Shown: positions 1 to 64,000, numbered from the stretch's first letter. The stretch is DNA of 64,000 nucleotides from Candidatus Binatia bacterium (GCA_963664395.2 OY761159.2:2464001-2528000); one strand, 5' to 3'. The notes: a model not told the origin generated them from the sequence alone. A program made the numbers and translations.

Positions 1-416
1 GTGGGCGGCGGTCTTGCGTTCGACCAGCGCGCTGGAAATGTTCCGCAGACAATACCACCAAATCTCGCCTGACAATATTATTGATTTTCTCGTGCTCGAT
101 CGCGAGTTCCCGCGTGCCATTCATTACTGTCTGGCCCAGGCGCAGGACTCGTTGCACGCGCTTTCCGGGACGCCGGCCGGTACCTTTCGGAATCCGGCCG
201 AACAGCACTTGGGCCAACTCCGCGCCGAACTCGCCTATATCGGAGTGAAACAGATTCTCAACCAGGGACTGCATGAATTCCTTGACGCGCTGCAAACCAA
301 ATTGAATCTGATCGGAGACGGGATTTTTGAGACCTTCTTTGCCCTGCGGCCGATTGGTGGGACGGAGCGTACAACGTCACCCCCCCCAAGGAATCTTCAC
401 AGGAGGCAGAACATGA
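1..416 (+). CDS. Alpha-E (DUF403-type) domain protein, 3' part, truncated by the window edge; reads through into the next gene
   Basis: LRSTSALEMFRR...FLVLDREFPRAIHYCL...LHEFLDALQ...IFETFF is typical of the alpha-E C-terminus. Removing one C from the C8 run (380-387) would end it at TGA 414-416. Confidence 0.75.
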
Positions 417-772
417 CGTTTTGTCTAGGGATGAATCTGCAAGGCGGGTTGGTTGGGATTGCCGATACGCGGGTGATTGCCGGCAATGAACGCATCACGG
501 CCCGTAAAGTGTCTGTGTTCCAGAAAGAACGCCGGGCCATGTTTCTCATGAGTTCCGGGCTGCGCTCGGCGCGGGACAGCCATCGGATCATCCAGCACCG
601 CTACGAGAAGGAAGACCTCCAGGACCTGTCCACCGTTTGGCAGGAAGGGCTGCGGCGCTCGATCAATAATCTATCCGCCGACTGGGTTGAGCACGCCTTT
701 GACAAGCTGGCGCTGCCGGCCGACAACCCCAGCCTGCTGTTACCCGCGCCCAACGGGGCGGACCGCGTGTAA
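413..772 (+). pseudogene. Proteasome-type (Anbu-like) Ntn peptidase with a large internal deletion
   Basis: RBS AGGAGG at 401-406. N-terminus MTFCLG...GLVGIADTR...RKV (Thr2 nucleophile) joins directly to the C-terminal HRYEKEDL...WQEGLRRSI segment; only about 119 aa. Confidence 0.7.
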
Positions 773-795
773 ACCCTTACCCCTCCCGCTGGGGA

Positions 796-970
796 CTGGA
801 TGCCGGGTCACGCCCGGCATGACGTTGAGCTGTCCCGTCCGTCATTCCTGCGCACGCAGGAATCCAGCGTTCGGCACGGCGGCGCGGTCGCGGGTAGGCT
901 GCGGGCAAGATGCCCGCGCTCCCAGGGAGGGCAATCCCGTAGGCCGGATTAGCCGGAGGCGTAATCCGAC
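796..970. repeat. Cluster of REP-like palindromes (CGTC-type and GTAG-type)
   Basis: Hairpins ctggatgccgggtcacgcccggcatgac (796-823), gtcattcctgcgcacgcaggaatccag (841-867), gcgggcaagatgcccgc and gtaggccggattagccggaggcgtaatccgac (939-970). Related copies at 40251-40326. Confidence 0.7.
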
Positions 971-1587
971 GGCCCCCGGGCGACAGGGAGTCCGTTGAAA
1001 AAGTCCTTCAAATCGATGAAGGAGTTGACCGATTTCTTGAGATTCGCAGCCATCTGGTCCTCCACGTTTGCCGCTTCTACACGTATCCCCTTCCGACGCA
1101 ATTTCTCCGCAAGATAGGCAAAATCCTGATCGCCTGTCACCAATATTACCACGTCCGGGTTGACATCGATTGCGAACTCCAAGGCGTCCATGGCCATCAA
1201 AACATCAACGTTGGCCGAAAAATGGGGGTTCCCATCCTCGTCACCATCGGTTCGCTTGCCATGATGCACGACGGTCATAATCCCGTTGTGCTCTAAAACG
1301 TCTTTTGTCTTGTGCATTGCATCCGTGACGTTTCTCCAATTCGGCGGCATGTCCCTCACGTCAGGGGGGAAGCCGAAATAAACGACCATTTCGATCAGCA
1401 TTCTGTCTTTGTCGGGGTCGGCCAGATACTTTTTCAATTTAATGAGATCTGCAAACCGTCCTCGCGATTGCGCCGCGTGGTAGAAGTTCGCTTGGTCAAC
1501 GAAGATCATGACTCTTTGCATCAATGCTCTCTCCTCTTGATACATCTCCTCAGGCAGGGAGACGGTTTGCAGAGATTGTTCAACCAC
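949..1587 (-). CDS. NYN domain (LabA/DUF88, PIN-fold) protein
   Basis: IFVDQANF, NVDVLMAMDA, ILVTGDQDF, LRRKGIRVE and SFIDL motifs; start may be at MQRVMIF. Confidence 0.85.
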   Translation of the reverse strand: MVEQSLQTVSLPEEMYQEERALMQRVMIFVDQANFYHAAQSRGRFADLIKLKKYLADPDKDRMLIEMVVYFGFPPDVRDMPPNWRNVTDAMHKTKDVLEHNGIMTVVHHGKRTDGDEDGNPHFSANVDVLMAMDALEFAIDVNPDVVILVTGDQDFAYLAEKLRRKGIRVEAANVEDQMAANLKKSVNSFIDLKDFFNGLPVARGPSDYASG

Positions 1588-1740
1588 AATCTATCTTGCT
1601 TGTAGTGAGAACAAAACGAGTATAGCCCATAAGAGGCGCATCTTTTTGGCCAAGTAGAATGCAGGTTAATAGCAACGAATGCCCTCGTTTCAACGGTTGG
1701 TTGAGCCGTTTGGAATCCCTGGACTAAACAATACGCGCGG

Positions 1741-2613
1741 CTACGGCATGCGCTCCACGGTTACGGCAACGGCAAGGGTATGGCTGCCACCGCCAACAAT
1801 GACGCCCTTCAATGGGGTCACGTCACTGTAGTCCCGGCCCCAAGCGACGGTAATATGTTGATCGGTGGGAATGCTATTATTGGTGGGATCAAAATCTATC
1901 CAGCCCTGCCCAGGACAATATACCGACACCCAGGCATGAGAGGCAGCGGCACCAATGAGTTGGCCGTCCGGCGCAGAGGTTTCGAGATAGCCGCTGACGT
2001 AGCGCGCGGCAATGCCCTGGGCACGCAAACAGCCGATAGCCACATGGGCAAAATCCTGACAGACGCCTCGGCGATGCTGGAGCACTTCGTCGAGTGGCGT
2101 CGAGACTGTTGTCGCGTCGGGTTCGTAGGTAAACTCCTGATAGATGCGCTGCACGAGGTCGGCCACGGCTTCCAAGAGCGGTCTATTCGGAACAAAAGAC
2201 GCCGCCGCGTACGCGGCCAGCGCAGCACTGCGGTGGACCAAGGGCGAGTCGAGCAGGAATTGTCGAGCTTCGATCCCTTCCGGACTGGTGTCTCCGGCCA
2301 CGGCTTGGCGCACCTCTTCCCACACAAGAGAAGCCCAGAGCCAGCGTGCTGCGGCCTGCACGATCAGGACCTCGCTCTGGGCGGTTACTGATAACGTCAC
2401 ATGTGGTTCTTGGACGGCAAAATATGTGACTCGATTCCCGAAAAAATCTTCCCGGTCTCGATAGACCGTAGGCGAAGGCTGAATGCGGAGCTGCCCGTGC
2501 TCGTACTGTTGCCGCGGTGTGGAGCGAGGGAGTAGGTGCGCCTCGTTCTGGCACTGCGAAACCGACACATTATAGCGGTATTCAGTGGTGTGGGTAATGC
2601 GATAGCGTATCAT
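1741..2613 (-). CDS. Transglutaminase family protein
   Basis: YRITHTTEYRY N-terminus; GVCQDFAH (Cys), SHAWVSVY (His), DFDPTN (Asp), GRDYSDVTP. Confidence 0.92.
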   Translation of the reverse strand: MIRYRITHTTEYRYNVSVSQCQNEAHLLPRSTPRQQYEHGQLRIQPSPTVYRDREDFFGNRVTYFAVQEPHVTLSVTAQSEVLIVQAAARWLWASLVWEEVRQAVAGDTSPEGIEARQFLLDSPLVHRSAALAAYAAASFVPNRPLLEAVADLVQRIYQEFTYEPDATTVSTPLDEVLQHRRGVCQDFAHVAIGCLRAQGIAARYVSGYLETSAPDGQLIGAAASHAWVSVYCPGQGWIDFDPTNNSIPTDQHITVAWGRDYSDVTPLKGVIVGGGSHTLAVAVTVERMP

Positions 2614-2634
2614 CGTGAGGTAGGGCGCGTTTAC

Positions 2635-5175
2635 TCATTTTGCCGTCAACTGTTGCTGCACTTCAATATGGCTGAAATAGTCACGACTCAAGGTCTCCGA
2701 CAGCGCGAGCAAGCGCGTGCTTAGGTCGGCAAACAGTTGGCCCAGCGTCTCATCCATGTCTGCGTTCCAGTTGGACTGAGAAAATCGTTCCATGTCTGTC
2801 ACCCGTAAGGTCGTGAGCGCCTCCAAAACGATACGTTCTTCTGCGCTGTAGTGTGGCAGGGTCTTCTTGCGAGGCAGACCAGCCATCTGGTCCTGTATTT
2901 GAACGAGTTGGTACCCAACCGAACGTGGGTTGCTCTCGTCGAGCAAGAGCAGGTCCAACACGGCCCCGGCCTCTGTGGCTGACGCGTAGCGACGCCGATA
3001 CGTCATCAGGCTGTCGGTCATGGCCAGCACCATCTCCCAGACGACTTTTTCCGTCTCGTGCGGCAGCTCACAGCCCGTCCGCAAGAGGTTGAGCGTATAC
3101 AGCGCCCGTTCCAGCCGCCGTCCGATTTCCATAAACCGAAATCCGTGGCCGCGGGCCATGCTTTCGGTATTCAAACCGTTTACCGAGGCCAGTCCGATAA
3201 TCAGGCCTTCCAGGCTTTCGAGCATCTCACTCAAAGACTTGACCTGTGGTAACTCGCGGTCAAGCCGGTTTACTGCCCGCCAGGCATCATCAGAGAGCCG
3301 GTCGCGCGCGGCCTGCCCGGCGCGGAGTAAGGCATTCAGATGAAAACGCAGACTCCCAGGTTGATCGGCGTCCAGAATCGTCGCGAACAATTCCTTCTCG
3401 GCAATAGCAAGCCGCCGTTGCTGCCCGTACCCGACAAACCGCAGATAAGTAGTGGTGCTGTGGGTGCAGGCCGAAAGGAAGGCCGAGAGGGAGGTATCAT
3501 ACCGCGTGGTCTCGGTATCCAGCACACGCTGGAGGACTTCGCGAAAGACGCGGGCGCCCCCAGCGGTCCGTTCGACATAGCGTCCGAGCCAGAACAGATT
3601 ATCCGCCATCCGGCTGGGCACTTCCCCCCCGCTTCGAGTAATCGCCACGGAGTGCTCAAGAGCCGGGATGAGGCTGAACTGACTTTCGGGCTCTGAGGCA
3701 AGAATCCAGGTATCCTTGCTCAGACCACCGGCCTGACCGGATACCTGCCAACTGTCCGCAGTCGGCGCGACCCGCGTCAGCCCGCCCGGCATGGCCACAT
3801 AGCCATCGTCTCGGGAGACCAGGAAACTGCGCAACACCATGGGCCGTGGCTCTAAGCGGTCTCCGGTAAACACCGGTGTTGTCGATAACGCCACCTGTTC
3901 CTGGCCGACAAAGAAGTGGGGACGAGCCCTGATGTGCTGAATAAGGCTGTCGCGTTCTTGGGCGCTCAACTGTGCGCCATAGACGGTTGCCGTACCGGGG
4001 AGAGGGAAGACGGGTTTGATGACCAGTTGTTCGATATGGTCCACGACATATGCCAGCGCTTGTTCTTCGCCGCACCACCAGGTGGGGACCGAGGCCAAGC
4101 GCAGATCCTGCCCAAGTAAAACTTTGGCGACCCGGGGCAGATAGGCCATCAGTCCGGGGTTTTCGAGTACGCCGCTGCCCAGCGGGTTGGCAACCATGAC
4201 ACTGTTATTTCTCACTGTCTGGAGCAGACCAGGAGGGCCTAACAGCGACTCTCGGTGTAATTCCAAAGGATCACAAAAAGTGTCGTCCACCCGCCGGACG
4301 AGTACGCCAACCGGTTGCAGTCCGTCTACCGTCTTCAACCAGAGGTGGCCATCGCGGACCGTCAGGTCGTCTCTCTGGACGAGCGCATAATCCAGATAGT
4401 TGGCCAAATAGGCGTGTTCAAAATACGTTTCGTTCTGCGGACCGGGGGTTAAGAGAGCCGTCCGGGTCTGGGATTGGTGGGGCGGTGTCAGGGCGGCTAA
4501 GGTCGAGCGCAGGGTTCGGAAAAAAAGGGACAAGCGGTGGACCTGAGCGTCTCGATACAGGCTGGGTAGAACCCGCGATAACACTAATCGATTTTCCAGG
4601 GCGTAGCCGGCTCCGGACGGCGCCTGCGTCCGGTCATCCAGCACCCTGATTGTGCCATCGGGAGCCCTGGCCAGGTCGGCAGCGTACAGGCACAGATACC
4701 GGGCCGGCGTAGGCAGTGCTCCGTGACAGGGGCGCAGGAAACCGGGATGGGTATAGATCAACTCGGGCGGGAGCAGGCCGTCGCGAATGAGTTGCTGTGG
4801 ACCATACAGGTCCGCTCCGATGAGATTGAGCAGTTCTGCCCGCTGCACGAGGCCCTGTTCAATAGTCCGCCACTCTTGGCTGCTGAGGAGTGCGGGTATG
4901 ACGTCAAGCGCCCACGGCCGCGTGCGTCCCTGTGTGTCCGTATAGACGTTGTAAGTAACCCCATTTTCGCGCAAGACTTGTTGCACTTCGTCCCGCCGGC
5001 GACCCAGCTCTTCCCCGCCCAGAGCACTGAAAGCGCGCGTGGCGTATTGCCAGTGGGGGCGTACAGTGCCTGGGGCTGAACACATTTCATCGAAGCGGGC
5101 TGATGACACGGGATAGTGGGCCAGCGCATCGCCAAGCGTGTCTCTCCGAACACCGGTCTCCGCGGACTCAGGCAT
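2635..5175 (-). CDS. Circularly permuted type 2 ATP-grasp protein fused to an alpha-E domain
   Basis: RTQAPSGAGYALENR, YFEHAYLA, RRVDDTFCDPLEL, MPGGLTRV, SKDTWI; alpha-E part SRMADNLFWLGRYVER, GRRLER, DESNPRSV. Confidence 0.92.
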   Translation of the reverse strand: MPESAETGVRRDTLGDALAHYPVSSARFDEMCSAPGTVRPHWQYATRAFSALGGEELGRRRDEVQQVLRENGVTYNVYTDTQGRTRPWALDVIPALLSSQEWRTIEQGLVQRAELLNLIGADLYGPQQLIRDGLLPPELIYTHPGFLRPCHGALPTPARYLCLYAADLARAPDGTIRVLDDRTQAPSGAGYALENRLVLSRVLPSLYRDAQVHRLSLFFRTLRSTLAALTPPHQSQTRTALLTPGPQNETYFEHAYLANYLDYALVQRDDLTVRDGHLWLKTVDGLQPVGVLVRRVDDTFCDPLELHRESLLGPPGLLQTVRNNSVMVANPLGSGVLENPGLMAYLPRVAKVLLGQDLRLASVPTWWCGEEQALAYVVDHIEQLVIKPVFPLPGTATVYGAQLSAQERDSLIQHIRARPHFFVGQEQVALSTTPVFTGDRLEPRPMVLRSFLVSRDDGYVAMPGGLTRVAPTADSWQVSGQAGGLSKDTWILASEPESQFSLIPALEHSVAITRSGGEVPSRMADNLFWLGRYVERTAGGARVFREVLQRVLDTETTRYDTSLSAFLSACTHSTTTYLRFVGYGQQRRLAIAEKELFATILDADQPGSLRFHLNALLRAGQAARDRLSDDAWRAVNRLDRELPQVKSLSEMLESLEGLIIGLASVNGLNTESMARGHGFRFMEIGRRLERALYTLNLLRTGCELPHETEKVVWEMVLAMTDSLMTYRRRYASATEAGAVLDLLLLDESNPRSVGYQLVQIQDQMAGLPRKKTLPHYSAEERIVLEALTTLRVTDMERFSQSNWNADMDETLGQLFADLSTRLLALSETLSRDYFSHIEVQQQLTAK

Positions 5176-5236
5176 ATCCCCTCCTCCGATTGCCCATTAT
5201 CGTATGTGTACGCAGCCTGGCAACCTTCTACCCCGT

Positions 5237-5281
5237 CCAGGTTTGCCAGGTTTGCCAGGTCTGCCAGGTCTGCCAGGTCTG
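5237..5281. repeat. 9-bp tandem repeat (ccaggtYtg) x5
   Basis: Directly visible in the intergenic region between pfkA and the ATP-grasp gene. Confidence 0.9.
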
Positions 5282-5308
5282 GTGTGAACGTTGTGCAGGA
5301 TTTGCAAG

Positions 5309-6424
5309 CTACACTTTTGCGGTATAGCGGTTGGTGTCATACAAGCGCTCAAGGTCTACGGTGTTGAGCCCGCCGACGGCTTGACTGAGGGGGACCAGGC
5401 TGAGCCGGCAGGTTGGGCCAATGCCCTGCGCACTGACCATCTGCCCCCAGTCGCCGCGCAGCACGGCTTCGACGGCTGTCGTGCCAAACATCCGCCCCAT
5501 AATCCGGTCCAGCGCCGACGGACTGCCGCCGCGCTGGCTATGGCCGATTACCAACTCGCGTGAATCAAAAGGCGTGTCGCGGCGAATCCGGTGGGCGAGT
5601 TGACTCCCAATGCCGCCCAATCGTTCATGCCCGAATGCATCCCGGCTGGCATCCAGGGTCACCACGCCCTCCTCATCCGCGTGGGCGCCTTCGGCCGCCA
5701 CAATCACCGCATAGCGGGGGTAACGCCGGTCCTGCTCGCCACGCGCCAGACGTTGGGTCACCAATTCATAGACCCGTTCGTAGGTAAACGGATACTCGGG
5801 GATCAGGGTCAGGGTCGCGCCCCCGGCGACTGCACTCCACAGGGCCAGATGACCGGCATGCCGGCCCATGACCTCGACTACCTGCACCCAATGGTGCGAG
5901 CCGGCCGGGGTGCGCGCCTGCTCGATGATACTGGTGCAGTTGCGCAGGGCGGTATCAAACCCCAGGGTGTAGTCGGTGTGGCTGAGGTCTTTATCAATCG
6001 TTTTCGGAATGCCCACCACCTGGCAGCCCTTTTCACTCAGCCGGTGCGCCACGCCCAGGGTATCTTCTCCGCCCAAGGCGATAACAGCATCCAGGCCAAG
6101 CCGGGCGATATTGGCCAGGACTTCATCCGACCGGTCGTGGGGACGATTGTGCGCACTCGCATCGTCCGGCACTGTCACGCGAAACGGGTTGGTGCGCGAC
6201 GAGCCCAGATTGGTGCCCCCATCGCGGTCCCAGCGCCGAACCTGGTAATCCTCCAGCCGCCCGGCCTCGCCGACCCCTGCGTCGAGTAAACCGTACCAGC
6301 CATCGGGCAGCCCCAGCACTTCCACGCCCTCGGCTGTGGCCCGATAGACAATCGCCTTGAGCGCCGGGTTCAAGCCTGGGGCATCGCCCCCGCCCGTTAA
6401 CACTCCAATTCTTCGTATGCGCAT
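5309..6424 (-). CDS. pfkA: 6-phosphofructokinase (PfkA family)
   Basis: GVLTGGGDAPGLN, GGTNLGSSR, LGGEDT, PKTID, EVMGRHAGH, GHSQRGG. Confidence 0.92.
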   Translation of the reverse strand: MRIRRIGVLTGGGDAPGLNPALKAIVYRATAEGVEVLGLPDGWYGLLDAGVGEAGRLEDYQVRRWDRDGGTNLGSSRTNPFRVTVPDDASAHNRPHDRSDEVLANIARLGLDAVIALGGEDTLGVAHRLSEKGCQVVGIPKTIDKDLSHTDYTLGFDTALRNCTSIIEQARTPAGSHHWVQVVEVMGRHAGHLALWSAVAGGATLTLIPEYPFTYERVYELVTQRLARGEQDRRYPRYAVIVAAEGAHADEEGVVTLDASRDAFGHERLGGIGSQLAHRIRRDTPFDSRELVIGHSQRGGSPSALDRIMGRMFGTTAVEAVLRGDWGQMVSAQGIGPTCRLSLVPLSQAVGGLNTVDLERLYDTNRYTAKV

Positions 6425-6459
6425 GCTTACCTCGTACTGTGAACCCGTCTATCTGCGTG

Positions 6460-7941
6460 CTAAAACTTCAACGTCGTCTCAATATAGCCGAAATTGGCGC
6501 TATCGTCGGGATAGATCTGGTCCACGATGCTGTCGCCAAAGACGTGGGCAAAAAAGACGTTGATGTTGATGTGCTTGTTCAGGTTGTAGCTGAGGCTGGT
6601 CTCGATAATCTGAAACAGGTCCCGCTTGCCAAAGGTCGGGCGGCCGACAAAGCCGAAGCCGGCCTGCCGACCTCCCAGGGTTGCGCCAGCACCCTGGTAC
6701 CACAGGTCGTTCTTCTCGCTGACGCGAATATAGTGAAAATCCGTGCGCCAGACCAACCCTTCGAGCGGCCGCAGCATGAGTTGGAAAAAGATGTCTTCGT
6801 TATTCATCAGGTTATAGAAGGTCGAAAAGGAATAGACCCGGGCGGTCGGCAGCATCTGGAAAAAGGTGTCGTGGTCGCCGTCGTTGGGGTCGTCGTCACC
6901 CGAACTGAGGTTGTAGCCAATACGGAACCAGGGTTTCCACGGCAGCCCGCTGGGTTGCCAGCCGGCCTCGGCGGCAAACGCCCAGCCGTTGTGGTCTTGG
7001 CTACCCCAGTCGCCGCCCTGCACCACGCCCCAGCCCATCAGGTCAATCGGGCCGGCTCCGGTCGGCACGACATGAATCAGGTGGCCGCCGCCGGTGTTGA
7101 TAGCCAGGTGCCGGCGGTTGCGGACGGCGGCTGGCCGGTTATCGGTGGGCCGTAGATTCCGCCCGTCAGCGTAGTAGATGTAGAACAGCCGCGCGTCGGT
7201 CGTCTTGGCGAACTCGGGCCGGGTGAGGTTGAAGCCGGCGTACAGGATGTCGATATCGTCAATGGTCTTATTACCGGCCAGGTCAAAACCGGCCTGGGTC
7301 GGATGGGAGCCGTGCAGCGTAAAATTGTAGGCGTCCTTGGTCCAGCTCAGGGTGAAGCCGTCATACGAACGCCCGACGTGGGACCAGCCAAAGGGGCCGA
7401 GCAGACGCTGCGAGATGCGCATTTTCTTGACCCAGTCGATGGTGGGGTCCTTGCTCAGCACTTCCGCGCCTTCGGCGATCGAGTGCCGCCCGCCTCTCAG
7501 GCTGAGGCCGGGCACGCCGAGTTGCTTCAGGGTCAGGTGGGCCTGTTTGAGAAACACGCTGGCATCGCTCTGACGACGATTATGGGACAGATAGACGGGA
7601 CCCAGGCCGAAGGCGCCCTGCGGGGCGGGAGCGCTGGCGTCATCGGGCAGGCCCATCAGGGCCGTGTTTTGCGCCTCAAGGTGCAGGTCGAACAGGTCCT
7701 GCTGCCATTTCAGGCCCAGCTTGGCCACGGTGGCCGCATAGGCATACGATGAATCGCCCGAGGGGCCTTTGAACCAGTCCCAGAACTCGCCCCGCGCGCG
7801 CAGGCTGGCGAAAACTGACAGCTTTGGGGAAATCTGGGTGATTGGGACTTCGGCCTGAAGCGGAGTGGGCCATACAATAAGGAGCCAGAGGACGAGCAGC
7901 AAGGGACGCTGGATGAGAGCAGATGCCTTCCGATAGGTCAT
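6460..7941 (-). CDS. Alginate-export-family outer-membrane beta-barrel protein
   Basis: Signal peptide, alternating aromatic beta-strands, SSGDDDPNDGDHDTFFQMLPT motif, C-terminal Phe. Confidence 0.75.
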   Translation of the reverse strand: MTYRKASALIQRPLLLVLWLLIVWPTPLQAEVPITQISPKLSVFASLRARGEFWDWFKGPSGDSSYAYAATVAKLGLKWQQDLFDLHLEAQNTALMGLPDDASAPAPQGAFGLGPVYLSHNRRQSDASVFLKQAHLTLKQLGVPGLSLRGGRHSIAEGAEVLSKDPTIDWVKKMRISQRLLGPFGWSHVGRSYDGFTLSWTKDAYNFTLHGSHPTQAGFDLAGNKTIDDIDILYAGFNLTRPEFAKTTDARLFYIYYADGRNLRPTDNRPAAVRNRRHLAINTGGGHLIHVVPTGAGPIDLMGWGVVQGGDWGSQDHNGWAFAAEAGWQPSGLPWKPWFRIGYNLSSGDDDPNDGDHDTFFQMLPTARVYSFSTFYNLMNNEDIFFQLMLRPLEGLVWRTDFHYIRVSEKNDLWYQGAGATLGGRQAGFGFVGRPTFGKRDLFQIIETSLSYNLNKHININVFFAHVFGDSIVDQIYPDDSANFGYIETTLKF

Positions 7942-8142
7942 TTCGGTGTATCTGGTGTGTTCTGTAGAACTGCTTAGGCATCGTATCATTACTCTCTCCT
8001 CCTCGTCTGTATGCTTTGCCCAGCGCTTCGGTAGAGCAAAACAGGCTAAGCAATGTTGGAGTCAAACACAAGATACGGGAGCGCGTGTGTTCCTGATCCT
8101 TGCGCGGCTTGCGAATGTAGAAAAAGGGGACGCTATTTGACT

Positions 8143-8272
8143 GGAAAAGAGAGGGAGGGGCGGGGGCGGTTGGAGGGACAACCGCCCCCGGGGCAGCCTA
8201 GAAGAGAGTGGAAGGAAGGGCAACTCTCTTCATCAAGCTCAATCAAGAGCTCTGATTCACACGTAGGTAACT
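8143..8272 (-). ncRNA. Candidate sigma-54-dependent small RNA or structured leader
   Basis: Lies downstream of a -24/-12 motif; three hairpins, including a perfect 12-bp GC stem (8161-8190) followed by a pyrimidine/U tract; no credible ORF. Confidence 0.4.
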
Positions 8273-8282
8273 AGGTAACAAG

Positions 8283-8298
8283 AGCAGGAAGTATGCCA
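8283..8298 (-). promoter_or_regulatory. Sigma-54 (-24/-12) promoter
   Basis: Minus strand TGGCAT-ACTTC-CTGCT, with correct GG-N10-GC spacing. Confidence 0.55.
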
Positions 8299-8559
8299 AG
8301 CTGAAGGAGCGGAAAAGGCTGTATTTTTGGGTTGCCGCCGTTTTGAGGTGCCCATCTTTTCAGCATTACTGTGTTGCTTCCTGAGCAATCCGTGGGCGGG
8401 GGCAATACTTTCCTCGGAGATTGTCTGCCGGGGAACAAAATCACATACGATACTGCTCGAACAGCAGCATATTCTGGTCAGGCGCTTTTGACTTTGAGTG
8501 GTCTCAAGGGATAAAGAAGGCAGGCAGGTAAATACGAGCCCGCTACTGGTCATACGCGT

Positions 8560-10305
8560 ATGCTTCCGCATGGACATTATCTGAGTGAGCACCATTTTCT
8601 GATTTTTTTGCTTCAGATCCTGCTGTTGCTGGTGATGGCGCGTGGGTTGGGTGAGGTCTTTCGCCATTGGGGTCATCCGTCCGTTGTCGGGGAAATCCTG
8701 GTTGGTCTTCTCCTGGGTCCAACGCTGCTCGGGCGTCTCTCGCCCGAACTCTACCAGACCCTGTTCCCGCCGGACCCGATCCAATACACCATGCTGGAAA
8801 CGGTTTCCTGGTTTGGCGTGCTCCTGCTCTTGCTTGAGACGGGTCTTGAAGTCGACGTGTCCGCGGCGTGGCAGCAACGTGGCACCGCACTCCGCATTGG
8901 CATTATTGGCGTTATCGTTCCCCTGGCCGTTGGCTTTCTCTTATCGCTGTTGCTGCCTGACCATTACCTCGCCATACCAGACCAGCGGGTGACCTTCGCC
9001 CTCTTCTTAGGCACGACCATGGCAATCAGTGCCATGGTCATTATCGCCCGCGTGCTGCACGACCTGGATTTGATCAAGAGTGACCTGGGGCTGTTAACCC
9101 TGTGTGGCTACGCGGTGAACGATATTTTGGCCTGGGTGATTCTCAGCCTCGTGTTTGCGACCGCAGCGGCTGCCAGCCTGAGCGTTGGTTCGGTCATCCT
9201 GTTGCTGGGGACAGCCGTCGGCTTTACCGCCTTTTGTCTCTCGCTGGGTTTACGCATTGTTGACCAATCGCTGACCGGATTGGTCAAACGCTTACCGCAC
9301 CAACCCGGCGTTGTCCTCACCTTTGTGTGTTGCTTGGGATTGCTGTGTGGGGCAGTCACCCAGTGGATCGGGCTGACTGCCCTGCTTGGGTTTTTTCTGG
9401 CCGGGATTATGGCTGGAGATGCCGGGGCACTTTCTGAGCGGGTGCGGCAGATCCTTACTCAGATGGCCCACGCGATTTTCGTGCCACTCTATTTTGCGAC
9501 GATCGCCATCCAAATAGACTTCTTTGCGCAGTTTGATGCCTTTCTCGTCCTTTTTGTGACCGTCGTCTCAATCGGAGGGAAGTATTTTGGGGCGTGGCTG
9601 GGGGCTCAACAAGCCGGCCTTCCTCCTGTAGACCGGGTTTCAATCGGTATTGCTTTTACTCCCAGTGGCGTGACCGGCATTGTGGTTGCCGCCGTGGCGG
9701 TGGAGCATCAAATCATTACCATTCCAGTCTTTGTTTCTATTGTCCTCTCGGCGATTATCTCTTCTCTTATTGTCGGACCCTGGCTGATGTGGTCCATTCG
9801 ACGCCGACCGGCTATGAATATCGCCGAGCTGTTTGTGCGTCGGGCGCTGATTCCTGGCTTGACCGGCATGACGCGCCGGGCGGTGATCCGGGAACTCTGT
9901 CAGGAAATAGCGGAACACCATCATGCCTTGGACCAGGAAACCGTATTCGCGGCGGTTCAGGCTCGGGAAGAGTTGATGGGGACGGGCGTCGGGAGTGGGA
10001 TTGCCATCCCGCATGCCCGTCTGGCAGCGCTCTCGAAACCTGTGCTTACCTGCGGACGTTCGCCGGCTGGGGTTGATTGGGACGCCCCGGATGGATTGCC
10101 CGTGCAGTTGGTCTTTCTGCTGCTCACGCCTGTTCAGGACGAGGGTGCGCAGTTGCAGATTCTGGCGGCGATAGCCCGCACGATGAGTGCACAAGAGGTG
10201 CGACAGAGCTTGGTACAGGCTGAGGATGCAGCCGAGTTGTGGCAGCGCTTGCACGACGTGTTGCAGTCGGCCGAGGCTCAGGTCGTACCACACCAGCCCG
10301 CCTAG
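8560..10305 (+). CDS. Cation:proton antiporter (CPA2/Kef-type) fused to a C-terminal PTS EIIA domain
   Basis: Many TM helices, PSVVGEILVGLLLGP and GLEVD; C-terminal AREELMGTGVGSGIAIPHAR and WDAPDGLPVQLVFLLL. Confidence 0.88.
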   Translation: MLPHGHYLSEHHFLIFLLQILLLLVMARGLGEVFRHWGHPSVVGEILVGLLLGPTLLGRLSPELYQTLFPPDPIQYTMLETVSWFGVLLLLLETGLEVDVSAAWQQRGTALRIGIIGVIVPLAVGFLLSLLLPDHYLAIPDQRVTFALFLGTTMAISAMVIIARVLHDLDLIKSDLGLLTLCGYAVNDILAWVILSLVFATAAAASLSVGSVILLLGTAVGFTAFCLSLGLRIVDQSLTGLVKRLPHQPGVVLTFVCCLGLLCGAVTQWIGLTALLGFFLAGIMAGDAGALSERVRQILTQMAHAIFVPLYFATIAIQIDFFAQFDAFLVLFVTVVSIGGKYFGAWLGAQQAGLPPVDRVSIGIAFTPSGVTGIVVAAVAVEHQIITIPVFVSIVLSAIISSLIVGPWLMWSIRRRPAMNIAELFVRRALIPGLTGMTRRAVIRELCQEIAEHHHALDQETVFAAVQAREELMGTGVGSGIAIPHARLAALSKPVLTCGRSPAGVDWDAPDGLPVQLVFLLLTPVQDEGAQLQILAAIARTMSAQEVRQSLVQAEDAAELWQRLHDVLQSAEAQVVPHQPA

Positions 10306-10307
10306 AT

Positions 10308-10366
10308 GTAGGGGCAACCCCCTGTGGTTGCCCGCCCCTGTGGTTGCCCGCCCCTGTGGTTGCCCG
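10308..10366. repeat. GTAG-type REP with a 16-bp unit (cccctgtggttgcccg) repeated three times
   Basis: gtaggggcaacccc... lies between convergent genes; same family at 61170-61225 and 17374-17400. Confidence 0.8.
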
Positions 10367-10399
10367 GTCTGCCATTCGACCCAGTGACGACTCGCAATT

Positions 10400-11797
10400 T
10401 TACAATAAATTATAGCGCTTCATCCGCTCCCGCAGGACATTGCGACTCACGCCCAGCAGCCGGGCGGCCTGGACCTGATTATAGCGAGAGAGTTCAAGCG
10501 CCTTGCCGACAACAAGTTGCTCGGAACGAGCAAGGACATTGCCCGCGTGCTGGGCAAACAGCTCTTCCAGGGTTGCATTCAGGGCGGCTTCGACGTTGGG
10601 CGGTGGGGATACGGAGGCTGCCGGAGCACTGCTGGTGGGCAGGATGAGATCTTCCTCGGTAATAAGCGGGCCACGTGAGTATAGTACCGTTTGGGCAATA
10701 ACGTTCTCAAGCTCACGGACATTCCCCGGCCAGGAGTAGGCGAGGAGTTTCTCACCGGCGGTCGCAGAAAACTCTTGCGGTCCGTTTTTATTGTCCTGCG
10801 TATGCAGTCGAAGGAGATGCTTGGCTATGAGGAGGATGTCTTCCCCGCGCTCCCGCAAGGGCGGCAGATTAATCCGCACGACATTGAGTCGATAATACAA
10901 GTCTTCACGAAACCGTCCATCTTGAAGCAGCGTTTCGAGCGCCTGGTTGGTCGCCGCAATAATACGCACGTTGATCTGCCGTGAGCGCCGTCCTCCCAGC
11001 CGGTATATCTCGCGTTCTTGCAAAACGCGGAGCAGTTTGGCCTGGAGGAGGGGGGGCATGTCTCCAATTTCATCCAGGAATAGCGTTCCGCCGTGGGCGA
11101 TCTCAAATTTTCCTGGGCGTGATTCGACTGCCCCGGAAAAGGCGCCTCGCTCATGGCCAAACAGCTCACTTTCCAGCAGGGAGTCTGGAATGGCTGCACA
11201 ATTAATGGCCAGGAATGGTCCATTACTGCGTTGCGAGTAGGTATGCAGGGCGTGGGCAACAAGCTCTTTGCCCGTACCGCTTTCGCCTGTAATCAAAATC
11301 GTAATGTCACGCGCCGCACTTTTGCCGATAATTTTATACACTTCCTGCATAGCCTGACTGTTCCCCAACATGGGGACAGACTCGGGCGGCAGTGTTTCCG
11401 CACTCGCTCCGTGCGGGGGAATGGCGGGGTCTTCAGAGCTATGTTTTTGGAGCGTACGGACAATCAGCTGCTTCAGGGTTTCGACATCAAAGGGCTTGAC
11501 CAGATAGTCGTCCGCATCAAGCGTGGTAGACCGGATGGCCGTTTCGGCTAAAACAAAAGCCGTCATCATGATGACGGGGATGGTTGGCTGGCGCTGTTTG
11601 ATTTCTTCCAGGGTAGAGAGTCCGTCGCGGTTGGGCATGCGTACGTCCATGAGGATGAGCCGTAAGGCCGGATCGTCTATTTTTTCCAGCGCTTCGACCC
11701 CGGAGAATGCTGACAGCAGTTCGTATTCCTGACCGAGGACGCGTCGAAAGGAATAGTGGACGTTGCGTTCATCATCGACAATAAGAATCTTTTCCAT
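10400..11797 (-). CDS. Sigma-54-dependent response regulator (NtrC family)
   Basis: REC domain (ILIVDDE, MDVRMP, KPFD); AAA+ GESGTGKE, ESELFGHERGAFSGA, LFLDEIG, WPGNVRELEN; Fis-type HTH. True start at MEKILIVDD. Confidence 0.93.
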   Translation of the reverse strand: MEKILIVDDERNVHYSFRRVLGQEYELLSAFSGVEALEKIDDPALRLILMDVRMPNRDGLSTLEEIKQRQPTIPVIMMTAFVLAETAIRSTTLDADDYLVKPFDVETLKQLIVRTLQKHSSEDPAIPPHGASAETLPPESVPMLGNSQAMQEVYKIIGKSAARDITILITGESGTGKELVAHALHTYSQRSNGPFLAINCAAIPDSLLESELFGHERGAFSGAVESRPGKFEIAHGGTLFLDEIGDMPPLLQAKLLRVLQEREIYRLGGRRSRQINVRIIAATNQALETLLQDGRFREDLYYRLNVVRINLPPLRERGEDILLIAKHLLRLHTQDNKNGPQEFSATAGEKLLAYSWPGNVRELENVIAQTVLYSRGPLITEEDLILPTSSAPAASVSPPPNVEAALNATLEELFAQHAGNVLARSEQLVVGKALELSRYNQVQAARLLGVSRNVLRERMKRYNLL

Positions 11798-11801
11798 ATG
11801 G

Positions 11802-13068
11802 CTAGAGTGGGAGGCGGATGCAAACCGTTGTTCCTGCTCCTGGCTGAGAGAAGAGGCGCAGGCGTCCGTTATGGCCTTCAATAATACGTTGCGATATGGA
11901 CAGCCCGAGCCCGGTGCCGCCTTGTTTGGTCGTAAAAAACGGGTCAAAGAGCTGTGTCCGAACCCGTGGCGAGATGCCTTCACCTTGGTCAGCAATGGAG
12001 ACCTGAAAGCTGGCCGCTACCGACTCCGATGTGAACGGTCAGTGTCCCGCCGTGTGGCATGGCCTGAATGGCATTGAGCAAGAGGTTCAAGAACACCTGC
12101 TTGATCTGGGCCCCGTCAACCCAGGCCAAGGGGAGATCGTCGGCCCAATCCTTGCGGATGATGACCCCACGCACGCGCGCTTCCGGACCAATCAAGAGAA
12201 GGGTTTCTTCCATGACTTCCTGGAGTCGTTCGCGTTGAAAATGCGGCGAACGCGGGCCGGCAAATTCCAGAAACTGATCGAGGAGGAGTTTGATGCGTTG
12301 CAACTCGCCCTGGACAATATTGAGATCATCCGACAGCCCGTTCGGTAGGGCTTGGCCTCGCGGGTAGTCCCTTTGATAGTCCCTCTGATAGTCTCTCTGA
12401 TAGTCTTGGGCCATGGCGTAGATCAACATGCTGACCGTATTCAGCGGGTTGCGCAGTTCATGGGCCAGTCCTGCGGACAGCTTGCCCAGGGCGGCCAATT
12501 TCTCGGATTGACGCAGCTGTTCTCTGGCCTGCATTTCTTCCCGATGGAGGGTAGCATTTTCTATGGCAATGGCAGATTGGCTGGCGAGCAAGGTCAGCAG
12601 CCGGACGTCACTCTCCTCAAAACTACGCGGTTCTGTCTTATAGACATTCAGGACGCCGATAATATCAGTCTTGGTCCGCAGCGGAACGGAGAGCAGTGAG
12701 CACAGTCCCTCACGTCGGGCCAGGTCTGCCACGCGGTAGCGTGTTTCTTCCCGAACATCCGGCGCGTACAGCGGCTGGCCGGTTTTGATCACTTCCCCAG
12801 TCAGACTCGTAGCGACCTCGCGTGCCGGCTGGGCGAGGTATTCTTCGCTCGCTCCCTCAGTGGCTGCGGGCCGCAGCGTGCCTTCTTCGGGATTCAGGAG
12901 GAGGATGGAGGAGACGCGCGCAGCCATGAGACGACGGGCATGCGCAACAATACGCTGGAGCACTTCTTCCAATTGTAAAGTTGATGAGATTTCAGCCCCA
13001 ACGGTGAACAGAGCTTCGAGCCGTTCTTCGAGATGTCCCTGGAGCGTATGCATCGCGACCTTTCTCAA
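11802..13068 (-). pseudogene. GAF-domain sensor histidine kinase, frameshifted near 12007 (possibly a sequencing error)
   Basis: GAF domain, H-box LAHELRNPL, N-box QVFLNLLLNAIQA. The G1/F/G2 boxes (IADQGEGI, LFDPFFTTK, GTGLGL) continue in another frame to TAG at 11802-11804. Confidence 0.85.
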
Positions 13069-13164
13069 AATGGGACCGAGTAGAAGAGTATGGTGCGAGC
13101 CATATCCCCAAGGGTGTCCGATTGGAGTGGAAGCAGGACGGGAACCTCCCGTCCTGCTTGGTGG

Positions 13165-14607
13165 TTAGGCCTCTTCCGCACGGAGACGTGGAGTTGGTTC
13201 CGCCAGCATCGATTGCCGGCTGGCCATACCAATAGTCGAACCCCCTGAGGAGAACAGCTGAGAGGCGCCGTAGGCCACGTTGCCATGCTCGCCAACATCC
13301 AAGCCCTCGGACTCTTCTTCCGGCGAGACCCGGAGTCCCATGCTGGCCTTAATGATGCCGAAAAGGATAAGGGCAAACGTAAAGGTAAAGATACCAATTG
13401 CGACGATACCGATGATCTGACTGACGAGCTGCGCACCACCGGCCAAGTTACCGAAAATGCCGACCGCCAGGGTGCCCCAGATGCCACAGGTGAGGTGGAC
13501 GGAGAGAGCGCCGACCGGGTCGTCAATCTTGATTTTGTCAAAGAACAACACAGACCCAACAACAATCGCGCCGGCAATCAGCCCAATCAGCGTGGCTGAC
13601 ATAGCTGCCATTTGATCCGCACCCGCGGTAATACCGACGAGTCCGGCCAGAATCCCGTTTAACGCCATGGAGAGGTCCGGTTTTTGGAGGAGTATCCAAG
13701 AGGTGGCCATCGCGCCCACACCACCGGCCGCGGCTGCAATACAGGTCGTGACCAGGGTTAAAGAGACGAGATTGGGGTCGCCTGAAAGGACGGAACCGCC
13801 ATTAAATCCAAACCAACCCAGCCACAGCAAGAAGACGCCAATAGTGGCAAGCGGCATATTACTGGGCAAAATGGGTCGAATACGGCCATCTGGGAGATAT
13901 TTCCCCATCCGGGGGCCAAGTAGGATGGCACCAGCCAGGGCTCCCCAACCACCAACTGAATGGACGATGGTTGAGCCGGCAAAGTCATAAAAGGGCGTTT
14001 CCATCATATCCAGCCAGCCCGCGCCCCACTTCCAACTACCGGTGATGGGATAGGAGACCGCTACAAAGAGAGTTGCAAACACCATGAAAGAGGACAGCTT
14101 TATCCGCTCTGCAACCGCGCCGGAGACAATGGTTGCCGCAGTCGCCGCAAACATGGCTTGGAAGAGAAAGTCTGTCCAATAGGTATAGCCCTCACTGTAC
14201 ACGCTGGTCTGTGAAGCCACTTCGTCCGTCACCTCAACGCCAAACCCGGCAAACGCAAACCAGCCGGCAGAGCCTTCGGCAAAACCTGGATACATCAGAT
14301 TAAACCCACACAGCGCGTAGGTAAGAATGCCGATGCAGATGACAAAGGTGTTTTTGAATAAGATATTAACGGTGTTCTTGGATTGCGTCAGACCTGACTC
14401 CAGGGTGGCAAAACCAAGGTGCATAATGAACACGAGCGCCGCCGCTATCATCATCCACAAGTTATGTGCGGTAAACAGGGCAAAACCCTGTGACGCGGCA
14501 AATTCTGCGTAATCTTTGTACTGTGGTGCGTCTTCGGCAAAGGCGAGCGGTGCAAGCAGCCCGATGCCAAGCGTAGCGAGTGACCCCAAAGCGAATAAAC
14601 GTTTCAT
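13165..14607 (-). CDS. amtB: Ammonium transporter
   Basis: FQAMFAATAATIVSGAVAER, DFAGSTIVHSVGG, GWFGFNGGS, DDPVGALSVH; RBS GAAGGAGG before MKRLF. Confidence 0.96.
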   Translation of the reverse strand: MKRLFALGSLATLGIGLLAPLAFAEDAPQYKDYAEFAASQGFALFTAHNLWMMIAAALVFIMHLGFATLESGLTQSKNTVNILFKNTFVICIGILTYALCGFNLMYPGFAEGSAGWFAFAGFGVEVTDEVASQTSVYSEGYTYWTDFLFQAMFAATAATIVSGAVAERIKLSSFMVFATLFVAVSYPITGSWKWGAGWLDMMETPFYDFAGSTIVHSVGGWGALAGAILLGPRMGKYLPDGRIRPILPSNMPLATIGVFLLWLGWFGFNGGSVLSGDPNLVSLTLVTTCIAAAAGGVGAMATSWILLQKPDLSMALNGILAGLVGITAGADQMAAMSATLIGLIAGAIVVGSVLFFDKIKIDDPVGALSVHLTCGIWGTLAVGIFGNLAGGAQLVSQIIGIVAIGIFTFTFALILFGIIKASMGLRVSPEEESEGLDVGEHGNVAYGASQLFSSGGSTIGMASRQSMLAEPTPRLRAEEA

Positions 14608-14792
14608 CCCAACCTCCTTCTGTGGTGCGATACGTTCCTTCCTGCCTTCATAACGTGTTGAGATGCCCTGCCCCACACAAGTATCGAGAATGCCATTTTG
14701 ATTCGGTTGATATTCTCGATACTTTCGGTTGTCATGCCAGGGCTCCTTATCGATGTTGCCCTCACAACATCAGAGCCCCGGCACGGTTAGTA

Positions 14793-16452
<1,660 letters not shown>

Positions 16453-16519
16453 GCATTACCCCCTTAAGATAAAAATGTGACCCTTGAATTCTGGCTGGGA
16501 CACAACTCTGGGTATGATG

Positions 16520-16535
16520 AGCAAAGCTGATGCCA
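16520..16535 (-). promoter_or_regulatory. Sigma-54 promoter of the porin-glnK-amtB operon
   Basis: Minus strand TGGCAT-CAGCT-TTGCT, near-perfect consensus, about 70 bp upstream of the porin start. Confidence 0.8.
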
Positions 16536-16733
16536 ATTCGTAGAGGAGGAAAGTCCGGGGAAATCAAAGAAGTTTTTCTTTTTTTGGAAGATGTTGCGAA
16601 GATGTTGCTTAGAAGAGCGGCACCTGAAGGCAGGACTGCCTAAACTCTGAACAGACGACGTTGACACAGCCCCCACCATATCTGCTATGTATCCTGTATC
16701 TGTCAGGAAAAAATCTGAAAGGAGAAAAACACC

Positions 16734-17348
16734 ATGTCACATGCGGATTTTGAAGTACGCCAACTCCTCAAGGCGTATCGCAAGGGAATAATCTCGGATG
16801 CTCTCTTCGAGGAACAGATGAATGAGCTGGGCACCGGTCAGGCAAACGGGGCGGCAGCGTATACGTATAACGGGACGCCTCATGCCACGGAAAAGGGCAT
16901 GATTCTGGCGCTCTTGGATGAATACCGCTGCGGGGAAAATTTCGCAGCCGAGTATCTCAACGACTGGCTTGTGGTGAGTGACCAGGCCTGTGTGAAGGGC
17001 GGCCTGCAAACGATTCAGCAACGGGAAGCCTTTCATGCCCAACTCCTGGAAGCCCGCCTGCGTGAGTTGGGGGGCAGCCCGCAGTGTATGGTCCCGGCCG
17101 AACGGCGAGAGAAGGAATTGCCCTTCTTTGCCTCAAAAGAGAAAACCGATGTGGAGAAGCTCCAATCCATTGCCGAGTTGATCAAAGACCCCGAGGCCGT
17201 CTTGAGGCCGATTACCGATTCTATTGATCAGATTCAGGATGATCAGCAGACCAAAGAACTCCTGCGGACCATCATTGACGACGAAATGTCGAGCATCAAA
17301 TGGCTCATGGAGTCGTGTGAGATGCTCAGTGCGCCAAAAGCCGCCTAG
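16734..17348 (+). CDS. Ferritin-like domain protein
   Basis: RBS AAGGAG; helical, with E..., REAFH and IIDDE carboxylate motifs; short SHOCT-like N-terminus (YRKGIISDALFEEQ). Confidence 0.6.
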   Translation: MSHADFEVRQLLKAYRKGIISDALFEEQMNELGTGQANGAAAYTYNGTPHATEKGMILALLDEYRCGENFAAEYLNDWLVVSDQACVKGGLQTIQQREAFHAQLLEARLRELGGSPQCMVPAERREKELPFFASKEKTDVEKLQSIAELIKDPEAVLRPITDSIDQIQDDQQTKELLRTIIDDEMSSIKWLMESCEMLSAPKAA

Positions 17349-17373
17349 CGGTACAATTTCCTCATTTGTTATA

Positions 17374-17400
17374 TAGGGGCACGGCATGCCGTGCCCCTAC
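17374..17400. repeat. GTAG-type REP palindrome
   Basis: taggggcacggcatgccgtgcccctac, a perfect inverted repeat. Confidence 0.75.
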
Positions 17401-17425
17401 TCATTCTGACGGTAGTTCAGAATCA

Positions 17426-20400
17426 ATGCCTGATGATGTTTCCCCCACTGTCCTTCGCCCTCTCCTGTCTCTGCGTGGCCCTCTGACTGCCTCCTGGAAA
17501 CATATGGTCGCCGGAGTTGCGCAGGCTCCGGACCCATCTTTAGCCGCGGCTAATCTGAGCCGCCTATTAGAACATGGATTCGGGACGGGAGTCGTCCTGC
17601 ATTCTGCTGATCTGTCTCGTGACCTGGTGTTTCTTTTAGGGGCAAGTCAGCATCTCACGAATGTGCTGCTTCACCAGGGGCAACACTGGGAGGCGGTCTT
17701 TCTGGCCGCTCACAGCGCGGCGGAAAAATCGACGCCGACCCACCTCCAAGCGTGTCGTGCGGCCCTCCCTGTGAATCTTGCTGAAGACGATTTTTTACGA
17801 GGGCTGCGAGCCTACCGCAACCGTGAATATCTGCGGATTGGAACGCGAGACCTGCTGGCTCATGCTTCCCTTGAAGAGACGACGCACGATTTGAGCGCGC
17901 TGGCTGATGCCGCGGTCCAGATTGCGTACGAATATACTCGGGCAAGAATGGAGCGGGACTACGGCGCGGCCCTTATTGAAGATGAGGAGGCCGGAGAAAA
18001 GCGCCCGATTGCATTCGTCGTTTTTGGTATGGGCAAACTCGGGGGAGAAGAACTCAATTTCAGTTCGGACATCGACCTCATCTACCTGTACGAATGTAAT
18101 GCCGGCCCCACAACTGGTGGAAGAAAGGGTCAGGTTGACACGCGTACCTATTTTACCGAGCTTGCCCGGCATCTCACGCATGCCCTCAGTACCTCTGGTG
18201 CCGGTGGTCTTGTATTCCGGGTTGACCTCCGCCTGCGTCCGTATGGGATGAATGGCCAGATTGTCAACTCTCTGACAAATACACTGTCGTATTATGAGTC
18301 CTGGGGCCAAACCTGGGAACGTATCGCTCTGCTCAAGGCGCGGCCCATTGCCGGAGAGCAGGCGTTAGGAGAGCGCTTTTTGCGCGAAGTGGCGCCATTT
18401 ATCCTGCGCCGCTACCTCGACTTTAGCATGGTCGAGGATATTAAATACCTGAAGGCTCGGATCGAGCGCTCGCTGCACCGGGCCGACCGCGAGCGGATGA
18501 ACGTGAAGCTCGGTCGGGGTGGTATACGAGAGATTGAATTTGTGACCCAAGTCCTGCAACTCATCCATGCCGGAAAAGACCCACGCGTCTTGGAGCGGAA
18601 CACACTGGCGGCCCTCGACCGTTTGGTTGAGAGTGCCTGTCTCACCGCCTCGGACCGCGCTGCCCTGGCCTCAGCCTATCGCTTCCTGCGGCAGGTCGAG
18701 CACAAGATACAAGTGGTGCACGACCGCCAAACGCATACTCTGCCTGGGTCTGAAGAAAAAATGCGGGCATTGGCGCGTCGCCTGCGTGGTGCGGGCAAGA
18801 CCGAAGCGGCAGAAGATGCCCTGCGCGTTTTTCTGACGACCCTCCAGGATCATACTCGCGCTGTCCACACGATTTTCCGCTCTCTTTTTCGCATCCCTGA
18901 AGAGAGCTCCGAGGCTGACGGAACTGCAGAGCAGGCGACCATTGAAGCACTCTTCCACGAGTTGCAGCACCCGGAGCGGACCAAGCAGCGTCTGAAGCGA
19001 CTTGGGTTTCGGGAACTGACCCCCACGTATGAGCGCCTGCATTTGCTGCACGATGGTCCTTCGTATGCGCCCGCCTCGCCGAGACGGCGCCAGCTTTTGT
19101 ACGCGCTTGCCCCCACACTCTTCCACGAAGTGTGTCGCGCGGCAGACCCGGACCGGGCGTTAGCCTATATGGCGGATTTGGTGGCGTCGATTGGCGCTCG
19201 GTCGAGCTTTCTATCGTTATTGCGTGAGAATCCACAGACCTTACACACGCTCATCGGTCTGTTTGGCAGCAGTCCCTATCTGTCCCGAATTTTTTTACGA
19301 CGACCGGAATTACTCGACAGCCTGGTCCGGGCCGACTTGGTCCACGTGCATAAGTCTCAAGAGCTGATGCACGACGAGCTTATGGCCCGCATTGCGGGTG
19401 CTCCGGAACTCGAGGACCGACTCGATATTTTACGTGAATATCGAAGTGAGGAGTTTCTGCGTATTGGCATTAACGACATCAATGGCCAGCTCGATTTCCC
19501 GTCAGCGAGTGCCCAACTGTCAGACCTTGCGGAAGCCTGTCTCCATGGGGCGTATGAGACCGCCCGCTCGGCGCTGTTAGAGAAATTGGAGCGGACAGAC
19601 CTGCCTGGCCGGATTGTTATCGTGGGCATGGGAAAGCTGGGCGCGCGCGAGTTAAACTATAATTCGGACCTGGACCTCATCTTCCTGTACGAGCCAAGTC
19701 CCGCCTCACCGGACGAGCAGGACAGGACAGACTCCGCCGCGCAAGAAATTTTTGCGAAATTGGTACAGCGCTTGATTTCCATTCTCCAGGTCCAAACGCG
19801 TGAGGGCGCAGTGTATAAAATTGACACTCGTTTGCGTCCCTCCGGCCGCGCCGGTTCGCTGGTGTCTTCTATGGCAGCCTTTACCCGCTATCATCAGAGT
19901 CAGGCGCAACTATGGGAACGGCAAGCGCTCATTAAGGCGCGTGCCGTGGCGGGAGATAGCGTCCTTGCGGTTCAGGTCAATGCCTTGTTTGAGCACTCTG
20001 TCTATAACAAACCAATTCTGGCTGCCGACGTAGCTGAAATTCAGCGCTTGCGCGGCCGTATGGAACTCGAGGTCGCCGGGGAGACAAACGAGCGGTTTAA
20101 TATTAAAACTGGTCGGGGTGGTCTTGTAGACGTTGAGTTTCTTGTACAGATGTTACAGCTCCGCTATGGTTATCACCTTCCTGCATTGCGGCAGAGGAAT
20201 ACGCTCACTGCCTTGGACGCCTTGCGGGCATGTCAGGTGCTCTCTGGTGAAGAGAGTCGGGTGCTCAGGCAGGGCTACCAGTTCTTGCGTAAGCTGGAAA
20301 ATCGATTGCGTATTGAACGAGACCAGCCTGTTGAGGCGCTGGAAAATAATGCTGAGCAGTTGACGGCGCTTGCTCGGCGGATGGGCTACGACGGGGCCGA

Positions 20401-20527
20401 TGCGGGCTCGTGCGTATTGGCCGAATACCACACGCAGCGGGAAACGATCCGGGCGTGCTATAGTCGTCTGTTTGAAAGAGAACAGGGAGATCTGTATGAG
20501 GGAAGAGCCAGGACAATCGCCCCCTGA
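17426..20527 (+). CDS. glnE: Bifunctional glutamine synthetase adenylyltransferase/adenylyl-removing enzyme
   Basis: Two nucleotidyltransferase domains: MGKLGGEELNFSSDIDL...RVDLRLRP...KLGRGGIREIEF and MGKLGARELNYNSDLDL...IDTRLRP...KTGRGGLVDVEF. Confidence 0.95.
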   Translation: MPDDVSPTVLRPLLSLRGPLTASWKHMVAGVAQAPDPSLAAANLSRLLEHGFGTGVVLHSADLSRDLVFLLGASQHLTNVLLHQGQHWEAVFLAAHSAAEKSTPTHLQACRAALPVNLAEDDFLRGLRAYRNREYLRIGTRDLLAHASLEETTHDLSALADAAVQIAYEYTRARMERDYGAALIEDEEAGEKRPIAFVVFGMGKLGGEELNFSSDIDLIYLYECNAGPTTGGRKGQVDTRTYFTELARHLTHALSTSGAGGLVFRVDLRLRPYGMNGQIVNSLTNTLSYYESWGQTWERIALLKARPIAGEQALGERFLREVAPFILRRYLDFSMVEDIKYLKARIERSLHRADRERMNVKLGRGGIREIEFVTQVLQLIHAGKDPRVLERNTLAALDRLVESACLTASDRAALASAYRFLRQVEHKIQVVHDRQTHTLPGSEEKMRALARRLRGAGKTEAAEDALRVFLTTLQDHTRAVHTIFRSLFRIPEESSEADGTAEQATIEALFHELQHPERTKQRLKRLGFRELTPTYERLHLLHDGPSYAPASPRRRQLLYALAPTLFHEVCRAADPDRALAYMADLVASIGARSSFLSLLRENPQTLHTLIGLFGSSPYLSRIFLRRPELLDSLVRADLVHVHKSQELMHDELMARIAGAPELEDRLDILREYRSEEFLRIGINDINGQLDFPSASAQLSDLAEACLHGAYETARSALLEKLERTDLPGRIVIVGMGKLGARELNYNSDLDLIFLYEPSPASPDEQDRTDSAAQEIFAKLVQRLISILQVQTREGAVYKIDTRLRPSGRAGSLVSSMAAFTRYHQSQAQLWERQALIKARAVAGDSVLAVQVNALFEHSVYNKPILAADVAEIQRLRGRMELEVAGETNERFNIKTGRGGLVDVEFLVQMLQLRYGYHLPALRQRNTLTALDALRACQVLSGEESRVLRQGYQFLRKLENRLRIERDQPVEALENNAEQLTALARRMGYDGADAGSCVLAEYHTQRETIRACYSRLFEREQGDLYEGRARTIAP

Positions 20528-21938
20528 AGAGGCGGTGACTGAAGAGAGCTTTGCGGCCCTACTCGAACGTGAACAGACCGGGCCTGCGTTGAGCAGTGGC
20601 CAAGTTGTGAAGGGCCGGGTCATTCTCATTAGTGTGGATAGTGTCTTCATCGATGTCCGGGATAAAGGTGAGGGGATTATTGACCGTGCCGAGCTCGAAA
20701 ACGAGCAAGGCGAGCTTGACATTACGGTCGGAGACGAAGTGGAAGCAACGGTTCTCTCAACAGAGGGAGAACTCCGACTGTCACGGAAATTGCTCAAAGG
20801 CGCCCAAGCCCAACAGCGCTTGGCACTCGCCCTGGAGCATCAATTACCGGTTGAAGGAACCGTGACCCGTGAGACCAAAGGTGGATATGAAGTGCTGGTC
20901 GCCGGGATGCGTGCATTTTGTCCCTTCTCTCAGATGGGGCTCCGCCGTCCGGATTCGCCCGAGGCGTTTCTTGACCAAACGCTGGAGTTCCATGTCATAC
21001 ACTACAGCGACAGGGATATTGTCCTCTCCCGTCGCCAGCTCCTGGAGGAACAAGCTGCGCGAGCCGCGGAAGAGACCCGGCGGAAGCTCGTCCCAGACGC
21101 AGTGCTTCCCGGAACAGTCACCTCTCTCACTCATTTTGGCGCATTTATTGACCTTGGGGGAATACAGGGTTTAGTGCATATCTCCGAGATTTCGTATTCG
21201 CGGCTGGGAACGCCGGACGATCGACTCAGCGTTGGCGAAGCGGTCACGGTCAAAGTGCTCAAAGTTGAGGCGGAAACCGGTAAGGTTGCACTGAGTCTGA
21301 AAGCGCTTGAAGAGGACCCCTGGACGACAGCGATCGAGCAACTGCGTGAACGCCAAGTGGTGAGCGGCCGTCTGGTTCGGATGACGGACTTTGGCGTCTT
21401 TGTCGAACTCTTGCCCGGCGTCGACGGACTACTGCACGTGAGTGAGATTCCGCGCAGCCAACAGGGAGCATTGAAGGAGGCGGCCGTCACTCACGAAGAG
21501 GTGACTGTGCTGATTTTGACAATTGACCCCGAGAAACGGCGGATTGCCCTGGCTCTGGCCCCGGAAGGACTCGCTCCGGGCGACCGGGCCGAAGAGGTAG
21601 CGCTCGCCGCCGGAACCGTCGCGACCGGAGCGGTTGAGCGCGTTGAGTCGTTTGGGGTCTTTGTTCGGCTTGGCCCTGGGCAGATGGGGCTGATTCCCAA
21701 TGCGGAGATGGGGACGCCGCGTGGAACGGATCACCGCAAAGAGTTTCCGCCTGGAACTGAAGTGAAGGTTGCCGTGCTGGCAGTCGAAGAAGAGGGGAAA
21801 CGAATCCGCTTGTCTCGCACCAAGGCACGCGCGCATGAAGAGCAGGCTGAAACACAAGCCTACCTGGCGTCAACGCAACAACCGCAGTTCGGGCTCAGCC
21901 TGGGCGATCTCTTGCAGCAGAGCAAAAAGAAAGAATAG
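20496..21938 (+). CDS. 30S ribosomal protein S1-like multi-S1-domain RNA-binding protein
   Basis: Repeated S1 motifs: FGAFIDLGGIQGLVHISEI, FGVFVELLPGVDGLLHVSEI, FGVFVRL. Confidence 0.88.
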   Translation: MREEPGQSPPEEAVTEESFAALLEREQTGPALSSGQVVKGRVILISVDSVFIDVRDKGEGIIDRAELENEQGELDITVGDEVEATVLSTEGELRLSRKLLKGAQAQQRLALALEHQLPVEGTVTRETKGGYEVLVAGMRAFCPFSQMGLRRPDSPEAFLDQTLEFHVIHYSDRDIVLSRRQLLEEQAARAAEETRRKLVPDAVLPGTVTSLTHFGAFIDLGGIQGLVHISEISYSRLGTPDDRLSVGEAVTVKVLKVEAETGKVALSLKALEEDPWTTAIEQLRERQVVSGRLVRMTDFGVFVELLPGVDGLLHVSEIPRSQQGALKEAAVTHEEVTVLILTIDPEKRRIALALAPEGLAPGDRAEEVALAAGTVATGAVERVESFGVFVRLGPGQMGLIPNAEMGTPRGTDHRKEFPPGTEVKVAVLAVEEEGKRIRLSRTKARAHEEQAETQAYLASTQQPQFGLSLGDLLQQSKKKE

Positions 21939-21967
21939 ACAGCGTACGATATTGGGAGACGCCCAGC

Positions 21968-22639
21968 CTACGAATGTTGTGAGAGGCTGGCCCGCAGCCG
22001 CCGCACGCCCTCGCCCGGTCCGCCGGCTGCCCCAAACACGGCCGACCCGGCAACAAGCAGAGAGGCTCCTGCGGCCACAACTGACGGAGCCGTTGTGGCG
22101 TCAATGCCGCCGTCAATTTCAATCGCTGCCTGGGCTCCGCGTTCCTGCAGGCGTGCAGCAAGGCGACGGACCTTCTCTACACTCGAACCAATAAAGCGCT
22201 GCCCGCCAAAACCGGGATTCACGCTCATGATGAGGATCTGGTCAACGCTGTCGAGCACTTCTTCCAGCGTCGTAATCGAGGTGCCGGGATTCAGGACCAC
22301 GCCGGCTTGCTTGTCAAGCTGTTTAATCTGCTCAATGGTGCGGTGCAGATGCGGGCAGGTTTCCTGGTGCACCAGGATGATATCAGCCCCGGCGTGCGCA
22401 AAATCGGCGATATAGCGTTCGGGCTCAACAATCATCAAGTGGACGTCGAGCGGCAAGGTCGTACTCTTGCGGGCCGCCTCGACAATAAGCGGCCCAATCG
22501 TGATGTTTGGCACAAAACGACCATCCATCACATCGACGTGGATACGACTGGCCCCAGCCTGTTCGACTTCGGCAATTTGTTGTCCGAGGCAGCGAAAGTC
22601 AGCAGAGAGAATTGAGGGGAGAATGTGTACGGTTGCCAT
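21968..22639 (-). CDS. rpe: Ribulose-phosphate 3-epimerase
   Basis: [44 protein letters not shown]. Confidence 0.96.
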
Positions 22640-22753
22640 GCGTGTTTCTCGCTGCAAAGACATACCACACGAGCCGGAGCGTGACTATGGAATACGCGGC
22701 AGCGGACGGACGCTTACCGTTTCGGCGTATAATGGATAAGATACTGAAGCCGC

Positions 22754-22870
22754 ATGAACGAAGCCACCGCCCGTATCAAGATCAACACATTGCTCGAAAA
22801 AGCCGGGTGGCGGTTCTTTGCCGACGGCAACACCCCCGCCACTATCCGCCTTGAGCCCAGCATGACGCTC
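22754..22870 (+). pseudogene. N-terminal remnant of a type I restriction enzyme R subunit
   Basis: MNEATARIKINTLLEKAGWRFFADGNTPATIRLEP resembles the HsdR N-terminus; similarity ends after about 38 codons. Confidence 0.55.
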
Positions 22871-22923
22871 TCGCCACTCTTTCCCTTGACACTCTCCCAG
22901 CCGCTCAGTATCGTTTCGTCCAC

Positions 22924-23442
22924 ATGGGCGTTGCGGATGAAATCGTTGCCATCGTGGATGAAAACAATAGCGTGGTTGGCTCCGCTCCGCGGAAGGAAAT
23001 GCGCGCCAAGGCACTGCCCCATCGGGCCACGTATGTGCTGGTCTTTAACTCGCACGGCCAACTCTATGTCCAAAAACGGACCCTGACCAAGGATGTCTTT
23101 CCCGGCTATTACGACCCGGCCGCAGGTGGGGTTGTGCTGGCGGGCGAAGAATATGAGCAGGGCGCGGTGCGCGAGGTCGAAGAAGAGATGGGTGTCCACG
23201 GAGTGCCCTTGACGCCTCTTTTTCAGTTTTATCATCAGGATGCCCACAACCGGGTGTGGGGTGCAGCGTTCTCGTGCGTGTACGATGGCGCAATCGTCCT
23301 GCAGGAAGAAGAAGTCGAGAGTGGCGCGTTCATGTCCGCACCTGATATTCTGCGCATGGCCCAGACCGAGCCGTTCACACCCGATGGCCTGTACGTGTTG
23401 CAGCGCTATCTGGCTGAGTGCCGGACACAGGACGGGGCATGA
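22924..23442 (+). CDS. NUDIX hydrolase (YfcD/Idi-like)
   Basis: HRATYVLVFN, QKRTLTKDVFPG, Nudix box GGVVLAGEEYEQGAVREVEEEMG. Confidence 0.9.
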   Translation: MGVADEIVAIVDENNSVVGSAPRKEMRAKALPHRATYVLVFNSHGQLYVQKRTLTKDVFPGYYDPAAGGVVLAGEEYEQGAVREVEEEMGVHGVPLTPLFQFYHQDAHNRVWGAAFSCVYDGAIVLQEEEVESGAFMSAPDILRMAQTEPFTPDGLYVLQRYLAECRTQDGA

Positions 23443-24006
23443 AATTCGGACTGATTTTCACCCTCCAGGACCCGCCCCACGGAGAGCACCTGTCCCGGCT
23501 CTATGACGAGGTGTTTGCCCAGGCGGCCCTGGCCGAGGAGGCCGGCTTTGAGTTGTTTCTCCTGCCGGAACATCACCAGATGCCGGACGGTTATATGCCG
23601 GCGCCCCTTACCTTTGCCGCGGCGCTGGCAGCACATACCAAGCACGCACAGATTGGCACCGGCATCCTCCAACTCCCGCTGTATCACCCGCTGCACGTTG
23701 CAGAGCAAATTGCCGTGATCGACACGATTGCCAAAGGGCGCTTTATCCTTGGCGCGGGCTTGGGTCTGGTCGAGCACGAATTCAAGGCCTTTGAGATTCC
23801 GCTCTCTGCCGCGGCAACGCGCTTTACCGAATCGGTTGATCTATGGCACGCCGGAGCAGGTCGTGACCGAACTCAAACGCTACGAGCACGCCACAGGCTG
23901 CCGGTATATGATTCTCATGCTGCGCTGCCCGAGCGGTCCCAGCCACGCACAGACCATGCGCTGTATTGAGCGCTTCGGCACAGATGTCTTGCCGCACTCT
24001 GCATAA
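23439..24006 (+). pseudogene. LLM-class flavin-dependent oxidoreductase with internal deletion and frameshift
   Basis: N-part (PEHH, HPLHVAEQIAVID, GRFILGAG) joins at about 23838 to a C-part in another frame (IYGTPEQV...IERFGTDVLP). Confidence 0.8.
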
Positions 24007-24022
24007 GAGAGGAGAACCCACC

Positions 24023-24563
24023 ATGCCGAACGGACACGGATTCATTGACAGAGATGCCCATATTATCGAACCCGAAGATATGTTCGAGAAATATCTGGAT
24101 TCCAGATATCGCTCGGCCATGCCCAAGGTGTGGGCCAATTACCGCGGGGAGCCGCTCGGCTTTGGTTTTGAGGTCAGAATTCCCAACCCGGATGGGGGCG
24201 AATATCTGATGCCGTTCGGACGCGACCCGCTGAGGAATCCCGCCCAGGCCGATGGCAAGCCGCATAGCGGAGCGCAAGAAGCCGGCGAACGCGTTTTTCT
24301 GCCGGGGCATGCCGCCGGTCGAATATTTCAAACGCCAGTGCTATATCTCAGCCGATCCTGACGATCCCGGTATTCGGCAAGTCATTGACGCCATCGGCGA
24401 TAATAATATCGTCACCGCAACCGACTTCGCCCATCCCGAGGGCCGGCAGTACGCCTGGGCGGTCAAGGAGATGATGGCCTTGCCGGGCGTGTCAGATGAC
24501 AGTAAGCGCAAGATCATGTGGGATAACGCCTTGCGGCTGTATCCCATTCAGCCTGACGAATAA
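24023..24563 (+). pseudogene. Amidohydrolase-family protein with internal deletion and frameshift
   Basis: N-terminal IDRDAHIIEP; C-terminal EYFKRQCY...TDFAHPE...KIMWDNALRLY in another frame; the central region is absent. Confidence 0.75.
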
Positions 24564-24574
24564 GGAGGACGACC

Positions 24575-25465
24575 ATGGGCGAACTCACTCGGCTATCCGC
24601 AACAGCAGCGGCAAAAGACCTGACCAGTGCCATTGAGCGTGACGGCGCGGTGATCGTTGAAAATCTCATCGATGCAGGGCAGGTACAGGCGACCCTCGAT
24701 GATTTGATGCCGCACATCGAGGCCACCCCCACCGGCCCGGATGACTTTGCCGGCCATCAGACCACACGCACGGGCGCTTTGGTGGCGCGCGCTCCGGCCT
24801 GCCGCGCGCTCGTTATGCACCCCAGCATCATCGGGACGTGCAACGAGTTCCTGCTGCCCAACTGTGCCCGCTACCAGCTCCATCTTGCCCAGGTTATCCG
24901 CCTCATGCCCGGACAACAGAAACAGCCCCTGCACCGTGATCGTCTGGTCTGGGGCGATTATTTGCAGGGGGTTGAGCCACAGCTCAACACGCTCTGGGCA
25001 CTGACGGATTTTACATACGAAAACGGCGCCACCCAGGTTGTGCCCGGCAGCCCTTCGTGGCCCAAGGACCGAGAAGCAAAAGAAGAAGAAGTCCGCTATG
25101 CAGAGATGTCGCGCGGCTCTGTGCTGGTCTATTCAGGGACAGTCATTCACGCTGGCGGTGCAAACAACAGCGCCGCGGACCGGGTCGGACTGAATATCAC
25201 CTATTCGCTCGGCTGGCTGCGTCAGGAAGAAAATCAATACCTCTCCTGCCCGCCGGAGATCGCCAAGGATTTGGACCCCGCCCTCCAGGAACTCCTCGGC
25301 TATACCATGATGAGTTACGCCCTCGGCTACTTCACCCCGCCCGACCCGGTCCGGGGAGAGCCGGGCATCCGCCCGCCGGAATTTGCACTCGGCCGTCGGC
25401 CACGGAAAAACAGGCGGAAACTTCAGGCGCCCGAGGATTTGGCTGATTCGGGTCCCGCCGGCTGA
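24575..25465 (+). CDS. Phytanoyl-CoA dioxygenase family (Fe/2OG) protein
   Basis: QPLHRD (HxD), WALTDFTYENGATQVVPGS, HAGGAN, WLRQEENQ. Confidence 0.9.
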   Translation: MGELTRLSATAAAKDLTSAIERDGAVIVENLIDAGQVQATLDDLMPHIEATPTGPDDFAGHQTTRTGALVARAPACRALVMHPSIIGTCNEFLLPNCARYQLHLAQVIRLMPGQQKQPLHRDRLVWGDYLQGVEPQLNTLWALTDFTYENGATQVVPGSPSWPKDREAKEEEVRYAEMSRGSVLVYSGTVIHAGGANNSAADRVGLNITYSLGWLRQEENQYLSCPPEIAKDLDPALQELLGYTMMSYALGYFTPPDPVRGEPGIRPPEFALGRRPRKNRRKLQAPEDLADSGPAG

Positions 25466-25504
25466 ATCCGGGCAACAGGCAATGACTATCTGGGGGAGTC
25501 CACG

Positions 25505-26242
25505 ATGAGCGATTCGGCACTGCAGCCCGTGTACCCTCCGGTCTATCCGCATGATCCGCTTGAGGAGATTGCCCACGACGTTTTCATGGTCAGGGGCAGC
25601 ATTAAAATGAATGCCCTCATACGCATCTCACGCAATATGGCCGTCATCCGCCATGCCGGTGAGCTGACCCTGGTCAACCCGGTCCGGTTACATGCTGCCG
25701 AGGAAGAGAAACTCCAGGCGCTGGGGACGATAAGACACATCATGCGTCTCGGCCCTATGCATGGTCTCGACGACCCGTATTACGTCAACACATTTAAGGC
25801 CGAATTCTGGTGCCAACCCGGTGGCAGCATCTATACCCAGCCCAGCATTGATGTCGCAATGCGGCCCGACGACCCGCTTCCCTTTCCGGACGCGGAGTTG
25901 TTCTGTTTCAATGGCACGTTGCAGCCCGAGTCGGCGCTCGTGCTGCAACGCGGGAACGGCTTGCTCCTCACCTGTGACGCGATTCAGCATTACGACGACT
26001 ATAAGCATAACAATCTGCCGGCCCGGCTGATGTTGCCGTTGATCGGCTTTCCAAAAACCACCCTGATCGGCCCCATTTGGCTGAAGCGCCTGACACCCGC
26101 GGGAGCATCCCTCAGGCAGGAATTCGAGCGGCTGCTAACCCAAGACTTCGATGCCCTCCTGAGCGCCCACGGCAGTTTTCTGGCCCACGGGGCGAAGGCA
26201 GCGGTACGGGCCGCCGTTGAGCGCGCCTTTCCGGATGGATAA
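25505..26242 (+). CDS. Conserved hypothetical protein (metallo-beta-lactamase-like fold)
   Basis: RNMAVIR, HGLDD, LTCDAIQ and LLSAHG motifs. Confidence 0.6.
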   Translation: MSDSALQPVYPPVYPHDPLEEIAHDVFMVRGSIKMNALIRISRNMAVIRHAGELTLVNPVRLHAAEEEKLQALGTIRHIMRLGPMHGLDDPYYVNTFKAEFWCQPGGSIYTQPSIDVAMRPDDPLPFPDAELFCFNGTLQPESALVLQRGNGLLLTCDAIQHYDDYKHNNLPARLMLPLIGFPKTTLIGPIWLKRLTPAGASLRQEFERLLTQDFDALLSAHGSFLAHGAKAAVRAAVERAFPDG

Positions 26243-26263
26243 GGACGGCGGTCGCCTGACCGT

Positions 26264-26701
26264 TTACGAATCAGGCAGGAGCGTATACGCCCGCTCTGCA
26301 TACGGAAAGTCTTCGAGTTCAAAGTTGGGCTGTTCATAAGGCAGGTGGCGATTGATGTAGTAGGCACGAATCTCTGCGATTTTATCCCCACGGAAGATAT
26401 ACCACTCCGCCCCGCGTATGGCCTCGGCTTTGCCGGTTGGCGGCGTCCAGGTCATAGTCCATTCGATGACGCATTCGTTCCCTTGGACAATCGCATGGTC
26501 ACATGTCCAGGTGGCCTGAATGCGCGGCTGCATCCTGGCCCAATAGGCGGCGAGCGATTCTGCGCCTCGGATGGGGGCGTGGTGAGTAAAGTAGTGGACA
26601 ACGTCAGCGCTAAAAGTCGATTTCATCAGCTCTGCGTCCGCTGTACTACAACCGTGATAATACTTTTTTATGGTTTGTACGAATGGATGGTCTTGAGACA
26701 T
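26264..26701 (-). CDS. SnoaL/NTF2-like domain protein
   Basis: ADVVHY, VIEWT, GAEWYIFRGDKIAEIRAYY. Confidence 0.85.
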   Translation of the reverse strand: MSQDHPFVQTIKKYYHGCSTADAELMKSTFSADVVHYFTHHAPIRGAESLAAYWARMQPRIQATWTCDHAIVQGNECVIEWTMTWTPPTGKAEAIRGAEWYIFRGDKIAEIRAYYINRHLPYEQPNFELEDFPYAERAYTLLPDS

Positions 26702-26729
26702 GGTCTTCCTCCCGTGCGTACAGCCAGCG

Positions 26730-26957
26730 CTACGCGGTCTGGCCTACACGCAGACATTCCACATGCCGGACAGCATCCGTGTCCGGCTCCTCCCGTGGCT
26801 GCAACTCTTCTAACTGCTCCTTCAATTCTTCGCGCATCCGCTCCTCAAAATGTCCCGCACACATGGCCATACCAAACAACAGCAAGAGCAAAAGCGCGCC
26901 GGCGCCGACCAGGCAGCCGACGCCCATTTTTATCCCCCGTATAAAGTCTGACGGCAT
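26730..26957 (-). CDS. Small hypothetical membrane protein
   Basis: 75 aa with one hydrophobic helix then an acidic coiled segment; its 5' end is duplicated at 28498-28568. Confidence 0.45.
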   Translation of the reverse strand: MPSDFIRGIKMGVGCLVGAGALLLLLLFGMAMCAGHFEERMREELKEQLEELQPREEPDTDAVRHVECLRVGQTA

Positions 26958-26980
26958 ACGGCTTCCCGCTGTATCACAGC
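26910..26980. repeat. 71-bp direct repeat, copy 1 (flanks the Fic gene)
   Basis: Matches 28498-28568 with one mismatch. Confidence 0.92.
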
Positions 26981-27009
26981 GTAGTAATGGGTAGTTTCAC
27001 CGCACTAGG

Positions 27010-28464
27010 TCACAGAGTCGAGGACTCCCACAACGCCAGTCCTCGCTCTACCGCACTTTCGATCCAGTCCCGAAAACGCAGCTCTGTATCAGCGATGTCC
27101 TCTTTGTAATTGATCTGAAATACCTCGTCGCAAAGAGCCGTCTCTCCTTCTGACTCAGAGCCGCCATCATCCGTTGGCACCCGCTGAAACCAGGTGCCTG
27201 AGCAAACCAGGACGCCCCGGAATTCATGTCCGATGCAGTGAAACGTAATCAGAATGTTGCCTTGGCCGCCCCCTCTGGCAATCAGGCGCACCCAGGATCG
27301 ATAGTCTCTCGTATTCGCGTAGTATCCTAGCTGTTTGGCCGTTGAGACAATCTGGCGTTGAAAATAGTGGCTTCGTTCGCCCCGGTTTCCCTCATCATCA
27401 ACAGAAAAGGTGAAGTCGTGATGGTCGCTTAAGGCGTCCTCAAGTGACGAACAGACTTCGTTCATCCTTTCTTTCGCAAGTGTATGCAGATGCTCGGCGT
27501 TCGCCATCGCGGCTCGCCACTCTTGAACTAAGGCATCTCGTCGTTGAGCCAACCGCTGGCCGATTGCCTGGATGCGAGCATTGACGCGGATGTCTTTCTC
27601 TAAGCCACGAGCTATGCCAAGAGCGTTGACGAACTCCCGCTTTTGGAGCCCAGCAAAGAACGAGACGAGCGGCTTCAGATTGCCACGGTCGGCTTCCTCG
27701 AGTGCGCCGATATATTTGTCGCGTTCGCTGTCTCGAACGACCAGCGGTAGCCAGTCGGCCTTAACGAATATCAAGGTGGCAAGGGCTCGCGCGATGCGTC
27801 CGTTCCCATCCTGGAATGGATGGATTTGAGTAAACCGGTGATGAAGCCATGCGGCCTCGACTTCTGGCGCAACATCGTGATGGTTCCGGTGCAATTCGAT
27901 CAAGCTGTCCATTTCCGACGCAACCTGCTCTGGAGGACAATAAGGGTGAATAGTCCCGTCGGGGCGCGTGGGATTGTTCGGTTGTCTCTTGTAGTCGCCA
28001 CGAATGAGCGGTACTTGCACCTTACGGCCGGACGGGTCTCGTCCTTCGACAAATTCCTGGTGGCGGGTGAATACTTGATGCAGCTCTTTAACATAGCTTG
28101 TTGATAACTGACGATCTCCTTTGACAAATGCGAAAACGCTCTCAACCGCATTTTCTTGATCGTCGATCATCGCCACAATATGTCCGGGATCGTCCGCGAC
28201 GTGACGAGGAATAAGCGCTGCGTTTACGCCGCGTTCGATCATCAATTCGGTAATACCGTGGTCCAGCGTGTAGAGCCGTTCAATAAGACCCGTTTCTATT
28301 GCCCATTCACGTTTAAGGCGCTCCGTGAACTTGCTAATGTTGTCAGACTCGCTCAGCTTGGATCGTTGCTCAACCCAAACGCCCGAAAGGGCACGCAGTT
28401 CCTTATCGGCCAAACCCTTTGGCTCGGTCTCGTAGTCGAGAATCGGGTACCACTCCTGGGACAT
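27010..28464 (-). CDS. Fic family protein
   Basis: Canonical HPFQDGNGRIAR motif; N-terminal AIETGLIE inhibitory-like helix. Confidence 0.92.
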   Translation of the reverse strand: MSQEWYPILDYETEPKGLADKELRALSGVWVEQRSKLSESDNISKFTERLKREWAIETGLIERLYTLDHGITELMIERGVNAALIPRHVADDPGHIVAMIDDQENAVESVFAFVKGDRQLSTSYVKELHQVFTRHQEFVEGRDPSGRKVQVPLIRGDYKRQPNNPTRPDGTIHPYCPPEQVASEMDSLIELHRNHHDVAPEVEAAWLHHRFTQIHPFQDGNGRIARALATLIFVKADWLPLVVRDSERDKYIGALEEADRGNLKPLVSFFAGLQKREFVNALGIARGLEKDIRVNARIQAIGQRLAQRRDALVQEWRAAMANAEHLHTLAKERMNEVCSSLEDALSDHHDFTFSVDDEGNRGERSHYFQRQIVSTAKQLGYYANTRDYRSWVRLIARGGGQGNILITFHCIGHEFRGVLVCSGTWFQRVPTDDGGSESEGETALCDEVFQINYKEDIADTELRFRDWIESAVERGLALWESSTL

Positions 28465-28497
28465 GCTTCACCTCTCCTTGTTAGGATAAAAATAGGG

Positions 28498-28568
28498 CAG
28501 GCAGCCGGCGCCCATTTTTATCCCCCGTATAAAGTCTGACGGCATACGGCTTCCCGCTGTATCACAGC
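28498..28568. repeat. 71-bp direct repeat, copy 2
   Basis: Matches 26910-26980. Confidence 0.92.
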
Positions 28569-28739
28569 CGGAAACGGGCGGGAATAGCGAGGCCGGCTTG
28601 ACGGGTAAGGAGTGTCCTGGGAAGCCTCGGACGAACTAACCGAGTGGGCGGGGCAGGCGAGTTCCTCGCGTTGCCGTCAGCCTGAGCGGCATGGTAGAAA
28701 GACCCCCGATGGGGAGACGGACTGGAGTAAGGAATTCCC

Positions 28740-30245
28740 GTGCAACGCGCTCAATATATTCTCGCTCTTGATCAGGGCACGACCAGCTCACGCGCCATCC
28801 TCTTTGACCGGGCAGGCACGCTACACGCGATTGCCCGGAAAGAGTTTACCCCGCTTTTTCCTCAGCCCGGCTGGGTGGAGCAGGATGCCAATGAGATGTG
28901 GTCGTCTCAGGCAGCGGTCATGACGGAAGTCCTGGCTCGGGCGGGTCTGTCGAGCACGGATGTCATCGCCCTGGGCATCACCAATCAGCGCGAAACAACC
29001 ATCGTCTGGGACCGGGAAACGGGCCAGCCGATTTATCCTGCCATTGTCTGGCAAGACCGTCGCACCACGCCGTTGTGCAACACACTGAAGCAACAGGGTC
29101 TGGAAACGTTTTTTCGAGACAAGACCGGACTGGTCATCGATCCCTATTTCTCGGGTACGAAAATCCGTTGGATCTTGGACAATATTCCAAACGCCCGCCA
29201 CCGGGCCGAAGCCGGCCGGCTGGCCTTTGGCACCGTTGATTCCTGGCTCGTGTGGAAGCTGACCCAAGGGAAGAAACATATCACTGACGTAACCAATGCT
29301 TCACGCACCCTGTTGTTCAATATCCGGACGGGAGAGTGGGATCAGGAACTACTCGAAGCGCTCGACATCCCCCGCCAGCTCCTGCCCGAGGTGCATAGCT
29401 CCAGCGAAGTCTACGCAGAAACGTCAACAGATCTCCTCGCCACGGCTGTCCCTATTGGCGGGATTGCCGGCGATCAGCACGCGGCATTATTCGGCCAAAT
29501 GTGCACGACGCCCGGCATGGTGAAAAATACGTATGGCACGGGCTGCTTCATGCTCATGCAAACCGGAGAGAGCCCCGTTGCCTCTCGGAACAATCTGCTC
29601 ACCACCGTGGCGTGGTGTGTCGATAACCGCACGCAGTATGCGTTGGAAGGCAGCGTCTTTATTGCAGGAGCCGTCGTGCAGTGGCTGCGTGATGGACTGG
29701 GCATTATCACGTCATCTTCAGAAGTCGAGACACTCGCGGCAAGCGTCCCGGGCACAGATGGTGTATATCTCGTTCCTGCCTTTTCCGGCCTTGGCGCACC
29801 GCATTGGGACCCATACGCGCGCGGCGCACTCCTCGGTTTGACGCGCGGATCGACCGCGGCCCACATTGCCCGGGCTGCGCTCGAAAGCATTGCCTATCAG
29901 TCCATGGATGTCCTGACGGCCATGGAGGCAGATGCGGGTATCCGGCTCACACAGCTTCGCGTAGACGGCGGCGCAACAGTGAATAATCTGCTGATGCAGT
30001 TTCAGGCAGACATACTCGGCGTTCCGGTGGTTCGTCCGAAAATTGCAGAGACAACCGCGCTGGGGGCGGCCTATTTAGCCGGCTTAGCGGTTGGCTATTG
30101 GAAAGACCCCGGCGAGATTGCTACCCAGTGGCAAATTGATCACGTTTTTGAGCCTGCCCTGTCGCCAGAACGCCGAGAGGAACTCAGGGCCGGCTGGACG
30201 AAGGCCCTGGACAGAGCAAAGGATTGGGCAACACCGGATACCTAA
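28740..30245 (+). CDS. glpK: Glycerol kinase
   Basis: [51 protein letters not shown]. Confidence 0.97.
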
Positions 30246-30343
30246 AAGGAGAGGCGCACTGTGACGGACGGTTCATGTCCGTCAGGCCGCTCCGCGCAGC
30301 GCCTCCCCTCCGGTGGCTCAAAGTACATAATGCCCTTTACGGT

Positions 30344-30411
30344 GGGGTGGGTACTCTACAATCCAGAACACAGCCCGGCCCGTGTCAGCCGTACTAACGC
30401 CTCCGTAATCA
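30344..30411. repeat. Diverged copy of the cysteine desulfurase 3' end (direct repeat of 31081-31148)
   Basis: Encodes ITEALVRLTRAGLCSGL* versus ITETLVRLTRAGLCAGP*; flanks the TA pair. Confidence 0.85.
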
Positions 30412-30813
30412 CCGGTGTCCGAATTTGCCGGCGCCAGCTAACACGGTTCCGGGCGGAAGGCCTACAACGAGGAACGGCTTGCGAGCGGGAATCACGGCAT
30501 CAGGCAGATGCTTATGCTGTGGAAAACTCGACAGTCCAGGAAAGTGAGGCGTACTGTCATAACGAAAAATCAAACGGTTGTGTCCATCCTGACAGTGATA
30601 GCGATAATCGAGCGGAACGAGAGTATTTCCTTCGACTACGACGGCTTCATTAATTTCTAACAAATGCCCTTGCTCGAAGCGAAGACGCATCCGTAGATTG
30701 ACCCGCTCCGATGTCACAATCTCCTCAATATAGCGTTCAACGTAAGCATTGCCGCACTAGAGAATCGTCCTCTCAATCTTCTCCAGATAATCGGCGAGAG
30801 CTTCATGCAACAT
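30409..30813 (-). pseudogene. TumE/DUF6516-like toxin with a nonsense codon
   Basis: MLHEALADYLEKIERTIL*(TAG 30757-30759)CGNAYVERY...YRYHCQD...FRYDSTPHFPGLSSFPQHKH; start overlaps the antitoxin stop. Confidence 0.7.
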
Positions 30814-31036
30814 CGTGCAGGCTTTTCTCTAATTTCCGACGAAGTGCCAAATAATGGCGGTAATCATTCGCCCACTCCACAAACACAGCGTCATCCGACA
30901 GTTTGCCCCGGCTGTACCGATCAAAGAACTCCTCCGAGTCCATCTGCTGCTGGCTCTCATAAGTGCTCAGCCGTTTCGTCACTACTACCAATGCGTCAAG
31001 GGGTGAGGTGTATTCGATTGTTTGTTTCCGCATCAT
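30803..31036 (-). CDS. TumA-like antitoxin
   Basis: LSTYESQQQMDSEEFFDRYSRGKLSDDAVFVEWA pattern, upstream of the DUF6516-like toxin. Confidence 0.7.
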   Translation of the reverse strand: MMRKQTIEYTSPLDALVVVTKRLSTYESQQQMDSEEFFDRYSRGKLSDDAVFVEWANDYRHYLALRRKLEKSLHDVA

Positions 31037-31092
31037 TTCACCCGATATCCCCATCCCCTCTTGGGAGGGGTGCCGAAGGCGGGGTGGGTTCT

Positions 31093-32280
31093 CTACGGCC
31101 CAGCACACAGCCCGGCCCGCGTCAGCCGTACTAACGTCTCCGTAATCAGACGCACCGCTTCTTCAAGGTCTGCGTCGGTCGTGCCAAAGCCGAGGCTGAA
31201 GCGGATTGAGGATTCCGCCTCCTCACCACTCAACCCGATAGCCCTCAGAACATGCGACGGCTCAGGGATACCCGAGGTGCAGGCAGAACCAGTCGAGGCC
31301 GCGAGGTGCGGCTGTAAAGCGCCGAGGATGTCATACGCCGAGAAATCGGTGAACCGGATATTTGCATTGCCGGGATGACGGGCCTGCCCTTGAGGGCCAT
31401 TCAAGGCTATCGGCCACGACAGACGGTTGAGCATGTCAACAAACGTATCGCGACGCCGGCATAACTGCGCCCGCTTCTCTTCCGCATCAGCAGCGGCAAA
31501 GATATCTGCCGCTGCACCCATCCCGACACAGAGCGGAACCGGGACCGTGCCCGAACGCAGCCCGTTCTGCTGCCCGCCACCATAGATCAACGGTTCGATT
31601 TGATCCTGAAATTCGCGTGAAATATAGATGGCTCCAATGCCTTTCGGGCCGTACATCTTGTGCGCCGAAAGGCTCAGCATATCGGCGTGGCTCGCCATTG
31701 ATCCCATATTCATGGCAAGGGGTGCCTGCGCTGCATCGCAATGAAAAACGGCTCCGTAACTTCTCACCAACTCGGATATTTGACCAATGTCTTGAATCGT
31801 CCCGATTTCGTTATTAACCGCCATAATCGATACGGCGAGAACATCATCGTTCAACGCTTCTTCCAGAGCCGCCATTTCCACAAAGCCCTCGGCGTCAACC
31901 GGGATCAGTTCCACCGCGAAACCGAACTGCTCTTGTAAAACTCTGGCAGCAGCCAGCACGCATTTGTGTTCGATAGTGCTAACCAGAATGCGGCGGCGCT
32001 TACCCCCGACGGCCCGGCGACCCAAGCCGAGCAGAGCCAAGTTGTTTGACTCGGTTGCTCCTGAAGTGAATATGATTTCATCGGCGTCCGCGCCGATCAG
32101 CCGCGCCACGCACGTGGCAGCTTCTTCCACGGCTTTTGCAGATTCCCAACCAAGGCTGTGATCCGACGAATGCGGATTGCCGAATAACTCCGCATAATAT
32201 GGAGTCATGGCAGCCACAACGCGCGCATTGACCGGCGTTGTGGCCTGATGGTCAAAATAGAGGGTTTTACCGATTTTCAT
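31093..32280 (-). CDS. sspA: Cysteine desulfurase (SspA/DndA-like sulfur donor)
   Basis: YFDHQATTP, FTSGATESNN, HCDAAQA, SAHKMYGPKG (PLP Lys), STGSACTS (catalytic Cys); divergent from the sspBCD-like operon. Confidence 0.9.
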   Translation of the reverse strand: MKIGKTLYFDHQATTPVNARVVAAMTPYYAELFGNPHSSDHSLGWESAKAVEEAATCVARLIGADADEIIFTSGATESNNLALLGLGRRAVGGKRRRILVSTIEHKCVLAAARVLQEQFGFAVELIPVDAEGFVEMAALEEALNDDVLAVSIMAVNNEIGTIQDIGQISELVRSYGAVFHCDAAQAPLAMNMGSMASHADMLSLSAHKMYGPKGIGAIYISREFQDQIEPLIYGGGQQNGLRSGTVPVPLCVGMGAAADIFAAADAEEKRAQLCRRRDTFVDMLNRLSWPIALNGPQGQARHPGNANIRFTDFSAYDILGALQPHLAASTGSACTSGIPEPSHVLRAIGLSGEEAESSIRFSLGFGTTDADLEEAVRLITETLVRLTRAGLCAGP

Positions 32281-32373
32281 TGTTCCTGGGCGGATGCTCC
32301 CTTGAGACTACCATAGGGTATAGGATATGAGCTACACACGACCCGGAGGCTCCATCCGGCAACTAGAGGCTAC

Positions 32374-33345
32374 ATGGCACGCGGACCACTTTTTCAAGAC
32401 GGCTACAAGCCGCAATTTTCGGGACACGAAACCTTTCCGCTCCGCTATGGATGGCTGAAGAAAGTATTCGACCGCGTCGCTGAAACCGAGAACGAGCCCG
32501 ATAACAGAAACGCCTGTTGGGACGATGGGGCTATTGCACGCTTCGGCGTTGGCAAAAACATGGTGGCCTCCATGCGCCATTGGGCAAAAATGAGCGGAAT
32601 CATTGAGGAGCCAACCGGTACAAGCACCGTTTGCCCGACAGAACTTGGCCGTATGCTTTTCGGGCCGGACGGGCTTGACCCGTATATGGAGCACCCCGCC
32701 ACGCTCTGGTTGATCCATTGGCTGTTGGTGGCACAGCCCGAAAAAACAACCTGGTTCTGGACCTTCAGCCACTCCCCCGCTATGACCTTTGACCGGGACG
32801 GCCTTGTCAGGAAACTCGAACGCCTCGCCCAAGACCGCTTCCAGGACAAAGCTTGGCCGCGTATAGCAGGTCATACAATCAAAAACGATGTTGCCTGCTT
32901 TATTCGGACCTATGTCGCCCGGCAGACGACGGGAAAGATGAGACACGATGACGTGCTTGAATCGCCCCTGACCGAGTTGGGGCTCATCAAGTCTATCGGC
33001 AAACAAGACGGATTTAGTTTTGTGCGTGGTCCGAAGGCCACGTTGGGCGATGGTGTATTTGTCTATGCGCTCATCGACTTTTGGACGCGCTATTTCTCCA
33101 ACGCAGCCACGTTGTCGTTTGAGGCCGTTGCCTACGCGCCCGGTGGGCCGGGCCGGGTCTTTCTGTTTGACGAGAACGATGTCGCCGACCGTCTTGCCGC
33201 GCTTGACGAGGTGACGCGCGGCAAGCTCAGATGGTCCGAGACAGCCGGGCTGAAGCAAGTGGTGCGCACTATCGATATTGGTGAAGAAAACCCGCTGTCC
33301 TATGTGTCGAGCGACTACCGCGAGCGTGGTAGGAAGGCGGCTTGA
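32374..33345 (+). CDS. sspB: DUF4007 family protein (SspB-like)
   Basis: FSGHETFPLRYGWLKK, FGVGKNMVASMRHW, DPYME...TLWLIHW, ESPLTELGLI, PGRVF. Confidence 0.88.
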   Translation: MARGPLFQDGYKPQFSGHETFPLRYGWLKKVFDRVAETENEPDNRNACWDDGAIARFGVGKNMVASMRHWAKMSGIIEEPTGTSTVCPTELGRMLFGPDGLDPYMEHPATLWLIHWLLVAQPEKTTWFWTFSHSPAMTFDRDGLVRKLERLAQDRFQDKAWPRIAGHTIKNDVACFIRTYVARQTTGKMRHDDVLESPLTELGLIKSIGKQDGFSFVRGPKATLGDGVFVYALIDFWTRYFSNAATLSFEAVAYAPGGPGRVFLFDENDVADRLAALDEVTRGKLRWSETAGLKQVVRTIDIGEENPLSYVSSDYRERGRKAA

Positions 33346-36300
33346 TGGCACTACACGAACGGGTCCGCATAGAGCGTCGCTTTCTGAGATCGATTCGCAT
33401 TGACGACGATCTAGGTGAATCCGCCGCGCTCGAAGGATTTGTCTGCCCCCAATCGTCTGCTGATGTCCTCATGACAATGGCGCGTCATGTCTCTGAAACG
33501 GGACACGGCGCATTCACGTGGACCGGTCCGTACGGAAGCGGGAAGTCAAGTCTTGTTGTTGCACTAAGCGCCTTGCTGAACGGCAATACGGGCCTGCAAA
33601 GTGAGGCGACTCAGGTCTTCGGGCAGAGTCTGACCAATACGATTTGGAACGCCTTACCGACCGGTCACAAAGGATGGCGCGTCATCCCGGTTGTTGGCAG
33701 ACGTGACCATCCTGTCAGCGTCATTGGGGAAGCCGTTCAGAGCGCAGGGCTCGTACCGCGCCGGCCTCGCGGCGGCTGGACCGAGAGCAAGCTGATCGCC
33801 ACACTGACAGCCGCGTCTGCCGAAAACCCCGAGACCCACGGCGGACTGATTCTGTTCATTGATGAGATGGGCAAATTTCTTGAAGCCGCCGCGCGGGACA
33901 GCTCCGATATCTATATTCTTCAGCAACTTGCAGAGGCAGCCTCACGAAGCAACGGGCGTTTCCTTATTGTCGGAGTGTTGCATCAGGCATTTGAGGAATA
34001 CGCCCACCGGCTTTCGCGCGAGATGCGCGACGAGTGGGCCAAGATTCAGGGGCGTTTCATTGACCTTGTTGTAGACGCTGCCGGCGAAGAGCAGATCGAC
34101 CTGATTTCCCGTGCGATTGAGAGTGACCATCATCCGAAAGAACCGAGCGAGTCGGCGTCCACGGTTGCCGCGATTGCGCGCCGCGAGCGCCCGAGTGAGG
34201 CTGAACGGTTTGCCTCCATATTGGCAGCGTGCTGGCCGTTGCATCCGGTTGTGGCCTGCCTGCTCGGTCCGATATCGCGCCGGCGTTTTGGTCAGAATCA
34301 ACGCAGTATCTTCGGCTTTCTGAATTCATCCGAGCCTCACGGTTTTCAGGACTTTCTCAAACACGCTGGGGATAGCGAGCGGTACGGCCCGGATCGTCTC
34401 TGGGATTATCTGCGCGCCAATCTGGAGCCATCCATTCTGGCTTCGCCCGACGGACACCGCTGGGCTTCAGCGGTGGAGGCGCTTGAACGTTGCGAATCCA
34501 CGTGTGGAGATGACCTCCATAGCAAGCTGCTCAAGACGATCAGTGTCATCGATCTATTTAAGGAGCGCTCAGGGCTGGTTGCGAGCTTCGAGCTGCTACG
34601 GAGTTGCTTTCCCGACACTTCAATCGAAGCACTTCAACAAGCCTTGTCCCAACTCGATACCTGGTCGTTCACAATTTTCAGAAAGTTTCTTGGCGCATAC
34701 GCTATTTTTGCCGGAAGCGATTTCGATATTGACCGCGCCGTTCGGACAGCGCTTGACGATATCGACACAATCGATTTTCCGGTTCTGAAATCCCTCGCTG
34801 GATTGCAGCCGATTCTCGCCAAGCGCCACTATCACGAGACGGGCACGCTACGCTGGTTCGATGTGGATATCTTCCCGCTCAGCAATCTTGTTGAATTTAC
34901 TTCTCGCTCCGAACCTAAAAACGGTGCAATCGGTCAATTCTTACTCGCAATAGCGACCGAAGGAGAAGACGAGGAACAGGCAAAAGATTTATGCCGTAAG
35001 GCAGCATGCCACGGCAACGCCTGGGATATCATTGTCGGTACTTCGAGCAGCTCTCAGGCCGTGGTGCCGCTGGCGCGGGAGCTGCTTGCGCTGGAAAGGG
35101 TCAGCAACGACCATCCCGAGCTGGCGGGTGATCCTGTGGCAAGGCGGGAAGTTGATGCCCGGCTTGCGGATATGCAGGCCCTTCTTGAAACGGAATTGCA
35201 CAAGGCGTTCGATAATGCGTTATGGTTCCGCGAGCATTATCAGCCTACACCCTTACGGCAGGCTGAATTGAACACTCTGGCTTCCGAACTGGCCGATAGA
35301 CGCTTCAGCCAATGTCCTCGACTGTATAACGAACTACTCAATCGACACAAACCGTCAACGAGTGCTATTACGGCACAGAATCACCTGTTACGGCGCATGG
35401 TCCAGAATGAAGGCGAGCCGCGGCTTGGCATTGAGGAGTTCCCCGCCGAGGGTGGGTTGTTCGTGTCCGTTCTTGAATCAAGTGGACTCTACGCACCGGA
35501 AGATAAGGGTTGGCGTTTCGTTTCACCAATGGAGACGCTTGATGATCCGTGCTTCCTTGCTCCTATGTGGGAAGCGGCGCTCGCGCATGTGAAAGCGCAT
35601 GCTAGGCGTACCGTTGCCGTCTCTGAACTGTTCGACCTGTGGCGCAAACCCCCGTTCGGTCTCAAGGATGGGCTCATGCCGATTCTTGCCGTCGCCTTCG
35701 TGTTGTCTTACCGTAACAAACTGGCGGTCTATCGGGGCGGTATTTTTAGAGCGCGATTTGACGATGTGGATGTCGAGTATCTGGCAAAGAATGCGACCAC
35801 CATACAGTTGCGCTGGATGGACCTGTCGGAGGGTTCCCGTAATTTGCTTTCCGGCATGGCGCAGGTCGTCCGCGATCTTGACGGCGCAAACACCCTTATT
35901 CATCTGGAGCCTATTGATGTTGGTCGCGGCCTGGTGGCGATCTACGATCAACTGCCGCAATGGACCACGCGAACGATGCACCTATCTGCGAACGCTGTGC
36001 GTGTCCGGGATATTTTCAAACGTGCGTACGATCCCAATGCGTTTCTGTTTGAAGACATCCCAGGAACGCTCGGTGAAGACGTAGCGCTGGCCACTAACCG
36101 GGATGTGCACCGGATCATAGCAAGCGTCCGAGAGGGGCTAGAAGAATTAGTCCGTGCCTATCCTGAAATGCTCAACCGCCTGCGCGATAGCATGCTTTCG
36201 GAATTGCAGGTCCCGAATGCCTCGCCGCAATCGCTGGCGGAATTACGAGACCGTGCAGAAAACATCAGGCAGCTTGCCGGCGACTTCAGGCTCGAAGCCT

Positions 36301-36725
36301 TTGTTGGCAGGCTCTCGCAGTTCGACGGTAGCGACGAGAGCTTTGAAGGGATAGCAAGTCTCGCGGCGAACAAGCCGCCCCGCGATTGGGTTGATCCCGA
36401 TCTCGATCAAGCCGCCATTGAGCTGGCTGATATGGCGCAGAAATTCCTCCGCGCCGAAACATTCGCGCGTGTGAAGGGCCGACCGAACAAACGGCACGCT
36501 ATGGCGGTCGTTGTCGGGACGGACAGAAATCCACGCCCGTTGCTAGAGGAATTTACTATCGCTGACGCTGACCGTGCTAGTATTAACGATCTTATCAACC
36601 GCCTTTCAGCAATCCTTGAAGAGGCAGACGATAGCATCATCTTGGCGGCGCTGGCGGAACTCAGCATACGCTACATGCAGAAGTCGCCTCCGCAACTGAA
36701 GGGGAAAGAGAGGGCCGCATCTTGA
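33342..36725 (+). CDS. sspC: Large P-loop ATPase (SspC-like)
   Basis: Walker A GPYGSGKS, Walker B LILFIDEMGK, EWAKIQGRF, FGQNQRSIF, PPFGLKDG; coupled to flanking genes. Confidence 0.85.
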   Translation: MMALHERVRIERRFLRSIRIDDDLGESAALEGFVCPQSSADVLMTMARHVSETGHGAFTWTGPYGSGKSSLVVALSALLNGNTGLQSEATQVFGQSLTNTIWNALPTGHKGWRVIPVVGRRDHPVSVIGEAVQSAGLVPRRPRGGWTESKLIATLTAASAENPETHGGLILFIDEMGKFLEAAARDSSDIYILQQLAEAASRSNGRFLIVGVLHQAFEEYAHRLSREMRDEWAKIQGRFIDLVVDAAGEEQIDLISRAIESDHHPKEPSESASTVAAIARRERPSEAERFASILAACWPLHPVVACLLGPISRRRFGQNQRSIFGFLNSSEPHGFQDFLKHAGDSERYGPDRLWDYLRANLEPSILASPDGHRWASAVEALERCESTCGDDLHSKLLKTISVIDLFKERSGLVASFELLRSCFPDTSIEALQQALSQLDTWSFTIFRKFLGAYAIFAGSDFDIDRAVRTALDDIDTIDFPVLKSLAGLQPILAKRHYHETGTLRWFDVDIFPLSNLVEFTSRSEPKNGAIGQFLLAIATEGEDEEQAKDLCRKAACHGNAWDIIVGTSSSSQAVVPLARELLALERVSNDHPELAGDPVARREVDARLADMQALLETELHKAFDNALWFREHYQPTPLRQAELNTLASELADRRFSQCPRLYNELLNRHKPSTSAITAQNHLLRRMVQNEGEPRLGIEEFPAEGGLFVSVLESSGLYAPEDKGWRFVSPMETLDDPCFLAPMWEAALAHVKAHARRTVAVSELFDLWRKPPFGLKDGLMPILAVAFVLSYRNKLAVYRGGIFRARFDDVDVEYLAKNATTIQLRWMDLSEGSRNLLSGMAQVVRDLDGANTLIHLEPIDVGRGLVAIYDQLPQWTTRTMHLSANAVRVRDIFKRAYDPNAFLFEDIPGTLGEDVALATNRDVHRIIASVREGLEELVRAYPEMLNRLRDSMLSELQVPNASPQSLAELRDRAENIRQLAGDFRLEAFVGRLSQFDGSDESFEGIASLAANKPPRDWVDPDLDQAAIELADMAQKFLRAETFARVKGRPNKRHAMAVVVGTDRNPRPLLEEFTIADADRASINDLINRLSAILEEADDSIILAALAELSIRYMQKSPPQLKGKERAAS

Positions 36726-37561
36726 CCACTGATATGGAACGGCACGTACTCGGTCTTTCCGGCGGGCGTGACAGTGCGGCACTGGCTGTCTACATGCGGC
36801 AGCAGCATCCCGCGCTCGACATTCAGTATTTCTTTACGGACACGGGCAAGGAGCTGCCCGAGGTATACGAATTTCTTGGGCGGCTGGAAGGTTTTCTCGG
36901 ACAGCCCATATTACGGCTGAATCCTGACCGGGATTTTGATTTCTGGCTGAAGCAGTACAACGACTTTCTGCCCTCTCCGCAAACCCGTTGGTGTACCCGG
37001 CAACTCAAGCTGCGTCCGTTTGAGCAGTGGTTACGTCCAATGCTGCAAGCCGGCGAGACGATCTACAGCTACGTAGCGATCCGTAGCGATGAAGAATACC
37101 GGGAGGGGTATTCGTCCAAGAATGACAAGCTCATCGTTAAACTACCCTTCAAGGAAGCGGGTATCGACAAGCCCGGCGTTCTGGAAATTCTTGATGGTGC
37201 CGGGCTGGGCTTGCCGAAGTACTACTCATGGCGTACCCGTAGCGGCTGCACGTTTTGCTTTTTTCAGCAGAAGATCGAATGGGTGCGACTCAAGGAGCAG
37301 CACCCCGACGCTTTTGAGGAAGCCAAAGCCTACGAAAAGACTGCCGTTAAAAACGGCTCGCCTTTCACCTGGAGCCAAGGCGAGTCATTGGAAGAGTTGG
37401 AACGACCGGAACGCATAGCCCAGATCATGCAAGATCACGAACGACGCCTTGCGCGTAAACGCTCCAAGGTCCAGCCAAATCCATTAAGGCCGGACGGCGA
37501 GCCGTTGGATATAGATGATCTGTACGGCAAGGCAAAGGTGTGTTTGGCGTGTCATAAGTAA
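36722..37561 (+). CDS. sspD: PAPS-reductase-family protein (SspD-like)
   Basis: PP-loop LSGGRDS, DTGKELPE, RWCTRQLK, RSGCTFCF, C-terminal CLACHK. Confidence 0.88.
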   Translation: MTTDMERHVLGLSGGRDSAALAVYMRQQHPALDIQYFFTDTGKELPEVYEFLGRLEGFLGQPILRLNPDRDFDFWLKQYNDFLPSPQTRWCTRQLKLRPFEQWLRPMLQAGETIYSYVAIRSDEEYREGYSSKNDKLIVKLPFKEAGIDKPGVLEILDGAGLGLPKYYSWRTRSGCTFCFFQQKIEWVRLKEQHPDAFEEAKAYEKTAVKNGSPFTWSQGESLEELERPERIAQIMQDHERRLARKRSKVQPNPLRPDGEPLDIDDLYGKAKVCLACHK

Positions 37562-37629
37562 TGAGTGGTCAGATAGTGCTAGACAACACCCATAGAATCA
37601 ACAGGGACAGCACCTTGTATGGTCCCCCA

Positions 37630-37820
37630 CTCCCCCTCGGACGCAGTCTGCCACTCCGGTACCCCTGCCGAATCCTCCTATGTCCTGCGCGCTGTCGGCC
37701 TCGGCCATGAAAATGCCTACGCGACCCCACGCATCGCCGCCGGCCGCACCACCGCTCACGCTGAGGCGGAACATGCTACGCGCCGTATCGAAGAAACCGT
37801 AGGCGTATTGCGAAAGTTAT
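37630..37820 (+). pseudogene. Decayed C-terminal remnant of a second cysteine desulfurase
   Basis: SDAVCHSGTPAESSYVLRAVGLGHENAYATPRIAAGRTT...EETVGVLR resembles IscS-type SGSAC..G..EPSYVLRA.G......SIRFS.GR.T. Confidence 0.6.
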
Positions 37821-37850
37821 GGGCGCAAACAAGTTTTGGATCTGTGAGCG

Positions 37851-38141
37851 ATGTTTGTTGATAAAGAAGCCGAAGTCCTAAAAGTCGATACGGAGGCGAT
37901 AAAAATACGACTCTTGGGGGAACCCTACGTCGTTTACAATTCGTTTGGATATCAGGCGGTGGTCGATATTTGGCACATCAAGAAAAGACGGCAGTTTCGG
38001 TTGTATCTGTCTGCGAAGTCGCTGTCGTCACAGCTAGAGAAGATAAGGAATGCAAATGCGCTAGACTATTTTACAGGTATAGAATTTTGGATTAGTAAGG
38101 CATCTAATGAGCGGTCTTCAGCCTACGCACTGTCGGAGTAA
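37851..38141 (+). CDS. Hypothetical protein (96 aa), first gene of the AT-rich module
   Basis: Intact ORF, co-oriented with and overlapping the GIY-YIG ORF. Confidence 0.6.
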   Translation: MFVDKEAEVLKVDTEAIKIRLLGEPYVVYNSFGYQAVVDIWHIKKRRQFRLYLSAKSLSSQLEKIRNANALDYFTGIEFWISKASNERSSAYALSE

Positions 38142-38595
38142 AAACGTGCTGTTTCCAAATACATTCTCCGCGGAAATTCGAAAGTACGGAAAAAGGTTCA
38201 CCCTGCGAAATATCTTATCGACTGCACAAAACGCGCTAGGCGTCTACATATTTCATCACAACCATAATTTCATTTATGTAGGGCAATCCATAAGAGTTAA
38301 AGACCGTCTTGTACGTCACTACAATGAATCTCACAATGAGGAATTAGCCACCTGGATCAAAGCGCTTGATGGTAATATAAAATTTACTATATTCTATAAT
38401 ACCCAAATTGACGACCTGGAGAGATCACTTATTTTTTATCTACAGCCCATAACGAACAGAGAACGATATCCAGGCTACATACCGAAACGCACCAAATGGA
38501 GGAAGACCCATGCCCAGTGTACATCCAGCAATGAGGGGAAAGTTTGGCTCCACCGAGTACTTCATGTTGACAATGAAGGCTGGGGATGTCGCTAA
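38107..38595 (+). CDS. GIY-YIG nuclease family protein
   Basis: GVYIF...IYVGQS...RLVRHY...LERSLIFYLQPITN signature; start may be GTG at 38146. Confidence 0.78.
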   Translation: MSGLQPTHCRSKNVLFPNTFSAEIRKYGKRFTLRNILSTAQNALGVYIFHHNHNFIYVGQSIRVKDRLVRHYNESHNEELATWIKALDGNIKFTIFYNTQIDDLERSLIFYLQPITNRERYPGYIPKRTKWRKTHAQCTSSNEGKVWLHRVLHVDNEGWGCR

Positions 38596-39781
38596 TCAAC
38601 TTGTAATTCCAAAGGATATGCCTGATTGGGGAGAACTCGAACTCGAAGAGCGTTTTCAGAGAGAGATCAACTACAATCGAGTGAGAAAACAGATTGCACC
38701 TTATCTTGCTAACGATCCGGATCGATTCTTCGGAGCGCTGATTATTGCAGTAATCAACCCGGAATCGATGGAGTTCGAGGCCATGGATAACGTATCTAGT
38801 AAGATACCCAAGCTCTATCAGACTGCGTCCAAATCGTTTGGTTTCCTGACGCTATCTGGCGGCGAAATGTTGGTTCCACTAGATGGGCAACATCGGCTCG
38901 CTGCGATTAAATTCGCGCTTTCTGGAAAAGATGAAAAACAAAAACCGATCCAAGAAATCAATCCAAATACTGAACTTGCCAACGACGACGTACTCCTAAT
39001 AATGGTCAGGCATGATCCTGAGAAAGACAGGAGGATATTTAATAAGGTTAATAGATATGCAAAGGCCACAACCAAAGCCGAAAATCTGATCACTTCTGAC
39101 GATGATATTATCGCAATTATTTCAAGAGAGATAATTGCGAATGAACTAATCGGAAGCCGTCTTGTCAACTACCGGAGCAATACATTACCGGATTCCGTTC
39201 ACTATTTTACAACTTTATCAACGATATACGATGCAACGAAACATGTACTTGAAGAGCATTTCGGAAAGATCAACGATCAGGTATTACCAGACAATGCAAA
39301 CAAAAAAATGTACGAAAACGTAGCGAGAGAATATTGGGATCGCCCGTTAAGAGGTGTGACTATTTATAACGCTGCTCTATCAGATAACACCGAAGGTGGA
39401 GATGAAAAGCGAATAGAGATAAGAAAAAGTTTGCTCCTAGGGAAGCCAATATCTCAATTATCGTTGATGCTGGCGATCATAAGACTGAAAAATGTAGAAC
39501 AACCTGATGGATCAAGATTATCTTGGGAGATCATCCTAGACCGCATCAATAAAGTGAATTGGGAAATTGATAATCCAATGTGGCAAAGGATTCTGATGAA
39601 CGGGGCTAGAATCGTTAACGGGAAGCAAGCTGCTGCCTTTGCTTCCCGATTTATTGCCTACTATATCGGAGAGCCTTTGGAGGAGACAGAATTGGATAAT
39701 TTGAAAGATGTTTTTGCCAGCCATTTCTCTGAAGCCGAACGTATGAGTATCGGCCTTCCAGACAGACTGTTCAATCCCTGA
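38510..39781 (+). CDS. DGQHR-domain (DndB/ParB-like) protein
   Basis: FQREINYNRV, RFFGALIIA, LDGQHRLAAI, RIFNKVNRYAK. Confidence 0.88.
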   Translation: MPSVHPAMRGKFGSTEYFMLTMKAGDVANQLVIPKDMPDWGELELEERFQREINYNRVRKQIAPYLANDPDRFFGALIIAVINPESMEFEAMDNVSSKIPKLYQTASKSFGFLTLSGGEMLVPLDGQHRLAAIKFALSGKDEKQKPIQEINPNTELANDDVLLIMVRHDPEKDRRIFNKVNRYAKATTKAENLITSDDDIIAIISREIIANELIGSRLVNYRSNTLPDSVHYFTTLSTIYDATKHVLEEHFGKINDQVLPDNANKKMYENVAREYWDRPLRGVTIYNAALSDNTEGGDEKRIEIRKSLLLGKPISQLSLMLAIIRLKNVEQPDGSRLSWEIILDRINKVNWEIDNPMWQRILMNGARIVNGKQAAAFASRFIAYYIGEPLEETELDNLKDVFASHFSEAERMSIGLPDRLFNP

Positions 39782-40085
39782 TTGCTCTGTGAAATTTGAT
39801 CTTCCAGTATTTGAAATCGTCGGATTTCTTGGGTTCCGACCTTAAACGATAGAAGGGAATGTGCGGTCTGTCACGACGATTGGGCTTCGCGACAATAGCG
39901 AAATATCCACTGAATGTTTCCCTCAACGCGGGAGTGTATCGTACACGCCCGTCCGTGATAGCGCCGGACTCCACGAGGTCAATCACTGCCAATAGCAGGC
40001 AAGGTTTATGAGGACTCTCTCCGCCATGAGTTGCGTCGACGTTGAGATTGGCGAACATCCATAGATATTCTTGTAAATCAGGCAT
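39771..40085 (-). pseudogene. Truncated sulfur-binding domain (SBD) of a PT-dependent HNH restriction endonuclease
   Basis: SPHKPCLLLAVIDL...PHIPFYRLRSE resembles ScoMcrA-type SBDs; no HNH domain follows. Confidence 0.65.
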
Positions 40086-40250
40086 TGCTCACTACCGATT
40101 CCGCCTGAGAATGGAGGAGAGCCTAGCAGAAGATGCTTTGACATGCCACGTATTCTCGTACTGATGGAAACAAACGGCACTTCACCAGATGCTGAACAAT
40201 CACACATCTAGGGCGTTTCACGATAGACTCTCGCCGTGCAGGGGGCTCCC

Positions 40251-40326
40251 GTCATGCCGGACGTGATCCGGCATCCAGCGGGCGGCTGGGGCTGGGGGTC
40301 TGGATTCCTGCTTCCGCAGGAATGAC
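40251..40326. repeat. Pair of CGTC-type REP palindromes
   Basis: gtcatgccggacgtgatccggcatccag and ctggattcctgcttccgcaggaatgac; reverse-complement relatives of 796-867. Confidence 0.75.
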
Positions 40327-40354
40327 GGGCAGCTACACAGAATCGTAATGTGCT

Positions 40355-40648
40355 CTAGGCTTGGCGGAGTTCAAGCTCCAGGCGCATCCCGACAGCGGCT
40401 GCGGCGCGTTTCAACGTATGCAGCGTCACGCCTTCGTTCTCCGGGTCGGGCAACCGGTCGAGCTGAGAGCGACTGGTTGCCATGCGCTCGGCCATCCGTG
40501 CCTTGGAGAGGTTTTGCGTCTTCATCGCCGCCTCCAGCTTGTAGGCAAGCACGGACTTGATCGCCTGGTTCTTCGCGTCTTCATAGGTGCCGTCTTCCCG
40601 GAGTAAGCTTTCAAGCGTTGAGCCGAGATACGGGTTTTTCTTAGCCAT
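40355..40648 (-). CDS. XRE/HTH antitoxin-like regulator
   Basis: NPYLGSTLESLL...AIKSVLA...SKARMAERMATSRSQLDRL.DPEN..VTLHTL.RAA.AVG pattern. Confidence 0.8.
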   Translation of the reverse strand: MAKKNPYLGSTLESLLREDGTYEDAKNQAIKSVLAYKLEAAMKTQNLSKARMAERMATSRSQLDRLPDPENEGVTLHTLKRAAAAVGMRLELELRQA

Positions 40649-40768
40649 GTCGATCGTGCTCCTTATCAAGCTGTGGTTGGCAGAACGCCTCGAACAAGCG
40701 GCCCCACAAGGCCAGCTAGTCAGACGGCTATTTTTGCGCACAGGATAAGGCTGCATGGACATCCGCCG

Positions 40769-41104
40769 CTATAACGGCCCCTGTTGGCCTTCAACCTCAG
40801 GCTTGCCGGGGAAGCGTTCGACCTTGATAGCGTTTTCCCTCTGTCGAGCCTGGGCGATATCGTAGCTGTTCTGCATTCGCATGAGCGTGTCCATGCCAAC
40901 GCCGAAAGCCTTCTCGATGCGCAGAGCCATTTCTGGGGAAAGCGAGGAGCGCCCGTTCAGCAGTGCCGAGAGCGCAGGCCGCGTGACGCCCAGCGCCCTT
41001 GCGGCTTCCGTGACGGAAAGTTTCAGCGGCTCGATAATTTCGGTTTTGACAAACCCACCCGGATGAGGCGGATTCTTCAGCCTATAGCTTTTGGATGTCT
41101 CCAT
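40769..41104 (-). CDS. higA: HigA family antitoxin
   Basis: PPHPGGFVK...LSVTEAARALGVTRPALSALLNG...SPEMALRIEKAFG...MQNSYD. Confidence 0.88.
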   Translation of the reverse strand: METSKSYRLKNPPHPGGFVKTEIIEPLKLSVTEAARALGVTRPALSALLNGRSSLSPEMALRIEKAFGVGMDTLMRMQNSYDIAQARQRENAIKVERFPGKPEVEGQQGPL

Positions 41105-41138
41105 GGTTTTCACCCTTTCAGTCAAAGTATGGGATAGC

Positions 41139-42617
41139 CTAACGCACAGCCTGGCGCATCAGCCGGTGCCCGGCCAAACGGAGGCCGCGAGCGGCTAAGG
41201 CGATCTGCCAGCCCTCTCGGGTGCCGATTAACTCGGGCTTTTCGTACAGTCCCTTTTTCTCTTCTTGGCGGGTCAGGCGGGAGAATTTTTCATACAGGGG
41301 ATGATCTGTGGAGATAAATGTTTCTTTCCGGTGCAAAATCGGCGGATTGGGTGAATCCTGGTAGTTGCGGTACCGAATCTTGAACGTTTGCAAGGGAACG
41401 ATAAGGGAGCTGGCGAGAGCGGGATGCGGATCGCGCTCGAAGTCCGGGTAGGAGAGATAAGAAACGCGGGGTTTGTCTCTGTGCAGCTTGATAATGTTCG
41501 CGTTTTCGACAACCCCGATATATGCCCGCGCACAGCCTTCAAAGGCGCGCAAGATGGGCGGGAGGTGCGGCAGGGCTGATTCGTGAACGTATAAGGCTTC
41601 GCGCGTCAGTTTCCCAACAGGCGCGGTACGACACGCCTGATCGACCGCAGTACGATCACCGGCGGAGAAAAGGAGATCATCGGCGAGAGAGCAGGCGCGG
41701 CTATAGGACGAGAAAAACGCACGGACATCATGCTGTAAATCGCGGGGTAATTGCGTAAAGCGCGGGCGGCCCTCAAAACGGGAGAGCGCAACATACAGGA
41801 GAATATCCTGCTGACGCTCGGCTCGAATTTTACTCCACTCTTCATCGCCGGTGACGCGCCGGATGACGCCATACGCCCGTTTGAGACTCCCCAACGCCTG
41901 GCAAATGAGTTCCGTCTCCGGCAGCTCAGCGTCTTCCGGTAAGCGCCCGCGGGCCGTCAGAAATCCGATCAGCGGTTCCAAGATGTCTTTGTGTTGTTCA
42001 AACAGGACTTCGCTGAGACGTTGGCGCGGAACCGTAAACTGGCGTCGATACCGAGAGGCGGCAAAGGACTGGCGTTGCTGCGAGTCCCGAAACACATAGA
42101 AAATCCCCGGTCCGGCCGGCACGCTCGGAGTACCGAGAACAGTGTCGATCCACTCGCGTAATTCTTGCTGTTCAAAGAATTTCTGGAATGTCCCCAAGCG
42201 CGTAATACCGCCGTCGGTGTGGGGGGTCAGCGTAGCGAACGCTGTTTCTAGTGTGAGGCGGGCAGAGACAATCAGCACTTTCCGGGTCAACTCCCACGCC
42301 TGCCGGAGGGCTTCGGTGCGCTCGCGGGGGTTTTCGATCACGTTGACTACGTAGCCAAGATTCACAATATCGGCTGGAGTCTGCTCGTTGTCCGGGAAAT
42401 AGGCCGGGTCCCAGCCCTGGCAGGGAATCTGCCGATGTCTGAGATGCAGAATATCCGTTCCCCGCCCGCAGCCATAATCAAAGACGGTTGTCTCTGGGGT
42501 GATAAGGCCAGCCTCAAGGGCGAGCCGGACCGGACGGGAGAGGTCGGTCCGGGTGATTGCGGTGCGATGTCGCTCAATCGTGGGCGCTGCCATCGGCTCG
42601 TCGGCTGCTCGTGCCAT
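41139..42617 (-). CDS. DNA phosphorothioation-associated putative methyltransferase
   Basis: RHRTAITR..LSRP, SAM-binding FDYGCGRG.D, GWDP, VNLGYVVNVIE, TFQKFF.Q, YPDFERDPHPAL, NPPILHRKE; start uncertain (42593, 42617 or 42713). Confidence 0.85.
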   Translation of the reverse strand: MARAADEPMAAPTIERHRTAITRTDLSRPVRLALEAGLITPETTVFDYGCGRGTDILHLRHRQIPCQGWDPAYFPDNEQTPADIVNLGYVVNVIENPRERTEALRQAWELTRKVLIVSARLTLETAFATLTPHTDGGITRLGTFQKFFEQQELREWIDTVLGTPSVPAGPGIFYVFRDSQQRQSFAASRYRRQFTVPRQRLSEVLFEQHKDILEPLIGFLTARGRLPEDAELPETELICQALGSLKRAYGVIRRVTGDEEWSKIRAERQQDILLYVALSRFEGRPRFTQLPRDLQHDVRAFFSSYSRACSLADDLLFSAGDRTAVDQACRTAPVGKLTREALYVHESALPHLPPILRAFEGCARAYIGVVENANIIKLHRDKPRVSYLSYPDFERDPHPALASSLIVPLQTFKIRYRNYQDSPNPPILHRKETFISTDHPLYEKFSRLTRQEEKKGLYEKPELIGTREGWQIALAARGLRLAGHRLMRQAVR

Positions 42618-42771
42618 GAGTTGCCGAGCAGGGTTCTCCGGTTGGCCACTATAGTCCTGGTTCGGCGTGTGCTCAATATCGACCCGTGTCTCGTTGCCGA
42701 ACCCCTTGCACACTTTCGTCCGGCTTGACTACAATGGCCGACTGAATTGAGGGTAAAAGGAGGAACTCGGA

Positions 42772-43275
42772 ATGGCTAAAGTTGGACAAGTATTTGATGC
42801 GCTGGACGCGGCCCTAGTGCGTACGGATAAGGAAGAGTGGATTCAGAGCGGCGACGGGAATCAGTTCAAGGTGTTGCGGATCAGTAAAGAGACGGGTGCC
42901 TGGAGCGCGCTTATCAAAGCCGACAAGGGCCAGGTGAATCCGCCCCATACGCATTTGGGCGCGGCCGATTTCTACGTCATCTCCGGGGGCTTTGACTATC
43001 GGGGTGGGTCTGCCCGGGCCGGGGATTGGGTCTACGAACCGGCCGGTGCGGTGCACGAAGCAACCTCACATCCTGTTGATACCGTCTATCTGGCCAACGT
43101 CTATGGCCCGGTCGGTTTCCACGATGAGAAGGGCAATATCGCCCATGTGCTTGACTGGCGGGCGATTCAACTGATGGTTGATGAGGACAAAAAGAAGCGG
43201 GCGAAGACGAAGCGGAGTACGAAAAAGCGAGCGACAGCCACCAAAACCACTCGGAGCCGGAGAAAAGCCGCCTAA
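42772..43275 (+). CDS. Cupin-domain protein (dihydroxyacetophenone dioxygenase-like) with a Lys/Arg-rich tail
   Basis: PPHTHLG, GDWVYEPAGAVHEA; tail KKKRAKTKRSTKKRATATKTTRSRRKAA. Confidence 0.75.
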   Translation: MAKVGQVFDALDAALVRTDKEEWIQSGDGNQFKVLRISKETGAWSALIKADKGQVNPPHTHLGAADFYVISGGFDYRGGSARAGDWVYEPAGAVHEATSHPVDTVYLANVYGPVGFHDEKGNIAHVLDWRAIQLMVDEDKKKRAKTKRSTKKRATATKTTRSRRKAA

Positions 43276-43420
43276 GCAGTAGTGCGCCAGGACCCCTGCT
43301 CACCGCAAAAGTGTGATGAGGTTGCAGAAAAGGGCTACGCCGGGTTTGTGTTGAAATAAAGGGGCGCTGGCAGGTTCTCAAACGAGGTCATTTAATACCT
43401 CGGTTCGGAGCGTCTGCCCC

Positions 43421-44575
43421 TCACTCCGATCCCGATTGTCCCGTGGCTGGGGGCATGTGCACGCCATCAAGATAGACTGCCACGGGTCGGGAAAGCGTCA
43501 GGAGATCGCGTTGAGGATCTGCGTCGAGAATGAGGAAGCTTGCGGCGTGCCCAGGGGCGAGGGTTCCAAGCCCGTCCCCGAAACCCCAAAATTGTGCTGG
43601 TATCGTCGTCCCGGCAGCGAGAATTGCTTGACTATCAAGGCCAGCCTTGCCCAAGAGTTCGAGTTCTTGCGGATTAATCCCGGCAAAGGTCGTATAGCCC
43701 ATGTCGGTCCCGTACAGCACGGTGGCACCGCCTGCTCGCAACCGACGCAGGTTCTCCGCCGGCTCGGCTAAATCGGGGAACGCGGCCAGGGTGGAAATGA
43801 CTGCGCGACCGGACCACGCTTGCACTGTCGTATCGCTGAGGGGTTCGGTTGGTGTATGCGCCAGAACATCAACCCCAGCCACCGCAGCCCGCCGGACATC
43901 AATATCATTGAGCGCATGCGCGACAACGCGCATGCCATATGAATGCGCTTGATCGACAATGGTCTTCATTTCCCGACCGCTTAGAATGGAGGGGTTTTTG
44001 GCCATTGAAAGGGCTCCCCCACCTGTTGCGTCGCCAACTGGTATCTTGATAACTCGAGCCCCTGCTGCATGCAGACGGTCCACTGCTTCTCGGGCAGCCT
44101 GAACGCCACTGATTTCCAATCCGTATCCATCGCTTCCCCAGCTCCGGGTTGGGTACCCGGTTATGGCTGTCACCATCGGGCCAGCAAGAATTGTTTGGAG
44201 CGGCTTAAGATCTTTTGTCAGGAACGAAACCGGAGCGGCCAAATCAACCGCCGCGGCGATCCCACCGCGAGCGAGCTCAGGCGCACTGAAGCGGTAGGCT
44301 AAATGGACGTGGCTGTCGATAAAAGCAGGCGCAAGATAACGACCGTCTGCGTTCACGGTACGGAGGGTATTGCTCGGCGCTGCCGAGGTAATCTCTTCGA
44401 TTCGGCCGGCCCGAACAACCAGCGTTGCTTTCCCGTGGCCCACGATATGCCCGCCGACCAGCGCGAAGGTTGTTGTACTGTCTTCCTGAGGGGATACGCG
44501 CTCGTCAGCCAGGAGCGTGGACGACATCACCAGGGCACTCAACGCAATACATAAGACTGCTGTAGGCATATGCAA
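43421..44575 (-). CDS. Amidohydrolase family protein (secreted)
   Basis: Signal peptide, PAFIDSHVH, VVAHA, LAH, YGTDMG, GTLAPGHAASF. Confidence 0.85.
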   Translation of the reverse strand: MHMPTAVLCIALSALVMSSTLLADERVSPQEDSTTTFALVGGHIVGHGKATLVVRAGRIEEITSAAPSNTLRTVNADGRYLAPAFIDSHVHLAYRFSAPELARGGIAAAVDLAAPVSFLTKDLKPLQTILAGPMVTAITGYPTRSWGSDGYGLEISGVQAAREAVDRLHAAGARVIKIPVGDATGGGALSMAKNPSILSGREMKTIVDQAHSYGMRVVAHALNDIDVRRAAVAGVDVLAHTPTEPLSDTTVQAWSGRAVISTLAAFPDLAEPAENLRRLRAGGATVLYGTDMGYTTFAGINPQELELLGKAGLDSQAILAAGTTIPAQFWGFGDGLGTLAPGHAASFLILDADPQRDLLTLSRPVAVYLDGVHMPPATGQSGSE

Positions 44576-44664
44576 GAACCTCTGCCTTTCAACAGGACGT
44601 CTGAAGGGAGAAGCGAGAGTACGGAGGGATGTCAGCCTGCATACTCTCGCACAGCCAGCGGCCC

Positions 44665-45447
44665 CTATCTGCGGTCAATGAACACGCGCTCTTTGGCTAT
44701 CCACATGGCTGAGCGTGGAAAATCAATAAAGTGGGACTCATCCTCCACCGCGATCTCCATTGCGCGCTTTGCTTCCGGGATGTTGGCCAGCGTTGCGAGG
44801 TCGGCGCGGCTGAACCAGGCTTCGGCATGGCCGGTGTAGGGTGGGGTGGTTGTCCCACGGCTGGCCCGCAGCTGGTCTTCGAGTTCGTCCGCGTAGTAGT
44901 GGACCTGGAGATAGCGCTGCATGCCCATGCCCTGGGCCACTCCTCGAATAACCGGGCCGTGGTTGGTGCGCCAGTACAGTTGCGCCTGTTCGAGGCTGAG
45001 ACTCTCTGGATGGCGGAGACAAAAGAAAATTTTCACCAAGGGACTATATTCCCGCGCCACCATTTCTTCCGGCGTCGGGTTGACCTGCGGATACTCATAG
45101 TTGAACCACAGGGGCGAGTGGGCCAGATCGATGAAGCGCGCTTCATCCTCGACGAGTTCTTGTGCCGCCGCCTGACCGGCCGCGCTCCCAAAGGTTGAGG
45201 TGAGCGCCGCGCGGTTGGGCCACCACACTTCCGCCACACCGTCATAGGGTTCCTCCATGCCGCCGCGGGCTTCGGCAAGCTGGTCGTTGATAGGATCGTC
45301 CAAGGTGTGCACCTGCACATAGCGCAGGATATTCAGAGCGGTGGAACTCTTTGCCACCAATGGGCCATGCACTTCCCGCCAGTATTGTTGGAATTCGACC
45401 CGTGACATACTGGGCTTGCGACGCAGTACAAAGGTTAAGCGAATCAT
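44665..45447 (-). CDS. Tandem EthD-domain protein
   Basis: Two repeats: YWREVHGPL...YDGVAEVW...DEARFID and YWRTNHGPV...YTGHAEAW...DESHFID. Confidence 0.85.
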   Translation of the reverse strand: MIRLTFVLRRKPSMSRVEFQQYWREVHGPLVAKSSTALNILRYVQVHTLDDPINDQLAEARGGMEEPYDGVAEVWWPNRAALTSTFGSAAGQAAAQELVEDEARFIDLAHSPLWFNYEYPQVNPTPEEMVAREYSPLVKIFFCLRHPESLSLEQAQLYWRTNHGPVIRGVAQGMGMQRYLQVHYYADELEDQLRASRGTTTPPYTGHAEAWFSRADLATLANIPEAKRAMEIAVEDESHFIDFPRSAMWIAKERVFIDRR

Positions 45448-45574
45448 GGGGACCTCCTTTTTGCTCGGTCATGACAGCGGAGCGCTGAGTCTTCCCCGTC
45501 TGTAGTCACCGGGGCCGCCGTTGTCCAACCGTCGTCATAGCGCGTCGGACCGAGGCCGTAAAGCGTTGGACGAC

Positions 45575-46840
45575 TCAACCCAGCAGGTCTTCATCACTCC
45601 GTATGTATGGGTCTCCCTCTGTACCGACCTCGGCTTGATTATTAGGCAGGCCGTTGCTCACCAGAATTGGCTGGTCGCCGGCTCTATCGAGATCATTGGC
45701 AAGCAGGCGGGCCGTGACCCTATTCTGGCTCGTTTGACTTTTCTCCGTTCCGCCTGCCCCCTGCATCACAATGGCCGGCGACTTCCCAGTGAGAACATTC
45801 CGAGAGAGTGTCGCAACGACCACATTTTCTTTGGTCTTCACGTCGTCCAGGCCGACCCCACCGACCAAACGGATCGCGTTTGTTTTCCAATCTGAAATCT
45901 CGTTCTGATCAATAACGACGCGACAGGTGTTATGCCGGGCCTCTCCCAGTGCCCCGTGGACTGCGATGCCAATCGGGCTGTTGGAGATCCTATTTCTTGA
46001 AATAAAGCCGGTCAGCTGACCGTGTTGAGGCACCTTCTCTGCGAGGGGAATGGCGGTCAGGATATTGATACCAAACTGTTTGTTGCCCCGGAGCGTATTG
46101 TCTGCGACGGTCAGCGCCTGTCGATTGGACGAAGGTCCAAAAGAACACGAAAACAGCAGGCCGCCCCGTTCACAATCTTCAATCGTATTGCGGAGGATGG
46201 TTGCATCAAAGGATACCGCGTCCTGTTCGGGGAAGAAACAGATGAAGGCGAGCCCATCGGCAAAGCAGCGGCGCATGATATTGTCGGTAATAGAGAGATG
46301 GTTGCGTTGTCCGAACCGGGCTTCCGCAAAAATATGATGGCCTTGGCGCGCGCCCGTTCCACGTGGCAAGCCTGGCTCAAACCGTTCCAGTCCATTGTCT
46401 GAAAAATCACAGTCTGTTATTACTGCGTCGGTCACGCCGCATAAGAAAATCCCGTGATCTCCGTGTTCACTGATTGTGCACGATCGGATCGTGACCGAGG
46501 CGGACGGGGGAACACCAATGCCGTGTCCTCCGCCCTTCGTTACGGTCACTCCGCCGAGACTTGCCCCATCTTTGAGGACGACAACCGACTGATCTGGCCA
46601 GATAGGATGAAAGGAAGGGGAGAAGTACCCTTCTCCGTCAATAATGCACTCCTCTCTATCAGCGCCTTGGACACGGATGCCAGGCGGAAGAGTTAACGGG
46701 AAGCGTTCCCCGGTCAGAGACGGAGAGTAATGTCCTGGCCCAACAAGGACAACATCGTTCGGCTGTGCCTGTTGGAGTGCATCTGAGAGTGAGCGCGTAT
46801 CAGCACAAGCATCGTGAGGTGAGACAAAAATCGTCTTCAT
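45575..46840 (-). CDS. Right-handed parallel beta-helix (DUF1565-like) protein
   Basis: SLSDALQQA..D.V.VGPG.YS...GE.FPL N-terminus; repeated I..N.I strands. Confidence 0.75.
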   Translation of the reverse strand: MKTIFVSPHDACADTRSLSDALQQAQPNDVVLVGPGHYSPSLTGERFPLTLPPGIRVQGADREECIIDGEGYFSPSFHPIWPDQSVVVLKDGASLGGVTVTKGGGHGIGVPPSASVTIRSCTISEHGDHGIFLCGVTDAVITDCDFSDNGLERFEPGLPRGTGARQGHHIFAEARFGQRNHLSITDNIMRRCFADGLAFICFFPEQDAVSFDATILRNTIEDCERGGLLFSCSFGPSSNRQALTVADNTLRGNKQFGINILTAIPLAEKVPQHGQLTGFISRNRISNSPIGIAVHGALGEARHNTCRVVIDQNEISDWKTNAIRLVGGVGLDDVKTKENVVVATLSRNVLTGKSPAIVMQGAGGTEKSQTSQNRVTARLLANDLDRAGDQPILVSNGLPNNQAEVGTEGDPYIRSDEDLLG

Positions 46841-46909
46841 AGTCTTCCTCTGAATCTGTATACTAAATCCAAAAAACCGCTAAGTACCTATAAAAGCTAG
46901 GGAAAGGTC

Positions 46910-46941
46910 AAAAAAAGGCCCGGATGCTTGCATCCGGGCCT
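46910..46941 (-). terminator. Intrinsic terminator
   Basis: Stem aggcccggatg/catccgggcct followed by U7 on the minus strand. Confidence 0.8.
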
Positions 46942-47202
46942 AGGGCTCAAGACGACGGGGTTCCCACACTCCAGGCGTCTCTACGTACCCAGCAGCCTAG
47001 CGAACTCCCCCCCCAGGGTCAATACCTGAGGCATCACAAAAAGCGCTATTTCTGTCAAATTTTGAAAGAACTGTTGAAGGAATTTAGAACATTCTGTTAT
47101 TTTGGAATTCTTATTTTTAGCAACACCATTTTAAGTTGACGAACCCCTTGTTCCCAAAGGACTTTTTTTTGAAAAAACTTTTTCCAAAATGCTATTTGGC
47201 TA

Positions 47203-47231
47203 TTGACGCTTTTTTGCTATTTTGGTAAAAA
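47203..47231 (+). promoter_or_regulatory. Sigma-70-like promoter
   Basis: TTGACG-N17-TAAAAA with an extended TG, in an AT-rich intergenic region. Confidence 0.5.
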
Positions 47232-47439
47232 GCTGTTTCGGAATGAGCTCCGCCTAGGGTTCACGGTCAGAAATGGGGTTCCCAACCGAGAATGGAAACC
47301 GTTGAAAATGAACGCGAGCGGCGGCTGTGCTTGCCCGGGTTCCCTTTCAACTTTCCACACACACTCTGGACGCGGACGCTACTACGAAGTAGGCAGGATC
47401 GACACAGGAGTTGATCCGCAGGCGAGCAAATTCAAGAGA

Positions 47440-47471
47440 AGAAAGGCCCTGTGAAGGGCCTTTCTATTTTT
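47440..47471 (+). terminator. Intrinsic terminator
   Basis: agaaaggccct-gtga-agggcctttct followed by a T-rich tract. Confidence 0.8.
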
Positions 47472-47484
47472 CAGGTAGAAACCT

Positions 47485-47868
47485 ATGGCAACTGACCCGA
47501 CCGAAAAGGTTCCCAAGATAAAGGTCTCCAGCGCCTATCCAGGCGAATGGTATATTGTTGAGGTGGATGGCGGCGATGGTGGTTTATCTATGGAGCTGCG
47601 TCGTCCCGTTGGCGAGGAAGACTCGGATGTCTTCCACCTCAATATTACAACAACGGCGCGCCCCTTTGATGTCAAAAGCACACGTAATGGTGGAGAGACG
47701 CATACACACGAAGGCGCCCATGCTACCCAATTGACGTTTACCAGTCCCCAAGCGGTCTGGCCGGACTTCGTCCGTTGTATCCAGGCCCTCGCCAGCGTGT
47801 TTGACACGCTGGCAACCATACCGCTTGATCGTGAAAAGGTCCGCGAAAATCTTCTGAAGAAGAAATGA
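47485..47868 (+). CDS. Hypothetical protein
   Basis: 127-aa ORF with protein-like composition and no competing credible ORF. Confidence 0.6.
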   Translation: MATDPTEKVPKIKVSSAYPGEWYIVEVDGGDGGLSMELRRPVGEEDSDVFHLNITTTARPFDVKSTRNGGETHTHEGAHATQLTFTSPQAVWPDFVRCIQALASVFDTLATIPLDREKVRENLLKKK

Positions 47869-47896
47869 CAGGCCTGAGCGACGGACCTTCGCCGTC

Positions 47897-49099
47897 CTAC
47901 TCGGCCGCGTAGCCCTTTTGTGTCCGGACCACTACGTCAGGCCGGGTGCTTTCCACGCGGACACTCCGGTACTGATTTCCACCCCCCGAAGACGCATAGC
48001 CGATACTGTATTGGAAGCGCAGCTCACGCGAGATGGTCTGGGTCGCCGTATCAAGCACGGCTTTGCTGCCAACCACGTCCCGGGTATTGAGAAGGAAGTG
48101 GCGCCCGCCTGTTTCATCACTCATCCGCTGAAGCGTTTTTGAATCAACCCGCTCATCTCGCCCACCAACGACAACGCCAAATGGGCCGATGGTGAACCCG
48201 CCTCCACCTTGGGCGTAGCGCCGCTGCGGATTGCCTATCCCAATCGTATAAATAAGAACGCCAGAACGCCGCGAGACGTTAATCGTTTGCGTGAGGGAGG
48301 ACAGGCTGGCGGTATCCATGCCGTCTGTCATCACAATGAGTGCTTTCTTCGGGTGTTTGCCCCGTTTCACCCGCCGCAGGCCGGTGAGAATAGCATCGTA
48401 CAGGGATGTCCCGCCCCGTGGACGGAGTAAGCCGATGCCCTGTGCCAGGAGCATCCGACTGTCAGTGAAGTCTTGCACCAAAAATGGTTGCGCGTTGAAT
48501 CCGGCCAGGAAGACCTCATCCTGGAGCTTAATCGAATGAATAAACCGACGCAGGGCGTGGCCGGCATGCGCAATCTTATTGTGCATACTTGCACTCGAAT
48601 CTACGATGAGGCCCAGACTGACCGGTTCATTCTCGCCATTATTGAAATACGTAATCTCCTGGCGAGTATCGCCTTCATACACCACAAAATCACCGGGTTG
48701 CAGCCCAGGGATATAGCCGCCATTTTGATCCGTCACGGTGACTGTCACGAGTTGCTTGGGACGTGGGCGAATGGGCTGGGGGAGAGACGGAATACGCGCT
48801 TGCTGACTCGGAGGAGGAAGAGAGGGACGTTGGGGTTGGACGGGGATTTCAAGCACCTGCTTGCCGGAGGGACCCGGCCGTTGGGGGGCTGGAGTGATGG
48901 TCCGCTGCTCCGAAGGCGGGGGTTTCTTGCCTTGCCAGCCTTCGGTTTGAAGCGCCCTTTCCTGAATTATATCCTGCGTCACATCCTGCGTCACATCCTG
49001 CGTCACATCCTGGGTAAAAACAGGGGTCACACTCAGGAGGACAAGTCCTATCCCAAGCAAAATGCCAGCGAAAAGGGGGGTCTGGCGCATAATACGCAT
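47897..49099 (-). CDS. VWA domain-containing secreted protein
   Basis: Signal peptide, MIDAS motif DSSAS, GGTSLYDA, MTDGMD, ETGGR; Pro/Gln-rich linker. Confidence 0.88.
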   Translation of the reverse strand: MRIMRQTPLFAGILLGIGLVLLSVTPVFTQDVTQDVTQDVTQDIIQERALQTEGWQGKKPPPSEQRTITPAPQRPGPSGKQVLEIPVQPQRPSLPPPSQQARIPSLPQPIRPRPKQLVTVTVTDQNGGYIPGLQPGDFVVYEGDTRQEITYFNNGENEPVSLGLIVDSSASMHNKIAHAGHALRRFIHSIKLQDEVFLAGFNAQPFLVQDFTDSRMLLAQGIGLLRPRGGTSLYDAILTGLRRVKRGKHPKKALIVMTDGMDTASLSSLTQTINVSRRSGVLIYTIGIGNPQRRYAQGGGGFTIGPFGVVVGGRDERVDSKTLQRMSDETGGRHFLLNTRDVVGSKAVLDTATQTISRELRFQYSIGYASSGGGNQYRSVRVESTRPDVVVRTQKGYAAE

Positions 49100-49255
49100 A
49101 ATAGTCGCCTCTGTGTGCGACCTTAAACTCTTCTCTACACGGGAACAAGAGGGAATTGGGGGAATTGGGTACGTTGCGACCAGAGCGTCGTGAACCAGTC
49201 TCCTTGACCTGGGAAAAGCGAGCGCTTATGACGGTCCGACAGAACGGAGAGAGCT

Positions 49256-49774
49256 ATGATTATTCCGCATCATGGTAGGACTCCTCAGATTGATCCCAGC
49301 GCGTATATCCAGAGGAGCGCTCAGATTATTGGCGATGTTCGGATCGGTCCGGAATCCAGCGTCTGGTTTAATTCGGTCGTCCGCGGCGATGTGTGCCATA
49401 TCCGGCTTGGGGCACGGGTCAATATCCAAGACAATTCCACCATTCACGTCTTTAGTGGCGGAATCCCAACCATCCTCGGCGACGGTGTATCTGTTGCCCA
49501 TAATGTTGTGGTGCATGCGTGTAGCATTGGTGATTTCACTTTAGTCGGCATGGGCGCTATTGTCCTGGATGGGGCTGAAGTGGGGAAAGAATGTCTCGTT
49601 GGCGCAGGGGCGGTCGTCACCCCACGGACGAAGATTCCGCCGCATTCGCTGGTGCTTGGGAACCCAGGCAAGGTGATCCGCTCGCTCACACCCGAGGAAG
49701 TTGAATCGCTCCACCGCTCGGCGAATAATTATGTCAGGTTTTCACGTGAGTATATTGAGCAAGGAATTGAATAG
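49256..49774 (+). CDS. Gamma carbonic anhydrase family protein
   Basis: IIGDVRIG..SSVWF.SVVRGD, NIQDNSTIH, HNVVVHAC hexapeptide repeats. Confidence 0.92.
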   Translation: MIIPHHGRTPQIDPSAYIQRSAQIIGDVRIGPESSVWFNSVVRGDVCHIRLGARVNIQDNSTIHVFSGGIPTILGDGVSVAHNVVVHACSIGDFTLVGMGAIVLDGAEVGKECLVGAGAVVTPRTKIPPHSLVLGNPGKVIRSLTPEEVESLHRSANNYVRFSREYIEQGIE

Positions 49775-49852
49775 CGGCCACCGTCCAGGCCACCAAGCAG
49801 AGGATTGGTGGGTCTCTCTGGCAGAGTATTCGGGCAGGCCGGCGACAGGGCG

Positions 49853-50539
49853 TTATAGAAACCCATAACGGGGCTGAGAACGCCGGAGAGGCAGAAGCAA
49901 GAGCGCCCCTGCAACAAAACCGCCAACATGCGCCCACCACGCCACACCGCCTCCCATATGCACTGCCGAGGCGGCCAGGCCATTCACAAATTGGAACAGG
50001 AACCACAGCGCGAGAAAAATGACAGCCGGTACCGAGATGACTTGGAAGAAGAAAAAAATGGGAATGAGGGTCACAACACGGGCATGGGGGAAGAGAACGA
50101 AATAGCCGCCCATGACGCCTGCAATCGCACCGCTCGCGCCAATAACAGGAATGTGAGAGTACGGTCCGGTCAGATAGTGCAAATAAGTCGCAGCCACGCC
50201 GCAGCCAAGGTAGTACGCCAGATAGCGTCCTTTTCCCAAGCGATCTTCAACGTTGTCACCAAAAATCCAAAGAATCCACATATTGCCAATCAGGTGCAAC
50301 CAGCCGCTGTGTACAAACATGGAACTGAACATAGGGCCGAAGCGTGTCGAGAGATTCCACGGCTCAGTTTCAGAGATGGAGAGGTAATGGGCGGGCACAA
50401 AGCCGTACAAGGCGAAAAATCGCTCCAGCCCCGTACCAAGCCCAAGCTCATACAGAAAGACGAGAACATTAAGACCAATACATGTGAGGGTAACAAGTGG
50501 AAGCGATTGGGATGGAATAGTGTCGCGGAGCGGAATCAT
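49853..50539 (-). CDS. Rhomboid family intramembrane serine protease
   Basis: MIPLRD start, HSGWLHLIGNM, GASGA, AWWAHVGGF. Confidence 0.92.
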   Translation of the reverse strand: MIPLRDTIPSQSLPLVTLTCIGLNVLVFLYELGLGTGLERFFALYGFVPAHYLSISETEPWNLSTRFGPMFSSMFVHSGWLHLIGNMWILWIFGDNVEDRLGKGRYLAYYLGCGVAATYLHYLTGPYSHIPVIGASGAIAGVMGGYFVLFPHARVVTLIPIFFFFQVISVPAVIFLALWFLFQFVNGLAASAVHMGGGVAWWAHVGGFVAGALLLLPLRRSQPRYGFL

Positions 50540-50659
50540 AACACCGTCTCTTCCGTCTACAGTGTGCCAGAACGAACGGAAAAGAAAGCCTCCCCTGACG
50601 GGCAGTAATGTGTGACTCTCCCCACTACCGTCCTGTGTACGAGGTGGTAAGGTAACGGC

Positions 50660-51214
50660 ATGCCGGATGTGTCTGCTCTCACGCTGCTCTTGAGCCTGTG
50701 CTTTCTGGGCCTGAGTGCCGGCCTCATTTATCTCCTGGGCAAGGTTTTTCTGGGGGGATTCCGGGCTTCCTTTGGCGGCCTGTTTGAACGCGCGGCTTTT
50801 CGCCGCCAGAGTCTGCGCTGTCAGAGCGGAGATGAGTTGCTTGAACAAGGCGACCTCGCTGGGGCTGCCCAGGCGTTTGGGGGTGCATTTTTTCTCAAGC
50901 CCATTCGTCAAGATTCGTCATTGCTGACAGAAGTTGGGAAATACCATACCGGCTTACTCAATCGTCTGCTGACTGTTGCAGATGAAATGGACACCGGACG
51001 CCCCCGCCTGCCCTCCTTGGCTGACACGGACCGTTTACTTGCCTCGCGCCTTGAAATCCAGCTCGACTCCTTTCGGGAACGGAATGGAGAGGGCCGTCCG
51101 ATTCCTCCGATAGAGCCACGCCTTCAAGAGAACGAGCAGCAAATTCGGATTGCGGTTGACCACCTCCTGAGTGAGATTACCTCGTCCGGTCAAGAGCGAG
51201 TCGTGTATCATTAA
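50660..51214 (+). CDS. Hypothetical membrane-anchored protein
   Basis: N-terminal TM helix, helical body, first gene of a co-oriented run. Confidence 0.6.
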   Translation: MPDVSALTLLLSLCFLGLSAGLIYLLGKVFLGGFRASFGGLFERAAFRRQSLRCQSGDELLEQGDLAGAAQAFGGAFFLKPIRQDSSLLTEVGKYHTGLLNRLLTVADEMDTGRPRLPSLADTDRLLASRLEIQLDSFRERNGEGRPIPPIEPRLQENEQQIRIAVDHLLSEITSSGQERVVYH

Positions 51215-51262
51215 AAGCCGAATCGGGCTGAGTCTGACGAAGCTGGCGCTTTGGGAGGGATC

Positions 51263-52477
51263 ATGTTTGACATCGACGCTGTACGCGCGGATTTTCCAGG
51301 AACGACTCAACAGGTCTATCTGAATTCCGCTGGGATTGGTTTGCCACCGCGGTCTGCAACCCGGGCCGTCCAACACGCCGCGACCCTGCTCGGCCAGGGA
51401 CCGGCTGAGATGGGGTACACCGCCTATTATCAGGCTTTAGGGACATCGAGCGTTCAGGCCAGACGGGCAGCCGCTCGGCTGATACGGGCTCAGCCCACGG
51501 AAATCGCCTTTACCGACGATACGACCATGGGGCTGAATATCGCCCTGGCCGCCGTTCCCTTTACTCCGGGTGACAATATTGTGCTGTGCGACTTGGAGTA
51601 TCCGCAAGTGGCCATCAGCGCCGCCCACCCCCAAAAGCATCAGGCAGTTGAAGTCCGGGTGGCGCGTCATCGTGAGGGTAGTATTGGTGTTGATGATTAT
51701 GCAAGCTTGATGGATAAAAACACTCGCGCGATTGTCGTCAGCTCGGTGCAATGGATCAATGGCTTGCGCATGGATCTGGCCGCGTTTTCACAGTTGGCTG
51801 AAGAACGGAGTTGTTTTCTGGTGGTGGACGCCATTCAGCAGTTGGGTGCAATTCCGCTTGATGTCTCAAACCTCCGCGTCGACTTTCTGGCCGCGGGTGC
51901 ACAGAAATGGCTGAACGCGCCGTTTAACATTGGGCTCTTATACATCCGTTCAGGAGTCCAAGAGCAGGTCGAACCGGGATTGGCCCATGGTCTGTTCGCG
52001 CTTGCCGAGCCGCAAGAAGGATGGGTTCGCTATCTTGGCGACCCAGGGCTGACGCCCTTCCTGTCTCTTCCCTTCGCCGCCGACGCCCGCCGTTTTGAGG
52101 TCCATGGCATGCCAAAAAATCTTGGCACCGCAGGCCTGGCAGAGTCGCTGGCCTATGTGAATGAACTCGACACCGCAGCAGTGACCGAACATATTATGTC
52201 GCTGGGTGACTTCCTCATAGAAGAGCTGAAGCGCCGGGACATCAAAGTCTGGACCCAAGAGGCGCATGCGCTTCGGTCGGGCATTGTCACCTGTGAACCT
52301 TTTCCGGATGCAGAACGGGTCCACCAGCTTGATCGCGCTTTAGGAGCCCGGAAAATTTATCCGACCGTTCGGTATTGCTCCGGCGTCGGCGGGCTTCGGA
52401 TCTCGATTCATTACTATACGAGTCGGGAGGATCTCGAATCGCTGTTGGCTGGCCTAGATGAGCAGATGAGCAGATGA
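51263..52477 (+). CDS. Aminotransferase class V PLP-dependent enzyme
   Basis: YLNSAG, VVDAIQ, AGAQKWL, LRISIHYY. Confidence 0.88.
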   Translation: MFDIDAVRADFPGTTQQVYLNSAGIGLPPRSATRAVQHAATLLGQGPAEMGYTAYYQALGTSSVQARRAAARLIRAQPTEIAFTDDTTMGLNIALAAVPFTPGDNIVLCDLEYPQVAISAAHPQKHQAVEVRVARHREGSIGVDDYASLMDKNTRAIVVSSVQWINGLRMDLAAFSQLAEERSCFLVVDAIQQLGAIPLDVSNLRVDFLAAGAQKWLNAPFNIGLLYIRSGVQEQVEPGLAHGLFALAEPQEGWVRYLGDPGLTPFLSLPFAADARRFEVHGMPKNLGTAGLAESLAYVNELDTAAVTEHIMSLGDFLIEELKRRDIKVWTQEAHALRSGIVTCEPFPDAERVHQLDRALGARKIYPTVRYCSGVGGLRISIHYYTSREDLESLLAGLDEQMSR

Positions 52478-53178
52478 AGAAGGCCGTATTCTTCGATGCC
52501 GCGGGTACGCTGTTCCGGGTGCATGGCTCGGTGGGTGAGGGGTACGCCCGTCTGGCCCACGAGTATGGCAAAGACGTCACCGTACAAGAGCTTGAAGCCG
52601 GCTTTCGGCGCTGCTTTGCCACCGCTCCACCCATGGCCTTTCCCGGTGTGGCAGTCGAACATATTCCACCCCTTGAGAAAGCGTGGTGGCACGAGGTAGT
52701 CCAACAGGTCTTTGCCCCGCTCGGTCCATTTCCTCGCTTTGAAGCGTATTTCAACGCCCTGTATGATTTCTTTGCTGAACCGCGGGCGTGGCAGGTATAC
52801 CCGGAAACTCGACCCACGTTGACGGCATTGCACGGGCGTAGTTATCAGCTCGGCGTGATTTCAAATTTTGACTCTCGTTTGTTCGGCTTGCTCGACGGAC
52901 TGGACATCGGCCACTTCTTCGACCCTATAGTCGCCTCGACTCACGCGGGAGCGGCCAAGCCTGAGCCCTCTATCTTTCAGCACGCGCTCTCTGCCCACGG
53001 TCTGAAACCTCAAGAAGCCCTGCATATTGGTGACAGCTATGACATGGATGTTGTTGGGGCGCGGAATGCCGGCTTGACACCTGTGCTGATTAATCGTTCT
53101 GATCGTACGCAGAGCCCGAAAGACTGCCTCGTCGTCAGTCGTTTGGACGGGCTGCTCAAGGTGCTTGAGTCCCTATAG
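52474..53178 (+). CDS. HAD-IA family hydrolase
   Basis: FFDAAGTL, ISNFD, KPEPSIF, HIGDSYDMD. Confidence 0.9.
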   Translation: MKKAVFFDAAGTLFRVHGSVGEGYARLAHEYGKDVTVQELEAGFRRCFATAPPMAFPGVAVEHIPPLEKAWWHEVVQQVFAPLGPFPRFEAYFNALYDFFAEPRAWQVYPETRPTLTALHGRSYQLGVISNFDSRLFGLLDGLDIGHFFDPIVASTHAGAAKPEPSIFQHALSAHGLKPQEALHIGDSYDMDVVGARNAGLTPVLINRSDRTQSPKDCLVVSRLDGLLKVLESL

Positions 53179-53219
53179 GGACAGCCTACTGCCCCCGAGC
53201 GTATCAGCGTCCTTGGCGT

Positions 53220-54431
53220 TTACACCGCCGCCTTGTCTCGCAAGCGGGCGATATCTTCCCACGAATAGCCGGCTTCAAGCAAAATCTCTTCGCTATGCTG
53301 GCCGAGTTCAGGCGGAGGGTTAGAGGTATCCAACGGCGTCTCACTCAGCGTAATGGGCGTGCCGGCGACGCGGACCGTCCCAATCTGAGGATGCTCCATC
53401 TCGGTAATATAGCCGTTTGCCAAGGCTTGCTCGCTGTTTAGAATGTCCTGATAATCCTGGACCGGGGTGGCGAGAATATCGACACCGGTCAAAATCTCCA
53501 TCCATTCGTCAGTCGTTTTGGTGGGAAAGACTGCATCCAAGAGCTGCTCGATTTTGATACCGTGAAAATTACGAATCACGTTGTCACTGTATTCGGGCTC
53601 AGACAGCACGTGCTCAATCCCCATCGCTCGGCAGAAGTCCGGCCAGCGTTTGTCGTCAACCCCAGCCAAACACAGCCAGCCGTCTTTGGTCGGAAACGAC
53701 CCCCACACGCCTTGCAGAAATTGATGTCCCCGACCGGCCTTGCGCGTCTCAACGCCACTGACTGAGGTGAAGTTAATTTCCATCGGCTGCAGAGCGATGA
53801 CGGTGCCATAGATGCAGGCATCGACTTTTTGGCCTGTGCCGGTTTTCTCGCGGGCATACAACGCGGCCAGAATGCCGCTCATCAGCATAAACGCCCCAGA
53901 GTGATCGGCGACCAGGGCTCCGCAGGGGAGCGGGCGATCGTCCGGCATCCCGTTTTTTGCCATGATACCGCCCGCGGCTTGGGCGAGCGTGTCCCGGCTC
54001 GGTCGTGTCACCCACGGCCCTTGGGGCCCCCATGACGACCCCAGGGCATAGATGAGACGTGGATTGCGTTTTGACAAGGCTTCATAGCCAAAGCCGAGTC
54101 GGTCCAGGACTCCGGGCCGATAGTTACTCAGCAGGACATCGGCGGAGTCAAGCAGACGAGCCAGAATCTCTTTCGCTTCCGGCGTTTTCAAATCAAGCGT
54201 GAGGCTGCGTTTGCCTCGGTTCATTGCCAGGAAGTAGGGGCTGAAATTCGCATTGTGCGCTTCCGCTCCAGCGACAAGCTGGACAACCAGAAAACGACTC
54301 AAATCCCCCACATCCCGCATTTCAATTTTAATGACGTCCGCGCCCATGTCAGCCAAAAACAAACCGGCGTATGGCCCCTGGATTTCCTGGGCGATCTCAA
54401 TCACGCTGACTCCGTCGAGTGGTCCGGGCAT
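53220..54431 (-). CDS. CoA-transferase family III (CaiB/BaiF)
   Basis: LADMGADVIKIE, NRGKRSLTLDLK, NYRPGVLDRLG, PELGQHSEEIL. Confidence 0.92.
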   Translation of the reverse strand: MPGPLDGVSVIEIAQEIQGPYAGLFLADMGADVIKIEMRDVGDLSRFLVVQLVAGAEAHNANFSPYFLAMNRGKRSLTLDLKTPEAKEILARLLDSADVLLSNYRPGVLDRLGFGYEALSKRNPRLIYALGSSWGPQGPWVTRPSRDTLAQAAGGIMAKNGMPDDRPLPCGALVADHSGAFMLMSGILAALYAREKTGTGQKVDACIYGTVIALQPMEINFTSVSGVETRKAGRGHQFLQGVWGSFPTKDGWLCLAGVDDKRWPDFCRAMGIEHVLSEPEYSDNVIRNFHGIKIEQLLDAVFPTKTTDEWMEILTGVDILATPVQDYQDILNSEQALANGYITEMEHPQIGTVRVAGTPITLSETPLDTSNPPPELGQHSEEILLEAGYSWEDIARLRDKAAV

Positions 54432-54572
54432 AGAGTCCTCCCTTTTTCTTGTCGTGCCGAATTGAGCCGCTTGTACGGCAGGCTCTCACCAGCGTCAAGC
54501 CGCCTCTACAAGCGCTGAGCCTGCTCAGCTATAACAACGGCATATTCCATATCCAAAAAAGGAGGGCCGCTG

Positions 54573-55511
54573 ATGCCTGGACGCGAAGCCATACCAAAAG
54601 TCTCAAACTGGGGTCGGTGGGGAACAGACGATGAAAAGGGGACGGCCAATTTCATTACGCCGGAGGTGATTGTCGCCGCGGCCAGACTGGTCCGCAAGGG
54701 GCAGGTCTTCTGCTGTTGCATTCCGATTGACCAGAACGGTCCGGTCTTTCCCACCCGTACGCCACCCCAGCGATTCATGTCGATTCTCAACGTGCCGGTC
54801 AAAGAAATCGGCCTGGCCGGCTCGGCGATTGCCAACGACGACTACATCACCATGTACCTGCAAGGCTCGACCCAATGGGACAGCCTGGCCCACGTGGGCT
54901 ACGACGGCAAGTATTACAACGACGTGCCGGCCAGCGCCATTACGGCCCACGGCGGGGCGTCCAAGAACGACATTGGCAAGCTGTACCAGTCGTTTGTCAC
55001 CCGAGGGGTGTTGCTCGACATGGTGGGCTACAAAGGCTGCGAAGCTGACGGGCATCTCCCGTCTGACTATCCGATTACCATCGAAGACCTGGACGGCTGC
55101 TGCCAGGCCCAGAATGTCGAAGTCAGAAGTGGGGACGCGCTGTGCGTGCGCACCGGCTGGGTGCCGTATTGGTATACGCTCCAAACACCGGAACAGAAGG
55201 CAGCATACTTCCACGCCCAGCCAGGGGTTTCGGTCTCAACCGCCGAATGGATACATCAGAAAGAAGTCGCCTGCATTGCCGTGGATAATATTGCCGTCGA
55301 ACGCCTGCCGTCCGAGGTGGATGACGAATTCATTCCCTTTCATCAGGTCGCCACCCGAGACCTCGGTCTCTCGCTGGGTGAAATTTTTACGTTTGAAGCC
55401 CTGGCCAAAGACTGCGCCGACGACGGCGTATACGAATTCCTGTGGGTCGCCCCGCCGCTCAACATCCCCAATGCGGTCGGCAGCCCGCTGAACCCGTTGG
55501 CGGTGAAGTAA
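54573..55511 (+). CDS. Cyclase family (kynurenine formamidase-like) protein
   Basis: NWGRWGTDDEKGTAN, QGSTQWDSLAH, RGVLLD, VRTGW, GSPLNPLAVK. Confidence 0.9.
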   Translation: MPGREAIPKVSNWGRWGTDDEKGTANFITPEVIVAAARLVRKGQVFCCCIPIDQNGPVFPTRTPPQRFMSILNVPVKEIGLAGSAIANDDYITMYLQGSTQWDSLAHVGYDGKYYNDVPASAITAHGGASKNDIGKLYQSFVTRGVLLDMVGYKGCEADGHLPSDYPITIEDLDGCCQAQNVEVRSGDALCVRTGWVPYWYTLQTPEQKAAYFHAQPGVSVSTAEWIHQKEVACIAVDNIAVERLPSEVDDEFIPFHQVATRDLGLSLGEIFTFEALAKDCADDGVYEFLWVAPPLNIPNAVGSPLNPLAVK

Positions 55512-55561
55512 CTAACACACAGGCGGGCGTGACGCCCGCCCGGAGACCCGCCGAGGCGTCG

Positions 55562-56362
55562 TTACCAGGACAAAGCTTCGGGAACGTCCGAAAACAAACC
55601 TCGCAGTTCATCGACGAGAGAACTCTGGCGCTGCATCTCACGCCATACCGTCGGATGGGCACTGGTCGTAATTGCGTCGGACAGTCTCATGAGGTCAGTT
55701 TCAGTCGCCCCATCGTCCCGGCGTTGGCGATACTCGGCGAGCCGGGCTCGATATGCGCCATAGGCTTCGTGCCGTGCCGCCAGCAACACGTCGCGATTGA
55801 GCTTCAGGGCGTCGATCGTGTAGCAGGCTCGCTGCTCGTCGATTCCGGACAAGTCCATACGAGGCAGAAAAACGAAAGTCCCCATAATGTCGAGGTCGAA
55901 GAATTCCAGCGGGTCCTCGTCACGCGGGTTGATCAAAGCCGGGGCGCCCGCTCTCGGCTTTCGGATCGGATGCCCGCGCCGACGGGTCACATTCACCAGG
56001 CGGCCGCTACTTATCACCGAGAAACGATTGAGCTTGCCGCCGTTACACCGTCCGCAGGCGAGCAGATAATTCTCCCATACAAAGACTCGCTCGGGGTAAA
56101 GATCTTTGGGTTTTATGTGCTCAACCTCGTCGCCAACCGAATCCTCGCAATAGCCACACCGCCGGGCGCCGGCGCACATGTCCGCGAGGCGCGTGCGAAC
56201 GGTTTTGAACACCCGATTTGTCCTACGGTTATAACGCTCGAAAAAACGCTTGCCAGCCGCCACTTGCTCGGGATAGGCGCCGGCGTGATCCACTTCGTAC
56301 TGATAGCCTCTCAAGCCCCGTGCCGTTGTCGCATCAAGGCCGGGATCGTCCAGATGCAACAT
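55562..56362 (-). CDS. HNH endonuclease (Septu PtuB-like)
   Basis: RCGYCED...VEHIKPK..YP...F.WENYLLACGRCN..K, LINP..EDP; directly downstream of an ABC-type ATPase. Confidence 0.8.
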   Translation of the reverse strand: MLHLDDPGLDATTARGLRGYQYEVDHAGAYPEQVAAGKRFFERYNRRTNRVFKTVRTRLADMCAGARRCGYCEDSVGDEVEHIKPKDLYPERVFVWENYLLACGRCNGGKLNRFSVISSGRLVNVTRRRGHPIRKPRAGAPALINPRDEDPLEFFDLDIMGTFVFLPRMDLSGIDEQRACYTIDALKLNRDVLLAARHEAYGAYRARLAEYRQRRDDGATETDLMRLSDAITTSAHPTVWREMQRQSSLVDELRGLFSDVPEALSW

Positions 56363-56369
56363 TACACGC

Positions 56370-57668
56370 TCAATCAGCGGCCATATTGTTCGGGGTGCTC
56401 GGCATCGTTTCCCGTAGCTGCTCTAACTCGCGCTGTTCGCTGGATGACAGTGTCTGTCTCAGGCGCTTACGATTGAGCTGCGCAAGCTGCGTGAGCTTGG
56501 CCTTCGATTGTTCGGACCGAGTGACTTCTTCGCCGAACAGTTCCGTGCCGTAGGCGTCGAGTATATTGCCGTCGAGCAGACGGTTCAGATCAGGTCCAAT
56601 GACGCGCCGGGGTTGCTCCTCGGAGCCGGGTGCCGGCAGGAGCCAAACACTGCCACGGCGCGCGGCGCGACAGATGATCGGGCTGTGTGTGGTCACCAGG
56701 AATTGCATATTAGGAAAGCGATTGACGAACCAGTCACCGATGAGTTGCTGCCAGCCGGGATGCAGGTGAGCATCGATTTCGTCGATCGCTACTACACCGG
56801 GAAGTGTAATCGCTCCGGCCTTCATGTCGATTCCGCGCAGGGCCGTTTCAGTACCAAAAGCAGAGAATAGTAAACGCATCACCTCGAACGTCAAACTGAG
56901 AATCGAGCGGTAGCCGTCGCTCATCTCCTGAACGGCAACTTGGGAGCCAAAGCCGTCGACAATCTGTACCTGCTCCGATGTTACGCCGGAGATGCGGGCG
57001 CCGTGCGGCAACAGCTTGGCGCCATTGATGAAGTCTATCACTGCCCTCTGTATCTTCTTCGATTCAGCATCGCTTTCGAGCCTTTTGATCTGGAGGTCTC
57101 TCAACCAGCGGAGGCTCTCGCCTAGCGCTACATTCTCTCCGAACGCCGAGAGGTGAGGAGCCAGTCGAGGATGGGTAACGTAGAGGCGGTCCATCTCCGG
57201 GTCAGCGCCAGAGAAGCGGCGAAACGGCCCGAACGAACCGGAGAACCAGCCAACACCCTTCCCCCAAACGGTTCTCTCGGCGTACCGATAGGGGAAGAAC
57301 TCAATCGAAGCGTGACCTCCATTCCGTTTGCCACCGCCTGAGCTGGCATTGATTTGTGCCTTGGCATGAATTATGCCCTCGCCTCGCCTCCCCCGGCCCG
57401 CCCACCTGTCCTCGTCATGGGCACGCAGCCAGACATTAATCGACCCGAATTTCTTACCGTCCGTAAGCCAGCGAGACCAGTCCTCACGAGTGGCGTGTGC
57501 GTTCGACTGGCCCATGAGCGCCAGCGCGAGGGCGCGTACCACCGTCGATTTGCCGGCGCCGTTGTCACCCAGAATGACATGCCAGCCGGGCAATTCCCTT
57601 GGCCGTAGACGGAGATCGAATTCTCGTATCGAGCGAACGTTCCTAAGAATCAGCCGTTGAACGTGCAT
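56370..57668 (-). CDS. ABC/AAA_21 ATPase (Septu PtuA-like)
   Basis: Walker A GDNGAGKS, signature MSDGYRS, Walker B IDEIDAHLHP.WQ, H-loop TTHSP. Confidence 0.85.
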   Translation of the reverse strand: MHVQRLILRNVRSIREFDLRLRPRELPGWHVILGDNGAGKSTVVRALALALMGQSNAHATREDWSRWLTDGKKFGSINVWLRAHDEDRWAGRGRRGEGIIHAKAQINASSGGGKRNGGHASIEFFPYRYAERTVWGKGVGWFSGSFGPFRRFSGADPEMDRLYVTHPRLAPHLSAFGENVALGESLRWLRDLQIKRLESDAESKKIQRAVIDFINGAKLLPHGARISGVTSEQVQIVDGFGSQVAVQEMSDGYRSILSLTFEVMRLLFSAFGTETALRGIDMKAGAITLPGVVAIDEIDAHLHPGWQQLIGDWFVNRFPNMQFLVTTHSPIICRAARRGSVWLLPAPGSEEQPRRVIGPDLNRLLDGNILDAYGTELFGEEVTRSEQSKAKLTQLAQLNRKRLRQTLSSSEQRELEQLRETMPSTPNNMAAD

Positions 57669-57764
57669 GGGACCTTCTCGCAGATCGTATCCGAGGCATC
57701 CTGGCACGCAGGCGGGAGAGGGTCAACCTTTTCAACTTGATGCTATGCGACCAAGCGCAACGAT

Positions 57765-57837
57765 GAGTTTCTGTGGGTCGCCCCGCCGCTCAATATCCCC
57801 AATGCGGTCTGAATCCATTAGCGGTGAAGTGAAGTAA
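57765..57837 (+). repeat. Diverged copy of the cyclase gene 3' end (55434-55511)
   Basis: EFLWVAPPLNIPNAV...NPLAVK with synonymous substitutions and a 10-bp deletion. Confidence 0.88.
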
Positions 57838-58165
57838 CGTGATCAGACCCTATATCGGCACCTTTGAGTTTGACTCCGAAAGAACGGAACAGTCATCAAC
57901 ACAAATGACGTGATTACGTTCTACGGTGTCTCCCCTCCGAAAGGAAAGAGAGATCGAATATCTGCCTTCTACCTCCGTGCTCGGGAAAGCTGGCGTTCCA
58001 GACAAGTCCTGAACTTCATCGGCGGCTTGCTTTGGAAGCGGCCCGCCGTCAGGTGATCATCGATACCTATATCCAGGAAATATTGGAGCCAGCGGGGCAT
58101 AGTGGACGACGTGAGAGGAGTGAGAGGAAAATGCAACCCGAGAGACGGAGATGAGGTAAAGCCTA

Positions 58166-58660
58166 TTACCCAGTCTGATACCATCGACTTTTGTACGCCG
58201 CCTGCTTCTCCAACATGTTAATTCCAACCATCCATTCTAAATCTCTTCCGATGACGAGCTCAGTCATTGCCGCGTGGTGTGTATTTTTCATGGATATGGG
58301 CGCCATGAAACCATGCTTTCTCGCAAGCGCTCTGACTTCTTCCGCGGTCATACGTCATGATGAAGTCGCCTTTGATTTTTTCACAAGCCGCAAAAAGAGC
58401 CTCGTGGTCTACTTCAAAGTACGTATACAGACGGCTCTCTTACCACCAGCGGTATACGGCGGATCAATAAAAAACACGACCTCTTCATCATCTTTATATT
58501 TTTCCAATGTGCGACGTCTCCATGCTCGAAATACAATTTATCCGCATCAGGTGAATTGCTCGCAACAAGAGTGGCGTACCAGCCGCCTTTGCCCGATTCT
58601 CCTGCTTCAGAAAGTCCCGCGGCCAAAATTCCACCGTGGAACGTCCGATTTTTTATGATC
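58166..58660 (-). pseudogene. Dam-family DNA adenine methyltransferase remnant with multiple frameshifts
   Basis: Fragments in different frames: NRTFHGGILAAG, VVFFIDPPYTAGGK (DPPY catalytic motif), EVRALARKHGF, MKNTHHAAMTELVIGRDL. Confidence 0.75.
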
Positions 58661-58750
58661 GTTTGAAACGCTTTTTCTTTTGTCAGTCTTCTATCTGCAT
58701 TGCGTTGACAGCGTTTTCCTTCGACATCTCAAAGCGTAATATTCTTGAGG

Positions 58751-59106
58751 CGCAGCCGTGCGATAGCGTTCTTCCAACGGCTGCGATGGGTGGTAAACAG
58801 ACCGTCTTGCCATGGACCGCCCGGACAGTGGGTTGACAGATAAAGAAGTGGGGCCGTCTGAGGCGAGGCGTTCCATCTTGGGAATGCGCTCGGACGCGAA
58901 GCTTCGAGCTTCTCTTCAGAGCCGACGCCAGAAGCCCATCGGGGTCGCCGCTCATCTGGGCACCGGATCTCCGGTCCGAATCTCAATGGCGTATTCGCGC
59001 ATGCGGGAGATGGCCATTTGGATAATCGTCGCCGCCAATGGCGCAAGAATACAGGCCATCAGAATGAGACCCAGCAAATCCTACCGCCGCCTTCATTCGT
59101 CATCAT
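58751..59106 (-). pseudogene. Degenerate tandem copy of the htpX 3' region
   Basis: Colinear with 59185-59501 but carries many small indels. Confidence 0.8.
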
Positions 59107-59582
59107 TTCGTTGGTACATCCGTCCGGAAGTCCTTGAATGATCTTATACAAATCGAAACCGTTACGATTCGTCCGGACATCGCCCGCAGCCGTGCGATAC
59201 GTTCTTCCAACGGTGGATGGGTGGTAAACAGACCGGCCATGGAGCGCCCGGACAGTGGGTTGACGATAAAGAAGTGGGCCGTCTGAGGCGAGGCGTCCAT
59301 GGGAATGCGCTCGGACGCGAAGCCGAGCTTCTCCAGAGCTGAAGCCAGGCCCTCGGGGTCGCCGCTCATCCGGGCACCGGCCCGGTCTGCGGCGTATTCG
59401 CGCGTGCGAGAGATCGCCATTTGGATAATCGTCGCCGCCAATGGCGCAAGAATGGCCATCAGAATGAGACCCAGCATGCCACCACCGCCTTCATCGTCAT
59501 CACTCCGGCTGAACCCGCCAAAAATGGCAGCCCACTGCGCCATGTTGGCAATCATCATGATGACCCCAGCCGAGGTGAGCAC
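59103..59582 (-). pseudogene. htpX: Zinc metalloprotease HtpX, 5'-truncated
   Basis: [30 protein letters not shown] present; N-terminal half with HExxH absent. Confidence 0.8.
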
Positions 59583-59652
59583 TCGTTGGTCGTAAAATCG
59601 GCTCTGAGTATACGCTAAGTCTGCCCGGAGATGATGTCAATGTTCAGCGGTG

Positions 59653-60573
59653 CTACCCCACGAAGTGACTGATTAAGAGGCCAACAATCAGCAGGGCGCC
59701 GTATTCGAGGTGCAGCTTTGCCGTCTGCTCGTCTATACCGAGCAACTCGTCTTCGTGAAATACGCGTCGCACCGCCGGAATCGCCAGTCGAATGGACAGA
59801 AACGTCAGCAGAATCGACCACGGCGCATAGCCGGAAAAGACGAGGAGCCCAGTCAGGATGAACGCGCCATAGATCAGAGCCGCGAATTCCCAATTGGCCG
59901 CTCGCCGCCCAACCAGCGTCGCCAGCGTATTTTTGCCGTGGGAGGTGTCGGCCTCAATGTCGCGGATATTGTTGGCCTGTAAAATGGCGGCAACCAGACA
60001 GCCGACCGGCAGCGAGATCAGCACCGGAGCCAAGGCAAACACCTCACGCTGGACATAATAGGCACCAATAATAATCACCGTTCCCATGAAGACAAACACG
60101 GTGGCTTCGCCCAGCGCAATATAGGCGAGTGAGAGCGGCCTGGCAGTATAAAAATACCCGGCCAGCACGCTGGCGACACCCAGGGCGAGAATGGGCCAGC
60201 CACACAGCCCGACCAGTACCAGACCAAAGACGCTGCCAATGACAAAGGCGATAATCCCGCCCCAATACATTTCAGTGGGCGAGAGCAATTGGCGCGGCAG
60301 GACCTGACTGCCACTCTGGGATGCCAGCGTGTCCACGCCGCTTTGATGGTCGTAATAGTCGTTGACCATATTGGTCCCAATATGAATGAAGAGCGCGCCA
60401 CACAGCGCTATAAAAAAACGTCCCCAGGAAAAGGGTCCGTCCAGCGCGCCTAAGACCGACCCGATCACCACCGGCGTCACGGAAGCGGTGAACGAAAAGG
60501 GGCGAGAGGCTTCGATCCAGACTTTGAGGCGGCTGGGGGCCGGACCGCTCGGCAGGGCGTGCTCCATAGTCAT
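59653..60573 (-). CDS. menA: 1,4-dihydroxy-2-naphthoate prenyltransferase
   Basis: RPFSFTAS, NMVNDYYD...GVD, ANNIRDIEAD..GKNTLA; multiple TM helices. Confidence 0.9.
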   Translation of the reverse strand: MTMEHALPSGPAPSRLKVWIEASRPFSFTASVTPVVIGSVLGALDGPFSWGRFFIALCGALFIHIGTNMVNDYYDHQSGVDTLASQSGSQVLPRQLLSPTEMYWGGIIAFVIGSVFGLVLVGLCGWPILALGVASVLAGYFYTARPLSLAYIALGEATVFVFMGTVIIIGAYYVQREVFALAPVLISLPVGCLVAAILQANNIRDIEADTSHGKNTLATLVGRRAANWEFAALIYGAFILTGLLVFSGYAPWSILLTFLSIRLAIPAVRRVFHEDELLGIDEQTAKLHLEYGALLIVGLLISHFVG

Positions 60574-60717
60574 GTAGGTCTCCTTTCGCCCGCATTATGG
60601 CCCAGCCCCAGGGAAACAGTAAAGGGGAAAAAAGTGGCGCGAGTGTGGCCTCTCTTGCCTTTAACGGCCCAAACACGCTACACCCTCTCCGAGTGCGGCA
60701 GGCGTACAGGAGGAGCC

Positions 60718-61173
60718 ATGGCAGAGGACAGCCCACCACTGGGCCGGCTGGATCACGTCGGCATTGCCGTGCGTAGCATCGAACAGGCCCGGACATTTTT
60801 TGAGGGAATACTCGGGGCAAAGTTTGTGTTTGAACGTGTTGAACGGAGTGGCACTTTTCGCTTTATGGTTTTTGATCTCCAGGGCTTCACGATCGAACTG
60901 TTGGAGCCGATCGCTCCGGACGGCTTTCTCGCCAAGTTCCTCGAAAAGCGGGGCGAGGGCGTGCACCATATTACGCTCCAAACCCCGGACCTCAAAGAAA
61001 AAGTATCGTTTCTGGAGGGGAAGGGGGTACGCGTGGTCGATAAGCATCTGGATGAGTCGGATTTTCGTGACGCTTTTATCTCGCCGAAAAGCGCGTGTGG
61101 CGTGCTGTTTCAGCTCAGCGATACCAAACCACCGCTCGATACCGAGCCGTACTGGAAACGGGGAAAATTGTAG
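60718..61173 (+). CDS. VOC family protein (methylmalonyl-CoA epimerase-like)
   Basis: LDHVGIAVRS, IELLEP, FLEKRGEGVHHI, FISPKSACGVLFQL. Confidence 0.85.
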   Translation: MAEDSPPLGRLDHVGIAVRSIEQARTFFEGILGAKFVFERVERSGTFRFMVFDLQGFTIELLEPIAPDGFLAKFLEKRGEGVHHITLQTPDLKEKVSFLEGKGVRVVDKHLDESDFRDAFISPKSACGVLFQLSDTKPPLDTEPYWKRGKL

Positions 61174-61225
61174 GGGCAACCCCCTGTGGTTGCCCTGTTT
61201 GGGCAGGCACAGGGGCCTCCCCTAC
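61170..61225. repeat. GTAG-type REP doublet
   Basis: gtaggggcaacccc...cccctac; same family as 10308-10366. Confidence 0.75.
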
Positions 61226-61231
61226 CCGATC

Positions 61232-63364
61232 ATGAACGTCAAACGCGCCCTGATTCTGGCCCCTCTGATACTGATTGCGCTCTTGTTGCAGTCGTATTTC
61301 TGGGTTCCGAGCTATGAAAAGCAGTCCGTGGGAAATCCTGCCCGGCTGCGCACCTATATCGAGGGTTCCATTGCCGACGCCAAGATTCTTAATCCTATTC
61401 TGAACGCAGATGGAGCGAGCAGTCGCATTACGGATTTCATATTTGACGGCCTGCTCGATATGGACGAGAACCTGAACCTGCGCGGACGGCTGGCTACTGA
61501 TTGGTCGATTACCGAAAAAGCCTATCTGCTTGCCCGGCCCGAGATGACACTACCGGACGGTAGCCCTGCGACTGGAGAACGGCTGGTCGAGGTCATCTCT
61601 CTTGCTCGGGTGAATGGCCACCTGCACGAACTGGACGGTGTGCTGCTTTCAATACGGCTTTTGCCTGCCGAAGAAAAAATCGAGACCCTCACCATTATTG
61701 AACCAGACGAGCAGGGACGCCCGCCGCCAACACCGATTGAAGTTGCTATTCGTACTCCGCAGCGTGTTGAGTTCACCTTACGCACAGTCGATCAAGATCT
61801 CTTTACGCGTCTTACCCCGATACTGGGCGAAGCCTATTTCCAGGACTTCCCCTACGCCGATCACATCATGGTTGCAGAGGCGGCCCAGCGTGAGCAGATT
61901 GAGAAAGTCCAGCCGCAGTTTCCAGCGTTATTACCCGTGGCGGAGCATAACCCGATTATCCTGTTTCATTTGCGCCAGGATGTCCGCTTTCATGATGGAC
62001 ATCCGTTCGACGCCGGCGATGTCAAATTTACGTATGAAGCCATTATGAACCCGCGTAATATCTCGCCCCGGACGTCGGACTATGAGCCAATTAAGCGTGT
62101 TGACATTCTTGATCCGCATACGGTCCAAGTCACGTATAAGCGCCTGTATTCGCCAGCCATTAACGCCTGGACGCTGGGCATTCTGCCCGAGCATTTGCTG
62201 CATGCCGCTGCGCTCGAAAAAGAAATGGCTGAGCGAGGATTGTCGGACGCGGCGCGGGCGAGTTTTGGCATGCGCGACAGCCAATTCAACCGTCGGCCGG
62301 TCGGAGCCGGTCCATTCCGGTTTGTCGAATGGCAGGGGGACGAGTTTATCCATCTCACTCGCAATGCAGACTATTGGGAACGCAGCCCTGAATATGAACA
62401 GTATTATTTCCGCGTCATTCCCGAGCTGCTGACCCAAGAGGTTGAATTCAAGAGCGGCGCCATCGACATCTATGGCGTGCAACCCCATCAGGTGGCGCGC
62501 TACAAACAAGAGGAGGCGTATCAGTCTTTTTCCAGCTCGGGTTTTGGCTATTCCTATATCGGCTATAACAATCGCAACCCCCTGTTTGCCGATAAGCGGG
62601 TGCGGCGCGCGCTTGGCATGGCCCTTAATGTCGATGAGATCATTACCTATCTGTTGTACGGAGAAGGCGAACAGATCACCGGGCCATACCCGCGCCAAAC
62701 CGAGTGGTATAACCCGACAATCACTCCCCTCCCGTATGACCCGGAGGGCGCCCAACGCCTGCTCGAAGAAGTTGGTTGGCAACGTAACGCCGAAGGCTGG
62801 TTGGAGAAGGCTGGACAGCTCTTTGAGTTCAACCTGATTACGAACAACGGCAACCTGATTCGTGCCAATATCATGACCATCGCTCAGGACGCCTGGAAAA
62901 AGATCGGGGTAAAATGTCATACCCAGGTCTTTGAGTGGGCGGTTTTCCTCCAGGACTTCGTCAATACCGGTTCGTTTGATGCGGTTGTCCTGGGCTGGAG
63001 TATGGGCATCGATCCCGACTTGTATCAAATTTTTCATTCCAGTCAGGCCGGCCCTCAGCAGTTGAATTTCGTTGGCTATAACAGCCCGGCAGCGGATGAG
63101 CTGATCGTCCGTATTCGCCAAGAATATGACCGCGACCAACAACGCGCCTTGGCCCATCGCCTGCATGCAGTCATCGCACAAGACCAACCCTACACCTTTC
63201 TGTATGTTGGGCTGGCCACGCGCGTCCTGGACAAAAAAATTGTCCTGGTCGAGAGAGAGGACGCCGGGCATGAACGCTATGAAAAAATTTACCCAACCAA
63301 GAGCGGCAGTATTTCTTTTTACTTCAACAAGTGGCGCAAGCTTGAATTAACGCCTGACTGGTAA
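61232..63364 (+). CDS. ABC transporter substrate-binding protein (family 5, peptide/nickel)
   Basis: LNPIL, FDGLL, FHDGHPFDAGDVKFTY, PVGAGPFRF, DKRVRRAL, DQPYTFL; carries an insertion in the N-terminal lobe. Confidence 0.9.
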   Translation: MNVKRALILAPLILIALLLQSYFWVPSYEKQSVGNPARLRTYIEGSIADAKILNPILNADGASSRITDFIFDGLLDMDENLNLRGRLATDWSITEKAYLLARPEMTLPDGSPATGERLVEVISLARVNGHLHELDGVLLSIRLLPAEEKIETLTIIEPDEQGRPPPTPIEVAIRTPQRVEFTLRTVDQDLFTRLTPILGEAYFQDFPYADHIMVAEAAQREQIEKVQPQFPALLPVAEHNPIILFHLRQDVRFHDGHPFDAGDVKFTYEAIMNPRNISPRTSDYEPIKRVDILDPHTVQVTYKRLYSPAINAWTLGILPEHLLHAAALEKEMAERGLSDAARASFGMRDSQFNRRPVGAGPFRFVEWQGDEFIHLTRNADYWERSPEYEQYYFRVIPELLTQEVEFKSGAIDIYGVQPHQVARYKQEEAYQSFSSSGFGYSYIGYNNRNPLFADKRVRRALGMALNVDEIITYLLYGEGEQITGPYPRQTEWYNPTITPLPYDPEGAQRLLEEVGWQRNAEGWLEKAGQLFEFNLITNNGNLIRANIMTIAQDAWKKIGVKCHTQVFEWAVFLQDFVNTGSFDAVVLGWSMGIDPDLYQIFHSSQAGPQQLNFVGYNSPAADELIVRIRQEYDRDQQRALAHRLHAVIAQDQPYTFLYVGLATRVLDKKIVLVEREDAGHERYEKIYPTKSGSISFYFNKWRKLELTPDW

Positions 63365-63390
63365 GACGGACTGCTGCAAACGGCTGACTC

Positions 63391-64000
63391 ATGTGGGCTT
63401 TTCTCTTTCGCGCGATCCTCCAGCGTCTTGTTTTATTAGTCATTATTTCGATGATCGCCTTCTCGATCGTCCACCTTGCTCCGGGTGAACCCAGTGAAGT
63501 AGACCCGGCCAATCCTCGCATGAAGCCTGAGGACATTGCGCGCATTCGCGCCGCGTTCCATTTGGATGAACCGCTCTATTTGCAGTACACCTATTGGCTG
63601 CGTGACCTGGCAACCGGCGAGCTGAAATCGTTTAAGGACAGTCAGCCGGTCCTGCCGAAAATCTGGCGCCGGTTTCTCAACTCTCTCCCGCTCTTCATCT
63701 GTGCCACGCTCATTGTGTGGAGTCTGTCTTTTCCGACCGGCATTCAGGCCGCCGTCCAGCGTGGCTCGCCATTTGATCGCTCCACGACATTTGTTGCGTA
63801 TGCCTTCATATCCATCCCAGGCTTCTTTCTGTCCTATCTCGCCATTCAATGGGTCGTGGACATCTTTAACGTTCCCATCATAGGCATGCGCACCTTTGGC
63901 ATGGAAAACGCACCGCCCGTCTTTCGCTGGATGGACCGGCTGTGGCATCTTGTTGTTCCATCCTTAATGTCAGCGATTGCCGGCATTGCCATTCTGTCCC
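63391..64000 (+). CDS. ABC transporter permease (DppB/OppB-like), truncated by the window end
   Basis: MWAFLFRAILQRL...HLAPG...FHLDEPLYLQY..WL..L..G; follows the binding-protein gene. Confidence 0.88.
   Translation, partial: MWAFLFRAILQRLVLLVIISMIAFSIVHLAPGEPSEVDPANPRMKPEDIARIRAAFHLDEPLYLQYTYWLRDLATGELKSFKDSQPVLPKIWRRFLNSLPLFICATLIVWSLSFPTGIQAAVQRGSPFDRSTTFVAYAFISIPGFFLSYLAIQWVVDIFNVPIIGMRTFGMENAPPVFRWMDRLWHLVVPSLMSAIAGIAILS

Follow-up and report, generated by a model that had tools for sequence, protein, structure and literature searches.

In the 64,000-nucleotide stretch of Candidatus Binatia DNA analysed here (the window), a full set of sspABCD genes is followed by an exchangeable cassette that encodes a stand-alone GIY-YIG nuclease and a DGQHR protein, a paralog of DndB, and the same pair of genes recurs in many phyla next to phosphorothioate (PT) genes. 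Our leading reading, held tentatively and at a little under even chances, is that the two proteins are a candidate two-protein, PT-reading nuclease of the SspE/DndI kind. The pair may serve as a hitherto undescribed weapon against phages, or it may control the sulfur mark; no published description of it was found in the literature.

The ssp genes and the edges of the cassette

The sspA gene is divergent from the sspB-sspC-sspD operon (32374-37561, +), whose ORFs overlap one another, and PADLOC finds all four genes clustered at the locus; by family membership SspABCD is probably the writer of single-strand PT marks. These genes and the three ORFs behind them lie where the sequence-only reading had placed them (Table 1), and the three ORFs are AT-richer as it had observed, with 42.3% G+C in the cassette against 56.0% in sspBCD. 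BREX type 4 was rejected: Pfam gave no PglZ or Lon-like match among the 54 ORFs scanned in the window, and SspD outscores BrxP by far (1.3e-136 against 4e-10 in PADLOC). PADLOC and NCBIfam gave no dndC, dndD or dndE at the locus.

Table 1. Features of the locus and of its right flank, in window coordinates
Feature	Position	Strand	Evidence
sspA, cysteine desulfurase	31093..32280	-	PADLOC SspA 3.5e-129; PF00266 3.6e-81
sspB (DUF4007)	32374..33345	+	PF13182 1.2e-83; PADLOC SspB 3e-106
sspC, BrxC-like ATPase	33342..36725	+	PADLOC SspC 1356 bits over 4-1059
sspD, PAPS-reductase-type sulfurtransferase	36722..37561	+	PADLOC SspD 1.3e-136; PF01507
Second cysteine desulfurase, C-terminal stump only (80-aa ORF), left cassette edge	37619..37861	+	IscS profile; SspA similarity
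96-aa ORF	37851..38141	+	no family match
Stand-alone GIY-YIG nuclease	38107..38595	+	PF01541, PF20815
DGQHR protein (423 aa), DndB paralog	38510..39781	+	PF14072; TIGR03187
PT-DNA-binding HNH restriction endonuclease, N-terminal stump only, right cassette edge	39771..40085	-	NF045808 1.1e-3, profile 7-77 of 284
Dispersed palindromic repeat, just inside the conserved right flank	40225..40345	.	43 matches in own genome
HTH (XRE/HTH_37-like) protein, conserved right flank	40355..40762	-	PF13744 1.8e-5
PT-associated putative methyltransferase	41139..42713	-	TIGR04096 dnd-related, 2.2e-189, 630 bits vs 150-bit cut-off

SspE, SspFGH, PglZ and BrxL, which the sequence-only reading could not recognise, gave no family match among the 11 ORFs of the locus (Pfam, PADLOC, NCBIfam) or among the 43 other ORFs of the window (Pfam only). 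A canonical sspE elsewhere in the genome would have counted against that reading; neither SspE nor DndI nor an intact PT-binding HNH gene was found in this 95.9% complete genome, and the DUF1524 domain (PF07510) is absent from it as well as from the DGQHR protein. The one other DUF262 protein of the genome has a HEPN neighbour and not an HNH one. The PADLOC SspFGH models do detect SspFGH in two other loci of our collection (L096 and L111), and the SspF model PDLC02795 has no match in the genome nor in the control genomes.

The cassette is bordered by two gene stumps. On the left, the 80-aa stump matches positions 323-381 of the IscS profile (2e-8) and is 41% identical to residues 322-383 of SspA (E 1e-10); on the right, the HNH stump aligns with residues 15-91 of an intact gene in locus L006 (BLASTP E 1e-8), which itself scores 288 bits (cut-off 180). 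Further right, the bin that holds the palindromic repeat (40048-40481) has a summed contig depth of 519-4275, and homologs of the TIGR04096 methyltransferase lie near a DGQHR gene in L008, L025, L039 and L063. Both stumps, this methyltransferase and a lost GIY-YIG stop codon (see below) had escaped the sequence-only reading.

The congener L095 matches the window at 93-94.5% identity over 31061-37559 and 40167-41116, with an HTH protein that is 94% identical, and carries a 7.6-kb Pbe-like restriction module exactly where the window has its 2.6-kb cassette. PbeABCD-like modules fill the slot after sspD in the congeners L095, L090 and L086, and other Ssp loci of the class have SspFGH or a helicase-HATPase-PLD trio there; the slot is variable and other strains fill it with other restriction modules. 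The earlier idea that sspE had been replaced finds no support in L095, the closest congener, where the slot is taken by the PbeABCD-like module and not by sspE.

Base composition sets the cassette apart, with a G+C of 0.39-0.46 over 38000-39500 and of 0.53-0.60 on either side. In all 12 Ssp loci compared the GIY-YIG and DGQHR genes are 4-24 points below sspB/C/D (at least 10 points in 10 of them), and low G+C is also seen in the DndI-like gene of most dndC loci compared. Furthermore, SspB, SspC and SspD of the window are 70-86% identical to those of L005, while its DGQHR protein has its nearest relatives in L003 and L010 (70-71%), whose SspC proteins are just 23-27% identical to that of the window. 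By these identities, the cassette moves independently of the writer.

The proteins of the cassette

The 96-aa ORF has no match in Pfam, PADLOC or NCBIfam, and its homologs (37-66% identity, same position) occur only in L003, L005, L007 and L009. Its closest Atlas clusters are phage hypotheticals, to be taken as a lead only.

The GIY-YIG ORF scores marginally against PF01541 (23.9 bits, cut-off 22.6) and reaches 23.5 bits against PF20815 (cut-off 22.4), and its homologs score higher (PF20815 35.3 in L019, PF01541 35.7 in L103). In an alignment of 26 GIY-YIG sequences (A2), no variation is seen at Y57, G59, R67, H71, E105, I109, P114 or N117 and almost none at G45 and Y47; all but I109 and P114 belong to what we take to be the catalytic set of GIY-YIG enzymes. 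The core is intact in the window copy, and the domain match together with the conserved motif residues places it in the GIY-YIG superfamily. Translation may begin at a GTG at 38146; P0001, a relative with 98% identity, starts with MAS and the window copy with MPS. The native stop codon has been lost, a defect private to the window copy that adds 27 residues, and therefore the ORF extends into the DGQHR gene by 86 nt. Among NCBIfam models, that of the group I intron endonuclease gives a weak match (2.1e-5, 24.7 bits, cut-off 56).

The DGQHR protein contains the DndB/DGQHR domain (PF14072 7.9e-35, 120.9 bits against a cut-off of 29.1; TIGR03187 1.2e-28, 100.7 bits against 58.85) and covers the whole DndB profile (2-335 of 338). 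Its N-terminal domain is ParB/Srx-like and its C-terminal domain helical; the DGQHR and FNKVNRYAK motifs are invariant in alignment A1, and the window ORF is intact with every A1-invariant residue present. With its AF2 model (pLDDT 83.4), the best five VIA matches are all of the ParB/Srx fold, at weak Z-scores of 5.0-6.5 (under 8): PadC (Z 6.5, rmsd 3.0, 98 aligned), KorB (5.7), sulfiredoxin (5.2), ParB-N (5.1) and SspE (Z 5.0, rmsd 4.2, 130 aligned). Foldseek returned no match at E <= 0.001, and the helical domain has no structural match.

That the protein might simply be DndB, an outcome which would have gone against the sequence-only reading, was rejected. Indeed, it scores 78.2 bits against the 328-bit equivalog cut-off of TIGR03233, canonical DndB falls far outside the DGQHR family in the tree and true DndB coexists with that family in L058 and L076. 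Moreover, DndB is the first gene of a dndBCDE operon, while the DGQHR gene closes the operon behind sspBCD.

Recurrence of the pair beside PT genes

In 80 related DGQHR loci, PT genes were sought in the available flanks. A GIY-YIG gene is present in 41 of them, 36 times directly upstream of the DGQHR gene on the same strand, and 37 of these 41 loci also have an SspD- or DndC-type gene (19 sspBCD, 16 short dndC, 2 sspD-like only), so that the tie to PT genes expected by the sequence-only reading is borne out; three of the four GIY-YIG loci without a PT gene sit on contigs of at most 5.6 kb. At the consensus junction CATGGCTAG the stop of the first gene overlaps the start of the second. In L003 the two genes form a complete in-frame GIY-YIG::DGQHR fusion ORF of 555 aa, and in L006 they share one frame.

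In a quick tree all GIY-linked DGQHR proteins but one fall in a single clade (43 of 77 rows, SH-aLRT 98) that mixes many phyla, the exception being L056, within a clade otherwise without GIY-YIG, and the DGQHR tree divides by PT writer type. An HNH gene (PF13395) takes the place of the GIY-YIG gene directly before the DGQHR gene in L026, and an HNH gene is close to the DGQHR gene in a Bacillota clade. The upstream neighbour of the pair varies and may be sspD, sspA (as in the intact order sspD-sspA-GIY-DGQHR of L024), a DndI-like gene or dndC. In 18 GIY-YIG loci the sole writer gene is of the PAPS-reductase type (short dndC or sspD-like), without SspB/C or DndD/E.

Co-folding, which the sequence-only reading had suggested, gave the pair a median score of 0.53 and the best of three controls 0.00. 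On the benchmark, 116 of 157 solved complexes reached the mark, and so did 2 of 215 mismatches; both of these mismatches score 0.60 or less, a range in which just 18 of the 157 solved complexes lie. The runs share at least 81% of contacts with a partner pLDDT of at least 68, and the predicted complex lends weak support to an association.

Other restriction genes share loci with the pair: SspFGH in L111, PbeA/PbeC-like genes in L012 and L017, and a DndI-like gene (PF03235 and PF07510) in 16 loci, while nine loci have a PT-binding HNH gene (L006, L011, L013, L015, L018, L022, L024, L032, L039). Given this coexistence, the pair is not simply a replacement effector, and could act either as an additional effector, in the way that DndI accompanies DndFGH, or as a DndB-like regulator. 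Across a further set of 67 neighbour ORFs from 16 loci, the SspE, SspFGH and DndFGH models had no match. Of the split SspE-analogous effector first proposed, the pairing and the PT tie hold, and the effector role is a candidate one.

Possible roles and comparison with known systems

In the reading that we favour, SspABCD would write single-strand PT marks, and the products of the two translationally coupled genes behind sspD would together form a single two-protein nuclease. The DGQHR protein, with its ParB/Srx-type NTP-binding fold, would bind DNA, read its PT state and direct to it the small GIY-YIG nuclease, itself devoid of a DNA-binding domain, which would nick or cut DNA without a proper PT mark; alternatively, PT on host DNA would activate the pair, as in SspE. 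Such a complex would have the SspE/DndI/GmrSD architecture of a ParB-like NTPase with a nuclease, in two genes and with GIY-YIG replacing HNH, and may act in defence.

A less probable though substantial alternative places the pair in the modification arm and not in restriction: the DGQHR protein would be a DndB-like, NTP-modulated DNA-binding regulator that limits PT density and the GIY-YIG protein would make or process nicks for the writer. The full-length DndB Pfam match and the DGQHR domain are consistent with this, as are reports that DndB is dispensable and regulates PT negatively (PMC4507180) and of DndB-type ParB-like proteins binding ATP and GTP (PMC4507180, PMC12704722). Like dndB, the pair also separates the writer from the restriction module in L012, L017 and L111, and the 18 loci with a lone sulfurtransferase would need a source of nicking and NTPase activity; since these dndC-type and sspD-only loci are without SspB/C and DndD/E, a nickase and an NTPase could serve the writer there. 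Yet PT is said to be made by tdpC on its own (PMC12914056, in the part available), and a DndC that stands alone may thus do without a helper; the described Ssp systems function without a DndB-like gene in what was available of PMC8092258. The outgroup position of canonical DndB and its coexistence with the DGQHR family argue against a regulator too, as does cassette G+C, which tracks the DndI-like gene and not dndC, and the SspBCD sets between which the cassette has moved are only 23-51% identical, which is hard to fit with a protein partner of the writer.

It is improbable, in our view, that the cassette is in its own genome a recent import and a decaying passenger without present function, the pair possibly working elsewhere. 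The stumps on both sides and the privately lost stop codon would agree with decay, which is also seen elsewhere (truncated DGQHR in L037 and L045, split DGQHR in L016, L006 without ssp genes), and contigs of the cassette have depths of 3.7-8 in two further metagenome runs, where the flanks sum to ~100-240, as a rough guide. However, the DGQHR ORF and the GIY-YIG core are intact, and relatives at 98% and 92% identity are likewise full length; an RNA-library contig spans 38516-38720 with one mismatch, which is weak evidence because such a library can contain DNA. Free-standing GIY-YIG homing endonucleases are known, and a selfish element that inserts beside PT genes with a helper and spreads by cutting pair-free loci would account for the persistently foreign G+C, the patchiness across strains and phyla and the weak group I intron endonuclease match. 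We regard this as very improbable: the upstream neighbour is not constant, a homing cassette would not be expected to keep a 420-aa partner at 40-70% identity, its NTPase motifs invariant, and the split of the DGQHR tree by writer type fits a functional tie to PT.

Among described systems, the PbeABCD-like (CxC ABC ATPase) modules share the slot after sspD with the pair and also co-occur with it in L012 and L017, but their proteins are unrelated to it (HKD-helicase PbeA, DndD-like PbeC and others). The URI/GIY-YIG nucleases that border Dnd neighbourhoods resemble the pair as stand-alone GIY-YIG proteins tied to PT genes; Rakesh, Aravind and Krishnan (NAR 2024, PMC10853773) proposed them as backup or suicide effectors and also considered an effector role for DndB. 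That survey is centred on DndD-DndE, and the parts of it available to us describe neither a fixed pair of GIY-YIG and DndB paralog nor an sspBCD link for GIY-YIG. DndB is the closest sequence family to the DGQHR protein, with the full PF14072 profile, the DGQHR motif and PT loci in common, whereas the DGQHR protein is ~60 residues longer, last in its operon and paired with a nuclease. DndI (DUF262 and DUF1524, from IscS-DndBCDE-DndI) is, as far as given in PMC11662687, an NTPase and nickase adjoining the writer operon beside a larger restriction module, and the pair is placed likewise in L012, L017 and L111; DndI-like genes beside the pair in 16 loci imply, therefore, that it is not a DndI ortholog or simple substitute. 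SspE is one gene and not two, with an N-terminal DUF262 (PF03235) and the motif DGQQR where the DGQHR protein has PF14072, DGQHR and no PF03235 at E 0.01; its nuclease is a C-terminal DUF1524 HNH in the same chain instead of a separate GIY-YIG protein, and the helical C-terminal domain of the DGQHR protein has no match. Nevertheless, SspE is a single self-contained effector adjoining sspBCD, as the pair would be, which joins a ParB/Srx-like NTPase with a D-G-Q-x-R motif to a nuclease.

Gene content of the locus and the DGQHR protein

The ORF list together with Pfam, PADLOC and NCBIfam matches bore out the gene anatomy of the sequence-only reading, in which sspA is divergent from sspBCD and three ORFs follow. 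The AT-richness claimed for these ORFs was found as well, the cassette that they form (96-aa ORF, GIY-YIG nuclease gene and DGQHR gene) having a G+C content of 42.3% compared to 56.0% for sspBCD and 56.5% for the whole window. A desulfurase stump, an HNH stump, an HTH gene and a TIGR04096 methyltransferase gene had been overlooked; the HTH gene was placed by family search downstream, between the HNH stump and the methyltransferase region. By BLASTP, the HNH stump aligns with residues 15-91 of an intact homolog at E 1e-8, the homolog itself scoring 288 bits (cut-off 180). Homologs of the methyltransferase also lie near the DGQHR gene in four of the compared loci (L008, L025, L039 and L063). The 96-aa ORF has no match in Pfam, PADLOC or NCBIfam, and its nearest Atlas clusters, a lead only, are unnamed phage proteins. 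Promoter and terminator counts in a scan of 30500-43000 were not above those of shuffles (10 vs 8.2 and 14 vs 13.3 respectively). Beyond the locus the flanks of the window hold housekeeping genes.

Features of the locus, its surroundings and compared loci (window coordinates unless a locus is named)
Feature	Position	Strand	Match or remark
Fic-domain protein	27010-28464	-	2.6 kb before sspA; possible defence/toxin gene
Cysteine desulfurase SspA	31093-32280	-	PADLOC SspA 3.5e-129
SspB/DUF4007	32374-33345	+	family library match; overlaps next gene
SspC	33342-36725	+	1356 bits
SspD	36722-37561	+	1.3e-136
Cysteine desulfurase stump, second copy, C-terminal, 80-aa ORF	37619-37861	+	41% identical to SspA 322-383, E 1e-10
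96-aa ORF	37851-38141	+	no family
GIY-YIG protein	38107-38595	+	PF01541 23.9 bits vs cut-off 22.6
DGQHR protein, 423 aa	38510-39781	+	PF14072 7.9e-35; TIGR03187 100.7 bits vs 58.85
104-aa ORF, N-terminal stump of 'phosphorothioated DNA-binding restriction endonuclease'	39771-40085	-	NF045808 1.1e-3
Palindromic repeat, ~120 bp	40225-40345		just inside conserved right flank of swapped cassette; 43 matches in own genome
TIGR04096 PT-associated putative methyltransferase	41139-42713	-	630 bits
AAA_21/AbiEii-type ATPase	56370-57707	-	further downstream; possible defence/toxin gene
Pbe-like modules, same-genus/same-family genomes	L095:8801-16098, L090:8819-13845, L086:8801-16152		directly behind sspD
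16 short-DndC loci	L021, L028-L034, L036, L038-L042, L044, L061 (e.g. L034:6712-11263)		several phyla

At 36517-36731 in sspC, DNA alignments with Ssp loci from the same genus or family stop at 36517 and restart near 36701-36736 in five cases, out of six listed; since they break there, the last ~70 sspC codons look hypervariable among close relatives. The palindromic repeat looks REP- or MITE-like, given its genome matches and a summed contig depth that is very high in three metagenome runs.

The DGQHR protein aligns to the DndB Pfam model end to end but reaches only 78 bits with the DndB equivalog against a 328-bit cut-off, and in a quick IQ-TREE of 77 DGQHR proteins canonical DndB (L058_3652, L076_18894) sits on a very long outside branch. 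Judged by sequence it is a DndB paralog, and the concern that it might be plain DndB is answered by this score and this tree. Indeed, DndB proper and the DGQHR family are both present in L058 and L076. From 6601 candidates, 2404 relatives were obtained at E <= 1e-3, the best 120 of which are 348-474 aa long and 52-98% identical; all 22 sequences of an alignment share DGQHR (125-129) and FNKVNRYAK (177-185) unchanged. The AlphaFold model (pLDDT 83.4, pTM 0.58) gave nothing at E <= 0.001 in Foldseek against the PDB, the top hit being ParB 6sdk_B at 7.5e-2, and the profile of the 22-sequence alignment had no match at E <= 1 among the sequences of solved structures. A fold search independent of Foldseek returned ParB/Srx-fold proteins in all of its top five rows, with matches over residues ~10-187 and modest Z values (PadC 6.5, KorB 5.7, sulfiredoxin 5.2, ParB-N 5.1 and SspE 5.0). 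The helical C-terminal half (residues 196-423) had no convincing fold match, and Atlas gave only DndB-like or unnamed clusters. Longer, fused forms of the DGQHR protein were absent from the proteins of 742-2115 aa, a negative of little weight.

A GIY-YIG gene tied to the DGQHR gene and to PT writers

A pattern scan with one genome per species gave 199 stretches, of which 103 were confirmed and the best 80 kept as loci. Their 1277 ORFs were clustered, the cluster representatives were named by Pfam, PADLOC and NCBIfam, and GIY-YIG genes were counted by a profile census. A GIY-YIG gene was found in 41 of the 80 DGQHR loci; 36 of these have it on the DGQHR strand, with no more than 120 nt from its end to the start of the DGQHR gene. 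Occurrence of the module independently of phosphorothioate (PT) genes, which the sequence-only reading had named as damaging, was not seen: 37 of the 41 GIY-YIG loci hold a PAPS-reductase-type PT gene in the flanks examined. As for the co-occurrence with sspBCD that it had proposed to check, 19 of the 41 carry these genes, in the order [A] B C D [96-aa ORF] GIY-YIG DGQHR. In 16 others the pair of GIY-YIG and DGQHR genes follows a short DndC (~400 aa; TIGR03183 355 bits) and a DndI/SspE-like GmrSD gene (PF03235 + PF07510); a cysteine desulfurase is often present, while DndD/E and SspB/C are absent from all 16. This order could represent a compact PT system of its own. Two GIY-YIG loci have an SspD-like gene as sole PT writer gene, and the four without PT gene are L020, L043 and L056, on contigs of 5.6 kb or less, and L006, whose flanks are complete and hold no writer genes and whose fused frame looks decayed. 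No PT modification gene was seen in the flanks of 26 of the 39 loci lacking GIY-YIG.

In the tree, the GIY-linked DGQHR proteins fall into one 43-row clade (SH-aLRT 98), except that of L056, which sits in a clade otherwise devoid of GIY-YIG. Within the 43-row clade there are two halves, one Ssp-linked (20 rows, window included) and one DndC/SspD-only (23 rows), and phyla are mixed in both, with Pseudomonadota, Actinomycetota, Chloroflexota, Acidobacteriota, Nitrospirota, Latescibacterota, Spirochaetota and others. An intact PT-DNA-binding HNH gene, often convergent with the DGQHR gene, lies near the pair in L006, L011, L013, L015, L018, L022, L024, L032 and L039. Two such genes tested score 222-288 bits with NF045808, and the window retains the first ~80 codons only.

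The GIY-YIG proteins are ~110-150 aa long without a second domain. Eight residues (Y57, G59, R67, H71, E105, I109, P114 and N117) do not vary among 26 aligned sequences, and G45 and Y47 hardly do; we take these to correspond to the catalytic set of GIY-YIG enzymes. At the consensus junction, CATGGCTAG, the nuclease stop overlaps the DGQHR start. The window junction, CATGCCCAG, implies that the GIY-YIG stop was lost and 27 residues were added, and this loss is private to the window because the 98% identical relative P0001 starts MAS. In L003, GIY-YIG::DGQHR is a complete in-frame ORF of 555 aa, and in L006 the two are likewise in one frame. Furthermore, in L026:8838-11272 the position of GIY-YIG is occupied by an HNH protein (384 aa, PF13395), with a 4-nt overlap with the DGQHR start. 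In the Bacillota loci L053, L058, L064 and L080, the DGQHR gene also has an HNH gene nearby.

The co-fold of the two proteins proposed by the sequence-only reading came out above controls (median score 0.53, best of three controls 0.00) but lends only weak backing to a predicted association. In the calibration 116 of 157 solved complexes came up to the mark, as did 2 of 215 mismatches, and scores of 0.60 or less belonged to just 18 of those 157 together with both passing mismatches. The runs share at least 81% of contacts, with a partner pLDDT of at least 68.

The slot behind sspD

The SspD model has matches in 28 of 401 same-class genomes, own genome counted, and in 5 of the 27 other genomes of the genus. 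All 29 other SspD places were compared, and no close copy of the cassette was present in any of them; for 14 loci, slot contents were named by running 49 ORFs against PADLOC and Pfam. A distant pair lies directly behind sspD in L100, L103, L110 and L111, where the DndB-type protein is 26-35% identical and the small partner matches the GIY-YIG profile at 1e-13 to 1e-5 (in two, Pfam GIY-YIG as well). L111:4435-18789 carries on one strand sspBCD, the small GIY-YIG, a DndB-like protein (419 aa), SspF, SspG and SspH, so that the distant pair has the writer on one side and a validated restriction module on the other. The slot otherwise holds a Pbe-like module composed of a sigma-r4 protein, PbeA, PbeC and a 147-161-aa protein (L095, L086, L090), SspFGH (L096), or a helicase, HATPase and PLD trio (L088, L098, L101, L106). 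PbeA/PbeC-like genes were found by tblastn in 11 of the 29 places; in the parts of the literature consulted the partner of Pbe is Dnd, not Ssp. The six Ssp loci of five same-genus genomes have Pbe-like genes or SspFGH, and the pair in none. Within one genus, the slot behind sspD is a swap position for restriction modules.

Compared to L095, the closest congener locus, window 31061-36517 and 36731-37559 are 93% identical and 40167-41116 is 94.5% identical. Between these shared flanks the window holds 2.6 kb (desulfurase stump, 96-aa ORF, GIY-YIG, DGQHR and HNH stump) and L095 a 7.6-kb Pbe-like module. The two stumps are consistent with a cassette imported from a donor whose gene order resembled L024 (sspD, sspA, GIY-YIG, DGQHR) and L011 (DGQHR then a convergent PT-HNH gene). 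The window SspB, SspC and SspD are 70-86% identical to those of L005; its DGQHR protein has its closest counterparts in L003 and L010 (70-71%), loci whose SspC is only 23-27% identical. The G+C of the pair is 4-24 points under that of sspB/C/D in 12 of 12 Ssp loci, and at least 10 points under in 10 of them; hence a recent foreign insertion as sole cause was rejected, and the low G+C of the pair is a family-wide trait. In most dndC loci compared, it is common to the DndI-like gene and not to dndC.

In metagenome run X1, possibly the source sample, one contig spans 37097-40145 with zero mismatches. Two runs of other studies, X3 and X10, have cassette contigs that begin at 37545 and end at 39802 at depth 3.7-8, and the flanks sum to ~100-240. 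This hints that most related strains are without the cassette, contig depths being crude and low cover in X3 and X10 no proof of absence. No contig joint skipping the cassette was among the joints listed. An RNA-library contig lies on 38516-38720 with one mismatch, for which DNA carry-over is possible.

A canonical sspE elsewhere in the genome, which would have weakened the sequence-only reading, did not appear: PF07510 has no match in the own assembly (95.9% complete, 5.4% contamination). The one other DUF262 protein of the genome (L001, contig 1, 1.7 Mb from the window) has 334 aa and a HEPN neighbour whose RiboL-PSP match is sub-threshold (E 1.3e-4, 22.4 bits vs 28.4); the two may be a small defence pair of their own, ParB-like plus HEPN, with no relation to the Ssp locus. 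The genome has no second DndB-type gene, its HNH matches to NF045808 are all sub-threshold, and one SspF model had no match there and none in control genomes either. The PADLOC models of SspE, SspFGH and DndFGH had no match in 67 neighbour ORFs of 16 pair-bearing loci.

Readings of the pair and relation to known systems

These facts show a conserved two-gene unit with a functional tie to PT writers, which enters as a cassette a slot that elsewhere holds restriction modules. We tentatively favour, as the most likely reading, that the pair is a candidate PT-reading two-protein nuclease. The main rival, a DndB-like regulator or writer helper, appears less likely to us; it best accounts for the 18 GIY-YIG loci with only a PAPS-reductase-type writer gene, although tdpC alone is said to make PT in the part of PMC12914056 consulted. 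A regulator or helper also sits poorly with a cassette swapped between very different SspBCD sets and with the G+C of the pair tracking that of the DndI-like gene. The sequence-only reading had the module replace sspE: no SspE was found, but the pair is not simply 'the' replacement effector, as it co-occurs with SspFGH, Pbe-like and DndI-like genes. This co-occurrence does not refute the nuclease reading, because DndI behaves likewise, lying between dndBCDE and dndFGH and working on its own (PMC11662687, consulted in part).

With more reserve, the nuclease reading may be extended to a self-contained PT-reading two-protein nuclease, which would be a further Ssp restriction arm beside SspE and SspFGH. 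Combined with a short DndC and a DndI-like gene, in many cases also DndA, and lacking both DndD/E and SspB/C, the pair would make up an undescribed compact PT restriction-modification system. According to the part of PMC8092258 consulted, 2211 of 2678 sspBCD clusters have neither sspE nor sspFGH nearby, and its authors asked which restriction partners are missing. The nuclease-sensor pair, closely linked to PT writers across many phyla, offers a concrete candidate for such a partner, and one testable in E. coli by existing PT assays. Moreover, in its consulted part, PMC10853773 considers two roles for DndB, effector or regulator, a question on which a paralog with a dedicated nuclease partner would bear.

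No description of a GIY-YIG and DndB-paralog pair in Ssp loci was found in the parts of the literature searched, and supplementary tables or the 2020 SspE paper may list it. The nearest published statement seen, in the same part of PMC10853773, is the proposal that URI/GIY-YIG nucleases at the borders of DndD-DndE neighbourhoods are maybe backup or suicide effectors. By its architecture the pair resembles SspE, DndI and GmrSD in joining a ParB/Srx NTPase to a nuclease; it differs from them in that it is split over two genes and its nuclease is of the GIY-YIG type.
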